Below are positions 1 through 64,000 of a stretch of 64,000 nucleotides of DNA, one piece after another. The stretch lies in the NCBI RefSeq assembly GCF_002854065.1, contig NZ_CP024147.1. One strand, 5' to 3'. The notes under the pieces are model-generated. The model did not search any database. It was not told the DNA's origin and was given only the letters and a program-made list of their open reading frames with translations. Source of the stretch: Escherichia coli. Lineage in GTDB: Bacteria; Pseudomonadota; Gammaproteobacteria; Enterobacterales; Enterobacteriaceae. How positions within the stretch are numbered: the first letter of the stretch is position 1; each line of letters starts with the position of its first letter. A program made the position numbers and the translations under genes.

Positions 1-1
1 G

Positions 2-655
2 GGGCAAATTCGCGATAATCTGGAGATTAAGTCTTACATGATTACCTCCAATGGTGCGCGCGTTCACGATCTGGATGGTAATCTGATTTTTGCTCATAAC
101 CTGGATCGCGACATTGCCAGCGATCTGTTTGGCGTAGTCAACGACAATCCGGACATCATTACTAACGTTTATCGCGACGACGAATGGTTTATGAATCGCC
201 ATCGCCCGGAAGAGATGCGCTTTTTTAAAGAAGCGGTGTTCAAATATGCGCTGTATGAGCCTGGATTACTGGAGCCGGAAGGCGTCAGCAAAGTGTTCTT
301 CACCTGCGATTCCCATGAACAACTGCTGCCGCTGGAGCAGGCGATTAACGCTCGTTGGGGCGATCGCGTCAACGTCAGTTTCTCTACCTTAACCTGTCTG
401 GAAGTGATGGCGGGCGGCGTTTCAAAAGGCCATGCGCTGGAAGCGGTGGCGAAGAAACTGGGCTACAGCCTGAAGGATTGTATTGCGTTTGGTGACGGGA
501 TGAACGATGCCGAAATGCTGTCGATGGCGGGGAAAGGCTGCATTATGGGCAGTGCGCACCAGCGTCTGAAAGACCTTCATCCCGAGCTGGAAGTGATTGG
601 TACTAATGCCGACGACGCGGTGTCGCATTATCTGCGTAAACTCTATTTATCGTAA
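2..655 (+). CDS. yigL: Cof-type HAD sugar phosphatase YigL (5' end upstream of window)
   Basis: ORF 38..655 is in frame with coding sequence that runs back to position 2; HAD-type GDGMND motif; sits upstream of yigM-metR-metE. Confidence 0.85.
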   Translation, partial: GQIRDNLEIKSYMITSNGARVHDLDGNLIFAHNLDRDIASDLFGVVNDNPDIITNVYRDDEWFMNRHRPEEMRFFKEAVFKYALYEPGLLEPEGVSKVFFTCDSHEQLLPLEQAINARWGDRVNVSFSTLTCLEVMAGGVSKGHALEAVAKKLGYSLKDCIAFGDGMNDAEMLSMAGKGCIMGSAHQRLKDLHPELEVIGTNADDAVSHYLRKLYLS

Positions 656-730
656 TCGTTCTTTATTTGGTCAGTTGTCAACCTGATACTTCGCTACAAT
701 GGATACTCGTTAATCAAAGAGTTTTCCATT

Positions 731-1630
731 GTGGCGCTACTTATCATCACCACGATTCTGTGGGCCTTCTCCTTTAGCTTTTATGGCGAGTACCTTGCGG
801 GGCACGTCGATAGCTATTTTGCGGTGCTGGTGCGCGTTGGCCTGGCGGCACTCGTTTTTCTGCCGTTTCTGCGTACCCGTGGCAATAGCCTGAAAACAGT
901 CGGCCTGTATATGCTGGTGGGCGCGATGCAGCTCGGCGTGATGTATATGCTGAGTTTCCGCGCTTATCTCTACCTGACGGTTTCCGAACTGCTGCTGTTC
1001 ACCGTACTGACGCCGCTCTACATCACGCTGATTTATGACATCATGAGTAAGCGCCGTCTGCGCTGGGGATATGCTTTTAGTGCCTTGTTGGCGGTGATTG
1101 GTGCCGGGATTATTCGCTATGATCAGGTCACCGACCATTTCTGGACTGGCTTGTTGCTGGTGCAACTCTCCAATATCACTTTTGCCATCGGCATGGTGGG
1201 TTACAAACGCCTGATGGAAACTCGCCCGATGCCGCAGCATAACGCCTTTGCGTGGTTCTATCTTGGCGCGTTCCTGGTGGCGGTAATTGCATGGTTCTTG
1301 CTGGGAAATGCGCAGAAAATGCCGCAAACCACGTTGCAATGGAGCATTCTGGTGTTTCTTGGCGTGGTGGCTTCCGGGATTGGCTACTTTATGTGGAACT
1401 ACGGCGCGACGCAGGTGGACGCCGGAACGCTGGGCATTATGAATAATATGCACGTTCCGGCAGGGCTGCTGGTAAACCTGGCTATCTGGCACCAACAGCC
1501 GCACTGGCCAACGTTTATTACAGGCGCGCTGGTGATCCTGGCCTCACTGTGGGTGCATCGTAAGTGGGTCGCTCCGCGCTCTTCACAAACGGCAGATGAT
1601 CGCAGGCGTGATTGCGCGCTGAGCGAATAA
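731..1630 (+). CDS. yigM: EamA/DMT-family membrane transporter YigM (biotin transporter BioP)
   Basis: 299-aa hydrophobic multi-TM ORF with GTG start; 3' end overlaps the convergent metR. Confidence 0.8.
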
Positions 1631-2471
1631 ATGCTTCTGTAATCGGCTGACGCTGCTCGCCATCGCGCACGGCGGCGTACAGCCGGCTCCACAAGCCTTC
1701 GCCCAGGGTTTTTGTCACCACCAGATCCTGGCGCTCAAAACTCTCTACTACCCAATGTGGTAGCGCGGCAATACCCATCCGCGCGGCAACCATCTGAATC
1801 AACAATAAGGTGTTATCGACGCTTTTCAGTGACGGGCTGACGCCTGCCGGCTGAAGAAAATGCCGCCAGACATCCAGTCGGCTACGCTGCACCGGATAAA
1901 TCAACAGCGTCTCGCTGGCGAGATCTTCCGGTGTAATACGCGTTTTTGCCGCCAGTGGATGGTCAGGTGCTAACACCAGGCGTACTTCATAATCGAACAT
2001 CGGCGAATAATGCAGGCCACTGCGCGGCAGGATATCGGAGGTCATCACCAGATCCAGCTCGCCCTGTTGCAACGCGGGCTGCGGGTCAAACGTCACGCCC
2101 GATTTAAAATCCATCTCTACCTGCGGCCAGTTCTTATGGAAATTTTCTAACGCGGGTGTCAGCCACTGAATACAGCTATGGCACTCAATGGCAATGCGCA
2201 GACGCGTCTGCTGCGGTTCATTGCAGGCTTGCAGTGCCTGGCTGATTTGCGGCAGCACCTGGTTTGCCAGTTGCAACAGGATTTCTCCCTGCGGTGTAAA
2301 GCGTAGCGGCTGGCTCTTACGCACAAATAGCCGGAAGCCAAGGCGTTGTTCCAGATCGCTAAACTGGTGAGACAGGGCGGATTGCGTCTGATGCAACGTC
2401 GCCGCAGCGGCTGCGAGAGAGCCGCAGTTCCGCAACGCTTGTAGCGTTTTCAGGTGTTTTACTTCGATCAT
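1518..2471 (-). CDS. metR: LysR-family transcriptional activator MetR
   Basis: 317-aa ORF with N-terminal HTH ([36 protein letters not shown]); divergent from metE. Confidence 0.92.
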
Positions 2472-2706
2472 GAAAGTCCTTCACTTCGGCATGAATAATT
2501 TGCGCTTGAGGAATATACAGTAACCGCCAATTATGGATGTGTAAACATCTGGACGGCTAAAATCCTTCGTCTTTTAAATTTATGGTGCGTTGGCTGCGTT
2601 TCTCCACCCCGGTCACTTACTTCAGTAAGCTCCCGGGGATGAATAAACTTGCCGCCTTCCCTAAATTCAAAATCCATAGGATTTACATATAATTAGAGGA
2701 AGAAAA
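2472..2706. promoter_or_regulatory. metR-metE divergent control region with degenerate tandem MetJ boxes (about 2545..2572) and expected MetR site
   Basis: Intergenic between divergent metR and metE; acatctggacggctaaaatccttcgtct resembles repeated AGACGTCT met boxes. Confidence 0.45.
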
Positions 2707-4968
2707 ATGACAATATTGAATCACACCCTCGGTTTCCCTCGCGTTGGCCTGCGTCGCGAGCTGAAAAAAGCGCAAGAGAGTTATTGGGCGGGGAACTCCA
2801 CGCGTGAAGAACTGCTGGCGGTAGGGCGTGAATTGCGTGCTCGTCACTGGGATCAACAAAAGCAAGCGGGTATCGACCTGCTGCCGGTGGGCGATTTTGC
2901 CTGGTACGATCATGTACTGACCACCAGTCTGCTGCTGGGTAACGTTCCAGCGCGTCATCAGAACAAAGATGGTTCGGTAGATATCGACACCCTGTTCCGT
3001 ATTGGTCGTGGACGTGCGCCGACTGGCGAACCTGCGGCGGCAGCGGAAATGACCAAATGGTTTAACACCAACTATCACTACATGGTGCCGGAGTTCGTTA
3101 AGGGCCAACAGTTCAAACTGACCTGGACGCAGCTGCTGGAGGAAGTGGACGAGGCGCTGGCGCTGGGCCACAAGGTGAAACCTGTGCTGCTGGGGCCGGT
3201 TACCTGGCTGTGGCTGGGGAAAGTGAAAGGTGAACAGTTTGATCGCCTGAGCCTGCTGAACGACATTCTGCCGGTTTATCAGCAAGTGCTGGCAGAACTG
3301 GCGAAACGCGGTATTGAGTGGGTACAGATCGACGAACCCGCGCTGGTACTGGAACTACCACAGGCGTGGCTGGACGCATACAAACCCGCTTACGACGCGC
3401 TCCAGGGACAGGTGAAACTGCTGCTGACCACCTATTTTGAAGGCGTAACGCCAAATCTCGACACGATTACTGCGCTGCCTGTTCAGGGGCTGCATGTGGA
3501 CCTTGTACATGGTAAAGATGACGTTGTTGAACTGCACAAGCGCCTGCCTTCTGACTGGCTGCTGTCTGCGGGTCTGATCAATGGTCGTAACGTCTGGCGC
3601 GCCGATCTTACTGAGAAATATGCGCAAATTAAGGACATTGTCGGCAAACGTGATTTGTGGGTGGCATCTTCCTGCTCGTTGCTGCACAGCCCCATCGACC
3701 TGAGCGTGGAAACGCGTCTTGATGCAGAAGTGAAAAGCTGGTTTGCCTTCGCCCTACAAAAATGCCATGAACTGGCACTGCTGCGCGATGCGCTGAACAG
3801 TGGTGACACGGCAGCTCTGGCAGAGTGGAGCGCCCCAATTCAGGCGCGTCGTCACTCTACTCGTGTACATAATCCGGCGGTAGAAAAGCGTCTGGCGGCG
3901 ATCACCGCCCAGGACAGCCAGCGTGCGAATGTCTATGAAGTGCGTGCTGAAGCCCAGCGTGCGCGTTTTAAACTGCCAGCGTGGCCGACCACCACGATTG
4001 GTTCCTTCCCGCAAACCACGGAAATTCGTACCCTGCGTCTGGATTTCAAAAAGGGCAATCTCGACGCCAATAACTACCGCACGGGCATTGCGGAACATAT
4101 CAGGCAGGCCATTGTTGAACAGGAACGTTTGGGACTGGATGTGCTGGTACATGGCGAGGCCGAGCGTAATGACATGGTGGAATACTTTGGCGAGCACCTC
4201 GACGGGTTTGTCTTTACGCAAAACGGTTGGGTACAGAGCTACGGTTCCCGCTGCGTGAAGCCACCGATTGTTATTGGTGACGTTAGTCGCCCGGCACCGA
4301 TTACCGTGGAGTGGGCGAAGTATGCGCAATCGCTGACTGATAAACCGGTGAAAGGGATGCTGACTGGCCCGGTGACCATTCTCTGCTGGTCGTTCCCGCG
4401 TGAAGATGTCAGCCGTGAAACTATCGCCAAACAAATTGCGCTGGCGCTGCGTGATGAAGTGGCGGACCTGGAAGCCGCAGGAATTGGCATCATCCAGATT
4501 GATGAACCGGCGCTGCGCGAAGGTTTACCGCTGCGTCGTAGCGACTGGGATGCATATCTCCAGTGGGGCGTGGAGGCCTTCCGTATCAACGCCGCCGTGG
4601 CGAAAGATGACACACAAATCCACACTCACATGTGTTATTGCGAGTTCAACGACATCATGGATTCGATTGCGGCACTGGATGCAGACGTCATCACCATCGA
4701 AACCTCGCGTTCCGACATGGAGTTGCTGGAGTCGTTTGAAGAGTTTGATTATCCGAATGAAATCGGTCCAGGCGTCTATGACATTCACTCGCCAAACGTA
4801 CCGAGCGTAGAATGGATTGAAGCCTTGCTGAAGAAAGCGGCAAAACGCATTCCGGCAGAGCGCCTGTGGGTCAACCCGGACTGTGGCCTGAAAACGCGCG
4901 GCTGGCCAGAAACCCGCGCGGCACTGGCGAACATGGTGCAGGCGGCGCAGAACTTGCGTCGGGGGTAA
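2707..4968 (+). CDS. metE: Cobalamin-independent methionine synthase
   Basis: 753-aa ORF; SD aggaag upstream; position and size match MetE. Confidence 0.95.
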
Positions 4969-5007
4969 AATCCAAACCGGGTGGTAATACCACCCGGTCT
5001 TTTCTCA

Positions 5008-5823
5008 TTACAGCGACTTCTTCCCACCATACTGCTTAAACCATTCCAGCATACGCTGCCAGCCATCTTTCGCAGATTCGGCATGATAGCTCGGGCGATA
5101 ATCAGCGTTGAATGCATGCCCGGCGTCCGGGTACACGATAATCTCTGCTTTCGCATTAGCAGCCCGCAGCGCCTGGCGCATGGTTTCAACGCTCTCCTGC
5201 GGAATACTGTTATCCAGACCGCCATATAAGCCGAGAACCGGCGCGTTAAGATCGGTTGCGATATCAACAGGTTGTTTCGGTGAATTCAGCGACTTATCGC
5301 CCGTCAGTTTGCCGTACCACGCCACTGCGGCTTTTAGCTGTGGATTATGCGCGGCATACAGCCAAGTGATACGTCCACCCCAGCAGAATCCGGTGATCAT
5401 TAAACGATGAACATCGCCGCCGTTGCGGGAAGCCCAACTGGCGACATGATCGAGATCGGCCAGCACCTGCGAGTCAGGCACTTTTGCTACCAGACCGCTA
5501 AGCAACGTGGGGATATCGGCAAAATCATTCGGATCGCCTTCGCGGAAGTAAAGTTCAGGTGCGATAGCCAGATACCCCTCCAGCGCCAGACGGCGACAAA
5601 TGTCGCGGATATGTTCATGCACGCCAAAAATTTCCTGCACTACAATGACCACTGGCAGTGGGCCATCGCTTTGCTTTGGTCTGGCATGGTAAGCAGGCAT
5701 GTTATCCCCTTGTGAAGGGATAGAGGTGAAGCCCGCCACAATCGCGTCGTCCGGGGTCTGAACGATGGTCGAAGCGAGAGGCGATGCAGCAGGTGCAAAT
5801 CCAGATTGTTGTGTTGTTGCCAT
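5008..5823 (-). CDS. ysgA: Dienelactone-hydrolase-family protein YsgA
   Basis: ORF 5008..5889 trimmed to the Met (MATTQQSG) preceded by an SD, giving 271 aa. Confidence 0.75.
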
Positions 5824-6084
5824 GGTATTCTCCGTACCCTTATAAAAATGTTGCGCAATGTTAACTATAGTCAGCATGCAACAAATCACATTGCCTGAAT
5901 CGGCTCATCTTTTATGCAGTCCTGCAGAATGAAGAGTGATTTATGTGATTTGCATCACTTTTGGTGGGTAAATTTATGCAACGCATTTGCGTCATGGTGA
6001 TGAGTATCACGAAAAAATGTTAAACCCTTCGGTAAAGTGTCTTTTTGCTTCTTCTGACTAAACCGATTCACAGAGGAGTTGTAT

Positions 6085-6846
6085 ATGTCCAAGTCTGATG
6101 TTTTTCATCTCGGCCTCACTAAAAACGATTTACAAGGGGCTACGCTTGCCATCGTCCCTGGCGACCCGGATCGTGTGGAAAAGATCGCCGCGCTGATGGA
6201 TAAGCCGGTTAAGCTGGCATCTCACCGCGAATTCACTACCTGGCGTGCAGAGCTGGATGGTAAACCTGTTATCGTCTGCTCTACCGGTATCGGCGGCCCG
6301 TCTACCTCTATTGCTGTTGAAGAGCTGGCACAGCTGGGCATTCGCACCTTCCTGCGTATCGGTACAACGGGCGCTATTCAGCCGCATATTAATGTGGGTG
6401 ATGTCCTGGTTACCACGGCGTCTGTCCGTCTGGATGGCGCGAGCCTGCACTTCGCACCGCTGGAATTCCCGGCTGTCGCTGATTTCGAATGTACGACTGC
6501 GCTGGTTGAAGCTGCGAAATCCATTGGCGCGACAACTCACGTTGGCGTGACAGCTTCTTCTGATACCTTCTACCCAGGTCAGGAACGTTACGATACTTAC
6601 TCTGGTCGCGTAGTTCGTCACTTTAAAGGTTCTATGGAAGAGTGGCAGGCGATGGGCGTAATGAACTATGAAATGGAATCTGCAACCCTGCTGACCATGT
6701 GTGCAAGTCAGGGCCTGCGTGCCGGTATGGTAGCGGGTGTTATCGTTAACCGCACCCAGCAAGAGATCCCGAATGCTGAGACGATGAAACAAACTGAAAG
6801 CCAAGCGGTGAAAATCGTGGTGGAAGCGGCGCGTCGTCTGCTGTAA
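6085..6846 (+). CDS. udp: Uridine phosphorylase
   Basis: ORF trimmed to [11 protein letters not shown] with SD gaggag upstream; 253 aa. Confidence 0.92.
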
Positions 6847-6986
6847 TTCTCTTCTCCTGTCTGAAGGCCGACGCGTTCGGCCTTTTGTATTTTTGCGTAG
6901 CGCCTCGCAGGAAATGCCTTTCCAACTGGACGTTTGTACAGCACAATTCTATTTTGTGCGGGTAAGTTGTTGCGTCAGGAGGCGTT

Positions 6987-8414
6987 GTGGATTTCTCAAT
7001 CATGGTTTACGCAGTTATTGCGTTGGTGGGTGTGGCAATTGGCTGGCTGTTTGCCAGTTATCAACATGCGCAGCAAAAAGCCGAGCAATTAGCTGAACGT
7101 GAAGAGATGGTCGCGGAGTTAAGCGCGGCAAAACAACAAATTACCCAAAGCGAGCACTGGCGTGCAGAGTGCGAGTTACTCAATAACGAAGTGCGCAGCC
7201 TGCAAAGTATTAACACCTCTCTGGAGGCCGATCTGCGTGAAGTAACCACGCGGATGGAAGCCGCACAGCAACATGCTGACGATAAAATTCGCCAGATGAT
7301 TAACAGCGAGCAGCGCCTCAGTGAGCAGTTTGAAAACCTCGCCAACCGTATTTTTGAGCACAGCAATCGCCGGGTTGATGAGCAAAACCGTCAGAGTCTG
7401 AACAGCCTGTTGTCGCCGCTACGTGAACAACTGGACGGTTTCCGCCGTCAGGTTCAGGACAGCTTCGGTAAAGAAGCACAAGAACGCCATACCCTGACCC
7501 ACGAAATTCGCAATCTCCAGCAACTCAACGCGCAAATGGCCCAGGAAGCGATCAACCTGACGCGCGCGCTGAAAGGCGACAATAAAACCCAGGGCAACTG
7601 GGGCGAGGTAGTATTGACGCGGGTGCTGGAGGCTTCCGGTCTGCGTGAAGGGTATGAATATGAAACCCAGGTCAGCATCGAAAATGACGCCCGCTCGCGG
7701 ATGCAGCCGGATGTCATCGTGCGGCTGCCGCAGGGAAAAGATGTGGTGATCGACGCCAAAATGACGCTGGTCGCCTATGAACGCTATTTTAACGCCGAAG
7801 ACGACTACACCCGCGAAAGCGCGCTACAGGAACATATCGCGTCGGTGCGTAACCATATCCGTTTGCTGGGACGCAAAGATTATCAACAGCTGCCGGGGCT
7901 GCGAACTCTGGATTACGTGCTGATGTTTATTCCCGTTGAACCCGCTTTTTTACTGGCGCTTGACCGCCAGCCGGAGCTGATCACCGAAGCGTTGAAAAAC
8001 AATATCATGCTGGTTAGCCCGACTACGCTGCTGGTGGCGCTGCGCACTATCGCCAACCTGTGGCGTTATGAGCATCAAAGCCGCAACGCCCAGCAAATCG
8101 CCGATCGTGCCAGCAAGCTGTACGACAAGATGCGTTTGTTCATCGATGACATGTCCGCGATTGGTCAAAGTCTCGACAAAGCGCAGGATAACTATCGGCA
8201 GGCAATGAAAAAACTCTCTTCAGGGCGCGGAAATGTGCTGGCGCAGGCAGAAGCGTTTCGCGGTTTAGGAGTAGAAATTAAACGCGAGATTAATCCGGAT
8301 TTGGCTGAACAGGCGGTGAGCCAGGATGAAGAGTATCGACTTCGGTCGGTTCCGGAGCAGCCGAATGATGAAGCTTATCAACGCGATGATGAATATAATC
8401 AGCAGTCGCGCTAG
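6987..8414 (+). CDS. rmuC: DNA recombination protein RmuC
   Basis: 475-aa ORF with GTG start, N-terminal TM segment followed by coiled-coil region. Confidence 0.85.
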   Translation: MDFSIMVYAVIALVGVAIGWLFASYQHAQQKAEQLAEREEMVAELSAAKQQITQSEHWRAECELLNNEVRSLQSINTSLEADLREVTTRMEAAQQHADDKIRQMINSEQRLSEQFENLANRIFEHSNRRVDEQNRQSLNSLLSPLREQLDGFRRQVQDSFGKEAQERHTLTHEIRNLQQLNAQMAQEAINLTRALKGDNKTQGNWGEVVLTRVLEASGLREGYEYETQVSIENDARSRMQPDVIVRLPQGKDVVIDAKMTLVAYERYFNAEDDYTRESALQEHIASVRNHIRLLGRKDYQQLPGLRTLDYVLMFIPVEPAFLLALDRQPELITEALKNNIMLVSPTTLLVALRTIANLWRYEHQSRNAQQIADRASKLYDKMRLFIDDMSAIGQSLDKAQDNYRQAMKKLSSGRGNVLAQAEAFRGLGVEIKREINPDLAEQAVSQDEEYRLRSVPEQPNDEAYQRDDEYNQQSR

Positions 8415-8508
8415 CCCATTGGGAGTAGTTAAGCCGGGTAGAAATCTAGGGCATCGACGCCCAATCTGTTACACTTCTGGAACAATTTTTTGATGAGCAG
8501 GCATTGAG

Positions 8509-9264
8509 ATGGTGGATAAGTCACAAGAAACGACGCACTTTGGTTTTCAGACCGTCGCGAAGGAACAAAAAGCGGATATGGTCGCCCACGTTTTCCATTC
8601 CGTGGCATCAAAATACGATGTCATGAATGATTTGATGTCATTTGGTATTCATCGTTTGTGGAAGCGATTCACGATTGATTGCAGCGGCGTACGCCGTGGG
8701 CAGACCGTGCTGGATCTGGCTGGTGGCACCGGCGACCTGACAGCGAAATTCTCCCGCCTGGTCGGAGAAACTGGCAAAGTGGTCCTTGCTGATATCAATG
8801 AATCCATGCTCAAAATGGGCCGCGAGAAGCTGCGTAATATCGGTGTGATTGGCAACGTTGAGTATGTTCAGGCGAACGCTGAGGCGCTGCCGTTCCCGGA
8901 TAACACCTTTGATTGCATCACCATTTCGTTTGGCCTGCGTAACGTCACCGACAAAGATAAAGCACTGCGTTCAATGTATCGCGTGCTGAAACCCGGCGGC
9001 CGCCTGCTGGTGCTTGAGTTCTCGAAGCCAATTATCGAGCCGCTGAGCAAAGCCTATGATGCATACTCCTTCCATGTGCTGCCGCGTATTGGCTCACTGG
9101 TCGCGAACGACGCCGACAGCTACCGTTATCTGGCAGAATCCATCCGTATGCATCCCGATCAGGATACCCTGAAAGCCATGATGCAGGATGCCGGATTCGA
9201 AAGTGTCGACTACTACAATCTGACGGCAGGGGTTGTGGCGCTGCATCGTGGTTATAAGTTCTGA
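8509..9264 (+). CDS. ubiE: Ubiquinone/menaquinone C-methyltransferase UbiE
   Basis: 251-aa ORF with SAM-binding motif LDLAGGTGD. Confidence 0.92.
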
Positions 9265-9277
9265 CAGGAGACCGGAA

Positions 9278-11520
<2,243 letters not shown>

Positions 11521-11598
11521 TTTTTTCATCGCTCAAGGCGGGCCGTGTAACGTATAATGCGGCCTTGTTTAATCATCATCTACCACAGAGGAACATGT

Positions 11599-11868
11599 AT
11601 GGGTGGTATCAGTATTTGGCAGTTATTGATTATTGCCGTCATCGTTGTACTGCTTTTTGGCACCAAAAAGCTCGGCTCCATCGGTTCCGATCTTGGTGCG
11701 TCGATCAAAGGCTTTAAAAAAGCAATGAGCGATGATGAACCAAAGCAGGATAAAACCAGTCAGGATGCTGATTTTACTGCGAAAACTATCGCCGATAAGC
11801 AGGCGGATACGAATCAGGAACAGGCTAAAACAGAAGACGCGAAGCGCCACGATAAAGAGCAGGTGTAA
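11599..11868 (+). CDS. tatA: Twin-arginine translocase subunit TatA
   Basis: ORF trimmed to [29 protein letters not shown]; 89 aa. Confidence 0.92.
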
Positions 11869-11871
11869 TCC

Positions 11872-12387
11872 GTGTTTGATATCGGTTTTAGCGAACTGCT
11901 ATTGGTGTTCATCATCGGCCTCGTCGTTCTGGGGCCGCAACGACTGCCTGTGGCGGTAAAAACGGTAGCGGGCTGGATTCGCGCGTTGCGTTCACTGGCG
12001 ACAACGGTGCAGAACGAACTGACCCAGGAGTTAAAACTCCAGGAGTTTCAGGACAGTCTGAAAAAGGTTGAAAAGGCGAGCCTCACTAACCTGACGCCCG
12101 AACTGAAAGCGTCGATGGATGAACTACGCCAGGCCGCGGAGTCGATGAAGCGTTCCTACGTTGCAAACGATCCAGAAAAGGCGAGCGATGAAGCGCACAC
12201 CATCCATAACCCGGTGGTGAAAGATAATGAAGCTGCGCATGAGGGCGTAACGCCTGCCGCTGCACAAACGCAGGCCAGTTCGCCGGAACAGAAGCCAGAA
12301 ACCACGCCAGAGCCGGTGGTAAAACCTGCTGCGGACGCTGAACCGAAAACCGCTGCACCTTCCCCTTCGTCGAGTGATAAACCGTAA
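11872..12387 (+). CDS. tatB: Twin-arginine translocase subunit TatB
   Basis: 171-aa ORF with GTG start ([26 protein letters not shown]). Confidence 0.92.
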
Positions 12388-12389
12388 AC

Positions 12390-13166
12390 ATGTCTGTAGA
12401 AGATACTCAACCGCTTATCACGCATCTGATTGAGCTGCGTAAGCGTCTGCTGAACTGCATTATCGCGGTGATCGTGATATTCCTGTGTCTGGTCTATTTC
12501 GCCAATGACATCTATCACCTGGTATCCGCGCCATTGATCAAGCAGTTGCCGCAAGGTTCAACGATGATCGCCACCGACGTGGCCTCGCCGTTCTTTACGC
12601 CGATCAAGCTGACCTTTATGGTGTCGCTGATTCTGTCAGCGCCGGTGATTCTCTATCAGGTGTGGGCATTTATCGCCCCAGCGCTGTATAAGCATGAACG
12701 TCGCCTGGTGGTGCCGCTGCTGGTTTCCAGCTCTCTGCTGTTTTATATCGGCATGGCGTTCGCCTACTTTGTGGTCTTTCCGCTGGCATTTGGCTTCCTT
12801 GCCAATACCGCGCCGGAAGGGGTGCAGGTATCCACCGACATCGCCAGCTATTTAAGCTTCGTTATGGCGCTGTTTATGGCGTTTGGTGTCTCCTTTGAAG
12901 TGCCGGTGGCAATTGTGCTGCTGTGCTGGATGGGGATTACCTCGCCAGAAGACTTACGCAAAAAACGCCCGTATGTGCTGGTTGGTGCATTCGTTGTCGG
13001 GATGTTGCTGACGCCGCCGGATGTCTTCTCGCAAACGCTGTTGGCGATCCCGATGTACTGTCTGTTTGAAATCGGTGTCTTCTTCTCACGCTTTTACGTT
13101 GGTAAAGGGCGAAATCGGGAAGAGGAAAACGACGCTGAAGCAGAAAGCGAAAAAACTGAAGAATAA
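12390..13166 (+). CDS. tatC: Twin-arginine translocase subunit TatC
   Basis: 258-aa polytopic membrane ORF immediately after tatB. Confidence 0.92.
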
Positions 13167-13207
13167 ATTCAACCGCCCGTCAGGGCGGTTGTCATATGGA
13201 GTACAGG

Positions 13208-14520
<1,313 letters not shown>

Positions 14521-14641
14521 TTACGCTAAGTTAATTATATTCCCCGGTTTGCGTTATACCGTCAGAGTTCACGCTAATTTAACAAATTTACAGCATCGCA
14601 AAGATGAACGCCGTATAATGGGCGCAGATTAAGAGGCTACA

Positions 14642-16135
14642 ATGGACGCCATGAAATATAACGATTTACGCGACTTCTTGACGCTGCTTGAACAGCAGGG
14701 TGAGCTAAAACGTATCACGCTCCCGGTGGATCCGCATCTGGAAATCACTGAAATTGCTGACCGCACTTTGCGTGCCGGTGGGCCTGCGCTGTTATTCGAA
14801 AACCCTAAAGGCTACTCAATGCCGGTGCTGTGCAATCTGTTCGGTACGCCAAAGCGCGTGGCGATGGGCATGGGGCAGGAAGATGTTTCGGCGCTGCGTG
14901 AAGTTGGTAAATTATTGGCGTTTCTGAAAGAGCCGGAGCCGCCAAAAGGTTTCCGCGACCTGTTTGATAAACTGCCGCAGTTTAAGCAAGTATTGAACAT
15001 GCCGACAAAGCGGCTGCGCGGTGCGCCTTGCCAACAAAAAATCGTCTCTGGCGATGACGTCGATCTCAATCGCATTCCCATTATGACCTGCTGGCCGGAA
15101 GATGCCGCGCCGCTGATTACCTGGGGGCTGACCGTAACGCGCGGCCCGCATAAAGAGCGGCAGAATCTGGGCATTTATCGCCAGCAGCTGATTGGTAAAA
15201 ACAAACTGATTATGCGCTGGCTGTCGCATCGCGGCGGCGCGCTGGATTATCAGGAGTGGTGTGCGGCGCATCCGGGCGAACGTTTCCCGGTTTCTGTGGC
15301 GCTGGGTGCCGATCCCGCCACGATTCTCGGTGCAGTCACCCCCGTTCCGGATACGCTTTCAGAGTATGCGTTTGCCGGATTGCTACGCGGCACCAAAACC
15401 GAAGTAGTAAAGTGTATCTCCAATGACCTTGAAGTGCCCGCCAGTGCGGAGATTGTGCTGGAAGGGTATATCGAACAAGGCGAAACTGCGCCGGAAGGGC
15501 CGTATGGCGACCACACCGGTTACTATAATGAAGTCGATAGTTTCCCGGTATTTACCGTGACGCATATTACCCAGCGTGAAGATGCGATTTACCATTCCAC
15601 CTATACCGGGCGTCCGCCAGATGAGCCCGCGGTGCTGGGTGTCGCACTGAACGAAGTGTTTGTGCCGATTCTGCAAAAACAGTTCCCGGAAATTGTCGAT
15701 TTTTACCTGCCGCCGGAAGGCTGCTCTTATCGCCTGGCGGTAGTGACAATCAAAAAACAGTACGCCGGACACGCGAAGCGCGTCATGATGGGCGTCTGGT
15801 CGTTCTTACGCCAGTTTATGTACACTAAATTTGTGATCGTTTGCGATGATGACGTTAACGCACGCGACTGGAACGATGTGATTTGGGCGATTACCACCCG
15901 TATGGACCCAGCGCGGGATACTGTTCTGGTAGAAAATACGCCTATTGATTATCTGGATTTTGCCTCGCCTGTCTCCGGGCTGGGTTCAAAAATGGGGCTG
16001 GATGCCACGAATAAATGGCCGGGGGAAACCCAGCGTGAATGGGGACGTCCCATCAAAAAAGATCCAGATGTTGTCGCACATATTGACGCCATCTGGGATG
16101 AACTGGCTATTTTTAACAACGGTAAAAGCGCCTGA
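14642..16135 (+). CDS. ubiD: 3-octaprenyl-4-hydroxybenzoate decarboxylase UbiD
   Basis: 497-aa ORF. Confidence 0.92.
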
Positions 16136-16180
16136 TGCGCGTTTGTTTTGCCCTATTTATCGATCCGACAGAGAAAGCGC

Positions 16181-16882
16181 ATGACAACCTTAAGCTGTAA
16201 AGTGACCTCGGTAGAAGCTATCACGGATACCGTATATCGTGTCCGCATCGTGCCAGACGCGGCCTTTTCTTTTCGTGCTGGTCAGTATTTGATGGTAGTG
16301 ATGGATGAGCGCGACAAACGTCCGTTCTCAATGGCCTCGACGCCGGATGAAAAAGGGTTTATCGAGCTGCATATTGGCGCTTCTGAAATCAACCTTTACG
16401 CGAAAGCAGTCATGGACCGCATCCTCAAAGATCATCAAATCGTGGTCGATATTCCCCACGGAGAAGCGTGGCTGCGCGATGATGAAGAGCGTCCGATGAT
16501 TTTGATTGCGGGCGGCACCGGGTTCTCTTATGCCCGCTCGATTTTGCTGACAGCGTTGGCGCGTAACCCAAACCGTGATATCACCATTTACTGGGGCGGG
16601 CGTGAAGAGCAGCATCTGTATGATCTCTGCGAGCTTGAGGCGCTTTCGTTGAAGCATCCTGGTCTGCAAGTGGTGCCGGTGGTTGAACAACCGGAAGCGG
16701 GCTGGCGTGGGCGTACTGGCACCGTGTTAACGGCGGTATTGCAGGATCACGGTACGCTGGCAGAGCATGATATCTATATTGCCGGACGTTTTGAGATGGC
16801 GAAAATTGCCCGTGACCTGTTTTGCAGTGAGCGTAATGCGCGGGAAGATCGCCTGTTTGGCGATGCGTTTGCATTTATCTGA
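16181..16882 (+). CDS. fre: NAD(P)H-flavin reductase Fre
   Basis: ORF trimmed to [21 protein letters not shown]; 233 aa. Confidence 0.9.
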
Positions 16883-16949
16883 GATATAAAAAAACCCGCC
16901 CCTGACAGGCGGGAAGAACGGCAACTAAAACTTTATTCAGTGGCATTTA

Positions 16950-17070
16950 GATCTATGTCGCATCCGGCATTCGGCACACGATGCCTGATGCGACGCTGGC
17001 GCGTCTTATCAGGCCTACATTGGTGCCGGATCGGTAGACCGGATAAGGCGTTCACGCCGCATCCGGCAAG
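16950..17070. repeat. REP/BIME palindromic element cluster
   Basis: gcctgatgcgacgctggcgcgtcttatcaggcctac and gtagaccggataaggcgttcacgccgcatccggca; the latter recurs near 44160. Confidence 0.6.
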
Positions 17071-17073
17071 TGG

Positions 17074-18246
<1,173 letters not shown>

Positions 18247-20436
18247 TTAAGCCGTTTTCAGGTCGCCAACCGGACGGGCTGGCTCAACCGGGGGATAGTA
18301 CGGTTCATTATGACGCGCTTTATTACGCAGACCTTCCGGCACTTCATACAGCGGGCCGAGGTGCTGATATTGCTGTGCCATATCGAGGTATTTCGCGCTG
18401 CCGAGGGTGTCCAGCCAGCGGAACGCGCCGCCGTGGAACGGAGGGAAGCCCAGGCCGTAGACCAGCGCCATATCCGCTTCTGCCGGAGTGGCGATAATGC
18501 CTTCTTCCAGACAACGCACCACTTCGTTGACCATCGGGATCATCATGCGGGCGATAATCTCTTCTTCGCTGAAATCGCGCTTCGGCTGGCTGACTTCTGC
18601 CAGCAGGTCGTCAACAGCGGCGTCTTCTTCTTTCTTCGGCTTACCTTTGCTGTCTTCTTTATAACGCCAGAAACCGAGGCCGTTCTTCTGACCAAAGCGG
18701 TTGGCATCAAACAGCGCGTCGATGGCATCGCGATAATCTTTCTGCATCCGCTGCGGGAAGCCCGCTGCCATGACTGCCTGAGCGTGATGCGCGGTGTCAA
18801 TGCCCACCACATCCAGCAGGTATGCCGGACCCATCGGCCAGCCAAACTGTTTTTCCATCACTTTGTCGATCTTGCGGAAATCCGCGCCGTCGCGCAGCAA
18901 CTGGCTGAAACCGGCGAAATACGGGAACAGCACGCGGTTGACGAAGAAGCCGGGGCAGTCGTTAACCACAATCGGCGTCTTGCCCATCTTGCTCGCCCAG
19001 GCGACGACTTTCGCGATGGTTTCGTCAGAGCTTTTCTCGCCGCGAATAATTTCCACCAACGGCATCCGGTGGACCGGGTTAAAGAAGTGCATTCCGCAGA
19101 AGTTTTCCGGACGCTCCAGCGCGTTGGCCAGTTCGCTGATAGGAATGGTTGAAGTGTTAGACGCCAGCACGGTATCCGGGCGTACTTTCTGCTCGGTTTC
19201 TGCCAGTACGGCTTTTTTCACTTTCGGGTTTTCGACAACCGCTTCTACCACAACATCCACGCGGTCAAACCCGGCGTAGTCGAGCGTTGGGTGGATTGTA
19301 GAGATCACGCCAGCCAGTTTCAGACCATCGATCTTGCCGCGCTCAAGCTGCTTGTTCAGCAGTTTCGCGGCTTCGGTCATGCCGAGGGTTAACGACTTGT
19401 CGTTGATATCTTTCATGACAACCGGCACGCCTTTCCACGCAGACTGGTAAGCGATGCCGCCGCCCATAATGCCTGCGCCCAGCACAGCGGCCTGTTTCGG
19501 GGTTTCAACGTCTTTGGTGAGTTTCTTCGCTTTGCCTTTTACATATTGATCGTTAAGGAATATGCCGACCAGTGCGCGAGCTTCGTTGGTATGCGCCAGC
19601 GGGACAAAACTTTTGTTTTCCAGGTTTAGAGCTTCTTCACGACCAAAACGGGCCGCAGCTTCAATGGTTTTTACTGCGGTGATGGGGGCCGGATAATGTT
19701 TCCCCGCCGTTTGTGCGACCATCCCTTTAGCGATGGTGAAGCTCATGGTAGCTTCAATCTTGCTCAGTTTTAGCGGTTCCAGCTTCGGCTGACGTTTCGC
19801 TTTCCAGTCGAGGTCGCCGTTAATGGCCTGGCGTAAAATCGCCATCGCCCCTTCAATCAGTTTTTCTGCTTTGACTACGCCATCCACCAGACCGATTTTC
19901 AGCGCCTGATCCGCGCCGACATCTTTACCGGCGGCAATGATTTCCAGCGCACTGTCAGCGCCCAGCATACGTGGCATACGTACAGAACCGCCAAAGCCCG
20001 GCATGATGCCCAGTTTGGTTTCCGGCAGACCGATGCGCAGATCCGGCGTCGCCAGACGGTAATCGGTCGCCAGCACGCATTCGCAGCCACCGCCCAGCGC
20101 ATAGCCATTGACGGCAGCAATGGTCGGCACCGGCAGATCTTCCAGGCGATTAAACACGCTATTGGCAAAGTGCAGCCACTGACTTAACTGTTCTTCAGGA
20201 ACGAGGAACAGGGACAAAAATTCGGTGATATCAGCACCGACGATAAAGGCTGCTTTGTTCGAACGCAGCAGCAGCCCTTTTAGATCTGATTGCTGTTCCA
20301 GCACGCCGATGGCCTCGCCGAGGCTGGCGACGGTCGCAGTGTCGAGTTTATTAACTGAACCTGGGGCATCAAATACCAGTTCGGCAATGCCATCTTCCAG
20401 CCAGTCAAGGTACAGGGTGTCGCCTTTGTAAAGCAT
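18247..20436 (-). CDS. fadB: Fatty-acid oxidation complex alpha subunit FadB
   Basis: ORF 18247..20562 trimmed to [26 protein letters not shown]; 729 aa. Confidence 0.95.
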
Positions 20437-20460
20437 GTCAGTCTCCTGAATCCGCAAGGT

Positions 20461-20478
20461 GATCTGGTCGTACCAGAT
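20461..20478. promoter_or_regulatory. FadR operator in the fadBA promoter
   Basis: Palindrome gatctggtcgtaccagat just upstream of the fadB start. Confidence 0.6.
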
Positions 20479-20625
20479 GAGTCGAAGTGTGTATTTTGTG
20501 TTAAAAATATGCAAATAAAAGATTAAAGAAATGCCGATCTGATCACGCTCGGCAGAAATCACGCTCTGGATGAACGATGTGCTAAGATGCGGAGACTTAA
20601 GGTCAAAAAAACAGAAGGGTAAAAA

Positions 20626-21957
20626 ATGGAATCACTGGCCTCGCTCTATAAAAATCATATAGCTACCTTACAAGAACGGACTCGCGATGCGCTGGCGCGC
20701 TTCAAGCTGGATGCGTTACTTATTCACTCCGGCGAGCTGTTCAATGTTTTTCTCGACGATCATCCCTATCCGTTTAAAGTGAACCCGCAATTCAAAGCGT
20801 GGGTGCCGGTAACTCAGGTGCCAAACTGCTGGTTGCTGGTGGATGGCGTGAACAAGCCGAAACTGTGGTTTTATCTGCCGGTTGATTACTGGCACAACGT
20901 CGAACCGCTGCCGACCTCCTTCTGGACTGAAGATGTGGAAGTGATCGCGCTGCCGAAAGCCGATGGCATTGGTAGCCTGCTGCCTGCTGCGCGCGGCAAT
21001 ATCGGTTATATCGGTCCGGTGCCGGAGCGTGCGCTGCAACTGGGTATTGAGGCCAGCAACATCAACCCGAAAGGGGTTATCGACTACCTGCATTACTATC
21101 GCTCCTTCAAAACCGAGTACGAACTGGCCTGTATGCGTGAAGCGCAGAAAATGGCGGTCAACGGTCATCGTGCGGCAGAAGAAGCGTTCCGTTCTGGCAT
21201 GAGCGAGTTCGATATCAACATTGCCTATCTGACCGCGACCGGTCATCGTGATACCGACGTACCTTACAGCAACATTGTGGCGCTTAACGAACACGCTGCG
21301 GTGCTGCATTACACCAAACTGGATCATCAGGCGCCGGAAGAGATGCGCAGCTTCCTGCTGGATGCCGGGGCCGAATATAACGGCTATGCCGCTGACCTGA
21401 CCCGTACCTGGTCGGCAAAAAGTGACAACGATTACGCACAGCTGGTGAAAGACGTAAATGATGAACAACTGGCGCTGATCGCGACCATGAAAGCTGGCGT
21501 TAGCTATGTGGATTACCACATCCAGTTCCATCAGCGCATCGCCAAATTGCTGCGTAAACATCAAATCATCACCGATATGAGTGAAGAAGCGATGGTCGAA
21601 AACGATCTCACCGGACCGTTTATGCCGCACGGTATCGGCCATCCGCTGGGCCTGCAGGTGCATGACGTCGCCGGTTTTATGCAGGATGATAGCGGTACGC
21701 ACCTCGCGGCACCGGCAAAATATCCGTACCTGCGCTGCACCCGTATTCTCCAGCCGGGCATGGTGTTAACCATCGAACCGGGTATCTACTTCATTGAATC
21801 GCTACTGGCACCGTGGCGTGAAGGGCAGTTCAGCAAGCACTTCAACTGGCAGAAAATTGAAGCACTGAAACCGTTCGGCGGCATTCGTATCGAAGACAAC
21901 GTGGTGATCCACGAAAACAACGTGGAAAACATGACCCGGGATCTGAAACTGGCGTGA
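20626..21957 (+). CDS. pepQ: Xaa-Pro dipeptidase PepQ
   Basis: 443-aa M24-family ORF divergent from fadB. Confidence 0.92.
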
Positions 21958-22571
21958 TGGAAAGCTGGTTAATTCCTGCGGCACCGGTCACCGTCGTTGA
22001 AGAGATCAAAAAAAGCCGCTTCATTACGCTGTTGGCGCATACCGATGGCGTTGAGGCGGCGAAAGCGTTTGTTGAATCGGTGCGGGCAGAACATCCCGAT
22101 GCCCGCCACCATTGTGTGGCGTGGGTGGCGGGTGCGCCGGATGATTCACAACAGTTGGGTTTCTCTGACGACGGGGAACCGGCGGGAACGGCAGGTAAAC
22201 CGATGCTCGCCCAACTGATGGGCAGCGGCGTCGGGGAAATTACCGCCGTGGTGGTGCGCTACTACGGCGGCATATTGCTTGGCACCGGTGGGTTAGTGAA
22301 AGCGTATGGCGGCGGCGTGAATCAGGCGCTGCGCCAGCTAACGACCCAACGCAAGACGCCATTAACCGAATATACTTTGCAATGTGAATATAGTCAGTTA
22401 ACCGGCATTGAAGCGTTGCTGGGGCAGTGTGACGGCAAAATTATCAACAGTGATTATCAGGCATTCGTTCTGCTGCGGGTGGCGCTTCCGGCGGCGAAAG
22501 TGGCTGAATTTTCCGCAAAGCTGGCGGATTTTAGCCGTGGTTCATTGCAATTGTTAGCGATTGAAGAATAA
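21954..22571 (+). CDS. yigZ: IMPACT-family protein YigZ
   Basis: 205-aa ORF overlapping the pepQ stop. Confidence 0.85.
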
Positions 22572-22609
22572 TCCCCACTTCGTTTTGCAGAACTAAGGAA
22601 GCGGCAGAG

Positions 22610-24061
22610 ATGCATTTTCGCGCCATTACCCGAATCGTTGGACTACTGGTCATCTTATTTTCAGGGACCATGATTATCCCTGGGCTGGTAGCACTCATCT
22701 ACCGGGATGGAGCGGGCCGCGCTTTTACCCAGACCTTTTTTGTCGCCCTCGCCATTGGCTCTATGCTGTGGTGGCCGAACCGCAAAGAGAAGGGCGAACT
22801 GAAATCCCGTGAGGGGTTTCTGATAGTGGTGCTGTTCTGGACCGTGCTGGGTAGTGTCGGTGCGCTCCCTTTTATCTTCTCGGAAAGCCCGAACCTCACG
22901 ATTACCGATGCGTTTTTTGAATCTTTCTCTGGCCTGACCACCACCGGGGCCACTACGCTGGTGGGGCTGGATTCGCTCCCTCATGCCATCCTCTTTTATC
23001 GCCAGATGCTGCAATGGTTTGGCGGGATGGGGATCATCGTGTTAGCGGTTGCGATACTGCCTATCCTCGGCGTGGGTGGGATGCAGCTCTATCGCGCAGA
23101 AATGCCCGGCCCGCTGAAAGATAACAAAATGCGCCCGCGAATTGCGGAAACGGCGAAAACCCTGTGGTTGATTTATGTCTTGCTGACCGTCGCCTGTGCG
23201 CTGGCGTTGTGGTTTGCCGGAATGGATGCCTTTGATGCCATCGGCCATAGCTTTGCGACTATCGCTATTGGCGGCTTCTCGACACATGATGCCAGTATCG
23301 GTTATTTCGACAGCCCGACTATTAACACTATCATTGCTATCTTCCTGCTGATCTCCGGCTGTAACTATGGTCTGCACTTTTCACTGTTAAGTGGGCGTAG
23401 TCTGAAGGTTTATTGGCGCGATCCGGAATTTCGCATGTTTATCGGCGTACAGTTTACGCTGGTGGTTATTTGTACCCTCGTACTGTGGTTTCATAATGTC
23501 TACAGTTCGGCGCTGATGACAATTAACCAGGCGTTTTTCCAGGTGGTATCGATGGCGACAACCGCCGGGTTTACGACAGACAGCATTGCCCGCTGGCCGC
23601 TCTTTTTGCCGGTACTGCTTTTATGTTCAGCTTTTATCGGCGGTTGTGCCGGGTCAACGGGCGGTGGCCTGAAAGTGATCCGCATCCTGCTGCTGTTTAA
23701 GCAGGGGAACCGTGAGCTGAAACGACTGGTGCATCCGAACGCCGTCTATAGCATTAAGCTGGGGAATCGCGCACTGCCGGAACGTATCCTCGAAGCCGTC
23801 TGGGGATTTTTCTCCGCCTATGCATTGGTGTTTATTGTCAGTATGCTGGCGATTATCGCCACGGGCGTGGATGACTTTTCTGCCTTTGCCTCGGTTGTTG
23901 CGACATTGAATAACCTGGGGCCAGGGCTTGGCGTGGTTGCTGATAACTTTACCAGCATGAACCCGGTGGCTAAATGGATCCTGATTGCCAACATGCTGTT
24001 TGGCCGCCTCGAGGTCTTTACATTGCTGGTGCTCTTTACCCCGACTTTCTGGCGTGAATGA
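22610..24061 (+). CDS. trkH: Potassium uptake protein TrkH
   Basis: 483-aa polytopic membrane ORF. Confidence 0.9.
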   Translation: MHFRAITRIVGLLVILFSGTMIIPGLVALIYRDGAGRAFTQTFFVALAIGSMLWWPNRKEKGELKSREGFLIVVLFWTVLGSVGALPFIFSESPNLTITDAFFESFSGLTTTGATTLVGLDSLPHAILFYRQMLQWFGGMGIIVLAVAILPILGVGGMQLYRAEMPGPLKDNKMRPRIAETAKTLWLIYVLLTVACALALWFAGMDAFDAIGHSFATIAIGGFSTHDASIGYFDSPTINTIIAIFLLISGCNYGLHFSLLSGRSLKVYWRDPEFRMFIGVQFTLVVICTLVLWFHNVYSSALMTINQAFFQVVSMATTAGFTTDSIARWPLFLPVLLLCSAFIGGCAGSTGGGLKVIRILLLFKQGNRELKRLVHPNAVYSIKLGNRALPERILEAVWGFFSAYALVFIVSMLAIIATGVDDFSAFASVVATLNNLGPGLGVVADNFTSMNPVAKWILIANMLFGRLEVFTLLVLFTPTFWRE

Positions 24062-24072
24062 TGGAGTAATAC

Positions 24073-24618
24073 GTGAAAACATTAATTCTTTTCTCAACAA
24101 GGGACGGACAAACGCGCGAGATTGCCTCCTACCTGGCTTCGGAACTGAAAGAACTGGGGATCCAGGCGGATGTCGCCAATGTGCACCGCATTGAAGAACC
24201 ACAGTGGGAAAACTACGACCGTGTGGTCATTGGTGCTTCTATTCGCTATGGTCACTACCACTCTGCGTTCCAGGAATTTGTCAAAAAACATGCGACGCGA
24301 CTGAATTCGATGCCGAGCGCCTTTTATTCCGTAAACCTGGTGGCGCGCAAACCGGAGAAGCGTACTCCACAGACCAACAGCTACGCGCGGAAGTTTCTGA
24401 TGAACTCGCAATGGCGTCCCGATCGCTGCGCGGTCATTGCCGGGGCGCTGCGTTACCCACGTTATCGCTGGTACGACCGTTTTATGATCAAGCTGATTAT
24501 GAAGATGTCAGGCGGTGAAACGGATACGCGCAAAGAAGTTGTCTATACCGATTGGGAGCAGGTGGCGAATTTCGCCCGAGAAATCGCCCATTTAACCGAC
24601 AAACCGACGCTGAAATAA
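24073..24618 (+). CDS. hemG: Protoporphyrinogen oxidase HemG (flavodoxin-like)
   Basis: 181-aa ORF with GTG start ([22 protein letters not shown]). Confidence 0.9.
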
Positions 24619-24667
24619 GCATAAAGAATAAAAAATGCGCGGTCGGAAAATTATTTTAAATTTCCTC

Positions 24668-24814
24668 TTGTCAGGCCGGAATAACTCCCTATAATGCGCC
24701 ACCACTGACACGGAACAACGGCAAACACGCCGCCGGGTCAGCGGGGTTCTCCTGAGAATTCCGGCAGAGAAAGCAAAAATAAATGCTTGACTCTGTAGCG
24801 GGAAAGCGTATTAT
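24668..24814 (+). promoter_or_regulatory. rrnA tandem promoters P1 and P2
   Basis: P1 -35 ttgtca (24668..24673) and -10 tataat (24690..24695); P2 -35 ttgact (24787..24792) and -10 tattat (24809..24814); both 16-bp spacers; AT-rich UP region upstream. Confidence 0.8.
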
Positions 24815-24851
24815 GCACACCCCGCGCCGCTGAGAAAAAGCGAAGCGGCAC

Positions 24852-24864
24852 TGCTCTTTAACAA
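24852..24864 (+). promoter_or_regulatory. rrn leader boxA antitermination element
   Basis: tgctctttaacaa in the 16S leader. Confidence 0.8.
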
Positions 24865-24995
24865 TTTATCAGACAATCTGTGTGGGCACTCGAAGATACG
24901 GATTCTTAACGTCGCAAGACGAAAAATGAATACCAAGTCTCAAGAGTGAACACGTAATTCATTACGAAGTTTAATTCTTTGAGCATCAAACTTTT

Positions 24996-26537
<1,542 letters not shown>

Positions 26538-26605
26538 CCTTAAAGAAGCGTTCTTTGTAGTGCTCACACAGATTGTCTGATGAAAATGAGCAGTAAAACC
26601 TCTAC

Positions 26606-26682
<77 letters not shown>

Positions 26683-26724
26683 AATTTGCACGGCAAATTT
26701 GAAGAGGTTTTAACTACATGTTAT

Positions 26725-26800
26725 GGGGCTATAGCTCAGCTGGGAGAGCGCCTGCTTTGCACGCAGGAGGTCTGCGGTTCGATCCCGCATAGCTCCACCA
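26725..26800 (+). tRNA. alaT: tRNA-Ala (TGC), rrn spacer
   Basis: ggggctatagctcagctgggagagcgcctgctttgcacgcaggag...cca. Confidence 0.95.
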
Positions 26801-26983
26801 TCTCTGTAGTGATTAAATAAAAAATACTTCAGAGTGTACCTGCAAAGGTTCACTGCGAAGTTTTGCTCTTTAAAAATCTGGATCAAGCTGAAAATTGAAA
26901 CACTGAACAACGAGAGTTGTTCGTGAGTCTCTCAAATTTTCGCAACACGATGATGAGTCGCAAGAAACATCTTCGGGTTGTGA

Positions 26984-29886
<2,903 letters not shown>

Positions 29887-29978
29887 ACAACGCCGAAGCT
29901 GTTTTGGCGGATGAGAGAAGATTTTCAGCCTGATACAGATTAAATCAGAACGCAGAAGCGGTCTGATAAAACAGAATT

Positions 29979-30098
29979 TGCCTGGCGGCCTTAGCGCGGT
30001 GGTCCCACCTGACCCCATGCCGAACTCAGAAGTGAAACGCCGTAGCGCCGATGGTAGTGTGGGGTCTCCCCATGCGAGAGTAGGGAACTGCCAGGCAT
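29979..30098 (+). rRNA. rrfA: 5S ribosomal RNA
   Basis: tgcctggcggccttagcgcggtgg...gggaactgccaggcat; 120 nt. Confidence 0.95.
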
Positions 30099-30108
30099 CA
30101 AATTAAGC

Positions 30109-30137
30109 GAAAGGCCATCCGTCAGGATGGCCTTTTT
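30109..30137 (+). terminator. rrnA rho-independent terminator
   Basis: Hairpin aaaggccatccgtcaggatggcc followed by ttttt. Confidence 0.7.
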
Positions 30138-30199
30138 GCGTTGGTGCAGAAAAAAATGCCGGATGTGACGCTGGCGCGTCTTATCCAGCCTACTCTTGC

Positions 30200-30727
30200 T
30201 TATCCGTTCTGCTTTTGCATCCACTCCACCACAAAATCAGCCAGCCCCTCAACATCATTAATATCCAGTAATGCGACATCAAGATTAAGCGGCACATCAC
30301 TGGCTACAGCAATAACATGCCTGTCTATCACTAATTCTTCAGGTCGATGTCCGGCTCCATCGCGAAACAGCACAATCTTTGCGATCTCTTCATGCTTAAA
30401 CCCTTCGACCAGAATCAAATCCAGCTTTGAGGTATCCATTCGACTTGCGAGAAACTGTAGATCCAGCTCTTCTTCGTCTGGTGTTTCCGTCATCAAGGCC
30501 CATCGTTGCTGGCTGGCAACGATGGTTTGTGCCGCGCCAGCCTTGCGCAGCTCATAGCTATCTTTGCCTGGCTTATCAACATCCATATCATGGTGCGTAT
30601 GCTTAATCAGCCCTGGACGGATCCCTCTGGCGCATAATGCCGGGATCAGTTTTTTCAAAAGCGTAGTTTTTCCGGTACCACTCCACGCGGCAAAGGCGAG
30701 TAACGGTATCATCGTTTTTCCTGCCAT
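30200..30727 (-). CDS. mobB: Molybdopterin-guanine dinucleotide biosynthesis adaptor MobB
   Basis: 175-aa ORF with P-loop GTGKTT. Confidence 0.85.
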
Positions 30728-31293
30728 CGGGCAAGCTCCTCTGGCGTATTCACGTTAACAAATGCATCTTTATGATCGCTGAAATCAACCGCATGCCCGC
30801 CAGCCAGACGCATAAATGCCATTACCCGGCGTTCTCCTGCTTGCAGATATTCCAGCAATAAAGGCTCAATAGCGCGGTTTACCAGAGCAATAGTCGGGTG
30901 ATCGCGTTCACCGTCATGGACCCACACGACAGGCGCATCTTTGCGCTGATGATTAAGCCGGGTGGCTAAATCATGGGGAATGTAAGGCGTATCGCACGGA
31001 CAAAACAAAAACCACTCACCAGCTTCCTGCTGCATTACTGAAAGCATCCCTGCCAGAGGGCCTGGGTAATCCGCCAGTGAATCTTCAATCACTTTCAGAC
31101 CGCCTGCCTGATAGATTTCCTGATGACGATTAGCATTAACCACGACGTGAGAGAGCTGCGTCATAAGCGCGTCAGCGACATGTTGCCACAGCGGTTTGCC
31201 ATTTAAGTCCAGCAATCCTTTATCTACGCCGCCCATTCGTCTGGCTTTACCGCCTGCCAGCACAACGCCTGTTATCGTCGTCATCAGATTCAC
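30709..31293 (-). CDS. mobA: Molybdenum cofactor guanylyltransferase MobA
   Basis: 194-aa ORF ([11 protein letters not shown]) overlapping the mobB start. Confidence 0.9.
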
Positions 31294-31362
31294 CGATATC
31301 GCCTCTTTTATTGTGGGATTGACCCTGCTAACGTGTCTGTCTCAAGAGTAAGGAGCATTACT

Positions 31363-31632
31363 ATGAAATGTAAACGTCTGAATGAAGTTATTGAACTCCT
31401 CCAGCCAGCCTGGCAAAAAGAGCCAGACCTTAACCTGTTGCAATTTTTGCAGAAACTGGCGAAAGAGTCAGGTTTTGACGGCGAACTGGCGGATTTGACG
31501 GATGACATTCTGATCTATCACCTGAAAATGCGTGATTCCGCGAAAGATGCGGTGATCCCGGGTTTGCAGAAAGATTATGAGGAAGACTTCAAAACGGCGC
31601 TGTTACGCGCTCGCGGCGTAATTAAAGAGTAA
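31363..31632 (+). CDS. yihD: Small conserved protein YihD
   Basis: ORF trimmed to [14 protein letters not shown] with SD aaggag; 89 aa. Confidence 0.8.
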
Positions 31633-31708
31633 AAGCTTGTAAGCGGCGCCACCAAAATCATCGTGAAATGATATCCTTCATCATTCGTAATGTTTTCCGG
31701 ATGATGGG

Positions 31709-32695
31709 ATGAACAACAGCGCTTTTACTTTCCAGACACTACACCCGGATACCATCATGGACGCTCTGTTTGAGCAAGGGATCCGGGTGGATTCCGGTCT
31801 TACCCCGCTTAACAGCTATGAAAACCGTGTCTATCAATTTCAGGACGAAGATCGTCGACGTTTTGTCGTCAAATTTTATCGCCCTGAACGTTGGACAGCC
31901 GATCAAATCCTCGAAGAACATCAATTTGCGTTGCAGCTGGTAAATGATGAAGTTCCGGTCGCAGCACCTGTGGCTTTTAACGGTCAGACTTTATTGAATC
32001 ATCAGGGATTTTATTTCGCTGTTTTTCCAAGCGTCGGTGGTCGCCAGTTCGAAGCTGATAATATCGATCAGATGGAAGCGGTTGGGCGTTATTTAGGGCG
32101 TATGCACCAGACGGGGCGCAAACAGCTTTTTATCCATCGCCCGACCATCGGTCTGAATGAATATCTCATTGAGCCACGCAAGCTGTTTGAGGACGCTACA
32201 CTGATACCTTCCGGGTTGAAAGCGGCATTCCTGAAAGCGACAGATGAGCTGATCGCCGCCGTTACAGCACACTGGCGGGAAGATTTCACCGTTCTGCGGC
32301 TACATGGAGACTGCCACGCCGGGAATATTCTCTGGCGCGATGGTCCAATGTTTGTTGATCTGGATGATGCACGTAATGGTCCAGCTATTCAGGATTTGTG
32401 GATGTTGCTCAATGGCGATAAAGCCGAGCAGCGGATGCAACTGGAAACTATTATTGAAGCTTATGAAGAATTTAGCGAGTTCGACACCGCTGAAATCGGA
32501 CTGATTGAACCTTTACGCGCCATGCGTTTGGTTTATTATCTTGCCTGGCTAATGCGGCGTTGGGCTGATCCCGCGTTCCCGAAAAATTTCCCGTGGTTAA
32601 CCGGGGAAGATTACTGGCTACGACAGACGGCGACTTTTATAGAACAGGCAAAAGTTCTACAAGAACCCCCTTTGCAATTAACACCTATGTATTAA
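31709..32695 (+). CDS. srkA: Stress-response Ser/Thr kinase SrkA (RdoA/YihE)
   Basis: 328-aa ORF with kinase-like HGDCHAGNILW motif, immediately upstream of dsbA. Confidence 0.85.
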   Translation: MNNSAFTFQTLHPDTIMDALFEQGIRVDSGLTPLNSYENRVYQFQDEDRRRFVVKFYRPERWTADQILEEHQFALQLVNDEVPVAAPVAFNGQTLLNHQGFYFAVFPSVGGRQFEADNIDQMEAVGRYLGRMHQTGRKQLFIHRPTIGLNEYLIEPRKLFEDATLIPSGLKAAFLKATDELIAAVTAHWREDFTVLRLHGDCHAGNILWRDGPMFVDLDDARNGPAIQDLWMLLNGDKAEQRMQLETIIEAYEEFSEFDTAEIGLIEPLRAMRLVYYLAWLMRRWADPAFPKNFPWLTGEDYWLRQTATFIEQAKVLQEPPLQLTPMY

Positions 32696-32711
32696 TCGGA
32701 GAGAGTAGATC

Positions 32712-33338
32712 ATGAAAAAGATTTGGCTGGCGCTGGCTGGTTTAGTTTTAGCGTTTAGCGCATCGGCGGCGCAGTATGAAGATGGTAAACAGTACACTAC
32801 CCTGGAAAAACCGGTAGCTGGCGCGCCGCAAGTGCTGGAGTTTTTCTCTTTCTTCTGCCCGCACTGCTATCAGTTTGAAGAAGTTCTGCATATTTCTGAT
32901 AATGTGAAGAAAAAACTGCCGGAAGGCGTGAAGATGACTAAATACCACGTCAACTTCATGGGTGGTGACCTGGGCAAAGATCTGACTCAGGCATGGGCTG
33001 TGGCGATGGCGCTGGGCGTGGAAGACAAAGTGACTGTTCCGCTGTTTGAAGGCGTACAGAAAACCCAGACCATTCGTTCTGCTTCTGATATCCGCGATGT
33101 ATTTATCAACGCAGGTATTAAAGGTGAAGAGTACGACGCGGCGTGGAACAGCTTCGTGGTGAAATCTCTGGTCGCTCAGCAGGAAAAAGCTGCAGCTGAC
33201 GTGCAATTGCGTGGTGTTCCGGCGATGTTTGTTAACGGTAAATATCAGCTGAATCCGCAGGGTATGGATACCAGCAATATGGATGTTTTTGTTCAGCAGT
33301 ATGCTGATACAGTGAAATATCTGTCCGAGAAAAAATAA
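32712..33338 (+). CDS. dsbA: Periplasmic thiol:disulfide oxidoreductase DsbA
   Basis: 208-aa ORF with signal peptide and CPHC active site ([13 protein letters not shown]). Confidence 0.95.
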
Positions 33339-33356
33339 TTCAATGTAAATTACATA

Positions 33357-33386
33357 AAGCCCGTGAATATTCACGGGCTTTTTTTA
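33357..33386 (+). terminator. dsbA rho-independent terminator
   Basis: Hairpin aaagcccgtgaatattcacgggcttt followed by T-run. Confidence 0.65.
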
Positions 33387-33451
33387 TTATTTAATAGGTG
33401 ATGCTGCCAACTTACTGATTTAGTGTATGATGGTGTTTTTGAGGTGCTCCA

Positions 33452-33727
33452 GTGGCTTCTGTTTCTATCAGCTGTCCCTCCTGTTCAGCTACTGACGGGG
33501 TGGTGCGTAACGGCAAAAGCACTGCCGGACATCAGCGCTATCTCTGCTCTCACTGCCGTAAAACATGGCAACTGCAGTTCACTTACACCGCTTCTCAACC
33601 CGGTACGCACCAGAAAATCATTGATATGGCCATGAATGGCGTTGGATGCCGGGCAACCGCCCGCATTATGGGCGTTGGCCTCAACACGATTTTCCGCCAT
33701 TTAAAAAACTCAGGCCGCAGTCGGTAA
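33452..33727 (+). CDS. insA: IS1 InsA
   Basis: 91-aa [43 protein letters not shown]. Confidence 0.9.
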
Positions 33728-34149
33728 CCTCGCGCATACAGCCGGGCAGTGACGTCATCGTCTGCGCGGAAATGGACGAACAGTGGGGATACGTCGGGGC
33801 TAAATCGCGCCAGCGCTGGCTGTTTTACGCGTATGACAGGCTCCGGAAGACGGTTGTTGCGCACGTATTCGGTGAACGCACTATGGCGACGCTGGGGCGT
33901 CTTATGAGCCTGCTGTCACCCTTTGACGTGGTGATATGGATGACGGATGGCTGGCCGCTGTATGAATCCCGCCTGAAGGGAAAGCTGCACGTAATCAGCA
34001 AGCGATATACGCAGCGAATTGAGCGGCATAACCTGAATCTGAGGCAGCACCTGGCACGGCTGGGACGGAAGTCGCTGTCGTTCTCAAAATCGGTGGAGCT
34101 GCATGACAAAGTCATCGGGCATTATCTGAACATAAAACACTATCAATAA
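33646..34149 (+). CDS. insB: IS1 InsB reading frame (transposase made as InsAB' by -1 frameshift)
   Basis: 167-aa ORF overlapping the insA 3' end; ttaaaaaactc slippery motif in the overlap. Confidence 0.85.
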
Positions 34150-34164
34150 GTTGGAGTCATTACC

Positions 34165-34665
34165 GAGTTTTTCTCTTTCTTCTGCCCACACTGCTATCAG
34201 TTTGAAGAAGTTCTGCATATTTCTGATAATGTGAAGAAAAAACTGCCGGAAGGCGTGAAGATGACTAAATACCACGTCAACTTCATGGGTGGTGACCTGG
34301 GCAAAGATCTGACTCAGGCATGGGCTGTGGCGATGGCGCTGGGCGTGGAAGACAAAGTGACTGTTCCGCTGTTTGAAGGCGTACAGAAAACCCAGACCAT
34401 TCGTTCTGCTTCTGATATCCGCGATGTATTTATCAACGCAGGTATTAAAGGTGAAGAGTACGACGCGGCGTGGAACAGCTTCGTGGTGAAATCTCTGGTC
34501 GCTCAGCAGGAAAAAGCTGCAGCTGACGTGCAATTGCGTGGTGTTCCGGCGATGTTTGTTAACGGTAAATATCAGCTGAATCCGCAGGGTATGGATACCA
34601 GCAATATGGATGTTTTTGTTCAGCAGTATGCTGATACAGTGAAATATCTGTCCGAGAAAAAATAA
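34165..34665 (+). pseudogene. Duplicated dsbA 3' fragment (from codon E43, no start codon or signal peptide)
   Basis: 34165..34723 repeats dsbA 32838..33396; translation identical to DsbA residues 43 onward; one synonymous change ccg to cca in the CPHC proline codon. Confidence 0.8.
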
Positions 34666-34675
34666 TTCAATGTAA

Positions 34676-34705
34676 ATTACATAAAGCCCGTGAATATTCA
34701 CGGGC
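34676..34705 (+). terminator. Second copy of the dsbA terminator
   Basis: Same hairpin as 33357..33386, within the 559-bp repeat. Confidence 0.6.
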
Positions 34706-34819
34706 TTTTTTTATTATTTAATAAATATAAATACATTCTGATAATGCATCCTGCCGCTGGACATTATTTCAGCATAAGTGGATATTCAAAGTTTTGCTGT
34801 TTTATCAGGGAATATTTAT

Positions 34820-36250
34820 ATGATACGTAAGTCAGCTACAGGTGTTATTGTTGCGTTAGCCGTAATCTGGGGTGGTGGCACATGGTACACAGGTACGCAA
34901 ATTCAGCCTGGTGTCGAAAAATTTATTAAAGATTTTAACGATGCTAAAAAGAAAGGTGAACATGCCTACGATATGACGTTAAGTTATCAAAATTTTGACA
35001 AAGGCTTTTTTAATTCCCGTTTTCAAATGCAAATGACATTCGATAACGGTGCACCTGATCTCAATATCAAGCCAGGCCAGAAAGTTGTATTTGATGTGGA
35101 TGTTGAGCACGGTCCGTTGCCCATCACAATGTTAATGCATGGTAATGTCATCCCAGCACTGGCAGCGGCAAAAGTGAACTTAGTGAATAATGAACTGACA
35201 CAACCGCTATTTATCGCCGCGAAAAATAAATCGCCCGTGGAAGCGACATTGCGATTCGCGTTTGGTGGCTCATTCTCCACGACATTAGATGTTGCCCCTG
35301 CAGAGTATGGAAAATTCTCTTTTGGTGAAGGCCAGTTTACTTTTAATGGTGATGGTAGTTCATTGTCTAACCTGGATATTGAAGGCAAAGTCGAAGATAT
35401 TGTTCTGCAATTTTCACCAATGAACAAAGTAACGGCAAAAAGTTTTACCATTGATTCTCTGGCGCGATTAGAAGAAAAGAAATTTCCGGTTGGTGAAAGC
35501 GAGTCGAAATTTAATCAGATTAACATTATCAATCACGGGGAAGACGTTGCCCAAATCGATGCTTTCGTTGCAAAAACCAGGCTGGATCGCGTTAAAGACA
35601 AAGATTATATCAATGTCAATCTGACCTACGAACTTGATAAGTTAACAAAAGGGAATCAGCAACTCGGTAGTGGTGAGTGGTCATTGATTGCTGAATCTAT
35701 TGATCCCTCAGCAGTGCGCCAATTTATCATCCAGTATAACATTGCGATGCAGAAGCAGCTTGCTGCACACCCTGAATTAGCAAACGATGAAGTTGCTCTG
35801 CAAGAAGTGAATGCTGCATTGTTCAAAGAGTATTTACCGTTATTACAACAAAGTGAGCCGACCATTAAACAACCGGTAAGATGGAAGAACGCACTCGGCG
35901 AACTAAATGCCAATCTGGATATCAGTATTGCCGACCCAGCCAAATCTTCATCATCCACAAACAAAGATATCAAATCGCTCAATTTTGATGTGAAGTTACC
36001 GCTTAATGTCGTCACAGAAACCGCAAAACAGCTTAATTTATCTGAAGGAATGGATGCGGAAAAAGCGCAAAAGCAGGCTGATAAACAAATCAGCGGGATG
36101 ATGACATTAGGTCAGATGTTTCAGTTAATCACGATTGACAACAATACCGCCTCGCTGCAGCTGCGTTATACACCGGGTAAAGTTGTTTTTAACGGACAGG
36201 AGATGAGCGAAGAAGAATTTATGTCTCGTGCCGGACGTTTTGTTCATTAA
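34820..36250 (+). CDS. yihF: DUF945-family putative exported protein YihF
   Basis: ORF 34778..36250 trimmed to MIRKSATGVIVALAVIWGGG (signal-like); 476 aa. Confidence 0.8.
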   Translation: MIRKSATGVIVALAVIWGGGTWYTGTQIQPGVEKFIKDFNDAKKKGEHAYDMTLSYQNFDKGFFNSRFQMQMTFDNGAPDLNIKPGQKVVFDVDVEHGPLPITMLMHGNVIPALAAAKVNLVNNELTQPLFIAAKNKSPVEATLRFAFGGSFSTTLDVAPAEYGKFSFGEGQFTFNGDGSSLSNLDIEGKVEDIVLQFSPMNKVTAKSFTIDSLARLEEKKFPVGESESKFNQINIINHGEDVAQIDAFVAKTRLDRVKDKDYINVNLTYELDKLTKGNQQLGSGEWSLIAESIDPSAVRQFIIQYNIAMQKQLAAHPELANDEVALQEVNAALFKEYLPLLQQSEPTIKQPVRWKNALGELNANLDISIADPAKSSSSTNKDIKSLNFDVKLPLNVVTETAKQLNLSEGMDAEKAQKQADKQISGMMTLGQMFQLITIDNNTASLQLRYTPGKVVFNGQEMSEEEFMSRAGRFVH

Positions 36251-36290
36251 AATACTCACTCGCCTCTGCTCATTCAGAGGCGAGCAAAAT

Positions 36291-37223
36291 TTACTTGTCC
36301 TGCCGCTGTGATGACATCAACGACGTCAGAAGTCGGTCTTTTTCCTGCCACAATGAGTTCAGCCATTGCTGAAAATGGCGCTTAAAGCTTTTGTCATTGA
36401 TGTAGTCGCCATGTAACTCATCGGCAATAGGCTGTAAATCCACATGTACGACAATCCGCGTCAGTTTACCGCTTAACATATCGAAGAACGGCTGACGGTT
36501 ATTGTCCGGATAACACAACGTAACATTAAGCAGTTTATCGAATTGTTTACCCAGTACATTTAGCGCCATCGCAATGCCTGCCGCCTTTGGTGGCAACAAG
36601 TTTTGGAAAGTGGAGTGGGTTTGCTGATGTTTTTCTTGCGTGAAACGGGAGCCTTCAACGAAATTGACAATGGTGGTGGGATGCAGGCGAAACTTTTCAC
36701 AAGAACGCCGAGTGGTTTCAACATCTTTACCACGTCGCTCCGGATGACGTAATAAATAAGCGCGGGAATAACGCTTCATAAACGGCATATCCAGCGCCCA
36801 GCACGCCAGGCCAAGAAATGGCACCCAGGCCAGCTGTTGCTTGAGGAAATATTTATTCATCGGAATGTGCTTACGAAACAGCACGCACAGTACGACAATA
36901 TCTGCCCAACTACGGTGGTTACAAATAAGCAGATACCAGTTCTTCTTACTTAACCCTTCCAGCCCGTGAACTTCCCATTGCAGGTGTGGGTTCAGATGCA
37001 GTAATACCGCCAGACCTTCACACCAGCAATACATCATAAAATCACAAAAACGCGAAACCTTTCGCCAAATGACTGGCACAGGTAGCAATAGTTTTACAAT
37101 CCCGGCAATGATGATCGGGACGGAGCAAAAAATAGTGACCAAAATGGTCAATACGATACTCAGCAAAAGGGTTATCGCAGCGAGTATTCTCGTCATAATG
37201 AATTTATTCAAAAGGTTAGCCAT
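36291..37223 (-). CDS. yihG: Putative membrane acyltransferase YihG (PlsC-like)
   Basis: ORF 36291..37247 trimmed to MANLLNKF; 310 aa; acyltransferase-like NHRSWADI motif. Confidence 0.75.
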
Positions 37224-37586
37224 AGACAGTGCGCTAAAGAAGCGCAAGGCGCAGATTTTAGCAGAAAACGACCCAAATAACGGATGATCCTTAAGGAGAA
37301 AAATAATTCATATCTATCCACATTAGAAAAAATCCCATTATCTCAATTATTAGGGATGGCTTTATTTTTAACTGCATGAAAAACAAAGACAAACATCATG
37401 CTGTAAAAAGCATGATAATAAATTAAAAGCGATGTAAATAATTTATGCACAAAGTTATCCACATGACGATTTGCGAGCGATCCAGAAGATCTACAAAAGA
37501 TTTTCACGAAAAGCGGTGAAAAACTCATGTTTTTATCCTGTCTGTGGCATCCTTTACCCATAATCTGATAAACAGGCACGGACATT

Positions 37587-40373
37587 ATGGTTCAGATCCC
37601 CCAAAATCCACTTATCCTTGTAGATGGTTCATCTTATCTTTATCGCGCATATCACGCGTTTCCTCCGCTGACTAACAGCGCAGGCGAGCCGACCGGTGCG
37701 ATGTATGGTGTCCTCAACATGCTGCGCAGTCTGATCATGCAATATAAACCGACGCATGCAGCGGTGGTCTTTGACGCCAAGGGAAAAACCTTTCGTGATG
37801 AACTGTTTGAACATTACAAATCACATCGCCCGCCAATGCCGGACGATCTGCGTGCACAAATCGAACCCTTGCACGCGATGGTTAAAGCGATGGGACTGCC
37901 GCTGCTGGCGGTTTCTGGCGTAGAAGCGGACGACGTTATCGGTACTCTGGCGCGCGAAGCCGAAAAAGCCGGGCGTCCGGTGCTGATCAGCACTGGCGAT
38001 AAAGATATGGCGCAGCTGGTGACGCCAAATATTACGCTTATCAATACCATGACGAATACCATCCTCGGACCGGAAGAGGTGGTGAATAAGTACGGCGTGC
38101 CGCCAGAACTGATCATCGATTTCCTGGCGCTGATGGGTGACTCCTCTGATAACATTCCTGGCGTACCGGGCGTCGGTGAAAAAACCGCGCAGGCATTGCT
38201 GCAAGGTCTTGGCGGGCTGGATACGCTGTATGCCGAGCCAGAAAAAATTGCTGGGTTGAGCTTCCGTGGCGCGAAAACAATGGCAGCGAAGCTCGAGCAA
38301 AACAAAGAAGTTGCTTATCTCTCATACCAGCTGGCGACGATTAAAACCGACGTTGAACTGGAGCTGACCTGTGAACAACTGGAAGTGCAGCAACCGGCAG
38401 CGGAAGAGTTGTTGGGGCTGTTCAAAAAGTATGAGTTCAAACGCTGGACTGCTGATGTCGAAGCGGGCAAATGGTTACAGGCCAAAGGGGCAAAACCCGC
38501 CGCGAAGCCACAGGAAACCAGTGTTGCAGACGAAGCACCAGAAGTGACGGCAACGGTGATTTCTTATGACAACTACGTCACCATCCTTGATGAAGAAACA
38601 CTGAAAGCGTGGATTGCGAAGCTGGAAAAAGCGCCGGTATTTGCATTTGATACCGAAACCGACAGCCTTGATAACATCTCTGCTAACCTGGTCGGGCTTT
38701 CTTTTGCTATCGAGCCAGGCGTAGCGGCATATATTCCGGTTGCTCATGATTATCTTGATGCGCCCGATCAAATCTCTCGCGAGCGTGCACTCGAGTTGCT
38801 AAAACCGCTGCTGGAAGATGAAAAGGCGCTGAAGGTCGGGCAAAACCTGAAATACGATCGCGGTATTCTGGCGAATTACGGCATTGAGCTGCGTGGGATT
38901 GCGTTTGATACCATGCTGGAGTCCTACATTCTCAATAGCGTTGCTGGCCGTCACGATATGGACAGCCTCGCAGAACGTTGGTTGAAGCACAAAACCATCA
39001 CTTTTGAAGAGATTGCGGGTAAAGGCAAAAATCAACTGACCTTTAACCAGATTGCCCTCGAAGAGGCCGGACGTTACGCCGCCGAAGATGCAGATGTCAC
39101 CTTGCAGTTGCATCTGAAAATGTGGCCGGATCTGCAAAAACACAAAGGGCCGTTGAACGTCTTCGAGAATATCGAAATGCCGCTGGTGCCGGTGCTTTCA
39201 CGCATTGAACGTAACGGTGTGAAGATCGATCCGAAAGTGCTGCACAATCATTCTGAAGAGCTTACCTTGCGTCTGGCTGAGCTGGAAAAGAAAGCGCATG
39301 AAATTGCAGGTGAGGAATTTAACCTTTCTTCCACCAAGCAGTTACAAACCATTCTGTTTGAAAAACAGGGCATTAAACCGCTGAAGAAAACGCCGGGTGG
39401 CGCGCCGTCAACGTCGGAAGAGGTACTGGAAGAACTGGCGCTGGACTATCCGTTGCCAAAAGTGATTCTGGAGTATCGTGGTCTGGCGAAGCTGAAATCG
39501 ACCTACACCGACAAGCTGCCGCTGATGATCAACCCGAAAACCGGGCGTGTGCATACCTCTTATCACCAGGCAGTAACTGCAACGGGACGTTTATCGTCAA
39601 CCGATCCTAACCTGCAAAACATTCCGGTACGTAACGAAGAAGGTCGCCGTATCCGCCAGGCGTTTATTGCGCCAGAGGATTATGTGATTGTCTCAGCGGA
39701 CTACTCGCAGATTGAACTGCGCATTATGGCGCATCTCTCGCGTGACAAAGGCTTGCTGACCGCATTCGCGGAAGGAAAAGATATCCACCGGGCAACGGCG
39801 GCAGAAGTGTTTGGTTTGCCACTGGAAACCGTCACCAGCGAGCAACGCCGTAGCGCGAAAGCGATCAACTTTGGTCTGATTTATGGCATGAGTGCTTTCG
39901 GTCTGGCGCGGCAATTGAACATTCCACGTAAAGAAGCGCAGAAGTACATGGACCTTTACTTCGAACGCTACCCTGGCGTGCTGGAGTATATGGAACGCAC
40001 CCGTGCTCAGGCGAAAGAGCAGGGCTACGTTGAAACGCTGGACGGACGCCGTCTGTATCTGCCGGATATCAAATCCAGCAATGGTGCTCGTCGTGCAGCG
40101 GCTGAACGTGCAGCCATTAACGCGCCAATGCAGGGAACCGCCGCCGACATTATCAAACGGGCGATGATTGCCGTTGATGCGTGGTTACAGGCTGAGCAAC
40201 CGCGTGTACGTATGATCATGCAGGTACACGATGAACTGGTATTTGAAGTCCATAAAGATGATGTCGATGCCGTCGCGAAGCAGATTCATCAACTGATGGA
40301 AAACTGTACCCGTCTGGATGTGCCGTTGCTGGTGGAAGTGGGGAGTGGCGAAAACTGGGATCAGGCGCACTAA
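37587..40373 (+). CDS. polA: DNA polymerase I
   Basis: 928-aa ORF ([25 protein letters not shown]) with 5' nuclease, 3'-5' exonuclease and polymerase regions. Confidence 0.97.
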
Positions 40374-40520
40374 GATTCGCCTGAACATGCCCTTTTTTCG
40401 TAAGTAAGCAACATAAGCTGTCACGTTTTGTGATGGCTATTAGAAATTCCTATGCAACAACTGAAAAAAAATTACAAAAAGTGCTTTCTGAACTGAACAA
40501 AAAAGAGTAAAGTTAGTCGC

Positions 40521-40629
40521 GTAGGGTACAGAGGTAAGATGTTCTATCTTTCAGACCTTTTACTTCACGTAATCGGATTTGGCTGAATATTTTAGCCGCC
40601 CCAGTCAGTAATGACTGGGGCGTTTTTTA
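40521..40629 (+). ncRNA. spf: Spot 42 small RNA
   Basis: gtagggtacagaggtaagatgttctatctttcagacc ... gccccagtcagtaatgactggggcgtttttta; sits between polA and engB. Confidence 0.9.
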
Positions 40630-40651
40630 TTGGGCGAAAGAAAAAATCCGC

Positions 40652-40738
40652 AATGCCTGATGCGCCATGTTTATCAGGCCAACGGTAGAATTGTAATCTA
40701 TTGAATTTACGGGCCGGATACGCCACATCCGGCACAAG
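40652..40738. repeat. REP palindromic elements
   Basis: gcctgatgcgccatgtttatcaggcc and gccggatacgccacatccggca. Confidence 0.5.
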
Positions 40739-40754
40739 CATTAAGGCAAGAAAA

Positions 40755-41387
40755 TTATTCGCCGTCCTGCGTTTCTTCTACAGGCTGCATCTCGCTAAAC
40801 CAGGTATCCAGTTTCTGCCGCAGCTTGTCCACGCCTTGTTTCTTCAGCGAAGAAAACGTTTCAACCTGCACATCACCGTTAAACGCCAGCACCGCTTCAC
40901 GCACCATATTCAATTGCGCTTTACGTGCGCTACTTGCCAGTTTGTCCGCTTTGGTCAGCAGTACCAACACGGCGATATTGCTGTCTACCGCCCACTCAAT
41001 CATCTGCTGATCCAAATCTTTCAGCGGATGGCGAATATCCATTAGCACTACCAGACCTTGTAGGCTCTGACGTTTTTCGAGGTACTCGCCGAGCGCGCGC
41101 TGCCATTTGCGCTTCATCTCTTCCGGGACTTCCGCATAACCGTACCCAGGCAAGTCAACCAGACGCTTGCCGTCAGCCACTTCAAACAGGTTGATAAGCT
41201 GGGTGCGTCCTGGGGTTTTTGAGGTACGAGCCAGGCTTTTCTGGTTAGTCAGCGTGTTCAGCGCGCTGGATTTACCTGCGTTGGAACGGCCTGCAAAAGC
41301 CACTTCAATTCCGGTATCGGAAGGTAGGTGGCGAATATCAGGCGCACTCATCACAAAATGCGTCTGTTGATAATTCAAATTAGTCAA
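40755..41387 (-). CDS. engB: Ribosome biogenesis GTPase EngB (YihA)
   Basis: 210-aa ORF with P-loop GRSNAGKSS. Confidence 0.9.
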
Positions 41388-41657
41388 AGCGGTCGTCTCC
41401 GTCAGTCAAAGCTTTGTGGCGATTATACCTGAACCATAATAAAAGGCGGATTTTTCGGCGTGAGCGTTGTAAGTAAAAGCCATACGCTTTGTGAGACATT
41501 GCCGATAGTCTTTATGCGAAATAGCAGAGAAAATTCTGCGATGCATGTCAAATAAGCTATATAAATCAGTGAATTGCTTTTATATAAAACTCTGAAAATG
41601 TGCAAATACTGATGGCGGTTGATTGTTTGTTTAAAGCAAAGGCGTAAAGTAACACCC

Positions 41658-41903
41658 ATAGAGCGAGGACGCTAACAGGAACAATGACTCAGGATGAGGG
41701 TCAGGAGCGCCAGGAGGCGAAGACAGAGGATTGTCAGGAAGACAAACGTCCGGAGACGTAATTAAACGGAAATGGAATCAACACGGATTGTTCCGGCTAA
41801 TGGAAAAACAGGGTGTGTTGGCGGCCTGCAAGGATTGTAAGACCCGTTAAGGGTTATGAGTCAGGAAAAAAGGCGACAGAGTAATCTGTCGCCTTTTTTC
41901 TTT
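41658..41903 (+). ncRNA. csrC: CsrC small RNA (CsrA-sequestering)
   Basis: Multiple GGA motifs (aggatgagggtcaggagcgccaggaggcgaagacagagga...) ending in hairpin gcgacagagtaatctgtcgcc plus T-run; between engB and yihI. Confidence 0.8.
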
Positions 41904-41968
41904 GCTTGCTTTCTGTTAGATTCCGCCGCAAATCTATACTGAATAAAACGGCTAAAAGACGAACCATT

Positions 41969-42475
41969 ATGAAACCATCTTCACCATCACGCAGCAAAGG
42001 TCATGCAAAAGCGCGTCGCAAAACGCGCGAAGAGCTGAATCAGGAAGCTCGTGACCGCAAGCGTCAGAAAAAACGTCGTGGTCATGCGCCGGGCAGCCGC
42101 GCAGCGGGCGGTAACACCACGTCAGGCAGCAAAGGCCAGAACGCACCAAAAGATCCACGTATTGGCAGTAAAACCCCTATTCCATTGGGCGTGACTGAAA
42201 AAGTCACCAAACAGCACAAACCGAAGAGTGAGAAACCTATGCTTTCACCGCAGGCGGAGTTGGAATTACTGGAAACGGATGAGCGTCTGGATGCGCTGCT
42301 GGAACGTCTGGAAGCAGGCGAAACCCTGAGTGCCGAAGAGCAATCCTGGGTGGATGCTAAACTGGATCGTATTGATGAGTTGATGCAGAAACTCGGCCTC
42401 TCTTATGACGATGACGAAGAAGAGGAAGAAGACGAGAAGCAAGAAGACATGATGCGTCTGCTGCGGGGCAACTAA
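41969..42475 (+). CDS. yihI: Der GTPase-activating protein YihI
   Basis: ORF trimmed to [23 protein letters not shown]; highly basic N-terminus and acidic C-terminus. Confidence 0.85.
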
Positions 42476-42663
42476 CGGATTGCCGCCGTGGGCCTTCCCG
42501 TTCTGCTGATAACCCTTCCGGTTATATGTTATCTGGTGTGGTTATTCGTTAAACTACAGCGGTTGTCGCGGCGACAAAAGTGGCTGCGCAACCGGCTGAT
42601 GACCCGAAACGGGCATCCGCCGGTACGCCGTAGCCGCCAGAGACGCCATCGGAAGGAGTGAGC

Positions 42664-44037
42664 ATGTCTGTACAGCAAATCGACTGGGATCTGGCCCTGA
42701 TCCAGAAATATAACTATTCCGGGCCACGATACACCTCGTACCCGACCGCGCTGGAGTTTTCAGAAGACTTCGGCGAACAGGCGTTTTTACAAGCCGTGGC
42801 GCGCTATCCTGAGCGTCCATTATCTCTCTACGTACATATCCCGTTCTGCCATAAGCTTTGTTACTTCTGCGGTTGCAATAAGATTGTTACTCGCCAGCAG
42901 CACAAGGCCGATCAGTATCTGGACGCGCTGGAGCAAGAAATCGTCCATCGTGCACCGCTGTTCGCCGGGCGTCACGTCAGCCAGCTGCACTGGGGCGGTG
43001 GAACGCCGACGTATCTGAATAAAGCGCAAATCAGCCGCCTGATGAAGCTGCTGCGCGAAAACTTCCAGTTCAATGCCGATGCGGAGATTTCGATCGAAGT
43101 CGATCCGCGGGAAATCGAACTGGATGTACTCGATCATTTACGCGCCGAAGGCTTTAATCGCCTGAGCATGGGCGTGCAGGACTTCAACAAAGAAGTGCAA
43201 CGTCTGGTTAACCGCGAGCAGGATGAAGAGTTCATCTTTGCACTGCTTAACCATGCGCGTGAGATTGGTTTTACCTCCACCAACATCGACCTGATTTACG
43301 GCCTGCCGAAACAGACGACGGAGAGTTTCGCCTTTACCCTGAAACGTGTGGCGGAGCTGAACCCCGATCGTCTGAGTGTCTTTAACTACGCGCATCTGCC
43401 GACCATTTTTGCTGCTCAGCGCAAAATCAAAGATGCTGACCTGCCGAGTCCGCAGCAAAAACTCGATATCCTGCAGGAAACCATCGCCTTCCTGACGCAA
43501 TCGGGCTATCAGTTTATCGGTATGGATCACTTTGCCCGTCCGGATGACGAGCTGGCAGTGGCCCAGCGTGAAGGCGTGCTGCATCGTAACTTCCAGGGCT
43601 ACACCACTCAGGGCGATACCGATCTGCTGGGGATGGGCGTTTCCGCTATCAGCATGATTGGCGACTGCTACGCGCAGAACCAGAAAGAGTTGAAGCAGTA
43701 CTATCAGCAAGTGGATGAACAAGGCAATGCGCTGTGGCGTGGTATTGCGCTAACGCGTGATGACTGTATTCGCCGCGATGTGATTAAGTCGCTCATCTGC
43801 AACTTCCGTCTGGATTACGCCCCTATTGAGAAACAGTGGGATTTGCACTTCGCTGATTACTTTGCGGAAGATCTCAAGCTGCTCGCCCCGTTAGCAAAAG
43901 ATGGGCTGGTGGATGTGGATGAGAAGGGAATACAGGTTACGGCGAAAGGTCGCTTGCTGATCCGCAACATTTGCATGTGCTTTGATACCTATCTGCGCCA
44001 GAAAGCGCGGATGCAGCAGTTCTCTCGGGTGATTTAA
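42664..44037 (+). CDS. hemN: Oxygen-independent coproporphyrinogen III oxidase HemN (radical SAM)
   Basis: ORF trimmed to MSVQQIDWDLALIQKY; radical-SAM CxxxCxxC (CHKLCYFCGC); 457 aa. Confidence 0.9.
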   Translation: MSVQQIDWDLALIQKYNYSGPRYTSYPTALEFSEDFGEQAFLQAVARYPERPLSLYVHIPFCHKLCYFCGCNKIVTRQQHKADQYLDALEQEIVHRAPLFAGRHVSQLHWGGGTPTYLNKAQISRLMKLLRENFQFNADAEISIEVDPREIELDVLDHLRAEGFNRLSMGVQDFNKEVQRLVNREQDEEFIFALLNHAREIGFTSTNIDLIYGLPKQTTESFAFTLKRVAELNPDRLSVFNYAHLPTIFAAQRKIKDADLPSPQQKLDILQETIAFLTQSGYQFIGMDHFARPDDELAVAQREGVLHRNFQGYTTQGDTDLLGMGVSAISMIGDCYAQNQKELKQYYQQVDEQGNALWRGIALTRDDCIRRDVIKSLICNFRLDYAPIEKQWDLHFADYFAEDLKLLAPLAKDGLVDVDEKGIQVTAKGRLLIRNICMCFDTYLRQKARMQQFSRVI

Positions 44038-44102
44038 ATAGTGAATGGCGCTTCGTTTACAAAGTAGAAAACGAAAGCGCCATCAATGTGCTGAGAACAA
44101 GA

Positions 44103-44196
44103 TTGCCTGATGCGCTACGCTTATCAGGCCTACAAAACCTGTTGAAAATATTGCTTTTGTAGACCGGATAAGGCGTTCACGCCGCATCCGGCATGA
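44103..44196. repeat. REP palindromic elements
   Basis: gcctgatgcgctacgcttatcaggcctac and gtagaccggataaggcgttcacgccgcatccggca. Confidence 0.55.
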
Positions 44197-44226
44197 ACAA
44201 AGAGCACTTCATCAGCAATCTGAAAC

Positions 44227-44337
44227 TCAACTAAACAGCCCAATCATCGCGGCACACAGCACGGCAGCAACGGCAGTTTGCGGTGTGTGGCTGTCAACTG
44301 CGCCACTCGATACCAGATTAATTATTGATTCCAGCAT
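44227..44337 (-). CDS. yshB: Small protein YshB (36 aa)
   Basis: Minus-strand ORF MLESIINLVSSGAVDSHTPQTAVAAVLCAAMIGLFS, below the 60-aa cut-off of the ORF track. Confidence 0.5.
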   Translation of the reverse strand: MLESIINLVSSGAVDSHTPQTAVAAVLCAAMIGLFS

Positions 44338-44448
44338 AATGACTCTCCCCGTTTTCCGGGCAAGATCATACTGAACTTATCGGAACAGTAAAGCGCAAAA
44401 TACCAGCAATTTGCGCTCAATAATCAATCTTTACACACAAGCCGTGAA

Positions 44449-45858
44449 TCACTCCATCCCTAACTCTTTTAACTTACGCGTCAGAGTGTTGCGGCCCCAG
44501 CCGAGTAGCCGCGCCGCTTCCTGTTTATGCCCCTGCGTATGTCGCAACGCGGTCGTCAGTAACGTCCGCTCCAGCTCTGGCTGCGCTTCGGAAAGCAGAT
44601 TTTGATGACCGGAACGTAGCGCCCGATCTGCCCACTGTGCTAACAGCGTTGCCCAACTGTCCGGTTGCATTTGCGAAGTACTCTCCGCAACCGTTGATTC
44701 AAACAGTTCACCGGGCAAATCCTGAATCAACACTTCCTGCCCGGCGGCCATCACTGTTAGCCAGCGACAGGTGTTTTCCAGCTGGCGTACGTTACCCGGC
44801 CACGCCAGACGCGTCAGAGCAGCTTCGGTTTCCGGATGCAGCAACTTCGCTTCTACGCCCAGTTCGTGCGCAGCAACCTGTAAAAAATGGCGTGCCAGGC
44901 GGGGAATATCTTCCCGACGCTCACGCAGTGGCGGCAGATGAACGCGGATAACGTTCAGGCGGTGGAACAGATCCTCACGGAACTTACCTTCCTGCACCCG
45001 CTGTTCGAGATTCTGGTGAGTGGCAGCGATAATCCGCACATCCACTTTCACCGGCGCATAGCCGCCAACGCGGTAAAACTGACCGTCTGCCAGCACGCGC
45101 AGCAAACGCGTCTGCACATCCAGCGGCATATCGCCAATTTCATCGAGAAATAATGTACCGCCATCAGCCTGTTCAAAACGCCCCTGACGAATGGTATTCG
45201 CGCCGGTAAACGCGCCTTTCTCGTGACCAAACAGTTCTGATTCGATCAAATCTTTTGGGATAGCTGCCATATTCAGCGCGATAAACGGCGCTTTGGCTCG
45301 CGGACTGTGGCGATGCAGGGCATGAGCGACCAGTTCTTTACCGGTACCGGATTCGCCGTTAATCAGCACGCTAATAGAAGAACGCGAAAGCCGACCGATA
45401 ATACGGAACACGTCCTGCATGGCTGGCGCTTCGCCGATGATATCGGTCGTTGGGCCGTTAAGCTGAACATTACGCGGCTGCTGCTGTTCCTGGTAATGAC
45501 TGATGGCGCGCTCAACCAGCGCCACGGCTTCGTCGATATCAAACGGTTTGGGCAGATAATCGAACGCCCCTTGTTGATAGGCGCTGACGGCAGCATCCAG
45601 ATCGGAATGTGCGGTCATAATGATGACCGGAAGCATCGGATGGCGCTGTTTAATCTGCTTGAGCAGCGCCAGCCCGTCCATTCCCGGCATACGGATATCT
45701 GAAAGCAGCACATCCGGCGTTTTGCTCGCCAGCGCCTCCAGTACCTCCGCGCCGTTCTCAAATGTCGTACAGGTTAAACCCGCTCCAGCGAGCGCACGTT
45801 CAAGCACCCAACGGATGGAACTATCGTCATCGACTACCCAGACTATCCCTCGTTGCAT
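44449..45858 (-). CDS. glnG: Nitrogen regulation response regulator NtrC
   Basis: ORF 44449..45918 trimmed to [23 protein letters not shown]; sigma54-activator AAA+ motif GESGTGKE; 469 aa. Confidence 0.95.
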
Positions 45859-45869
45859 AAACGTCACCT

Positions 45870-46919
45870 TTATTTCCTGATAGGCAGGTAAACCGAGAAC
45901 TCGGTATGCCCTGGCCAACTGGTAAATTCAATTTTGCCTGAATGCTGATCAATCAAATTACGAGCGATGGATAAGCCAAGCCCGGTGCCACCTTCGCGGC
46001 CGCTGACCATCGGGTAAAACAGCGTATCCTGCAAATGAGGCGGAATGCCTGGCCCGTTATCTTCCACATCAATCCGCGCCGCCAGCCGGTAGCGCTCGCC
46101 GTGTAAGGTCAGTTGAAACGCGGTGCGGGTACGCAGAATGATTTCACCACCCTCCGGCCCCAGCGCCTGTAGCGCATTGCGCACAATATTCAGCAAGACC
46201 TGTTCAATTTGATCCGGGTCGTGCGCCAGTTCCGGCAGGCTGGGATCGTAATCACGAATCAACCGCACGTTGTCCGGCAGTTCCATCGACACCAGCGTTA
46301 CCACGCGTTCAGCTACTTTGTGAATACTTTCGGTCACGCGCGTACCGGGCAGCTGCGGCCCCAACAGACGGTCGACCAGATTTCGCAGCCGGTCCGCCTG
46401 TTCGATAATCACTTTGGTATATTCCAGTAGTGACGGGTCAGGTAATGCTTTGCTGAGTAGCTGCGCCGCGCCACGTAAACCGCCAAGCGGATTTTTAATC
46501 TCATGTGCCAGGCCGCGCACTAAATCACGGGCAGCAACCTGCTGGGCGTGCTGTAGCTGTTCCTGACTTAAGCGGCGCTGGTTATCCATCGGCGCCATCT
46601 CCAGCAGGATCATGCCGTCCGGCATACGCTGGGCCGTCACAGAAAGGATATGCGAGCGACCGTCGATCACCAGCGTCACTTCGTTATCGGTAAAACCTTG
46701 CCCCGCCTCCAGACTTTCTTGCATCAGCTCAATATTTAATGAGAAGTAGCTCAACAGTTCCGGTAACGGCGTACCAAACAATTTGCGGGAGCTTTGGGCG
46801 AGCAGTTGTTGCGCGGCGGGGTTGGCGTAATGGATCGCCAGGTTGTCATCGATTAACAAAATACTGTTAATCAGCGAGTTGAGGATCTGCCCAGCATCGG
46901 GCTGCGTGCCTGTTGCCAT
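45870..46919 (-). CDS. glnL: Nitrogen regulation sensor kinase NtrB
   Basis: 349-aa ORF with H-box HEIKNPL. Confidence 0.95.
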
Positions 46920-47092
46920 AAAGCAGTCTCCTGAACAGGTTGCACCATTTTAGTGCATTATAGCTTTTTACGGATAAAAAGCGCGAAGCATCAGAGAATT
47001 GACGGAGAAAAAAGCCCATGCAGAGATGGGCTGAAAGTTTCCACGGCAACTAAATCCCGGCGTTGTTGCGCCGGGTAGTACAACTTCAACTA

Positions 47093-48502
47093 TTAGACGC
47101 TGTAGTACAGCTCAAACTCTACCGGATGCGGAGTCATACGCACGCGGTCATCTTCTTCGCGACGCAGAGCGATGTACGCATCGATCGCTTCATCCGTGAA
47201 CACGCCACCGGCTTTCAGGAACTCGCGGTCCAGATCCAGCTCGTTCAGTGCTTCTTCCAGAGAGCCTGCAACTTGTGGGATCTCTTTCGCTTCTTCTGGC
47301 GGCAGGTCATACAGGTTTTTGTCCATGGCTTCGCCCGGATGGATCTTGTTCTTGATGCCATCAAGACCGGCCATCAGCAGGGCAGCAAAGCACAGGTACG
47401 GGTTAGCCGCCGGGTCCGGGAAACGCACTTCGATACGACGCGCTTTCGGAGAAGAAACCACCGGAATACGGATAGACGCAGAACGGTTGCGTGCAGAGTA
47501 AGCCAGCATTACCGGTGCTTCGTAGCCCGGGACCAGACGCTTATAAGAGTTGGTGGTCGGGTTTGCCAGGGCGTTAATCGCTTTAGCGTGTTTGATTACG
47601 CCGCCAATGTAGTACAGCGCCTGCTCAGACAGACCTGCGTATTTGTCGCCTGCGAACAGGTTAACGCCGTTTTTAGACAGAGACATGTGGCAGTGCATAC
47701 CGGAGCCGTTATCACCGAACATCGGTTTTGGCATAAAGGTCGCGGTTTTACCGAAGCGGTGCGCTACGTTGTGCACAACATATTTGTAGATCTGAATTTC
47801 GTCAGCTTTTTTGGTCATGGTATTGAAGCGGGTAGCCACTTCGTTCTGACCAGCAGTCGCTACTTCGTGGTGATGGGCTTCAACCACCAGACCCATCTGT
47901 TCCATCACCAGACACATTTCAGAACGAATATCCTGAGCAGAGTCTACCGGCGGAACCGGGAAGTAACCGCCTTTCACTGCCGGACGGTGACCTTTGTTAC
48001 CACCTTCATATTGGGTGGAGGAGTTCCATGCGCCTTCGATATCGTCGATAGCAACATGAGAACCGGAGATAGATGATCCGAAACGGATGTCATCGAACAG
48101 GAAGAATTCAGGTTCTGGCCCGAACAGTACGGTGTCGGCAATGCCAGTAGAACGCAGGTAATCTTCAGCGCGCTTCGCGATGGAGCGCGGGTCACGGTCA
48201 TAGCCTTGCAGGGTGCCAGGTTCAAGGATGTCGCAACGGATAATCAGGGTGGAGTCGGCGAAGAACGGGTCAATCACTGCGGTGGATGCGTCTGGCATCA
48301 GCACCATGTCGGATTCGTTAATGCCTTTCCAGCCGCCAATCGAGGAGCCGTCAAACATTTTGCCTTCTTCGAAGAATTCAGCATTCACCTGATGAGCAGG
48401 GATAGTGACGTGCTGTTCTTTACCTTTGGTATCGGTGAAGCGCAAATCAACAAACTTCACTTCGTGCTCGTTCAGCATCGTCAGTACGTGTTCAGCGGAC
48501 AT
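47093..48502 (-). CDS. glnA: Glutamine synthetase
   Basis: 469-aa [31 protein letters not shown]. Confidence 0.97.
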
Positions 48503-48585
48503 ACTTTAACTCTCCTGGATTGGTCATTGTCGTCGTGGTAACGAAATCTGCAATTATTTTGGCCGTGTCGCCGTAAAAAAGATAA

Positions 48586-48602
48586 AGCGAAAACTGTGCC
48601 AA
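48586..48602 (-). promoter_or_regulatory. glnAp2 sigma54 promoter (-24 GG / -12 GC)
   Basis: Minus strand reads ttggcacagttttcgct; located just upstream of glnA. Confidence 0.7.
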
Positions 48603-48654
48603 CTTTTAAATTGCCCCTAAAAGGCGTTATCATGCTTAACATCGTGCAAAAGGG

Positions 48655-48726
48655 CTGCACCATGATGTGAATGTTGCACCAATATAGTGCTTCAATGGAA
48701 ACATTAAGCACCATATTGGTGCAATG
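48655..48726. promoter_or_regulatory. NtrC enhancer sites upstream of glnA
   Basis: Repeated tgcacc(a)...tggtgca dyads. Confidence 0.6.
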
Positions 48727-48874
48727 ACCTTTGGATAACCCTTTTTATGCTCCGTGAAAGCGATCACAAAGGGACTCTGCAATACTTGTTTGCGGAGGAT
48801 GTTTGTGATCCTGTTTTGTAGTGCGATTAATCCGTGTACAATAACGCGCTATTTCTAATGCCTGAGGCAAAGTT

Positions 48875-50698
48875 GTGATCGAAAAATTGCGTAATATCGC
48901 CATCATCGCGCACGTAGACCATGGTAAAACCACCCTGGTAGACAAGCTGCTCCAACAATCCGGTACGTTCGACTCTCGTGCCGAAACCCAAGAGCGCGTG
49001 ATGGACTCCAACGATTTGGAGAAAGAGCGTGGGATTACCATCCTCGCGAAAAACACCGCTATCAAATGGAATGATTACCGTATCAACATCGTTGATACCC
49101 CGGGGCACGCCGACTTCGGTGGTGAAGTTGAACGTGTAATGTCCATGGTAGACTCAGTGCTGCTGGTGGTTGACGCATTTGACGGCCCGATGCCGCAAAC
49201 GCGCTTCGTAACCAAAAAAGCGTTTGCTTACGGCCTGAAGCCGATTGTTGTTATCAACAAAGTTGACCGCCCTGGCGCGCGTCCTGATTGGGTTGTGGAT
49301 CAGGTATTCGATCTGTTCGTTAACCTCGACGCGACCGACGAGCAGCTGGACTTCCCGATCGTTTACGCTTCTGCGCTGAACGGTATCGCGGGTCTGGACC
49401 ACGAAGATATGGCGGAAGACATGACCCCGCTGTATCAGGCGATTGTTGACCACGTTCCTGCGCCGGACGTTGACCTTGACGGTCCGTTCCAGATGCAGAT
49501 TTCTCAGCTCGATTACAACAGCTATGTTGGCGTTATCGGCATTGGCCGCATCAAGCGCGGTAAAGTGAAGCCGAACCAGCAGGTTACTATCATCGATAGC
49601 GAAGGCAAAACCCGCAACGCGAAAGTCGGTAAAGTGCTGGGCCACCTCGGTCTGGAACGTATCGAAACCGATCTGGCGGAAGCTGGCGATATCGTAGCGA
49701 TCACGGGCCTGGGCGAACTGAATATTTCTGATACCGTTTGCGACACGCAAAATGTGGAAGCGCTGCCGGCACTCTCCGTTGATGAGCCGACCGTTTCTAT
49801 GTTCTTCTGCGTTAACACCTCGCCGTTCTGCGGTAAAGAAGGTAAGTTCGTAACGTCTCGTCAGATCCTGGATCGTCTGAACAAAGAACTGGTACACAAC
49901 GTTGCGCTGCGCGTAGAAGAAACCGAAGACGCCGATGCGTTCCGCGTTTCTGGTCGTGGCGAACTGCACCTGTCTGTTCTTATCGAAAACATGCGTCGTG
50001 AAGGTTTTGAACTGGCGGTATCCCGTCCGAAAGTAATCTTCCGTGAAATCGACGGTCGTAAACAAGAGCCTTACGAAAACGTGACGCTGGACGTTGAAGA
50101 ACAGCATCAGGGTTCTGTAATGCAGGCGCTGGGCGAACGTAAAGGCGACCTGAAAAACATGAATCCAGACGGTAAAGGCCGCGTACGTCTCGACTACGTG
50201 ATCCCAAGCCGTGGTCTGATTGGCTTCCGTTCTGAGTTCATGACCATGACTTCCGGTACTGGTCTGCTGTACTCCACCTTCAGCCACTACGACGACGTAC
50301 GTCCGGGTGAAGTGGGTCAGCGTCAGAACGGTGTACTGATCTCTAACGGTCAGGGTAAAGCGGTAGCGTTCGCGCTGTTCGGTCTGCAGGATCGCGGTAA
50401 GCTGTTCCTCGGTCACGGTGCAGAAGTTTACGAAGGTCAGATTATCGGTATTCATAGCCGCTCTAACGACCTGACTGTAAACTGCCTGACCGGTAAGAAA
50501 CTGACCAACATGCGTGCTTCCGGTACTGACGAAGCCGTTGTTCTGGTTCCGCCTATCCGCATGACTCTGGAACAAGCTCTGGAGTTCATCGATGATGACG
50601 AACTGGTAGAAGTGACTCCGACCTCTATCCGTATTCGTAAACGTCACCTGACGGAAAACGATCGTCGTCGCGCCAACCGCGCACCGAAAGACGATTAA
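48875..50698 (+). CDS. typA: Ribosome-associated translational GTPase BipA/TypA
   Basis: 607-aa ORF with GTG start; G1 motif AHVDHGKTT. Confidence 0.95.
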
Positions 50699-50715
50699 TT
50701 TCGTTTTTTAGTCAT

Positions 50716-50748
50716 AAAAAACCTGCCAGCGATGGCAGGTTTTTTTTT
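50716..50748 (+). terminator. typA rho-independent terminator
   Basis: Hairpin aaaaacctgccagcgatggcaggt followed by tttttttt. Confidence 0.7.
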
Positions 50749-50914
50749 GCCTGTCGTGAGCGCACACCAATGCGAGTATCTCCCTTATAAGTCTGTGGTT
50801 ACGTCAATAGAGAGCTTTGTCACAATTATCTGCAAAGTCATACGCCGTTAATTGCTTTCTTTTTTGGCGTAAGCGTAAGATGCTTCATCTGGTTTAAACC
50901 AAAAGGATTAAACA

Positions 50915-51550
50915 ATGGCGGAGAATCAATCCACCGTAGAAAATGCAAAAGAGAAACTGGATCGGTGGTTGAAAGATGGCATCACCACGCCGGGTGGAAA
51001 ACTCCCTTCAGAAAGAGAGCTGGGAGAACTGCTGGGCATTAAACGTATGACGCTGCGCCAGGCGTTGTTGAACCTCGAGGCAGAATCCAAAATCTTCCGT
51101 AAGGATCGTAAGGGGTGGTTCGTGACCCAGCCGCGATTTAATTACAGTCCGGAGCTGTCGGCGAGCTTTCAGCGGGCCGCAATTGAGCAAGGGCGAGAGC
51201 CTTCCTGGGGGTTTACCGAGAAAAACCGTACCAGCGATATTCCCGAGACGCTCGCGCCACTGATTGCAGTGACGCCATCAACTGAACTCTATCGCATCAC
51301 CGGCTGGGGGGCGCTGGAAGGACATAAAGTTTTCTATCACGAAACATATATTAATCCTGAAGTTGCTCCGGGCTTTATTGAACAACTTGAAAACCACTCA
51401 TTTTCTGCAGTCTGGGAAAAGTGCTACCAAAAAGAGACGGTAGTAAAAAAATTGATTTTCAAACCCGTCAGAATGCCGGGCGATATCAGCAAGTATCTTG
51501 GCGGTTCTGCGGGTATGCCAGCGATATTAATTGAAAAGCATCGCGCCGAC
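50915..51550 (+). pseudogene. yihL: yihL (GntR-family regulator) truncated at codon 212 by IS1
   Basis: ORF 50915..51577 runs into the IS1 left end and stops after 7 IS1-encoded codons (GDAANLLI); HTH N-terminus intact. Confidence 0.75.
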
Positions 51551-51605
51551 GGTGATGCTGCCAACTTACTGATTTAGTGTATGATGGTGTCTTTGAGGTG
51601 CTCCA

Positions 51606-51881
51606 GTGGCTTCTGTTTCTATCAGCTGTCCCTCCTGTTCAGCTACTGACGGGGTGGTGCGTAACGGCAAAAGCACTGCCGGACATCAGCGCTATCTCTG
51701 CTCTCACTGCCGTAAAACATGGCAACTGCAGTTCACTTACACCGCTTCTCAACCCGGTACGCACCAGAAAATCATTGATATGGCCATGAATGGCGTTGGA
51801 TGCCGGGCAACCGCCCGCATTATGGGCGTTGGCCTCAACACGATTTTCCGCCATTTAAAAAACTCAGGCCGCAGTCGGTAA
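51606..51881 (+). CDS. insA: IS1 InsA
   Basis: Protein identical to copy 1 InsA. Confidence 0.9.
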
Positions 51882-52303
51882 CCTCGCGCATACAGCCGGG
51901 CAGTGACGTCATCGTCTGCGCGGAAATGGACGAACAGTGGGGATACGTCGGGGCTAAATCGCGCCAGCGCTGGCTGTTTTACGCGTATGACAGGCTCCGG
52001 AAGACGGTTGTTGCGCACGTATTCGGTGAACGCACTATGGCGACGCTGGGGCGTCTTATGAGCCTGCTGTCACCCTTTGACGTGGTGATATGGATGACGG
52101 ATGGCTGGCCGCTGTATGAATCCCGCCTGAAGGGAAAGCTGCACGTAATCAGCAAGCGATATACGCAGCGAATTGAGCGGCATAACCTGAATCTGAGGCA
52201 GCACCTGGCACGGCTGGGACGGAAGTCGCTGTCGTTCTCAAAATCGGTGGAGCTGCATGACAAAGTCATCGGGCATTATCTGAACATAAAACACTATCAA
52301 TAA
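51800..52303 (+). CDS. insB: IS1 InsB reading frame
   Basis: Protein identical to copy 1 InsB. Confidence 0.85.
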
Positions 52304-52318
52304 GTTGGAGTCATTACC

Positions 52319-53306
52319 GCCGGGGTATTGGGGCATCCTCTTTGTCTGGGCGCTATTTGGCGTTACTTGCGACATGATGAACTGGCCGGTCTTACTCAAG
52401 TCGGTAAGTCGATTGGGCAATAGCGAACAACAAGGTCGGTTGTTTGGCTTCTTCGAAACAGGGCGTGGCATTGTCGATACCGTGGTGGCATTTTCTGCGT
52501 TGGCAGTATTTACCTGGTTTGGCAGTGGCTTATTGGGTTTTAAAGCAGGCATCTGGTTCTATTCCCTTATTGTGATTGCCGTAGGCATTATTATTTTCTT
52601 TGTCCTGAATGACAAAGAAGAGGCACCGTCCGTTGAGGTGAAAAAAGAAGACGGAGCATCGCAAAACACCAGTATGACCTCGGTGCTGAAAGACAAAACT
52701 ATCTGGCTTATCGCTTTCAACGTCTTCTTCGTTTACGCGGTTTACTGTGGCCTGACATTCTTCATTCCATTCCTGAAAAACATCTATCTATTGCCCGTTG
52801 CGCTGGTGGGGGCTTACGGCATCATTAACCAATACTGTCTGAAAATGATTGGTGGACCGATTGGTGGCATGATTTCAGATAAGATCCTGAAATCGCCGAG
52901 TAAATATCTATGCTACACCTTTATCATCAGTACCGCTGCGCTCGTACTGTTGATTATGCTGCCGCACGAAAGTATGCCGGTCTATTTAGGGATGGCATGT
53001 ACGCTGGGCTTTGGCGCGATAGTCTTTACACAGCGAGCCGTATTTTTTGCACCTATCGGCGAAGCAAAAATTGCTGAAAATAAAACAGGCGCGGTGATGG
53101 CGTTGGGTAGCTTTATTGGTTACGCCCCGGCGATGTTCTGCTTTAGTCTGTATGGCTACATTCTGGATTTAAATCCGGGGATTATTGGCTACAAAATCGT
53201 GTTTGGCATTATGGCCTGCTTCGCATTCTGTGGTGCGGTGGTTTCCGTAATGCTGGTTAAGCGTATTAGCCAACGTAAGAAAGAGATGCTGGCGGCTGAA
53301 GCTTAA
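52319..53306 (+). pseudogene. yihN: MFS-type transporter gene 3' portion (yihN-like), 5' end replaced by IS1
   Basis: ORF 52305..53306 starts inside IS1; multi-TM C-terminal region; no start codon or promoter of its own. Confidence 0.65.
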
Positions 53307-53310
53307 TTAA

Positions 53311-53367
53311 TGGCCGGATGTGCTTAATCCGGCCAAAAAAAATCCGCTGAATCCCCAGCGGATTTTT
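53311..53367. terminator. Bidirectional terminator (two hairpins with A-run and T-run)
   Basis: ggccggatgtgcttaatccggcc aaaaaaaa tccgctgaatccccagcggat ttttt. Confidence 0.55.
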
Positions 53368-53427
53368 CGAAGTTTCAATTTCAGGATACTTCTTGCTCGG
53401 CAACTACCAGTTCAACATTCTCTTCAC

Positions 53428-53766
53428 TTAACAACTGGCAGAAAGAATTGGGAGGCGGGGCATCAGTAAAAAAAGCCCTGACATTCCGTGCATTGCCAAC
53501 GCTACCGCGCCGTGAAAAACATCGCCTGCTCCAGTCGTATCAACCACATTGACAGAAAATGCATCCTGTTGACACAAATGATCATCTTTAATCCACAATG
53601 AATCTTCAGAACCCAGCGTGACATACACTTTACCCGCAGTTTGTGTCGTTGCCTGGTACAAACCTTCTTCAGGTGACTGCAGGCCAGTCATGCGTTTCCG
53701 CCCTGGCGTTGAGAACACGGCGTGATCAGTAAGCGCGACAAGTGGATAAATATCCTGCGGTGTCAT
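53428..53766 (-). pseudogene. PfkB-family sugar kinase gene fragment (yihV-like)
   Basis: 112-aa ORF with ribokinase-family motif VVDTTGAGDVFHGA; lacks N-terminal half; C-terminus after a T7 run looks frameshifted. Confidence 0.55.
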
Positions 53767-53955
53767 ATCGTCGCTGGTTATCGAAACTCGTTGGCAATTT
53801 ACACCTGAATCTTAACCATTCATCTATTGCGAAAAAGCCAGTGAAATTACTCTGCTTTTTCGCAATCAGCATCACAAGATTACCCTTATTGCCACATAGC
53901 CAAACCCATCCTTTCCCGCTACAGTTAATTTCTTGTGGCGCGAAAGGAGGCAAAA

Positions 53956-54555
53956 ATGCTCTATATCTTTGATTTAGGTAATGTGATTGTCGATATCGAC
54001 TTTAACCGTGTGCTGGGAGCCTGGAGCGATTTAACGCGTATTCCGCTGGCTACGCTTAAGAAGAGTTTTCATATGGGGGAGGCGTTTCATCAGCATGAGC
54101 GCGGGGAAATTAGCGACGAAGCGTTCGCAGAGGCGCTGTGTCATGAGATGGCTCTACCGCTAAGCTACGAGCAGTTCTCTCACGGCTGGCAGGCGGTGTT
54201 TGTTGCGCTGCGCCCGGAAGTGATCGCCATCATGCATAAACTGCGTGAGCAGGGGCATCGCGTGGTGGTGCTTTCCAATACCAACCGCCTGCATACCACC
54301 TTCTGGCCGGAAGAATACCCGGAAATTCGTGATGCTGCTGACCATATCTATCTGTCGCAAGATCTGGGGATGCGCAAACCTGAAGCACGAATTTACCAGC
54401 ATGTTTTGCAGGCAGAAGGTTTTTCACCCAGCGATACGGTCTTTTTCGACGATAACGCCGATAATATAGAAGGAGCTAATCATCTAGGCATTACCAGTAT
54501 TCTGGTGAAAGATAAAACCACCATCCCGGACTATTTCGCGAAGGTGTTATGCTAA
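53956..54555 (+). CDS. yihX: HAD-family alpha-D-glucose-1-phosphate phosphatase YihX
   Basis: ORF trimmed to [16 protein letters not shown] with SD aaggagg; 199 aa. Confidence 0.9.
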
Positions 54556-55421
54556 AAACCATTCAGGACAAAGCCAGGCACCGTACCCGTCCGCTATGGG
54601 CCTGGCTGAAACTACTCTGGCAACGCATTGATGAGGACAATATGACAACCCTGGCAGGTAACCTTGCCTATGTGTCGTTGCTCTCATTAGTGCCGCTGGT
54701 TGCCGTTGTTTTTGCGCTTTTCGCCGCTTTTCCCATGTTTTCCGACGTCAGCATTCAGTTGCGTCACTTTATTTTTGCCAACTTTCTGCCTGCTACTGGC
54801 GATGTTATTCAGCGGTATATCGAACAATTTGTTGCCAATTCCAACAAGATGACCGCCGTTGGCGCGTGCGGGCTGATCGTCACCGCGTTATTGTTGATGT
54901 ACTCCATCGATAGCGCGTTGAATACCATCTGGCGCAGTAAACGAGCGCGACCAAAAATTTACTCGTTTGCCGTGTACTGGATGATTTTAACGCTGGGGCC
55001 GCTGCTGGCAGGGGCCAGTCTGGCGATCAGTTCCTATTTGCTCTCCCTACGCTGGGCGAGCGATCTCAATACTGTCATCGACAACGTGCTGCGTATTTTT
55101 CCGCTGCTGTTGTCGTGGATCTCCTTCTGGTTGCTGTACAGCATTGTTCCAACCATCCGCGTACCTAACCGCGACGCGATTGTCGGCGCGTTTGTCGCAG
55201 CACTCCTGTTCGAAGCAGGAAAGAAAGGTTTCGCGCTTTATATCACCATGTTCCCGTCATATCAGCTCATTTACGGCGTGCTGGCGGTGATCCCCATTCT
55301 CTTTGTTTGGGTCTACTGGACATGGTGTATCGTCTTGCTTGGCGCGGAAATTACTGTCACTCTCGGGGAATACCGCAAACTAAAACAAGCTGCTGAACAA
55401 GAAGAAGACGACGAACCATGA
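54549..55421 (+). CDS. yihY: YihY/BrkB-family inner membrane protein
   Basis: 290-aa multi-TM ORF overlapping the yihX stop. Confidence 0.85.
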
Positions 55422-55855
55422 TTGCATTAATTCAACGCGTAACCCGTGCCAGCGTCACCGTGGAGGGAAAAGTGACGGGCGAAATTGGTGCGGGACTTTT
55501 GGTGTTATTGGGTGTCGAAAAGGATGACGACGAACAGAAAGCAAACCGTCTGTGCGAGCGTGTGCTCGGCTACCGCATCTTTAGCGATGCCGAAGGCAAG
55601 ATGAATCTCAACGTGCAACAGGCGGGCGGCAGTGTGCTGGTGGTTTCCCAGTTTACCCTCGCCGCAGATACCGAACGGGGGATGCGCCCAAGTTTCTCCA
55701 AAGGCGCATCACCGGATCGCGCAGAGGCGTTATATGACTATTTCGTCGAACGCTGCCGTCAGCAAGAGATGAACACGCAAACAGGACGCTTCGCTGCGGA
55801 TATGCAGGTATCGCTGGTCAATGATGGCCCCGTGACATTCTGGTTGCAGGTATGA
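55418..55855 (+). CDS. dtd: D-aminoacyl-tRNA deacylase
   Basis: 145-aa [36 protein letters not shown]. Confidence 0.9.
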
Positions 55856-56841
55856 GCCAGCTTCCAGGGTTGTCACGGGAAACAAGAGAGAGTATCGCTA
55901 TGTATCACCTTCGGGTTCCACAAACAGAAGAAGAATTAGAGCGTTACTATCAGTTTCGCTGGGAAATGTTGCGTAAGCCCCTGCATCAACCAAAAGGTTC
56001 GGAACGCGACGCGTGGGATGCGATGGCGCATCACCAGATGGTCGTCGACGAGCAGGGTAATCTGGTGGCGGTAGGCCGACTGTATATTAATGCCGACAAT
56101 GAAGCGTCCATTCGCTTTATGGCCGTTCATCCCGACGTGCAGGACAAAGGGTTAGGCACGCTGATGGCGATGACCCTGGAGTCGGTGGCGCGTCAGGAAG
56201 GCGTTAAGCGCGTGACCTGTAGCGCCCGTGAAGACGCGGTGGAGTTTTTCGCCAAGCTGGGATTCATTAATCAGGGGGAGATCACCACCCCAACTACCAC
56301 GCCGATTCGCCATTTTTTGATGATTAAACCCGTTGCCACTCTGGATGACATTCTGCATCGCGGTGACTGGTGCGCGCAGCTGCAACAGGCGTGGTACGAA
56401 CATATCCCGTTAAGCGAAAAAATGGGCGTGCGCATTCAGCAATATACCGGGCAAAAATTTATCACTACCATGCCAGAAACCGGCAATCAGAATCCGCACC
56501 ATACGCTGTTTGCCGGGAGTTTATTCTCACTGGCGACGCTCACCGGTTGGGGGCTTATCTGGCTGATGCTGCGTGAACGCCACCTCGGCGGAACGATTAT
56601 TCTGGCGGATGCGCATATCCGCTACAGCAAACCGATTAGCGGTAAACCCCATGCGGTAGCCGACCTTGGTGCCTTAAGCGGCGATCTCGACCGTCTGGCG
56701 CGCGGACGAAAAGCACGGGTGCAGATGCAGGTCGAAATCTTTGGCGACGAGACGCCGGGTGCAGTGTTTGAAGGCACGTATATCGTTCTGCCCGCGAAGC
56801 CATTTGGCCCGTATGAAGAGGGCGGGAACGAAGAAGAGTAG
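55852..56841 (+). CDS. yiiD: GNAT acetyltransferase / thioesterase-like fusion protein YiiD
   Basis: 329-aa ORF overlapping the dtd stop. Confidence 0.85.
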
Positions 56842-57250
56842 CTGATGGAGAGGGGCGGTGCTGCCTCTCTCATTCAGGTCATTTATATTAGTCCTTGGCT
56901 ATTTCGGTTATATTGAATAAGAACTCTATAAATTTTTATTCTTCGTTGGCTCCATACGTGTCTTGCTACATCACTGTTCAGGAGCATTTAAATATTATTT
57001 GTAGAGCTGTATGGCAATTATCGCAGATAATGCTTAATTCATCATCTTAGTTCATGTTTGAGCGATTTTTGATAGTCAAAACCCCCTCTGGTGCCATACT
57101 TTTCTCATAAATATTTTTAAAATCTATAGCTAACAAATATTATGCAAAGATAATGGGCTGGCATCATTGTCAGTATCATTCATTTACTGCTCTGGATGTT
57201 ATAAATAATTATGTTGTATGTTTGCTCTTAACTGTGGAAAGGAGGCTGTA

Positions 57251-64000: not shown

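What the first reader, a model, noticed from the sequence alone, without database searches (positions are those of the whole stretch)
1518..1630. Convergent 113-bp overlap between the yigM and metR coding regions
The yigM ORF on the plus strand ends at 1630 while metR on the minus strand ends at 1518, so the two 3' ends overlap by about 113 bp. Either the yigM C-terminal extension is real, or the true yigM stop lies earlier and this reflects a read-through or start-choice issue. As far as I recall the same overlap exists in K-12.
Basis: partly seen in the sequence, partly recalled or inferred. Interest (0 to 1): 0.15.

Follow-up and report, generated by a model that had tools for sequence, protein, structure and literature searches.

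The report
Known bioP–metR tail-to-tail gene overlap
The biotin transporter gene bioP (yigM) and the methionine regulator gene metR of E. coli really do share their last 113 bases on opposite strands, but this is a known, ancient and harmless arrangement: each protein's floppy, dispensable tail is read off the back of the other gene's last essential segment.

Summary
Confirmed and ordinary. In this E. coli window bioP/yigM (731-1630, +, 299 aa) and metR (1518-2471, -, 317 aa) overlap tail-to-tail by 113 nt. RefSeq annotates the same overlap in K-12, and the literature has remarked on it. The 3' ends are fixed by in-frame stop codons, so start choice or an "earlier stop" cannot explain it.

Of 76 Enterobacterales species with both genes adjacent, 60 keep an 86-119 nt overlap. 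Serratia and Erwiniaceae lack it because DNA was inserted at one point, window ~1577-1584.

Four independent lines place a sharp boundary at ~1576/1577:
- codon-position variability
- pN/pS in each frame
- insertion breakpoints
- domain, PDB and AlphaFold limits

Left of the boundary only the BioP frame is under purifying selection; MetR residues 299-317 ride along. Right of it only the MetR frame is; BioP residues 283-299 ride along. Both tails are low-confidence in AlphaFold, are replaced or missing in the non-overlapping lineages, and BioP's is truncated in natural Salmonella alleles.

Resampling synonymous codons of each partner reproduces both tail lengths as the most common outcome. BioP's stop is forced by MetR Phe281-Ile282. 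The region is therefore not dual-coding in the selective sense. Low interest.

The parts
731..1630 (+). bioP (yigM) CDS, 299 aa, biotin transporter of the DMT/EamA family (10 predicted TM helices)
   Evidence: ORF; Pfam EamA and TIGR00950; RefSeq annotation; AF2 model with pTM 0.80 and ten helices.
1518..2471 (-). metR CDS, 317 aa, LysR-type regulator of metE/metH
   Evidence: ORF; HTH_1 plus LysR_substrate and NF011950 (738 bits, 1-317); RefSeq annotation; PDB 5FO5 is E. coli MetR residues 1-92.
1518..1630 (.). 113-nt convergent CDS overlap, phase 123:132 (codon position 1 opposite 1, 2 opposite 3, 3 opposite 2)
   Evidence: Coordinates; phase worked out from the coordinates; overlaps of 86-119 nt in 60 of 76 species loci.
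1518..1576 (+). Segment A: selected for BioP (end of TM10 and the HRKWVAP motif, aa 263-282). The opposite strand encodes the unselected MetR tail, aa 299-317.
   Evidence: Variability sits at BioP codon position 3 (entropy 0.74/0.55/1.25 for positions 1/2/3). pN/pS is 0.43 in the BioP frame and 1.50 in the MetR frame. MetR pLDDT is about 30 from residue 299 on. The MetR stop position wanders, giving overlaps of 86-119 nt.
1577..1630 (-). Segment B: selected for MetR (last helix and the [18 protein letters not shown] motif, aa 281-298). The + strand encodes the unselected BioP tail, aa 283-299.
   Evidence: Variability sits at MetR codon position 3 (0.54/1.09/0.37 in BioP numbering). pN/pS is 0.31 in the MetR frame and 1.74 in the BioP frame. 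BioP pLDDT is below 50 only at 283-299. N. meningitidis MetR (PDB 4AB5) aligns up to aa 296. The motif is retained in lineages without the overlap.
1577..1584 (.). Junction between the two conserved cores, and the place where insertions are found
   Evidence: Serratia oryzae aligns to window 1382-1577 and 1584-1778 with about 75 extra nt in between. S. plymuthica and 14 Erwiniaceae loci break at 1509-1567 on the left and 1584-1591 on the right, with one exception at 1645.
1626..1631 (-). MetR Phe281-Ile282 codons (TTT-ATT), whose complement contains the bioP stop (TAA at 1628-1630; it would be TGA if Phe were TTC)
   Evidence: Read from the sequence. In 20,000 synonymous resamplings of MetR the BioP frame never ran past this point. 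BioP ends at the same register in nearly all overlap-bearing loci; Proteus penneri and two others end 3-27 nt away.
1518..1520 (-). metR stop codon (TAA), antisense to the BioP Ile262/Thr263 codon junction
   Evidence: Sequence. Its position varies between lineages, giving overlaps of 86, 95, 98, 104, 113, 116 and 119 nt.

Best explanation
This is a genuine, ancient tail-to-tail overlap of two unrelated, functional genes. It is best described as 'tail over core'.

The conserved bodies of BioP (through TM10, about aa 282, window 1576) and MetR (through its last helix and the LPFV motif, about aa 296-298, window 1578-1584) abut almost exactly. There is no spacer between them. Each ribosome therefore reads on into the antisense strand of the other gene until it meets the first in-frame stop. 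BioP gains 17 extra residues and MetR gains 19.

These tails are translated but evolve as by-products of the partner's sequence. BioP's stop is dictated by MetR Phe281-Ile282, and MetR's stop falls wherever BioP's TM10 codons allow. No nucleotide is demonstrably under purifying selection for both proteins; at most about 5-15 nt around 1566-1583 could be.

Basis of each step. Shown here: both ORFs, their conservation, the switch of the selected frame, the insertion breakpoints, and the null model for the tail lengths. Inferred: the overlap was ancestral to Enterobacterales and was lost twice by insertion at the junction; the original overlap arose by loss of the spacer or of stop codons (the stop-codon-mutation model); the tails have no function. 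From the literature: the two mRNAs overlap in vivo.
For: 1. Both genes are real and the overlap is annotated in K-12.
2. 60 of 76 Enterobacterales species loci overlap by 86-119 nt. These include Enterobacteriaceae, Yersinia, Rahnella, Pectobacteriaceae and Morganellaceae.
3. Per-site entropy across 62 loci flips from a BioP-position-3 pattern to a MetR-position-3 pattern between the 1561-1575 and 1576-1590 bins.
4. pN/pS is 0.43 (BioP frame) against 1.50 (MetR frame) in 1520-1576, and 1.74 against 0.31 in 1577-1627.
5. Serratia carries 75-115 nt inserted between window 1577 and 1584. Erwiniaceae carry a DUF1456 gene inserted at the same junction. In both, BioP ends 1-14 residues after the HRRW motif while MetR keeps FIRSARQHACEHLPFVRDA followed by an unrelated tail.
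6. Pfam domains end at BioP aa 275 and MetR aa 288. PDB 4AB5 aligns to MetR aa 296. AF2 gives pLDDT below 50 for BioP 283-299 and MetR 299-317.
7. Distant BioP homologues have unrelated tails of 0-23 aa, median 9.
8. A Salmonella BioP allele of 285 aa (66 member sequences) sits beside an intact 317-aa MetR. A 284-aa allele has 42 member sequences.
9. Synonymous resampling of the partner gene gives the observed tail lengths as the mode: 63% for MetR's 19 codons and 64.5% for BioP's 17 codons.
10. The phase 123:132 and the read-through origin match the stop-codon-mutation model, which fits E. coli convergent overlaps (PMC2174442).
Against: pN/pS in the tail frames (1.5-1.7) is lower than in the control antisense frames outside the overlap (3.0-3.2). 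This could reflect weak selection on the tails, or simply the weaker constraint on the owning frame there (0.31-0.43 against 0.16).

MetR keeps a loosely conserved 'A-x-R-P-G/N' up to about aa 302 even without the overlap, so a few nucleotides near 1566-1583 may serve both proteins.

The MetR AF2 model is poor overall (mean pLDDT 60.6).

No ribosome-profiling or proteomic data were examined, so translation of the tails is inferred from the ORFs.

The ancestral-state inference relies on family relationships taken from general knowledge, not from a tree built here.
Confidence: 0.85

Rival explanations
1. True dual coding. Both C-terminal tails are functional, and the 113 nt are under simultaneous selection for both proteins, for example a MetR Pro-rich tail used in co-activator response or oligomerisation, or a BioP cytoplasmic tail used in regulation.
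For: Tail lengths are very stable: BioP is 299 aa in 110 of 120 clusters and MetR 317 aa in 75 of 120. Tail-frame pN/pS (1.5-1.7) is below that of the control antisense frames (about 3). A weak RP(G/N) motif in MetR persists without the overlap.
Against: The length stability is reproduced by a null model that knows only the partner's protein sequence. Tail-frame pN/pS is above 1. The codon-position variability shows a single owner on each side of 1576. The tails are replaced or lost in Serratia and Erwiniaceae and in natural Salmonella alleles. They are low-pLDDT.
Confidence: 0.07
2. Regulatory excludon. The overlap is kept because convergent, overlapping transcription lets bioP and metR repress each other through transcriptional interference or RNase III cleavage of the mRNA duplex. 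This would couple biotin uptake to methionine/SAM status.
For: No intrinsic terminator was found in or near the overlap, so the transcripts must extend into each other. ExcludonFinder lists bioP-metR among the 165 convergent excludons seen in at least 50% of 58 E. coli transcriptomes (PMC12288877). The arrangement is conserved across most of the order.
Against: Transcript overlap is unavoidable once the CDSs overlap, so it is not evidence of regulation. No reciprocal-expression data for this pair were found. Erwiniaceae tolerate a whole gene between the two, and Serratia a spacer. The sequence conservation within the overlap is fully accounted for by the two protein frames.
Confidence: 0.06
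3. Annotation or sequence artefact. One of the two 3' ends is wrong because of a frameshift, a sequencing error or a mis-set stop, and the genes do not truly overlap.
For: Long convergent overlaps are sometimes artefacts. Early literature, as I recall it (not checked here), gave a shorter Salmonella MetR.
Against: The same ORFs occur in the window, in K-12 and across 5,422 E. coli genomes, and in about 60 other species from independent assemblies. Stops are read directly from the sequence. Start choice cannot affect 3' ends. The Keio delta-metR strain phenocopies delta-yigM, which its authors attribute to the overlap (PMC5120140).
Confidence: 0.02

Closest known systems
Convergent (tail-to-tail) overlapping genes generated by stop-codon loss and read-through (stop-codon-mutation model; Lillo & Krakauer 2007, PMC2174442)
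   Same: Two opposite-strand CDSs share their 3' ends. The phase is 123:132, the commonest phase for E. coli convergent overlaps longer than 4 bp (46% observed, 39% expected). Each tail length equals the distance to the first stop in the partner's antisense frame, as that model predicts.
   Different: At 113 nt it is far longer than the modal 4-nt overlap. It has been stable across an entire bacterial order, and here the position of the selective boundary could be mapped to within a few nucleotides.
Excludons (overlapping transcription of neighbouring opposite-strand genes; ExcludonFinder, PMC12288877)
   Same: bioP-metR is listed in the E. coli 'excludome' on RNA-seq coverage criteria. No intrinsic terminator separates the two genes.
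   Different: Classical excludons overlap in long UTRs and show mutually exclusive expression. Here the overlap is in the coding sequence, and no reciprocal regulation has been shown or tested.
Dual-coding or overprinted regions of phages and viruses
   Same: The same nucleotides are translated in two frames.
   Different: In those systems both frames are functional and selected. Here each nucleotide shows the signature of selection in one frame only. The frames are on opposite strands, and the by-product peptides are short, low-confidence tails.

Membership tests
Convergent CDS-CDS overlap between two bona fide genes | Two ORFs on opposite strands whose 3' ends, stop codons included, share nucleotides | tested here: met
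   731-1630 (+) and 1518-2471 (-) share 113 nt.
Convergent CDS-CDS overlap between two bona fide genes | Both ORFs are real protein-coding genes (family membership and conservation) | tested here: met
   BioP matches EamA/TIGR00950 and MetR matches NF011950. Thousands of homologues were found. pN/pS is 0.16 in the non-overlapping parts of both genes. BioP's function is from PMC5120140.
Dual-coding region (selection in both frames) | Purifying selection on both reading frames over the same nucleotides | tested here: not met
   pN/pS is 0.43 against 1.50 in 1520-1576 and 1.74 against 0.31 in 1577-1627. The codon-position entropy has one owner per side. A residual zone of about 5-15 nt near 1566-1583 cannot be excluded.
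Excludon | Overlapping transcripts from neighbouring opposite-strand genes | not testable with these tools
   Literature only: bioP-metR is in Table 1 of PMC12288877. The absence of a terminator-like site is consistent with it.
Excludon | Mutually exclusive expression or RNase III processing of the duplex | not tested
   No data for this pair were found in the papers read.
DMT/EamA 10-TM transporter (BioP) | Two EamA repeats, ten TM helices, and a C-terminus after TM10 | tested here: met
   Pfam EamA with 2 stretches, the best at 139-275. The AF2 model has ten helices, pTM 0.80, and pLDDT below 50 only at 283-299.
LysR-type transcriptional regulator (MetR) | N-terminal HTH_1 domain plus a LysR substrate-binding domain | tested here: met
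   HTH_1 at 5-63 and LysR_substrate at 86-288. PDB 5FO5 and 4AB5 match residues 1-92 and 87-296.

The most novel reading that the evidence does not exclude
The order-wide persistence of the CDS overlap is not mere inertia. It reflects selection for antisense coupling of biotin uptake (bioP) with the methionine/SAM regulon (metR), for example through RNase III cleavage of the 113-bp or longer mRNA duplex or through polymerase collision. Biotin synthesis consumes SAM, so mutual exclusion could be adaptive.
Probability: 0.06. Interest if true: 0.4.

Novelty: already known. Interest (0 to 1): 0.1.

Why it matters
Mostly as a caution and a clean textbook case. Practically, deleting or recoding either gene hits the other. 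The Keio delta-metR strain behaves like a biotin-transport mutant (PMC5120140), and a synonymous change at MetR Val296 (GTG to GTT) would create a stop in BioP. Conceptually, it shows that a long, deeply conserved CDS overlap need not be dual-coding. The apparent conservation of each tail, for example BioP's '...DRRRDSALSE', is a shadow of the partner's selected frame. It would mislead anyone who reads conservation as function. No open question is advanced.

Tried and rejected
1. Overlap resolved by tandem duplication in Serratia. Self-comparison of the junction found no significant direct repeat, so only 'an insertion of 75-115 nt at the junction' is claimed.
2. Intrinsic terminators inside the partner gene. 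None lies near the overlap; the one site, at 1917-1905 (-), is within chance expectation.
3. A structured RNA or sRNA in the overlap. Rfam at E<=1 finds nothing between 600 and 2500.
4. P0243, an apparently 57%-identical BioP that still overlapped metR, turned out to be a Dickeya-like sequence with a garbled middle. It was dropped as an independent deep lineage.
5. The MetR frameshift variant P0126 (323 aa, Citrobacter braakii) looked like a natural indel at the junction. That assembly also splits metE and bioP, so it is probably assembly error and was not used.
6. The literature search 'yigM + metR' returned mostly noise (magnetometers, 'metric'), apart from Cote et al. 2016.
7. BioP relatives at about 50% identity (P0245, P0246) are not next to metR. 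No adjacent-but-non-overlapping outgroup was found beyond Enterobacterales.

Full report
**1. The observation**

The window is E. coli. The 2-kb stretch 600-2600 is 100% identical to strain 100416 and is present at >=95% identity in 5,422 of 5,426 complete E. coli genomes. The mechanical ORF list gives 731-1630 (+, GTG start, 299 aa) and 1518-2471 (-, 317 aa). The first ORF is an EamA/DMT transporter (Pfam EamA; TIGR00950, 307 bits). The second is MetR (HTH_1 plus LysR_substrate; NF011950, 738 bits over residues 1-317). The shared stretch 1518-1630 is 113 nt and includes both TAA stops. RefSeq annotates exactly this overlap in the identical strain and in K-12 MG1655 (bioP 4011076-4011975, metR 4011863-4012816).

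**2. It is already known**

Cote et al. 2016 (PMC5120140) identified yigM as the biotin transporter BioP. [quoted passage not shown] They attribute the bioA-synthetic-lethal and MAC13772-sensitive phenotype of the Keio delta-metR strain to concomitant disruption of yigM. ExcludonFinder (PMC12288877) lists bioP-metR among the 165 convergent 'excludons' seen in at least 50% of 58 MG1655 transcriptomes.

**3.

A 3' end is set by the first in-frame stop, which is physically present. Start-codon choice cannot move it. There is no earlier in-frame stop in either gene.

**4. Comparative anatomy**

BioP is 299 aa in 110 of the 120 closest 90%-identity clusters. MetR is 317 aa in 75 of 120 and 311-312 aa in 30 more. 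Context look-ups showed the same overlap in Yersinia (113 nt) and Dickeya (98 nt).

A scan of one genome per species returned 80 Enterobacterales loci. For each I located both ORFs and their stops.
- 60 loci overlap: 35 by 113 nt, 13 by 116, 7 by 95, 2 by 98, and one each by 86, 104 and 119. They cover Enterobacteriaceae, Yersinia, Rahnella, Rouxiella, Pectobacteriaceae and Morganellaceae.
- 16 loci do not overlap: two Serratia species (gaps of 4 and 36 nt) and 14 Erwiniaceae-type loci (508-1,074 nt spacers).
- 4 loci lack metR in the DNA held.

BioP's stop keeps the same register in nearly all overlap-bearing lineages, whereas MetR's stop wanders.

In the non-overlapping lineages BioP ends 1-14 residues after the HRRW motif, with unrelated sequence. 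MetR keeps FIRSARQHACEHLPFVRDA and then carries an unrelated tail.

BioP homologues at 35-50% identity from elsewhere have unrelated post-TM10 tails of 0-23 residues, median 9, against 20 in E. coli. Two of the closest of these (about 50% identical) that I looked up are not next to metR.

**5. Who owns which nucleotide**

The phase is 123:132: position 1 faces position 1, BioP position 3 faces MetR position 2, and BioP position 2 faces MetR position 3.

Across 62 overlap-bearing loci, the mean column entropy at BioP codon positions 1/2/3 is as follows:

| Region | Window coordinates | Entropy at BioP pos 1/2/3 |
|---|---|---|
| BioP only | 1381-1517 | 0.45 / 0.32 / 1.24 |
| Overlap, left part | 1518-1576 | 0.74 / 0.55 / 1.25 |
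| Overlap, right part | 1577-1630 | 0.54 / 1.09 / 0.37 |
| MetR only | 1631-1780 | 0.38 / 1.21 / 0.27 |

In 15-nt bins the pattern flips between 1561-1575 and 1576-1590.

Pairwise Nei-Gojobori pN/pS tells the same story:

| Region | BioP frame | MetR frame |
|---|---|---|
| 1520-1576 | 0.43 | 1.50 |
| 1577-1627 | 1.74 | 0.31 |

As controls, the true frames outside the overlap give 0.16, and the fictitious antisense frames there give 3.0-3.2.

So left of ~1576 only BioP is selected, and right of it only MetR. The apparent conservation of BioP's '...[14 protein letters not shown]' is the shadow of MetR's [16 protein letters not shown]. The recurring 'P-T-x-x-P-x-S-P' of MetR is the shadow of BioP's TM10.

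**6. Independent boundaries agree**

- Pfam domains end at BioP aa 275 (window 1555) and MetR aa 288 (window 1608).
- The solved N. meningitidis MetR regulatory domain (4AB5) aligns to E. coli residues 87-296, i.e. down to window 1584.
- AlphaFold2 on a 47-sequence alignment gives a confident BioP model (pLDDT 82, pTM 0.80). Its only segment below 50 is 283-299, which starts at window 1577.
- The MetR model is weak overall (pLDDT 60.6). It ends its last helix at residue 292 and is about 30 from residue 299 on, which also starts at window 1577.
- Serratia oryzae DNA aligns to window 1382-1577 and 1584-1778, with about 75 extra nt in between. S. plymuthica has about 115 extra nt. Erwiniaceae break at the same place and carry a DUF1456 gene in the spacer.

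The junction at 1577-1584 is thus the place where insertions have been tolerated.

**7. No selection is needed to explain the overlap length**

I held each partner's protein sequence fixed and resampled its synonymous codons 20,000 times.
- The MetR frame runs 19 codons past residue 298 in 63% of samples. This is both the observed value and the median.
- The BioP frame runs 17 codons past residue 282 in 64.5% of samples. This is the observed value, and it never runs longer.

The reason for the second result is that MetR Phe281 (TTY) followed by Ile282 (ATH) is T-R-A on the other strand, which is always a stop.

Conversely, a silent MetR change at Val296 (GTG to GTT) would create TAA at BioP codon 285. 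Salmonella alleles of 284 aa (42 member sequences) and 285 aa (66 member sequences) exist. The 285-aa allele sits next to an intact 317-aa MetR, which reduces the overlap to 71 nt.

This behaviour is what the stop-codon-mutation model predicts. That model fits E. coli convergent overlaps, and 123:132 is their commonest phase (PMC2174442).

**8. History (inference)**

The overlap occurs in Morganellaceae, Pectobacteriaceae, most Yersiniaceae and Enterobacteriaceae. It is missing only in Serratia and Erwiniaceae, which are nested lineages according to established family relationships (not tested here). The simplest reading is a single ancestral overlap and two later insertions at the junction.

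**9. Transcription**

No terminator-like hairpin lies in or near the overlap; one site at 1917-1905 is within chance expectation. No Rfam family matches there. The convergent mRNAs must therefore be complementary over at least 113 nt, consistent with the RNA-seq-based listing. Whether this has regulatory consequences is untested. The fact that Erwiniaceae tolerate a gene between the two argues against a strict requirement.

**10. Caveats**

- Tail-frame pN/pS (1.5-1.7) is lower than in the control antisense frames (about 3). I attribute this to the weaker constraint on the owning frame near both C-termini, but weak selection on the tails is not excluded.
- MetR keeps a loose A-x-R-P-G/N up to about residue 302 in non-overlapping lineages, and BioP is conserved to about residue 280-282. 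About 5-15 nt may therefore be doubly constrained.
- Translation of the tails is inferred, not observed.
- The pairwise statistics are not phylogenetically corrected.

**11. Verdict**

The overlap is real, exact, conserved and already described. Mechanistically it is a 'tail-over-core' convergent overlap without dual selection. It has practical relevance for knock-outs and recoding and little novelty.

Noticed in passing
L050:3688-4167 (-), and the equivalent spacers of L049, L056, L058-L060, L062, L064-L066, L070, L084, L087: In Pantoea and Erwinia a gene for a DUF1456 protein of about 160 aa (Pfam E = 4e-56) sits between bioP and metR, on the metR strand, at the junction where the two genes overlap in other Enterobacterales. 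The Mixta locus (L063) has a 508-nt, 38% GC spacer without a full-length copy.
   Followed up: partly
window 2512-2686 (-), the metR-metE intergenic region: Weak, sub-threshold Rfam matches to Ysr49 (27.7 bits against a gathering score of 95) and V_AS5 (26.7 against 96). They are probably chance or reflect the conserved metE leader or operator region.
   Followed up: no
H12 = NZ_CP159632.1 2012458-2014498 (E. coli Z135-6): One of the E. coli genomes listed covers only 43% of the query, in two pieces. It is annotated 'hypothetical protein | LysR family transcriptional regulator' instead of metR, which suggests that metR is interrupted in that strain.
   Followed up: no
window 731 (bioP start): bioP is annotated with a GTG start, 75 nt after the yigL stop. 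Some databases hold N-terminally extended gene calls of 324-328 aa (P0042, P0060, P0082), which are probably mis-set starts.
   Followed up: no
L089 (Citrobacter braakii GCA_900460935.1): The assembly shows metE, bioP and metR all split or frameshifted. The 323-aa 'MetR' (P0126) is most likely an indel error in the assembly and not a natural variant.
   Followed up: partly
window 1399-1692 (-): A third, 97-aa ORF spans the overlap in another minus-strand frame. Frameshifted database 'MetR' variants (P0126 in particular) read into this frame. There is no evidence that it is a gene.
   Followed up: no

Follow-up and report, generated by a model that had tools for sequence, protein, structure and literature searches.

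Organisation of the dsbA locus

The window analysed here, a stretch of 64,000 nucleotides of the Escherichia coli contig NZ_CP024147.1 (RefSeq assembly GCF_002854065.1), carries dsbA between srkA and yihF, together with an IS1 element and a second, partial copy of dsbA (Table 1). The upstream dsbA is intact: its product scores 415 bits over residues 1-208 against the DsbA equivalog model NCBIfam NF008198, which has a cut-off of 279, and its nucleotide sequence is identical to that of dsbA in strains 100416 and CUWW06. The length and terminal inverted repeats of the element (GGTGATGCTGCCAACTTACTGAT and GGTAATGACTCCAACTTATTGAT) are those expected of IS1, namely about 768 bp with imperfect repeats of about 23 bp.

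Table 1. Features of the dsbA region, with positions numbered from the first base of the window
Feature	Position	Strand	Remarks
srkA	31709-32695		upstream of dsbA, native
dsbA, intact	32712-33338	+	208-aa ORF; signal peptide; CPHC
Repeat copy 1	32838-33396	+	dsbA from codon 43 on, with the terminator, as far as the IS1 left junction; ends in TATTTAATA
dsbA intrinsic terminator, copy 1	33356-33388	+	hairpin 33356-33381; 11-bp stem plus T tract
IS1 (IS1B type)	33397-34164	+	768 bp, intact, oriented as dsbA
IRL of IS1	33397-33419	+	GGTGATGCTGCCAACTTACTGAT
insA	33452-33727	+	ORF; matches NCBIfam IS1 transposase NF033558
insB frame	33646-34149	+	ORF; matches NCBIfam IS1 transposase NF033558
A6C programmed -1 frameshift motif	33703-33709	+	AAAAAAC
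IRR of IS1	34142-34164	+	GGTAATGACTCCAACTTATTGAT
Repeat copy 2	34165-34723	+	promoterless, start-less dsbA fragment and terminator region; begins GAGTTTTTC
dsbA fragment in copy 2	34165-34665	+	codons 43-208 plus stop
Sole difference between copies	34188	+	A, against G at 32861; CCG to CCA, Pro of CPHC
dsbA terminator, copy 2	34683-34715	+	hairpin 34683-34708; between IS1 and yihF
yihF (YdgA/DUF945 family)	34820-36250	+	native upstream sequence from 34724

A preliminary description of this DNA had reported that IS1 is flanked by a 559-bp direct repeat, the copies of which differ by at least one base. Full pairwise alignment bears this out, with 558 of 559 positions identical, exactly one mismatch (G at 32861, A at 34188) and an extension of 0 bases beyond the repeat on either side. 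Agreement of 99.8% over 559 bp cannot be chance. Both copies adjoin the ends of IS1 directly, and the IS1 termini are precise. The first copy opens on the first base of dsbA codon 43 (position 32838) and shows no differences from the single-copy sequence of the closest relatives. As had also been remarked, the repeat far exceeds an IS1 target duplication (559 bp versus 8-9 bp). Comparison of the two flanks reveals no canonical 8-9-bp target-site duplication around this IS1, the nine bases on the left (TATTTAATA) being unlike the nine on the right (GAGTTTTTC). The element at dsbA is thus IS1, but its insertion is non-canonical. Both 9-mers are AT-rich, which agrees with the target preference of IS1 (PMC5009759), and a GC-rich hairpin-like motif precedes each of them.

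The downstream copy of dsbA is not a complete translatable gene, as it begins at codon 43 and has no start codon before the CPHC codons. Translation confirms that it shares the frame of insB, from which it is separated by the TAA stop plus five codons; the first start codon past that stop is a GTG at 34231, which lies 3' of the CPHC codons. The downstream copy had been characterized as a start-less fragment that still encodes the CPHC active site. It is indeed start-less and the CPHC codons are present, but ordinary translation of the fragment is predicted to give no product with the active site, and a CPHC-containing protein would require read-through of the insB stop. The longest open reading frame of the fragment, 144 aa from the GTG, scores 274 bits against the DsbA model, below the cut-off of 279. 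In an exact-protein look-up, this 144-aa frame matched only frameshifted dsbA genes (68 aa + 144 aa) of other assemblies, and the IS1-dsbA junction was not among these matches.

Beyond the fragment, the second terminator hairpin stands between IS1 and yihF, and yihF retains its native upstream region because the sequence from 34724 on is collinear with that of relatives. On both of these points, as on the integrity of the upstream dsbA, the earlier reading stands.

Relatives of the strain and origin of the IS1 copy

The flanking 16 kb are ~100% identical to two complete E. coli genomes, those of strains 100416 (human stool, Gambia) and CUWW06 (wastewater, Thailand). Each of these strains has one dsbA, without IS1 between srkA and yihF, and both repeat copies of the window align to one single-copy site in each. 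A second IS1 in the window (51551-52318), lying between truncated genes of the yih cluster, is common to 100416 and CUWW06. The element inserted at dsbA is the lineage's own IS1B: it is identical to IS1B of strain 100416 and differs by 1 nt from the second IS1 of the window and by 8 nt from the IS1A of the unrelated strain VTB97585v. IS1B is active in this clone, because CUWW06 bears an additional IS1B copy of its own, with ~3.2 kb missing. Outside the rrn operon, the changes private to the window, polarised against both relatives, lie at 34188, 44867, 53095 and 51591 (the last in the second IS1), and across the ~57 kb of unique DNA the branch counts about 2 such SNPs. The private branch of the lineage is thus very short, and it is on this branch that the dsbA rearrangement arose.

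Assemblers classically go wrong at IS copies and repeats, and the structure has no counterpart in any collection searched, as would be expected if a strain or mixed culture with one dsbA, and with IS1 at one or two positions, had been assembled along a false path through IS1. We consider such an artefact rather improbable. The two repeat copies differ at a base present in no other E. coli, so that reads with G and reads with A must both exist, and a chimeric path would need two new IS1 insertions in the same orientation, 559 bp apart, in one culture. Moreover, two IS1 copies and an rrn operon lie within the window; alignment to CUWW06 shows 0 indels over the 33 kb upstream and a single one over the ~26.6 kb aligned downstream, and alignment to 100416 shows three, clustered at 29913-30124. 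These indel counts indicate a finished assembly of long-read quality.

The two IS1 junctions in other genomes

None of 5,426 complete E. coli genomes has the junction of the IS1 right end with dsbA codon 43, nor does it occur in 100,044 GTDB species representatives (one genome per species) or in JGI metagenome contigs, and searches of these three collections for the right junction yielded no known intermediate allele. The left joint (…TTATTTAATA/GGTGATG…) finds an uninterrupted match in exactly one other genome, that of strain VTB97585v (NZ_CP178711.1; chicken, South Africa), which carries an IS1A between dsbA and yihF. This IS1A is joined at the very phosphodiester of the window's left joint, has the orientation of the window's IS1 and is accompanied by a normal 9-bp duplication, TATTTAATA. 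The insertion in VTB97585v is independent of that in the window, because 8 positions of its IS1A and position 33215 of its dsbA are different. As a control, the IS1B inserted in srkA of strain 5444 has a 9-bp duplication, TTGAAGCTT.

The left joint is therefore a genuine and recurrent IS1 target, and its exact coincidence with a canonical insertion in VTB97585v implies that the left site was chosen by the transposase and not by a random break. What is abnormal is the position of the right joint alone, which lies 559 bp upstream instead of 9 bp. A literature search on dsbA, IS1 and duplication in Shigella returned nothing relevant. Acquisition of the IS1-terminator junction from a donor like VTB97585v was also considered, and was rejected on account of the 8 differences in IS1 and the one in dsbA.

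The recurrence of IS1 at the terminator site also lends some credit to homologous recombination inside IS1 between two chromosomes, for example by transduction or conjugation within the clone, in which one parent had IS1 after the dsbA terminator and the other had dsbA interrupted by IS1 at codon 43 in the same orientation. With seg denoting the 559-bp segment and a and b its outer flanks, the crossover product would be exactly a-seg-IS1-seg-b. We nevertheless hold this origin to be improbable, since neither parental allele with the lineage's type of IS1 occurs in the 5,426 genomes, since the codon-43 junction is found in none of the collections searched, and since the second parent would carry a deleterious dsbA-null allele. 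In addition, the alleles of copy 1, of IS1 and of both flanks belong to the lineage itself, without foreign SNPs; VTB97585v departs from them at 33215 and at 8 positions of IS1, and the A at 34188 is not a known allele.

The single difference between the repeat copies

The preliminary description had offered a different allele as one possible source of the G/A mismatch. This option fails: copy 1 has the allele of the relatives, and among the 5,419 E. coli genomes in which this stretch of dsbA is present, none has the A variant. The A at 34188, which lies 24 nt from the IS1 right end, is therefore a private derived mutation of the non-functional copy 2, and not as the trace of a foreign allele. 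At the private rate of 3.5e-5 per base, ~0.04 changes would be expected in the 1,118 bp of repeat, and the one observed is mildly above expectation, with n = 1. A single change is compatible with relaxed constraint, with a mistake in the repair synthesis that gave rise to the duplication, or with a consensus error.

Routes to the structure

The anatomy of the locus excludes several familiar routes. Left of 32838 and right of 34723 the sequence is native and collinear with relatives, and no IS1 stands at either outer boundary of the repeat. Tandem duplication by homologous recombination between IS copies is rejected, as there is no IS1 at the outer ends and the relatives have none at the locus. 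A tandem duplication followed by insertion of IS1 at the join is ruled out by the lack of the 9-bp duplication that would then surround IS1. Template switching or microhomology is disfavoured, since the end points lack microhomology, both joints are exact IS termini and the left joint falls on a canonical target. Also excluded by the native outer boundaries are all routes that start from an IS1 fixed on both sister chromosomes, either behind the terminator or at codon 43. Inter-sister replicative transposition, one-ended attack, unequal exchange between IS copies and reintegration of a circle of IS1 plus segment all belong here, and their products would be a-seg-IS1-seg-IS1-b or a-IS1-seg-IS1-seg-b, with a second IS1 at an outer boundary. 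Three origins are left, which predict an identical final sequence: one aberrant transposition, two canonical reactions within one cell cycle, and the recombination between chromosomes discussed above.

In the second of these, IS1 would first insert with a 9-bp duplication at one of the two sites on one sister only, and a second step would follow before segregation. This step could be replicative transposition to the other site on the IS-free sister, with the cointegrate giving a-seg-IS1-seg-b plus a-IS1-b, or else recombination of an adjacent-deletion circle (IS1 plus the segment) into the segment of the IS-free sister. The predicted product is the same as that observed; each junction consists of an exact IS1 end at an AT-rich site, and for the left one canonical use by IS1 is proven. 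Local hops of IS1 are known to be in excess, with 5 observed against 0.5 expected within 1 kb (PMC5009759), and circles of an IS plus adjacent DNA, as well as their reincorporation, are documented for IS26 (PMC9602291). Such a sequence of events is unlikely all the same. Two rare events would have to strike different sisters within one generation, at an estimated ~1e-7 or less per new insertion; a first IS1 inherited by both sisters would put a second IS1 at the outer boundary, where there is none; and a single-site allele with the lineage's IS1B is found in no relative.

A further proposal is that an IS is captured at DNA breaks in the course of an unrelated tandem duplication, the break-insertion hypothesis of Ngan et al. 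(2024), and the order duplication-IS-duplication without a short target duplication fits the case for which it was put forward (PMC11708052). For the dsbA locus we judge it very improbable. The microhomology that would drive a duplication is absent between the end points (TATTTAATA/AATATAAA compared with GTGCTG/GAGTTTTTC), and the left end point is, to the base, a canonical IS1 target. DDE transposases, furthermore, join their ends by attack on an intact phosphodiester and not on a pre-existing end, which also speaks against capture at a break.

A possible single transposition with widely separated strand transfers

The explanation that we favour, with a probability of roughly 0.45, is a lineage-private insertion of IS1B by one aberrant transposition, in which the two strand transfers took place 559 bp apart and so generated a 559-bp target duplication. 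The anatomy, the empty site in relatives, the private junction and SNP, and the left junction as a bona fide IS1 target are direct observations; the wide stagger in a single step is what we infer from them. The 3'-OH of the IS1 right end would attack the top strand at dsbA codon 43, before GAGTTTTTC, and that of the left end would attack the bottom strand 559 bp downstream, just past the dsbA terminator and after TATTTAATA. The polarity would be that of the normal 5'-stagger, the two sites being distant from each other on target DNA that is looped. The target's free 3'-OH ends would then prime strand-displacement synthesis over the 559-nt interval on both sides, and the interval would be duplicated whole to give a-seg-IS1-seg-b. 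The same aberration with opposite polarity would be expected to delete DNA next to the IS and to leave no target duplication.

The rates reported for IS1 bear on the choice between one step and two. Lee et al. found ~1.2e-4 IS1 insertions per genome per generation, a preference of IS1 for AT-rich targets, and 5 of 233 new IS1A insertions less than 1 kb from a resident copy, where 0.5 were expected (PMC5009759). From their figures we estimate ~4e-7 local hops (<1 kb) per IS1 copy per generation, which would make two steps in one generation far rarer than a single-step aberration occurring in even 1e-4 of insertions.

Against the single-step reading counts the fact that it relies on one instance only. 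Widely separated strand transfers by IS1 were not found in the literature searched, in which the reported IS1 duplications are of 8-9 bp. In the DDE transpososomes that have been characterised, a single bent target is captured and the two ends are joined to it in a concerted manner. We suggest only tentatively, and with somewhat less confidence than for the insertion at dsbA itself, that IS1 transposase, and perhaps DDE transposases generally, may join its ends in vivo to sites hundreds of bases apart in one event.

Consequences and significance

As dsbA keeps its upstream region, coding sequence and terminator, the cell should remain DsbA+. The first terminator would shield IS1 from read-through out of dsbA, and transcripts leaving IS1 would enter the dead fragment and end at the second terminator, leaving yihF insulated. 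The rearrangement is probably neutral, and for the biology of dsbA and yihF the structure is most likely inconsequential. Recombination of the RecA type between the 559-bp copies would be expected to delete IS1 and one repeat and thereby to restore the wild type exactly; this inherent instability fits the occurrence of the structure on a very short private branch.

An IS that lacks a short target duplication is usually dismissed as a product of decay or of IS-IS recombination. The present case is small enough to be read base by base, and both joints are exact IS1 ends; it argues for joints made by the transposase at both ends, and against standard IS-IS recombination. A case resolved to the base also makes the hypothesis of a wide stagger concrete and testable. 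If the hypothesis is true, the outcome would be an IS flanked by duplicated target copies under normal polarity and an IS plus deletion without target duplication under the opposite one, and an IS could enter a gene without inactivating it and be precisely erased afterwards by homologous recombination. For annotation, the case illustrates that an IS in a coding sequence may leave an intact gene plus a pseudogene fragment, as an allele that is unstable and exactly revertible.

Comparison with known systems

The canonical insertions in VTB97585v and strain 5444 involve a 768-bp IS1 with the same ends, and in VTB97585v the left junction and orientation are identical as well. They differ in having 9-bp duplications (TATTTAATA and TTGAAGCTT, respectively), whereas at dsbA in the window the right end is joined 559 bp upstream instead of 9 bp.

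The closest parallel concerns IS481 in Pseudomonas fluorescens SBW25, where the element was found between two copies of a 59,943-bp duplication that had arisen de novo (Ngan et al., mBio 2024; PMC11708052). Its authors termed this arrangement "not readily explained" and favoured capture at a break; a wide stagger, if true, would supply the missing mechanism for such IS-centred duplications. The two cases are alike in that a new IS sits exactly between direct copies, with no short duplication and no outer IS, and the loss by recombination between copies that is predicted for IS1 was demonstrated for IS481 (PMC11708052). The IS481 duplication, by contrast, is ~100 times larger, involves another IS family, emerged under laboratory selection and has one end in a REP cluster. 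At dsbA both end points resemble IS1 targets, and the event occurred naturally and seems to be neutral.

Duplications made by IS-IS recombination and the translocatable units of IS26 likewise place an IS at the join of two direct copies, but retain IS copies at the outer boundaries, which are absent here (PMC9602291). A likeness is also seen to the "insertion with long target duplication" described for restriction-modification (RM) genes by the Kobayashi group, in which the repeats are much longer than 30 bp and correspond to one site in a relative (Furuta et al., NAR 2010; PMC2853133). At dsbA, too, the repeat is longer than 30 bp and adjoins the insert, and both repeats map to one IS-free site; the inserts of that class, however, are R and M genes without another mobile element, whereas here the insert is IS1 only (PMC2853133).

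Among retroelements, HERV-K HML-2, which uses a retroviral integrase of the DDE type, generates target duplications of 111-250 bp (PMC5488345), and Dualen LINEs generate duplications with a median of 900 bp (PMC9977147). In both, the length of the duplication equals the distance between the sites of strand cleavage or joining and is far above the norm (PMC5488345, PMC9977147). These are retroelements of eukaryotes with other enzymology, and LINE endonucleases are not of the DDE type. By analogy, a wide stagger in the IS1 case would match the IS481 and retroviral duplications and, more distantly, those of RM genes. An IS-centred long duplication is, as far as our searches show, new for IS1; the kind itself is already known, and the dsbA locus adds a natural and small example with IS1 to this rare class of IS-centred target duplications.

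IS1B activity in the clone and a second IS1 in the window

The clone to which the window and CUWW06, one of its two closest complete genomes, belong carries an active IS1B, as an extra copy and a deletion in CUWW06 show. Approximately 3.2 kb of window 56953-60201, comprising a transposase gene, a partial hypothetical gene and yiiE, is missing from CUWW06 (its locus L012, 23195-23964) and retained in the window and in 100416, the other close genome. The extra IS1B, in opposite orientation, occupies the site of this loss, which is an IS1-linked deletion specific to the CUWW06 lineage.

The second IS1 of the window lies in the yih cluster between truncated genes for a GntR-family regulator and an MFS transporter, with remnants of PfkB and DeoR genes further downstream. 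This element lacks a target duplication; its flanks read ...GCGCCGAC on one side and GCCGGGGTA... on the other. Since 100416 and CUWW06 both have it too, it seems to mark an IS1-associated adjacent deletion of older date.

Features at the dsbA IS1 joints and the second IS1 (window positions)
Feature	Position	Remarks
GC-rich hairpin-like motif and T/AT-rich tract	32818-32847	Motif with 7-bp stem, ending at 32838; at the right-joint site
Genuine dsbA terminator and AT-rich tract	33356-33396	At the left joint
Second IS1 (IS1B)	51551-52318	Same orientation as the dsbA IS1 copy; 1 nt different from it

Other differences between the close genomes

Relative to both 100416 and CUWW06, differences private to the window are clustered in the 16S/23S region of the rrn operon (25074-25088, 25469 and 28487) and seem to stem from gene conversion among the rrn operons, not from point mutation. 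On the 3' side of the 5S gene, a substitution cluster and three single-base indels (29899-30124) distinguish the window from 100416 only, CUWW06 having the window sequence throughout.

dsbA variants in public data

Several public assemblies and metagenome scaffolds (L005-L008, e.g. GCA_001252015.1 CWUM01000308.1) have dsbA annotated as a pair of ORFs of 68 and 144 aa; these are frameshifted dsbA genes, with no relation to the IS1 structure. The 70-bp CPHC region of dsbA matches 5,419 E. coli records, one of them in two places, and two matches fall on plasmid-labelled records, so at least one other E. coli genome may have this dsbA segment twice.

IS1 target sites around dsbA

At both joints of the dsbA IS1, T- or AT-rich tracts lie immediately 3' of a GC-rich hairpin-like motif, an arrangement that could be due to chance or could be a common structural cue for IS1 target choice. 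IS1 elements inside or adjoining srkA-dsbA-yihF were found in 44 of 5,426 E. coli genomes, many within yihF. The AT-rich tract directly 3' of the dsbA terminator (33388-33396) is a recurrent IS1 target: strain EC8 carries a further IS1 at a distance of a few tens of bp, and the unrelated strain VTB97585v (L001, 2289-3074) an independent IS1A at the identical phosphodiester and in the same orientation as the window IS1, with a 9-bp duplication, TATTTAATA.

Follow-up and report, generated by a model that had tools for sequence, protein, structure and literature searches.

Both IS1 copies in the 64,000-nucleotide window of Escherichia coli DNA that we analysed are probably independent scars in an IS1-rich lineage, one (IS1-B) old and accompanied by a deletion, the other (IS1-A) recent, private to the source strain and preferably explained by one aberrant insertion. 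IS1-A (33397..34164, plus strand) sits at the joint of a 559-bp tandem duplication, while IS1-B (51551..52318, plus strand) appears to be inherited and takes the place of 1,442 bp comprising the 3' end of yihL, yihM and the 5' end of yihN. The sequence-only reading of this DNA had located both copies exactly, as full-length elements in direct orientation, and had attributed them to IS-mediated rearrangement rather than simple insertion. This attribution held, with the duplication explaining IS1-A and the deletion explaining IS1-B, although the reading itself had missed both.

Each copy is 768 bp long, matching the length of IS1 (~768 bp), and carries imperfect terminal inverted repeats of ~23 bp. 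Both end in GGTGATGCTGCCAACTTACTGAT and, as the reverse complement, GGTAATGACTCCAACTTATTGAT, and IS1-A is complete at both ends to the last base. The insA and insB' open reading frames were found in both copies, in IS1-A at 33452-33727 and 33646-34149, and the two frames cover positions 1-81 and 76-199 of the 199 positions in the NCBIfam model for the IS1 family transposase (NF033558). An A6C motif for a -1 frameshift, TTAAAAAAC, lies within the insA/insB' overlap, and in relatives the annotation of the IS1 copies names an IS1B family transposase with programmed frameshift. As had been read from the sequence, the only difference between IS1-A and IS1-B is at IS1 position 41 (T at 33437, C at 51591). 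The difference is real, but as an argument against a collapsed assembly it is weak, given that IS1-B carries T at this position in all three relatives examined and the C at 51591 is private to the source strain.

Comparison of the flanks showed that a 9-bp direct repeat is absent from the ends of IS1-A and from those of IS1-B, and the flanks quoted in the sequence-only reading were right on this point. When the four flanks were compared pairwise, no pairing gave a 9-bp repeat, and a flank swap between IS1-A and IS1-B, by inversion or reciprocal exchange, was rejected for this reason. As controls, simple IS1 insertions in the same region (loci L001, L002, L024 and L048) all carried 9-bp duplications, and the target duplication of IS1 is reported to be 8-9 bp (PMC12065110). 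Because this 8-9 bp duplication is missing, neither copy is a simple insertion, while their membership of IS1 stands.

The two ends of IS1-A are instead abutted by 559-bp direct repeats that are identical at 558 of 559 positions. Copy 1 (32838..33396, plus strand) starts at dsbA codon 43 and continues for 58 bp beyond the stop codon, includes the dsbA terminator hairpin (33356..33381, plus strand) and ends in TATTTAATA against the left end of IS1-A; copy 2 (34165..34723, plus strand) contains a 5'-truncated dsbA' and a second copy of the terminator. With a slash marking the boundary, the left junction reads TATTTAATA/GGTGATG, that is TATTTAATA/GGTGATGC, and the right junction, where IS1 meets dsbA codon 43, reads CATTACC/GAGTTTTTC. 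To the left of IS1-A, an intact dsbA of 208 aa (32712..33338, plus strand) is retained as an open reading frame that is collinear with K-12 and matches NCBIfam NF008198 (DsbA) over its full length with 415 bits. Alignment to K-12 MG1655 placed the repeat in a single interval (locus L003, 7545-8103), and the same stretch is single-copy in strains 100416 and CUWW06 and in an NCTC assembly, as it is in K-12. In addition, no IS is present at the outer ends of the duplication, where 32837/32838 and 34723/34724 are continuous and K-12-like. With repeats at both IS ends, a single copy in relatives and no outer IS, IS1-A has the structure known as duplication-IS-duplication (Dup-IS-Dup) and represents, naturally and on a small scale, a tandem duplication with an IS at its joint. 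This kind of rearrangement is known but rarer, and the mechanism of the class is disputed.

The sole mismatch between the repeats is at position 34188, which is A in copy 2 and G in copy 1, in K-12 and in the two relatives that cover this region (100416 and CUWW06). Four SNPs are private to the window, and two of them (34188 and 51591) lie within 2.6 kb of repeated DNA; the location of these two in repeats could hint at polishing noise. The native flanks of dsbA and of yihF are preserved, and the event that produced IS1-A was thus probably phenotypically silent; a RecA-dependent crossover between the 559-bp repeats would excise the element cleanly. Selective rescue of a dsbA::IS1 mutant by duplication was rejected, as the geometry cannot restore an intact dsbA from that allele.

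The two copies have different distributions among relatives. Three relatives at ~99.95-99.96% identity (strains 100416 and CUWW06, and NCTC assembly GCA_900449015.1) all have identical IS1-B junctions, contain the inner genes, lack IS1-A and the duplication, and have an uninterrupted dsbA-yihF junction. The presence of IS1-B and the inner genes without IS1-A in all three indicates that the two copies were acquired separately. A Shigella origin, suggested by the lack of a match to the IS1-A region among complete E. coli genomes, was rejected because two complete E. coli genomes match the remainder of the window at ~99.96%. None of 5,426 complete E. coli genomes contained the junction between IS1 and dsbA codon 43, and exact scans of genome and metagenome contigs did not find it either. 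Searches for exact DsbA' forms (144, 134 and 166 aa) returned only frameshifted dsbA genes or random contig ends opening with native sequence rather than IS1. The exact YihF, PolA and GlnG-H331 proteins are too widespread to point to a second carrier of IS1-A.

IS1-B joins yihL to yihN, with flanks that correspond to L003 25083 and 26526 in K-12 and with the 1,442 bp between them missing. On its left, the 3'-truncated GntR-family regulator gene yihL' (50915..51550, plus strand) reads 27 nt into IS1-B and ends at 51577; on its right, the 5'-truncated MFS transporter gene yihN' (52319..53306, plus strand) begins at GCCGGGGTA. Among public assemblies, 85 blocks list the exact 220-aa YihL'-IS1 fusion protein, and the yihL/IS1 junction is also present in diverged backgrounds, compatible both with adjacent deletion and with IS x IS recombination. 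Strain ET734 carries a canonical IS1 (IS1X2) with the 9-bp duplication GCCGGGGTA, whose junction is the right junction of IS1-B. Consistent with an adjacent deletion, the flanks of IS1-B are non-adjacent in IS-free K-12 and the retained junction is a canonical target. Judged from these sequences, and with the same junctions in three relatives, IS1-B appears to be an old insertion that was inherited together with the deletion beside it. Most likely, yihN was hit first, by an IS1 insertion at GCCGGGGTA, after which ~1.45 kb on the left of the element, extending into yihL, was lost through IS1 adjacent deletion (intramolecular transposition) or through recombination between this IS1 and another one in yihL. 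The target duplication would have been removed by either route, and both give the same sequence. Adjacent or IS x IS deletion is the classical account of an IS without target duplication, with cases from the LTEE (PMC11708052), and IS1-B shows nothing unusual beside these routes, having a canonical junction, its other flank 1.4 kb off and no target duplication. The lineage shows repeated IS1-linked deletions; according to the annotation of CUWW06, the other two IS1 copies of that strain also lack 9-bp duplications and lie between fragments of normally non-adjacent genes.

The left junction of IS1-A is likewise a known IS1 target. The unrelated E. coli VTB97585v, at 99.5% identity compared to ~99.96% for true relatives, carries a canonical IS1 in the same orientation with the 9-bp duplication TATTTAATA, and its left junction is identical to that of IS1-A. 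The comparison with other genomes for intact target duplications, proposed as a check in the sequence-only reading, gave one such insertion for each element, in VTB97585v at the left junction of IS1-A and in ET734 at the right junction of IS1-B. The junction shared with a canonical insertion favours target choice by the transposase over a random break.

Given this structure, its absence in relatives, the intact IS ends and the known target on the left, our preferred explanation for IS1-A is one aberrant, transposase-catalysed insertion. The target of the left end would have been the usual hotspot immediately beyond the dsbA terminator; that of the right end would have been dsbA codon 43, either on the same duplex, with a long stagger, or on the sister chromatid in the wake of a replication fork. 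Fill-in or fork repair would then have completed the insertion. The IS1 ends would in this way be joined to positions 559 bp apart with duplicating polarity, generating duplication-IS1-duplication, in effect a target duplication of 559 bp instead of 9 bp. We infer the single-event origin, and the sister-chromatid or long-stagger detail, from a structure carried by one assembly. From one sequence, a single event and several quick steps would give the same end product, and we found no literature report of a several-hundred-bp stagger for IS1. More tentatively, the IS1 transposase might be able to join its ends to targets separated by hundreds of bp, either on sister duplexes or on one looped duplex, and so create a several-hundred-bp target duplication in one step. 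If true, this locus would be natural evidence that target choice by the transposase, rather than capture at random breaks, gives rise to IS-centred tandem duplications, one joint here being a known canonical IS1 site.

The strongest competitor, which we nevertheless consider unlikely, is a multi-step path in which IS1-B seeded a transient ~17.9-kb tandem duplication with IS1 at the joint, later trimmed to 559 bp. Such a path would start with replicative transposition of IS1-B into dsbA codon 43 of the sister chromosome, or with reintegration of an excised circle of IS1 plus dsbA'-yihL', and its intermediate junction would read GCGCCGAC/IS1/GAGTTTTTC (yihL', IS1, dsbA codon 43). The first copy would then be cut back to 559 bp, through either IS1 x IS1 recombination or an IS1 adjacent deletion extending to the hotspot beyond dsbA. 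This scheme yields the exact observed product from standard IS1 reactions alone, and several features of the lineage suit it: IS1-B was already present in the same orientation, with a sequence in relatives identical to IS1-A, IS1-linked deletions recur, and the hotspot at the left junction is equally usable as a deletion target. However, it requires two or three rare events and its intermediate was seen in none of the relatives. The identity of IS1-A and IS1-B is moreover uninformative about the donor, because all IS1 copies seen in the lineage are identical.

It is improbable that the duplication-IS1-duplication is an artefact of assembly or of a mixed population, carried by no single molecule. 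While the structure is unique to one assembly and private SNPs are over-represented in repeated DNA, the IS1/GAGTTTTTC junction cannot be assembled without reads that contain it, and the one-base difference between the 559-bp copies means that reads with G and reads with A must both exist. For a chimera to arise, a single culture would additionally have to contain two IS1 insertions of independent origin, both frequent and separated by 559 bp. A homologous crossover within IS1, between two insertion alleles that gene transfer had united in one cell, is very improbable; the recombinant would have taken its left flank from a canonical IS1 past the dsbA terminator and its right flank from a dsbA::IS1 allele at codon 43. 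The first of these parental alleles occurs naturally in VTB97585v, and the lone G/A difference between the repeats could reflect two parents, but this known carrier belongs to an unrelated lineage (99.5% versus ~99.96%) and IS1 at dsbA codon 43 is absent from the 5,426 complete genomes and from the genome and metagenome scans. The mismatch is explained equally well by a later mutation, with the A at 34188 differing from K-12 and from both covering relatives.

Capture of IS1 at an existing double-strand break or an unresolved duplication intermediate, without target choice by the transposase, was hypothesized for duplication-IS-duplication structures by Ngan et al. (mBio 2024; PMC11708052). Similar to the IS481 case in that study, IS1-A has no short target duplication and lies exactly at the duplication joint. 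We regard capture as highly improbable here, since the left junction matches, to the base and in orientation, a canonical transposase-made insertion in another strain, and both IS1-A ends are intact to the last base.

Experimentally, IS1 has been seen at tandem-amplification junctions at ampC (bioRxiv 10.1101/2025.02.07.637019), and duplication-IS-duplication structures without a short target duplication have been observed and described as 'not readily explained' (Ngan et al., mBio 2024, PMC11708052). IS1-A resembles these cases in being a new IS between direct chromosomal copies, with intact ends, no short duplication and no outer IS. In contrast to them, it is an IS1 in a wild isolate, it is not obviously selected, one of its joints is a canonical IS1 site, and its duplication measures 559 bp rather than ~60 kb or the kilobase to hundreds of kilobases of the amplicons. 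Direct repeats of hundreds of bp from a single-copy target are also seen in the 'insertion with long target duplication' of restriction-modification genes in Helicobacter and Neisseria (PMC2853133), although other elements and enzymes are involved there, and for IS1 a long duplication would be the exception, not the rule. IS copies without target duplication are usually ascribed to deletion or recombination, and IS-centred duplications have been described only recently, with their mechanism disputed. Elements of the IS1634/IS1549 type routinely make long variable direct repeats. The IS1-A locus provides a short, clean and PCR-sized natural case that could help to distinguish a transposase-made long duplication from IS capture at breaks. 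For annotation pipelines, it suggests that 'no target duplication' may conceal a long one.

Finally, the 17.4 kb between IS1-A and IS1-B is native chromosome and not a composite transposon that has moved. Alignment to K-12 MG1655 showed that the bracketed segment (34165..51550; 17,386 bp) is in native order and bore out the gene content read earlier; the segment carries dsbA', yihF, yihG, polA, spf, yihA/engB, csrC, yihI, hemN, yshB, glnG, glnL, glnA, typA/bipA and yihL', with Rfam matches confirming Spot 42 and CsrC. A composite IS1 transposon, or a reciprocal IS1 x IS1 exchange, is hardly credible as the source of the mismatched flanks: a segment does lie between two direct IS1 copies, as in Tn9-like elements, and IS1-flanked DNA transposes frequently under active IS1 (PMC12065110), but the outer flanks TATTTAATA and GCCGGGGTA form no target duplication, no other flank pairing supplies the 9-bp repeat, the interior is collinear with K-12 and with the DNA outside the two copies, and the relatives hold the inner DNA and IS1-B while lacking IS1-A. 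The description of the arrangement as composite-transposon-like was consequently abandoned, on the unmatched outer flanks, the native order of the interior and the three relatives with IS1-B alone.

IS1 copies in direct orientation are capable of driving amplification or composite transposition (PMC11253626; PMC12065110), and the pair described here shares with Tn9-type composites and IS1-bounded amplicons its direct orientation around a chromosomal segment and the ability to amplify or transpose it. It differs from them in having no outer duplication, native synteny, copies acquired at different times and no evidence of movement or amplification. The proposal that the segment is a substrate for amplification or deletion was sound as to potential, and the window contains one copy of the segment with no trace of amplification. 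The IS1 pair could in principle seed amplification of polA-glnA, and nothing here indicates that it has done so in the past. Loss of the segment would take engB/yihA and polA with it, and presumably only its duplication would be viable. The bracketed pair itself is of little weight, as such pairs abound in IS1-rich E. coli lineages.

We found that the two full-length IS1 copies in the window, IS1-A (33397-34164) and IS1-B (51551-52318), are each 768 bp long, lie in the same orientation and differ at position 41 only, which is T in IS1-A and C in IS1-B. Both have the terminal inverted repeats of IS1 and carry insA and insB' ORFs that jointly span NF033558, the NCBIfam model of IS1 transposase, with an A6C slippery motif within the ORF overlap; neither copy is flanked by a 9-bp direct repeat. 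The segment bracketed by the two copies is 17,386 bp long and includes Spot 42 (40511-40629) and CsrC (41658-41911), both identified with Rfam. Alignment to K-12 MG1655 bore out the gene content that the sequence-only reading had given for this segment, and its account of the coordinates, lengths, orientation, flanks and missing 9-bp repeats of the two copies was likewise correct. The observation is thereby confirmed and its interpretation partly supported: most of the finding is ordinary IS1 scarring, and the noteworthy detail is a 559-bp duplication-IS1-duplication at IS1-A. The bracketed segment also contains Rfam gathering-level matches to the ES222 and STnc370 sRNA families (48686-48793 and 50683-50751).

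A repeat search showed that the 559 bp adjoining the left end of IS1-A (32838-33396) are repeated directly at its right end (34165-34723), the two copies differing at one base (G at 32861, A at 34188) and both corresponding to a single K-12 interval that starts at dsbA codon 43 and ends 58 bp beyond the dsbA stop. A complete dsbA with its terminator hairpin lies to the left of IS1-A (32712-33338; full-length match to NF008198), and to the right a 5'-truncated dsbA' and a second terminator copy are followed by native sequence into yihF. IS1-A therefore lies where the two units of a 559-bp tandem duplication meet and carries, in effect, a 559-bp target duplication instead of the usual 9 bp.

The classical explanation for an IS copy that lacks a target duplication is adjacent deletion or recombination between IS copies, and IS1-B fits scars of this kind. 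Its left flank lies within yihL and its right flank within yihN, at positions 1,442 bp apart in K-12, so the 3' end of yihL, the whole of yihM and the 5' end of yihN have been lost; this missing DNA alone accounts for the lack of a target duplication. In the simplest history, a canonical insertion in yihN would have been followed by loss of the DNA to its left, through either IS1 adjacent deletion or recombination involving another IS1 copy in yihL. As far as the sequence can tell, these two routes, both standard, would give the same product.

The window is ~99.96% identical to strains 100416 (Gambia, stool) and CUWW06 (Thailand, wastewater) and 99.95% identical to the NCTC long-read assembly GCA_900449015.1. 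All three relatives carry IS1-B with both junctions as in the window, and all three lack IS1-A and the 559-bp duplication, their dsbA-yihF junction being unbroken. The YihL'-IS1 fusion protein has entries in 85 blocks of public assemblies; the junction between IS1 and dsbA codon 43 had no other occurrence in 5,426 complete E. coli genomes and was not found in species-representative genomes or metagenome contigs. This distribution indicates that IS1-B is old and inherited, that the IS1-A event is private to the window's strain, and that the two were not acquired together. At 34188, 44867, 51591 and 53095 the window differs from every relative covering the position. Two of these four private SNPs lie in repeated DNA (34188 in the second duplication copy, 51591 in IS1-B) and may be real post-event mutations or polishing noise in repeats; one of the four produces the GlnG R331H allele, which other E. 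coli lineages commonly carry (599 blocks).

An unrelated strain, VTB97585v, has exactly the left junction of IS1-A (...TTATTATTTAATA/GGTGATG), with the element oriented the same way, as part of a textbook simple insertion with the 9-bp duplication TATTTAATA. Similarly, strain ET734 has a canonical insertion of another IS1 variant, flanked by the 9-bp duplication GCCGGGGTA, whose junction matches the right-hand one of IS1-B (IS1/GCCGGGGTA); the yihL junction of IS1-B is found in assemblies just 98.5-98.8% identical to the window. Three of the four junctions (33388-33396, 51542-51550 and 52319-52327) thus recur exactly in unrelated or diverged E. coli (comparison loci L024, L048, L005, L007 and L008), which points to strong hotspots for IS1 insertion or to spread through recombination. 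Control simple insertions in srkA and yihF of other strains have clean 9-bp duplications. CUWW06 (locus L042) has two further IS1 copies in the region (32696-33463 and 42256-43023), both without target duplications and annotated as flanked by fragments of normally non-adjacent genes; the annotated sites are fabY/yiiF and a PTS IIA gene fragment/rhaT fragment. The IS1 copies seen in this lineage are all identical (768/768). The reused junctions, the controls and the CUWW06 copies together show that IS1 is active in the lineage, often with deletion scars.

IS1-A has both of its ends intact, and the positions they adjoin are separated by 559 bp, with the polarity that leaves the interval duplicated. 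We favour one aberrant transposase-mediated insertion, which we consider moderately probable, and we infer that it was a single event. The left end would have gone into the usual hotspot and the right end into dsbA codon 43, the latter target being either on the sister duplex behind a replication fork or, given a long stagger, on the same duplex; both 559-bp copies would then have been completed through repair synthesis. The main rival, in which IS1-B seeds a transient tandem duplication of 17.9 kb that is later trimmed by IS1 adjacent deletion or recombination between IS1 copies, would yield the same product by standard reactions, but it needs several rare steps and no intermediate was seen; we regard it as unlikely. 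The duplication-IS1-duplication is known from one assembly, that of this window, and an assembly or mixed-culture artefact is an improbable source of it. A crossover between two different insertion alleles is slightly less probable still, and capture of an IS1 at a random break a shade below that, since the left junction reuses a canonical IS1 junction exactly, which argues for target choice by the transposase. A composite transposon, as suggested from the sequence alone, or a flank swap runs counter to both the synteny and the relatives, and has a negligible chance of being correct.

IS1 target duplications are normally 8-9 bp, and IS1-flanked segments are able to transpose as composites or to amplify (PMC12065110; PMC11253626). 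A tandem duplication centred on IS481 and lacking a short target duplication was described in Pseudomonas fluorescens, and the authors called this arrangement 'not readily explained' (PMC11708052). Tandem amplifications of ampC in laboratory-evolved E. coli have been found with IS1 in their junctions (bioRxiv 10.1101/2025.02.07.637019), and for other elements 'insertion with long target duplication' is a recognised category (PMC2853133). By comparison with these cases, IS1-A adds a new natural example, of small size, to a known class of unsettled mechanism.

Since dsbA and yihF keep their native neighbouring sequence, the IS1-A event is probably silent. Homologous recombination between the 559-bp repeats would allow clean loss of IS1-A. 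The direct IS1 pair had also been proposed as a substrate for tandem amplification or deletion; it could drive duplication of the polA-glnA segment, with no sign of amplification within the window, but deletion would cost the cell essential genes and is not expected to be viable.

The window differs from K-12 elsewhere. At 53347-53888, ~540 bp lack a K-12 match where K-12 has ompL and the sulfoquinovose operon (yihO-yihV, csqR); the joint is free of IS elements, and the annotations of the relatives show only pieces of a DeoR regulator and of a PfkB kinase here. A 2,046-bp insertion between fabY and yiiE (57316-59361) is annotated in 100416 as a transposase and a partial hypothetical gene, and CUWW06 has an IS1 copy in its place. 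The hemN-yshB spacer (44195-44226) is 32 bp versus 81 bp in K-12, and the glnA-glnL spacer (47033-47080), which overlaps the K-12 glnZ sRNA, is 48 bp versus 160 bp. Imperfect inverted repeats at 44099-44223 and 60438-60572 (75-85% complementary, ~16 kb apart) are probably REP-type, the first arm matching the K-12 yiiF-fdhE intergenic region at 82%.

Follow-up and report, generated by a model that had tools for sequence, protein, structure and literature searches.

Introduction

Adjacent deletion mediated by IS1, through intramolecular replicative transposition, was first described in the 1970s in the gal region of Escherichia coli. The products of such classical events carry one IS1 copy at the junction between collinear flanks, the DNA that adjoined the element is deleted, and the 9-bp duplication is missing from one flank or from both. 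Comparable structures have been followed as they arose in the laboratory: in a long-term evolution experiment, 14 of the 14 deletions linked to IS150 movement were devoid of target duplications, and they can be explained as an insertion followed by an adjacent deletion (PMC11708052). For IS5 and IS481, laboratory evolution has also led to the proposal of one-step IS-centred rearrangements (PMC11708052).

Here we report on a locus of this kind in a natural E. coli lineage. The DNA analysed is a stretch of 64,000 nt from an E. coli chromosome (contig NZ_CP024147.1), hereafter the window, in which a single IS1 separates what is left of yihL from what is left of yihN. YihL is among the E. coli regulators without a known function (PMC9308461). 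In K-12, the yihL deletion has been used as a neutral linked marker, with values for yihL::kan trkH+ poxB::lacZ that match those of the wild type (PMC4759930). We found no structural difference between the window and the classical IS1 adjacent deletions, as it too combines one IS1 at the junction, collinear flanks and deleted adjoining DNA. The long-term-experiment deletions (PMC11708052) likewise have an IS at the deletion junction and no target duplication, but they concern IS150, of the IS3 family, in time-resolved laboratory populations, whereas the window comes from a natural lineage, sampled without a time series, and its element is IS1. We interpret the structure as a lineage-specific IS1-associated deletion which pseudogenised or removed yihL, yihM, and yihN, and to which we assign a probability of about 0.9.

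Results

The window is collinear with the K-12 MG1655 chromosome from pldB to past fabY (blastn). In the interval between typA and yihX, a GntR-type open reading frame (ORF), an IS1 element, and a major facilitator superfamily (MFS)-type ORF follow each other on the same strand (Table 1). The IS1 copy is complete. Its imperfect terminal inverted repeats of approximately 23 bp are those of the IS1 family, its insA frame is intact, and an A6C motif within TTTAAAAAACTC provides for the -1 frameshift between insA and insB' which is typical of IS1. It shares 99.87% identity with copies that PGAP labels IS1B, and the equivalent element in the complete genome CUWW06 is annotated as an IS1B family transposase with programmed frameshift. 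The only sigma-70-like site on the plus strand of the region lies at the left end of the element, where we presume it to be the insA promoter of IS1. Elsewhere in the window, a further IS1, which likewise lacks a 9-bp duplication, separates the copies of a 559-bp dsbA duplication.

Table 1. Features of the typA-yihX interval in the window and segments of the K-12 locus that the window lacks
Feature	Position in window	Strand	Length	Evidence or remarks
yihL'-IS1 fusion ORF (GntR-type)	50915-51577	+	220 aa	yihL codons 1-212 at 50915-51550; TAG at 51575-51577
IS1, complete, IS1B-like	51551-52318	+	768 bp	Inverted arms, frameshift motif, PGAP label
IS1 left terminal inverted repeat	51551-51573			Computed inverted arm 51546-51573
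Sigma-70-like site CTGCCA-16-TATGAT	51558-51585	+		IS1 left end, facing insA; promoter scan (consensus match)
insA	51606-51881		91 aa	Intact
insB' frame	51800-52303
A6C frameshift motif	starts at 51854			Within TTTAAAAAACTC
IS1 right terminal inverted repeat	52296-52318			Computed inverted arm 52296-52323
MFS-type ORF (mechanical)	52305-53306	+		Begins at TTG, 14 nt within the IS1 right end
yihN remnant	52319-53306	+		yihN nt 279-1266, residues 94-421 of 421; blastn and residue comparison
DeoR regulator remnant	about 53381-53503	-		PGAP pseudogene in CUWW06, converted via the L001/window alignment
PfkB sugar kinase remnant	about 53491-53769	-		PGAP pseudogene in CUWW06, converted via the L001/window alignment
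Deleted: yihL 3' part			75 nt
Deleted: yihL-yihM spacer			7 nt
Deleted: yihM, entire			981 nt
Deleted: yihM-yihN spacer			101 nt
Deleted: yihN 5' part			278 nt

On either side of IS1, the window aligns with two separate stretches of MG1655 in the same orientation (blastn): window 47081-51550 corresponds to K-12 4056613-4061082, and window 52319-53342 to K-12 4062525-4063548. The 1,442 bp in between (K-12 4061083-4062524) are absent, so that the left end of IS1 abuts nucleotide 636 of yihL and its right end nucleotide 279 of yihN. The element is preceded by CGCGCCGAC and followed by GCCGGGGTA, and these flanks do not form a 9-bp target-site duplication. Thus, a simple insertion, with an 8-9 bp duplication and contiguous flanks, does not describe this copy. 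A single IS1 at the junction, collinear flanks in the same orientation, a segment gone, and no duplication are instead the footprint expected of a classical IS-associated deletion. The initial annotation, made on the window alone, had proposed an IS1-linked loss of the yihL 3' end, yihM, and the yihN 5' end, and had recommended alignment to a reference yihL-yihM-yihN locus to delimit it. Comparison with K-12 and with close relatives (blastn) bears this out: the absence of yihM is explained by its position inside the missing interval, and the alignment fixes the size of that interval at the 1,442 bp given above.

The same structure recurs in other assemblies. It is present, with 99.9-100% identity, in two complete RefSeq genomes, CUWW06 and 100416, both of which have the two flanking genes annotated as pseudogenes, and the same junctions are found in a 4.7-Mb near-complete assembly contig (UGBN01000001) and in dozens of drafts, which confirms that the IS1 junction structure is real and not an assembly accident. 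The assembly collection contains the exact 220-aa product of the yihL'-IS1 ORF in 85 blocks, and GenBank has it on 48 contigs. The right-hand yihN remnant was detected in 61 blocks of the collection, and in each case the PfkB remnant and yihX come next. A look-up with the window's own 310-aa YihN remnant returned no match, because this copy carries a private A352V change; the sister version did match. When the K-12 sequence of the remnant was used instead, the matches comprised yihN genes with frameshifts, further IS insertions, and a contig (L038) with an inverted, divergent IS1 at another position of yihN, and the junction of the window was not among them.

Downstream of yihN, the window carries approximately 550 bp of DeoR and PfkB remnants instead of the sulfoquinovose operon of K-12. 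Comparison with the intact version in NZ_CM151386.1 (blastn) identifies them as the residue of an alternative sugar-catabolism cluster replacing K-12 ompL-csqR, which has been reduced in this lineage by two deletions, one of 841 bp and one of 7,269 bp, neither with an IS. These losses show decay across the entire locus in this lineage and, together with the private A352V change of the window's yihN remnant, they fit relaxed selection. The DeoR/PfkB remnant between yihN and yihX marks the lineage: 38 complete E. coli genomes out of 5,426 share it with the window. As yihN is annotated as complete in 36 of these 38, and as the two inspected closely (33F4 and 2018-05-2CC) keep all three genes at full length (yihL, 711 nt; yihM, 981 nt; yihN, 1,266 nt), the deletion is a derived state and not the natural state of the lineage. 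Compared with 33F4 and 2018-05-2CC, the window lacks the very interval that it lacks compared with K-12.

These relatives also bear on a reading without any deletion, in which a short yihL and a short yihN, with no yihM, were ancestral and IS1 merely landed between them. The initial annotation had named this situation as the one that would invalidate its proposal. We found no support for such a reading, to which we give next to no credence: it is refuted by the full-length genes of the relatives, and the complete yihN of most remnant-sharing genomes contradicts an ancestral short state. Moreover, the sequences flanking IS1 break off in mid-codon and mid-domain, and the element lacks the 9-bp duplication that would accompany a plain insertion between two short genes.

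A deletion formed in two steps might have left relatives with IS1 at one breakpoint only. At yihL, a simple insertion would be recognised by a junction consisting of the IS1 right end followed by CGCGCCGAC and CAGCAAGGCAAT; at yihN, by GACAATGCCGGGGTA followed by the IS1 left end, yihM being present. Using 120-bp and 60-bp junction queries, we detected no simple-insertion precursor in the same background among the 5,426 complete E. coli genomes. The only matches were the two genomes with the full structure and strain ET734 (NZ_CP100922.1).

In ET734, a simple insertion of IS1X2, bordered by the 9-bp duplication GCCGGGGTA, occupies the same nucleotide of yihN as in the window. It shares with the window the right-junction nucleotide, the orientation of IS1, and the yihN remnant. 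It differs from it by the 9-bp duplication, by an IS1 copy that is 6% divergent (93.75% identity with the window IS1), by intact yihL and yihM, and by a K-12-type locus downstream (ompL-yihO). Judged from these sequences, the ET734 insertion is an independent event at the same target in another lineage.

Similarly, the left junction between yihL and IS1, together with an identical 220-aa product, is shared by two or more further sequence backgrounds. One is represented by a K-12-like contig (WSHQ01000045), which is identical to K-12 over 3,636 bp upstream and shows 35 differences from the window within these 3,636 bp; the other, a third background, by two contigs (BAAFMM010000062 and ZHUJ18-1 scaffold_1995) with 46-55 differences from the window, 5-7 of them inside yihL. 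Among the contigs of other backgrounds, L013 and L014 end within IS1, and the IS1 of L009 is cut by IS26 at nucleotide 433. The simplest reading is that the yihL and yihN breakpoints would both be preferred IS1 targets. In the K-12-like contig, however, the flank may have recombined, because its yihL differs from that of the window at one position only.

Other IS1 events at the locus fall on both sides of this distinction between insertion and deletion. The simple insertions of ET734, PEC422, LR882052, and CM151386 all have 9-bp duplications. Conversely, IS1 lies at deletion junctions without duplications in Z1323PEC0011, where the deletion runs from just downstream of yihL into yihP, and in LD27-1, where it runs from within yihM to upstream of yihR. 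Both resemble the window in IS1 orientation, in the missing target duplication, and in the loss of neighbouring yih genes; they differ from it by their breakpoints and by much larger deletions, which extend rightwards into the sulfoquinovose operon. We considered the shared orientation of IS1 as possible evidence and rejected it, as our search joins only pieces located on the same strand and the resemblance is thus an ascertainment artefact.

What remains of yihL is fused to IS1 in frame. The element starts on a codon boundary of yihL and contributes GGT GAT GCT GCC AAC TTA CTG ATT TAG, so that eight IS1-encoded residues (GDAANLLI) replace the last 24 residues of YihL; residue comparison shows identity with K-12 YihL up to residue 212 and divergence beyond. 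The initial annotation was right that the yihL ORF runs into IS1 at 51551, but its count of seven IS1 codons is one short. The winged helix of the fusion product, hereafter YihL', is complete (Pfam GntR PF00392, residues 8-70, full profile, E = 1e-19). The UTRA domain (PF07702) is not: it spans residues 91-214 and covers positions 1-124 of the 141-position profile, versus 1-140 in K-12 YihL. The PDB homologues of YihL are YvoA/NagR and DasR. These are HutC-type repressors, a family whose members bind their effector and dimerise through the C-terminal domain. The earlier view that YihL' retains its helix-turn-helix thus stands; its corollary of continued DNA binding has no more than partial backing, given where UTRA stops. 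Transcription of yihL' probably proceeds from its own promoter region, which is untouched, and binding of YihL' to DNA is possible. Its stability and its capacity to form dimers are nevertheless doubtful in view of the UTRA truncation, and with the C-terminal UTRA strands gone the protein is most likely unstable or unresponsive to effector. PGAP annotates the CUWW06 equivalent of yihL' as a pseudogene with a missing C-terminus, while the GenBank entries of the exact 220-aa protein (AUJ94163.1 and others) read "GntR family transcriptional regulator".

On the other side of IS1, the MFS-type ORF had been described as lacking its 5' part and starting inside IS1, without a promoter or start of its own, and each of these points agrees with our results, sequence derived from yihN beginning only where the element ends (Table 1). 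By visual inspection, the 93 codons lost at the 5' end encode the first two transmembrane helices and the greater part of the third, or about 2.5 in all, along with the DKLPRR loop motif. The remnant covers positions 83-343 of the Pfam MFS_1 profile, compared with 22-343 for K-12 YihN, and does not make up a complete MFS fold of about 12 helices. A consensus scan of positions 50650-53450 revealed no outward or hybrid promoter at the right end of IS1, and inspection of the sequence revealed no Shine-Dalgarno motif before the TTG at 52305 or the ATG at 52374. As there is neither an outward promoter-like site nor a ribosome-binding site, and as the N-terminal helices are gone, we infer that the YihN remnant is not expressed in a useful form. 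PGAP annotates its CUWW06 equivalent as a pseudogene with a missing N-terminus.

Discussion

The deletion could have formed in several ways that lead to an identical final sequence. In the route we favour, IS1 would have inserted at one of the two breakpoints; its transposase would then have driven intramolecular replicative transposition into the other breakpoint, and the intervening DNA would have been lost, leaving one IS1 without duplication. We prefer this adjacent-deletion route because it requires the fewest events and because all comparable cases in the long-term experiment were two-step (PMC11708052), and we put its odds at about even. A less probable, although still credible, course is that two IS1 copies inserted in the same orientation, at yihL nucleotide 636 and at yihN nucleotide 278, and that RecA-dependent recombination between them then removed the 1,442 bp along with one copy. 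Such a recombination would leave a single IS1 bordered by one half of each duplication, exactly as observed, and each breakpoint is separately known as an IS1 junction elsewhere (in ET734 for yihN, in other backgrounds for yihL). However, this course involves three events instead of two, and we detected no genome with two IS1 copies in the locus among the 5,426 complete ones.

A single event, in which a new IS1 appeared at the centre of the deletion without target duplication, would also account for a lone IS1 centred on the deletion and for the missing duplication, and the IS1 in the dsbA duplication of the window corresponds to the mirror-image structure described in the long-term-experiment study (PMC11708052). 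We nonetheless hold it to be quite improbable, as the 14 cases of that study all resolved to two steps (PMC11708052), and as the right junction of the window matches a normal IS1 target with 9-bp stagger in ET734, which fits ordinary cutting by the transposase. A broader proposition, that both breakpoints are nucleotide-precise IS1 hot spots and that the deletion, together with the dsbA-duplication IS1, represents natural one-step IS-centred rearrangements without target duplications, appears rather unlikely to us.

Whichever route was followed, the main reading is that the event destroyed the genes it touched. The opposite possibility is that the YihL-IS1 fusion is a selected, functional regulator, acting as an effector-blind repressor or in a dominant-negative manner, and is not a dead gene. 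Several observations might point that way: neither the winged helix nor the promoter region is damaged, sister assemblies of the window type do not differ in the 636-nt yihL part, the exact protein has persisted on the 48 GenBank contigs, and the same junction recurs in other backgrounds. An IS1 target hot spot would, however, account equally well for the recurrence of the junction, as would clonal descent for the persistence of the protein. Moreover, the UTRA domain of YihL' loses 17 of its 141 profile positions, yihM and yihN, located immediately downstream and presumed to be partners of YihL, were destroyed in the same event, and the deletion of yihL is neutral as a marker in K-12 (PMC4759930). 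We therefore consider a selected function of the fusion very improbable.

A lineage-specific, IS1-associated deletion of this type is an ordinary, already-annotated kind of IS-driven gene decay, since public annotations mark both flanking genes as pseudogenes. The lineage is to be recorded as being without functional yihL, yihM, and yihN, and the GenBank entries for a 220-aa "GntR family transcriptional regulator" represent IS1 fusion artefacts derived from a pseudogene and do not describe a natural variant. The loss allows no prediction of a phenotype, because yihL, yihM, and yihN are non-essential genes to which no function has been firmly assigned, and K-12 can dispense with yihL. Only one aspect of the locus is mildly interesting, namely that in unrelated strains IS1 has used both breakpoints again with nucleotide precision. 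IS1 has repeatedly struck the yih locus across E. coli, on two occasions at one and the same nucleotide, and the locus could offer a natural setting in which to study how IS1 chooses its targets and how deletions form at IS junctions.

IS1-family events at the yihL-yihM-yihN locus

Across public E. coli genomes, at least eight separate IS1-family events have affected the 3-kb yihL-yihM-yihN locus. They comprise four simple insertions, each flanked by a 9-bp duplication, two larger deletions whose junctions carry IS1, one divergent IS1 inserted in inverted orientation in yihN, and one event in ETEC1749, near the same yihN site. The yihL|IS1 junction of the window is also found in contig BAAFMM010000062.1 (GCA_054664195.1; L009, from 4069 onward), where an IS26 end cuts IS1 at nt 433 and the cut IS1 is followed by two identical 820-bp IS26-type copies; the presence of IS26 at this site is a further rearrangement in that genome.

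Two private single-base differences distinguish the window from the sister assembly UGBN01000001, whose deletion junctions are identical (table below).

Features of the dsbA region and single-base differences from UGBN01000001
Feature	Window position	Description
dsbA, complete	32712-33338	left of IS1 copy 1
IS1 copy 1	33397-34164	within 32838-34723
Second dsbA copy, 5'-truncated	34231-34665 (ORF)	right of IS1 copy 1
T>C	51591	IS1 position 41, just within the left end
C>T	53095	A352V in the YihN remnant

Differences from K-12 in the neighbouring regions

Downstream of yihN, window positions 53343-53888 lack the sulfoquinovose operon of K-12, which spans about 11.9 kb from ompL to csqR, and hold instead, on the minus strand, remnants of two genes of an alternative cluster, one for a DeoR regulator and one for a PfkB kinase. 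This cluster is intact in NZ_CM151386.1, where it encodes DeoR, a sugar kinase, a yihU-like reductase, an aldolase, a zinc alcohol dehydrogenase, two MFS transporters and an aldose epimerase. Relative to NZ_CM151386.1, segments of 841 bp and 7,269 bp of the cluster are missing from the window, with no IS at the junctions of either loss, and the resulting DeoR/PfkB remnant is common to 38 complete E. coli genomes, O145:H28 strains among them.

Another replacement is found in the glnA 3' region, where 48 bp of unrelated sequence (window 47033-47080) stand in place of 160 bp of K-12 (4056453-4056612). As the replaced segment lies within the annotated glnZ small RNA, the GlnZ region of the window differs from that of K-12.

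The dsbA duplication and IS1 mobility

A 559-bp segment, which corresponds to K-12 positions 4043544-4044102 and consists of a 3' portion of dsbA together with 58 bp of further sequence, is present as a direct repeat with one copy on each side of IS1 copy 1, and this IS1 has no 9-bp target duplication. The structure is an IS-centred tandem duplication and resembles the 'Dup-IS' structure described in a laboratory-evolution study of IS-centred rearrangements lacking target duplications (PMC11708052). As the close relative CUWW06, which shares the yihL-IS1-yihN deletion, is devoid of this tandem duplication, and as the exact truncated DsbA product, when looked up across assemblies, has no match in any other assembly, the duplication either arose recently and is confined to the source strain, or is an artefact of the assembly.

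IS1 content also differs between these close relatives: IS1 copy 1 at dsbA is present in the window and missing from CUWW06, while CUWW06 carries an extra IS1 between fabY and yiiF (L001 10253-11020, equivalent to about window position 56950) which is missing from the window. IS1 is therefore currently mobile in the lineage of the window.

Follow-up and report, generated by a model that had tools for sequence, protein, structure and literature searches.

Gene remnants between yihN and yihX

We analysed a 64-kb stretch of Escherichia coli DNA (contig NZ_CP024147.1; hereafter the window) in the region where yihN and yihX are neighbours. The stop codon of yihN ends at position 53306 and the ATG of yihX lies at 53956–53958, leaving a gap of 649 bp (53307–53955), in line with the approximately 650 bp given in an earlier note on this DNA. 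The left border of this interval is formed by the 3′ part of yihN (52319–53306, plus strand), which encodes an MFS transporter and is present in the window without its first 278 bp, lost through an IS1 insertion and deletion. The right border is formed by an intact yihX (53956–54555, plus strand), encoding a HAD-family glucose-1-phosphatase.

Two hairpins, neither assigned to a strand, follow yihN. One is REP-like (GGCCGGAT...ATCCGGCC) and occupies positions 53311–53334. The other lies between A8 and T5 at 53335–53372, with fold z-scores of −6.4 and −5.7 for the two strands. This second hairpin has been kept intact and has the shape of a bidirectional intrinsic terminator common to the convergent genes yihN and yihW′ (see below); the predicted terminator probably still terminates yihN. 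A simple terminator scan of 53200–54050 returned nothing, although folding shows the A8-hairpin-T5 structure. Over the same range a promoter scan found no promoter-like sites, and an Rfam scan of the whole window gave no match inside the interval.

The yih locus has been reported to carry either a long or a short cassette, which occupy one locus in opposite orientation (Kaznadzey et al. 2025, Int J Mol Sci 26:10351, PMC12608037). The remainder of the interval consists of stubs of three short-cassette genes, marked here with a prime where they have yih names, and of native flanking sequence. The 3′ end of the DeoR/GlpR regulator gene (yihW′; 53381–53499, minus strand) retains the last 39 codons and the stop, and its translation is the exact C-terminus of intact regulator alleles. 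It is joined to codons 161–258 of the PfkB kinase gene (yihV′; 53494–53773, minus strand), which are followed by the last 42 nt of the aldose-1-epimerase gene, including its TAA stop (53774–53815, plus strand), and by the yihX upstream intergenic region (53816–53955, plus strand), which is 99–100% identical to that of short-cassette genomes. When all K-12 and short-cassette proteins were compared with the 64-kb window by tblastn, only these stubs matched. No other yih catabolic gene was found in the window, nor any piece of ompL, yihO, yihP, yihQ or yihS. The interval would not be expected to encode anything functional because the regulator stub lacks the DNA-binding N-terminus and the kinase stub lacks more than half of its fold.

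The kinase stub is part of a minus-strand open reading frame (ORF) of 112 amino acids (53428–53766) that contains VVDTTGAGDVFHGA. The ORF matched the Pfam PfkB domain (PF00294) at positions 179–268 of 302 (E = 2e-13), scoring 50.8 bits and thus passing the gathering cut-off of 25.8. Since the profile match spans only these positions, the ORF lacks the N-terminal half of the domain, as the earlier note had recognised. A complete fold would include the substrate-binding half at the N-terminus and, beyond the GAGD motif, the C-terminal helix; the ORF retains codons 161–258 of 298, carries a two-codon deletion and ends in an out-of-frame tail. The two codons were lost through a 6-bp in-frame deletion between 53506 and 53507. 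The tail, comprising the last 21 residues, is the DeoR gene end read out of frame: at the first junction the kinase frame reads TTG GCA and then ATG CAC GGA ..., one base off the DeoR frame, and reading on through the DeoR stub gives MHGMSGLFLLMPRLPILSASC followed by a stop codon. The unusual C-terminus described in the earlier note is therefore real, but it starts at this junction (53494–53499) and not after the T7 run, which is an A7 run on the plus strand (53467–53473) at least 21 nt inside the out-of-frame tail. The run, suspected of being a sequencing error, is neither an error nor a frameshift but native DeoR sequence: all intact DeoR genes compared have it in the same form, including that of strain 2017.15.02CC (L003), where it lies in frame and encodes ..RAFFTD...

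At the protein level, the fragment is 88% identical to residues 163–254 of the short-cassette kinase and 57% identical to K-12 YihV (BLASTP). At the DNA level, it is about 94% identical to the short-cassette kinase gene over 264–286 bp, whereas just 55 bp resemble K-12 yihV, at 82%. An orthologue of K-12 yihV, which encodes sulfofructose kinase, would be expected to be near-identical in DNA within E. coli, and the fragment is far from that. The proposal that the fragment is yihV thus holds for the family and fails for the K-12 gene. Among 5.8 billion proteins searched with a 93-amino-acid fragment as the query, no closer full-length kinase was found; the matches were 11 short truncated proteins, representing the same pseudogene product and a few fragments. 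The 112-amino-acid ORF is a pseudogene fragment of the YihV subfamily of PfkB kinases and not a functional member of it.

The parent cassette and the two junctions

The short cassette is known to lie between yihN (or typA) and yihX, to be scattered across phylogroups and to be carried by E. coli Nissle 1917, UTI89 and other strains; long-cassette homologues were found nowhere else in short-cassette strains (PMC12608037). In its intact form, the gene order is yihN(+), yihW′(−), yihV′(−), yihU′(+), aldolase(+), Zn-dependent dehydrogenase(+), two MFS transporters(+), aldose-1-epimerase(+) and yihX(+), and 8,809 bp separate yihN from yihX. UTI89, 2017.15.02CC and strain 48 have this order in common. 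The regulator, kinase, reductase and aldolase show 67–73% protein identity to CsqR, YihV, YihU and YihT, respectively, and the epimerase shows 27% identity to YihR; nothing in the K-12 cluster matches the dehydrogenase or either transporter. Among the short-cassette proteins, only the reductase passed an NCBIfam equivalog cut-off (sulfolactaldehyde 3-reductase).

We also observed that the cassette published as yihTUVW comprises eight genes over 8.8 kb (L003 14168–22726). Beyond yihTUVW, it holds the Zn-dependent dehydrogenase, the two MFS transporters (one of them shikimate-transporter-like) and the aldose-1-epimerase. Having no close counterpart in the K-12 cluster, these additional genes suggest that the short cassette acts on a substrate other than sulfoquinovose. 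The cassette of Nissle 1917 is not induced by sulfoquinovose (PMC12608037).

The K-12 sulfoquinovose (sulfo-EMP) cluster, ompL-yihOPQRSTUVW(csqR), is the allelic alternative at this locus. It has the opposite orientation and measures 12.0 kb rather than 8.8 kb, and it contains yihQ, yihS, yihO, yihP and ompL, which both the short cassette and the interval in the window lack. In a K-12-type genome, 12,040 bp (ompL to csqR) separate yihN and yihX, with ompL and yihO through yihU on the minus strand and yihV, csqR (yihW) and yihX on the plus strand. The K-12 gene order and yihV orientation from which the earlier note had argued are thus correct.

By blastn, the sequence at 53200–54050 resolved into three collinear pieces of L003, with overlaps of 6 bp and 2 bp between adjacent pieces. 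Window positions 53200–53499 correspond to L003 13951–14286 (the yihN end, the hairpins and the DeoR gene end), 53494–53773 to L003 15128–15413 (kinase codons 161–258) and 53772–54050 to L003 22683–22961 (the last 42 nt of the epimerase gene, the intergenic region and yihX). The three pieces are likewise collinear with L002 and L006. At junction 1 (53494–53499), a 6-bp microhomology, TGCCAA, is common to the DeoR gene and the kinase gene. The sequence missing here measures 847 bp (L003 14287–15133) and comprises DeoR codons 1 to about 223, the spacer between the two genes and kinase codons 259–298. At junction 2 (53772–53773), the microhomology is the dinucleotide CG, and 7,271 bp (L003 15414–22684) are missing, comprising kinase codons 1–160, yihU′, the aldolase, Zn-dependent dehydrogenase and two MFS transporter genes, and most of the aldose-1-epimerase gene. 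The CG is clean in the O145:H28 copy described below, and the window carries a later G-to-T change at 53771. In addition, a further 36-bp REP-like unit that follows the first in intact short-cassette genomes is missing from the window after 53334. The size balance is exact: 8,809 − 847 − 7,271 − 36 − 6 = 649.

Compared with an intact short cassette, the interval occupies the same chromosomal site, shows the same order and orientation of regulator, kinase and epimerase genes, and has 94–100% DNA identity in the retained parts. It differs in having lost 8.1 of the 8.8 kb and in containing no complete gene: yihU′ and yihT′ are missing altogether, and yihW′, yihV′ and the epimerase gene are reduced to stubs. 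We conclude, with a probability of about 90%, that these 649 bp are what two microhomology deletions have left of the short reversed yih cassette and that they no longer function. The ancestor would have been an intact short cassette, the alternative allele to the K-12 sulfoquinovose cluster, which two deletions at short microhomologies (about 8.1 kb in total) would have gutted, leaving three gene stubs and the native flanks (the yihN/yihW′ terminator hairpin and the yihX upstream region). Deletions of this type are a signature of illegitimate recombination or replication slippage, either of which may have been at work here; a 2-bp match such as that at junction 2 is weak evidence when taken alone. 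The kinase stub lies on the minus strand because the gene already lay that way round in the parent cassette, and the scar can be explained without an inversion. What the earlier note had called a deletion scar is one, although the loss was not a single event of about 12 kb, and the different ancestral arrangement that it had named as a fallback was the correct choice. We also considered a role for IS1 in forming the scar and rejected it, since both junctions are free of IS sequence and the scar is the same in carriers that lack this IS1.

Distribution and divergence of the scar

In a comparison of a 751-bp region with 5,426 complete E. coli genomes, the scar, recognised by the kinase stub at 99.3–100% identity, was present in 38 (about 0.7%). 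Many of the other genomes have genes for a DeoR regulator and a sugar kinase beside yihN, on the strand opposite to it. An intact short-cassette kinase gene with 90–95% identity to the stub (best 94.3%) was found in 1,327 genomes, about a quarter, and at least 80% of the K-12 cluster was present in 3,884. None of the 5,426 genomes had only one of the two junctions, a pattern that does not distinguish two successive deletions from a single complex event. Besides O145:H28 Shiga-toxin-producing strains such as RM13514 and RM12581, the carriers included isolates of bovine, baboon, vegetable and wastewater origin as well as strain 100416, which came from Gambian stool. When one O145:H28 scar (L005) was aligned base by base, both junctions were identical to those in the window. 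In O145:H28 strains, PGAP annotates both stubs as partial DeoR and PfkB pseudogenes (ECRM13514_RS35905 and RS24765 in RM13514, for example). The scar is thus already annotated in RefSeq, and it is a case of ordinary gene loss from a published allelic cassette.

The O145:H28 scars (e.g. that of RM13514) have the same junctions as the window and are 99.6–100% identical to it, whereas the yihX genes are only 97.0% identical, which indicates that the neighbourhood is mosaic. The two also differ to the left of the scar, where yihL, yihM and yihN are intact in O145:H28 and the window has an IS1-linked deletion of 1.4 kb. In the window, an IS1 of 768 bp (51551–52318; flanks 50915–51550 and 52319–53306) replaces 1,442 bp, which has cost yihL 75 bp at its end, removed yihM entirely and taken 278 bp from the start of yihN, and the yihL frame runs into the IS1 terminal repeat. 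This IS1 is absent from O145:H28 and is an event separate from the scar. The IS1 deletion and the scar occurred together in 2 out of 5,426 complete genomes (CUWW06 and 100416).

The kinase stub (53500–53771) was about 6% diverged from every intact allele sampled, compared with 0–1% for the right flank (53774–53955; Fisher p = 0.0006–0.012). Relative to intact alleles, the stub had 15–17 substitutions, with pS of 0.10–0.11, pN of 0.045 and pN/pS of 0.41–0.47. The three intact kinase alleles compared were identical or differed at one site within the stretch covered by the stub; over the whole gene, their pS was 0.02–0.03 and their pN 0.003–0.006, giving a pN/pS of roughly 0.1–0.2. The raised pN/pS and the loss of two codons are signs of decay in the stub. 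Its synonymous divergence exceeds that between the intact alleles, so simple recent decay is insufficient as an explanation. The excess calls for at least one of three explanations, which may combine: great age of the scar, with drift of the stub; descent from a divergent parent cassette; or homologous recombination that has made the flanks uniform and spared the 280-bp island between the junctions. The local mosaic is consistent with recombination around such a shielded island. With about 6% divergence from all 1,327 intact short-cassette alleles, the kinase stub may be the sole surviving trace of a third, unsampled and deeply diverged Escherichia yih cassette lineage, which we think unlikely; if this were true, the stub would be a small molecular fossil, protected from homologous recombination by its place between two junctions, that dates the cassette polymorphism.

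Alternative origins, phenotype and neighbouring features

The earlier note had proposed that a K-12-type ompL–yihW cluster of about 12 kb was deleted and that a leftover piece of yihV was inverted. Although the fragment does belong to the YihV family and the K-12 gene order is as the note stated it, with yihV on the plus strand, we regard this history as very improbable. The short match to K-12 yihV DNA compares poorly with about 94% identity to the short-cassette kinase over a length roughly that of the stub, and the DeoR and epimerase stubs run on into the flanks exactly as the complete genes do in short-cassette genomes, while showing no detectable DNA similarity to K-12 csqR or yihR. The low identity of the short-cassette epimerase to YihR and the absence of any piece of ompL, yihO, yihP, yihQ and yihS point the same way. 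Nor is a collapsed assembly or a homopolymer error that produced a falsely truncated gene credible in practice. Homopolymer runs are commonly error-prone, and the abundance of IS1 in this genome can mislead assembly; yet the same structure was present in 38 independently assembled complete genomes, the L005 alignment reproduced both junctions, and the A7/T7 run is identical and in frame in intact DeoR genes. It is also most unlikely that the 112-amino-acid ORF is a functional mini-protein or that the stubs have been kept for a regulatory role. The frame is open, an internal Met start has been kept, the GAGD motif is retained, and the scar is old and conserved at 99.3–100% among the 38 carriers, although common descent would be enough to produce such conservation. 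The ORF has lost over half of the PfkB fold, including the N-terminal part that binds the substrate, 21 out-of-frame residues stand at the end, no promoter-like site was found by the scan of 53200–54050, and the relaxed constraint and two-codon loss also argue against function.

A single complex event, such as template switching during replication that skipped twice and kept a 280-bp island, may have produced the remnant of the short cassette, although we lean towards two deletions. The lack of a single-deletion intermediate among the 5,426 genomes and the very short microhomology at both junctions would fit one event. No evidence speaks directly against it; the DeoR tail had 1–4 differences in 113 nt compared with 15–16 in 264 nt for the stub, a mildly suggestive difference with weak statistics (p = 0.03–0.45). 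The DeoR-tail changes were all synonymous except at the junction codon. Together with the greater divergence of the stub, this hints that the DeoR gene was under selection after the kinase gene had been broken, in which case the 7.3-kb deletion would have come first, although the statistics behind this order are weak.

Kaznadzey et al. describe two states of the locus, long and short, and the scar is a degraded derivative of the latter; the text and supplement of PMC12608037 contain no mention of O145, RM13514, pseudogene, remnant or absent. Beside the two published cassettes, the yih locus of E. coli has a third, degraded "null" state, found in the O145:H28 Shiga-toxin lineage among others, and the two junctions, being fixed, could be used to mark a lineage. 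Carriers would be expected to have neither short-cassette function nor the sulfo-EMP route for sulfoquinovose. As the earlier note had predicted, it is plausible that the strain would not grow on sulfoquinovose. Loss of sulfoquinovose use is a reasonable expectation because the long and short cassettes share one locus, and the prediction is weakened because Nissle 1917, which lacks yihQ, yihR and yihS, grows about as poorly on sulfoquinovose as K-12 does (PMC12608037). For annotation, the locus offers a caution, as orientation judged against K-12 alone misleads where cassettes are allelic. The finding of the scar itself would carry little weight beyond bookkeeping.

Elsewhere in the window, a second IS1 lies between dsbA and yihF at 33397–34164. 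Its left terminal repeat starts at 33397, and the end at 34164 assumes the standard 768-bp length, an insB-like ORF reaching 34149. No IS1 is annotated here in strain 100416, which is otherwise nearly identical, so the window belongs to a related but distinct, IS1-rich genome. Positions 24996–30096 hold an rRNA operon (16S, two tRNAs, 23S and 5S), and the small RNAs Spot 42, CsrC and ES222 lie at 40511–40629, 41658–41911 and 48686–48793, respectively; their positions fit the annotated polA-glnA-typA gene order, with nothing unusual. Between fabY and yiiE, a continuous ORF of 615 amino acids (57218–59065, plus strand) had no Pfam or NCBIfam match, and PGAP divides this DNA between a partial pseudogene named "hypothetical protein" and a "transposase" (WP_077790038.1). 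Of the surrounding sequence (56900–59700), at least 80% was present in 1,061 out of 5,426 genomes, and K-12-like genomes have only 27% of it. The 57218–59065 ORF is possibly an uncharacterised mobile element.
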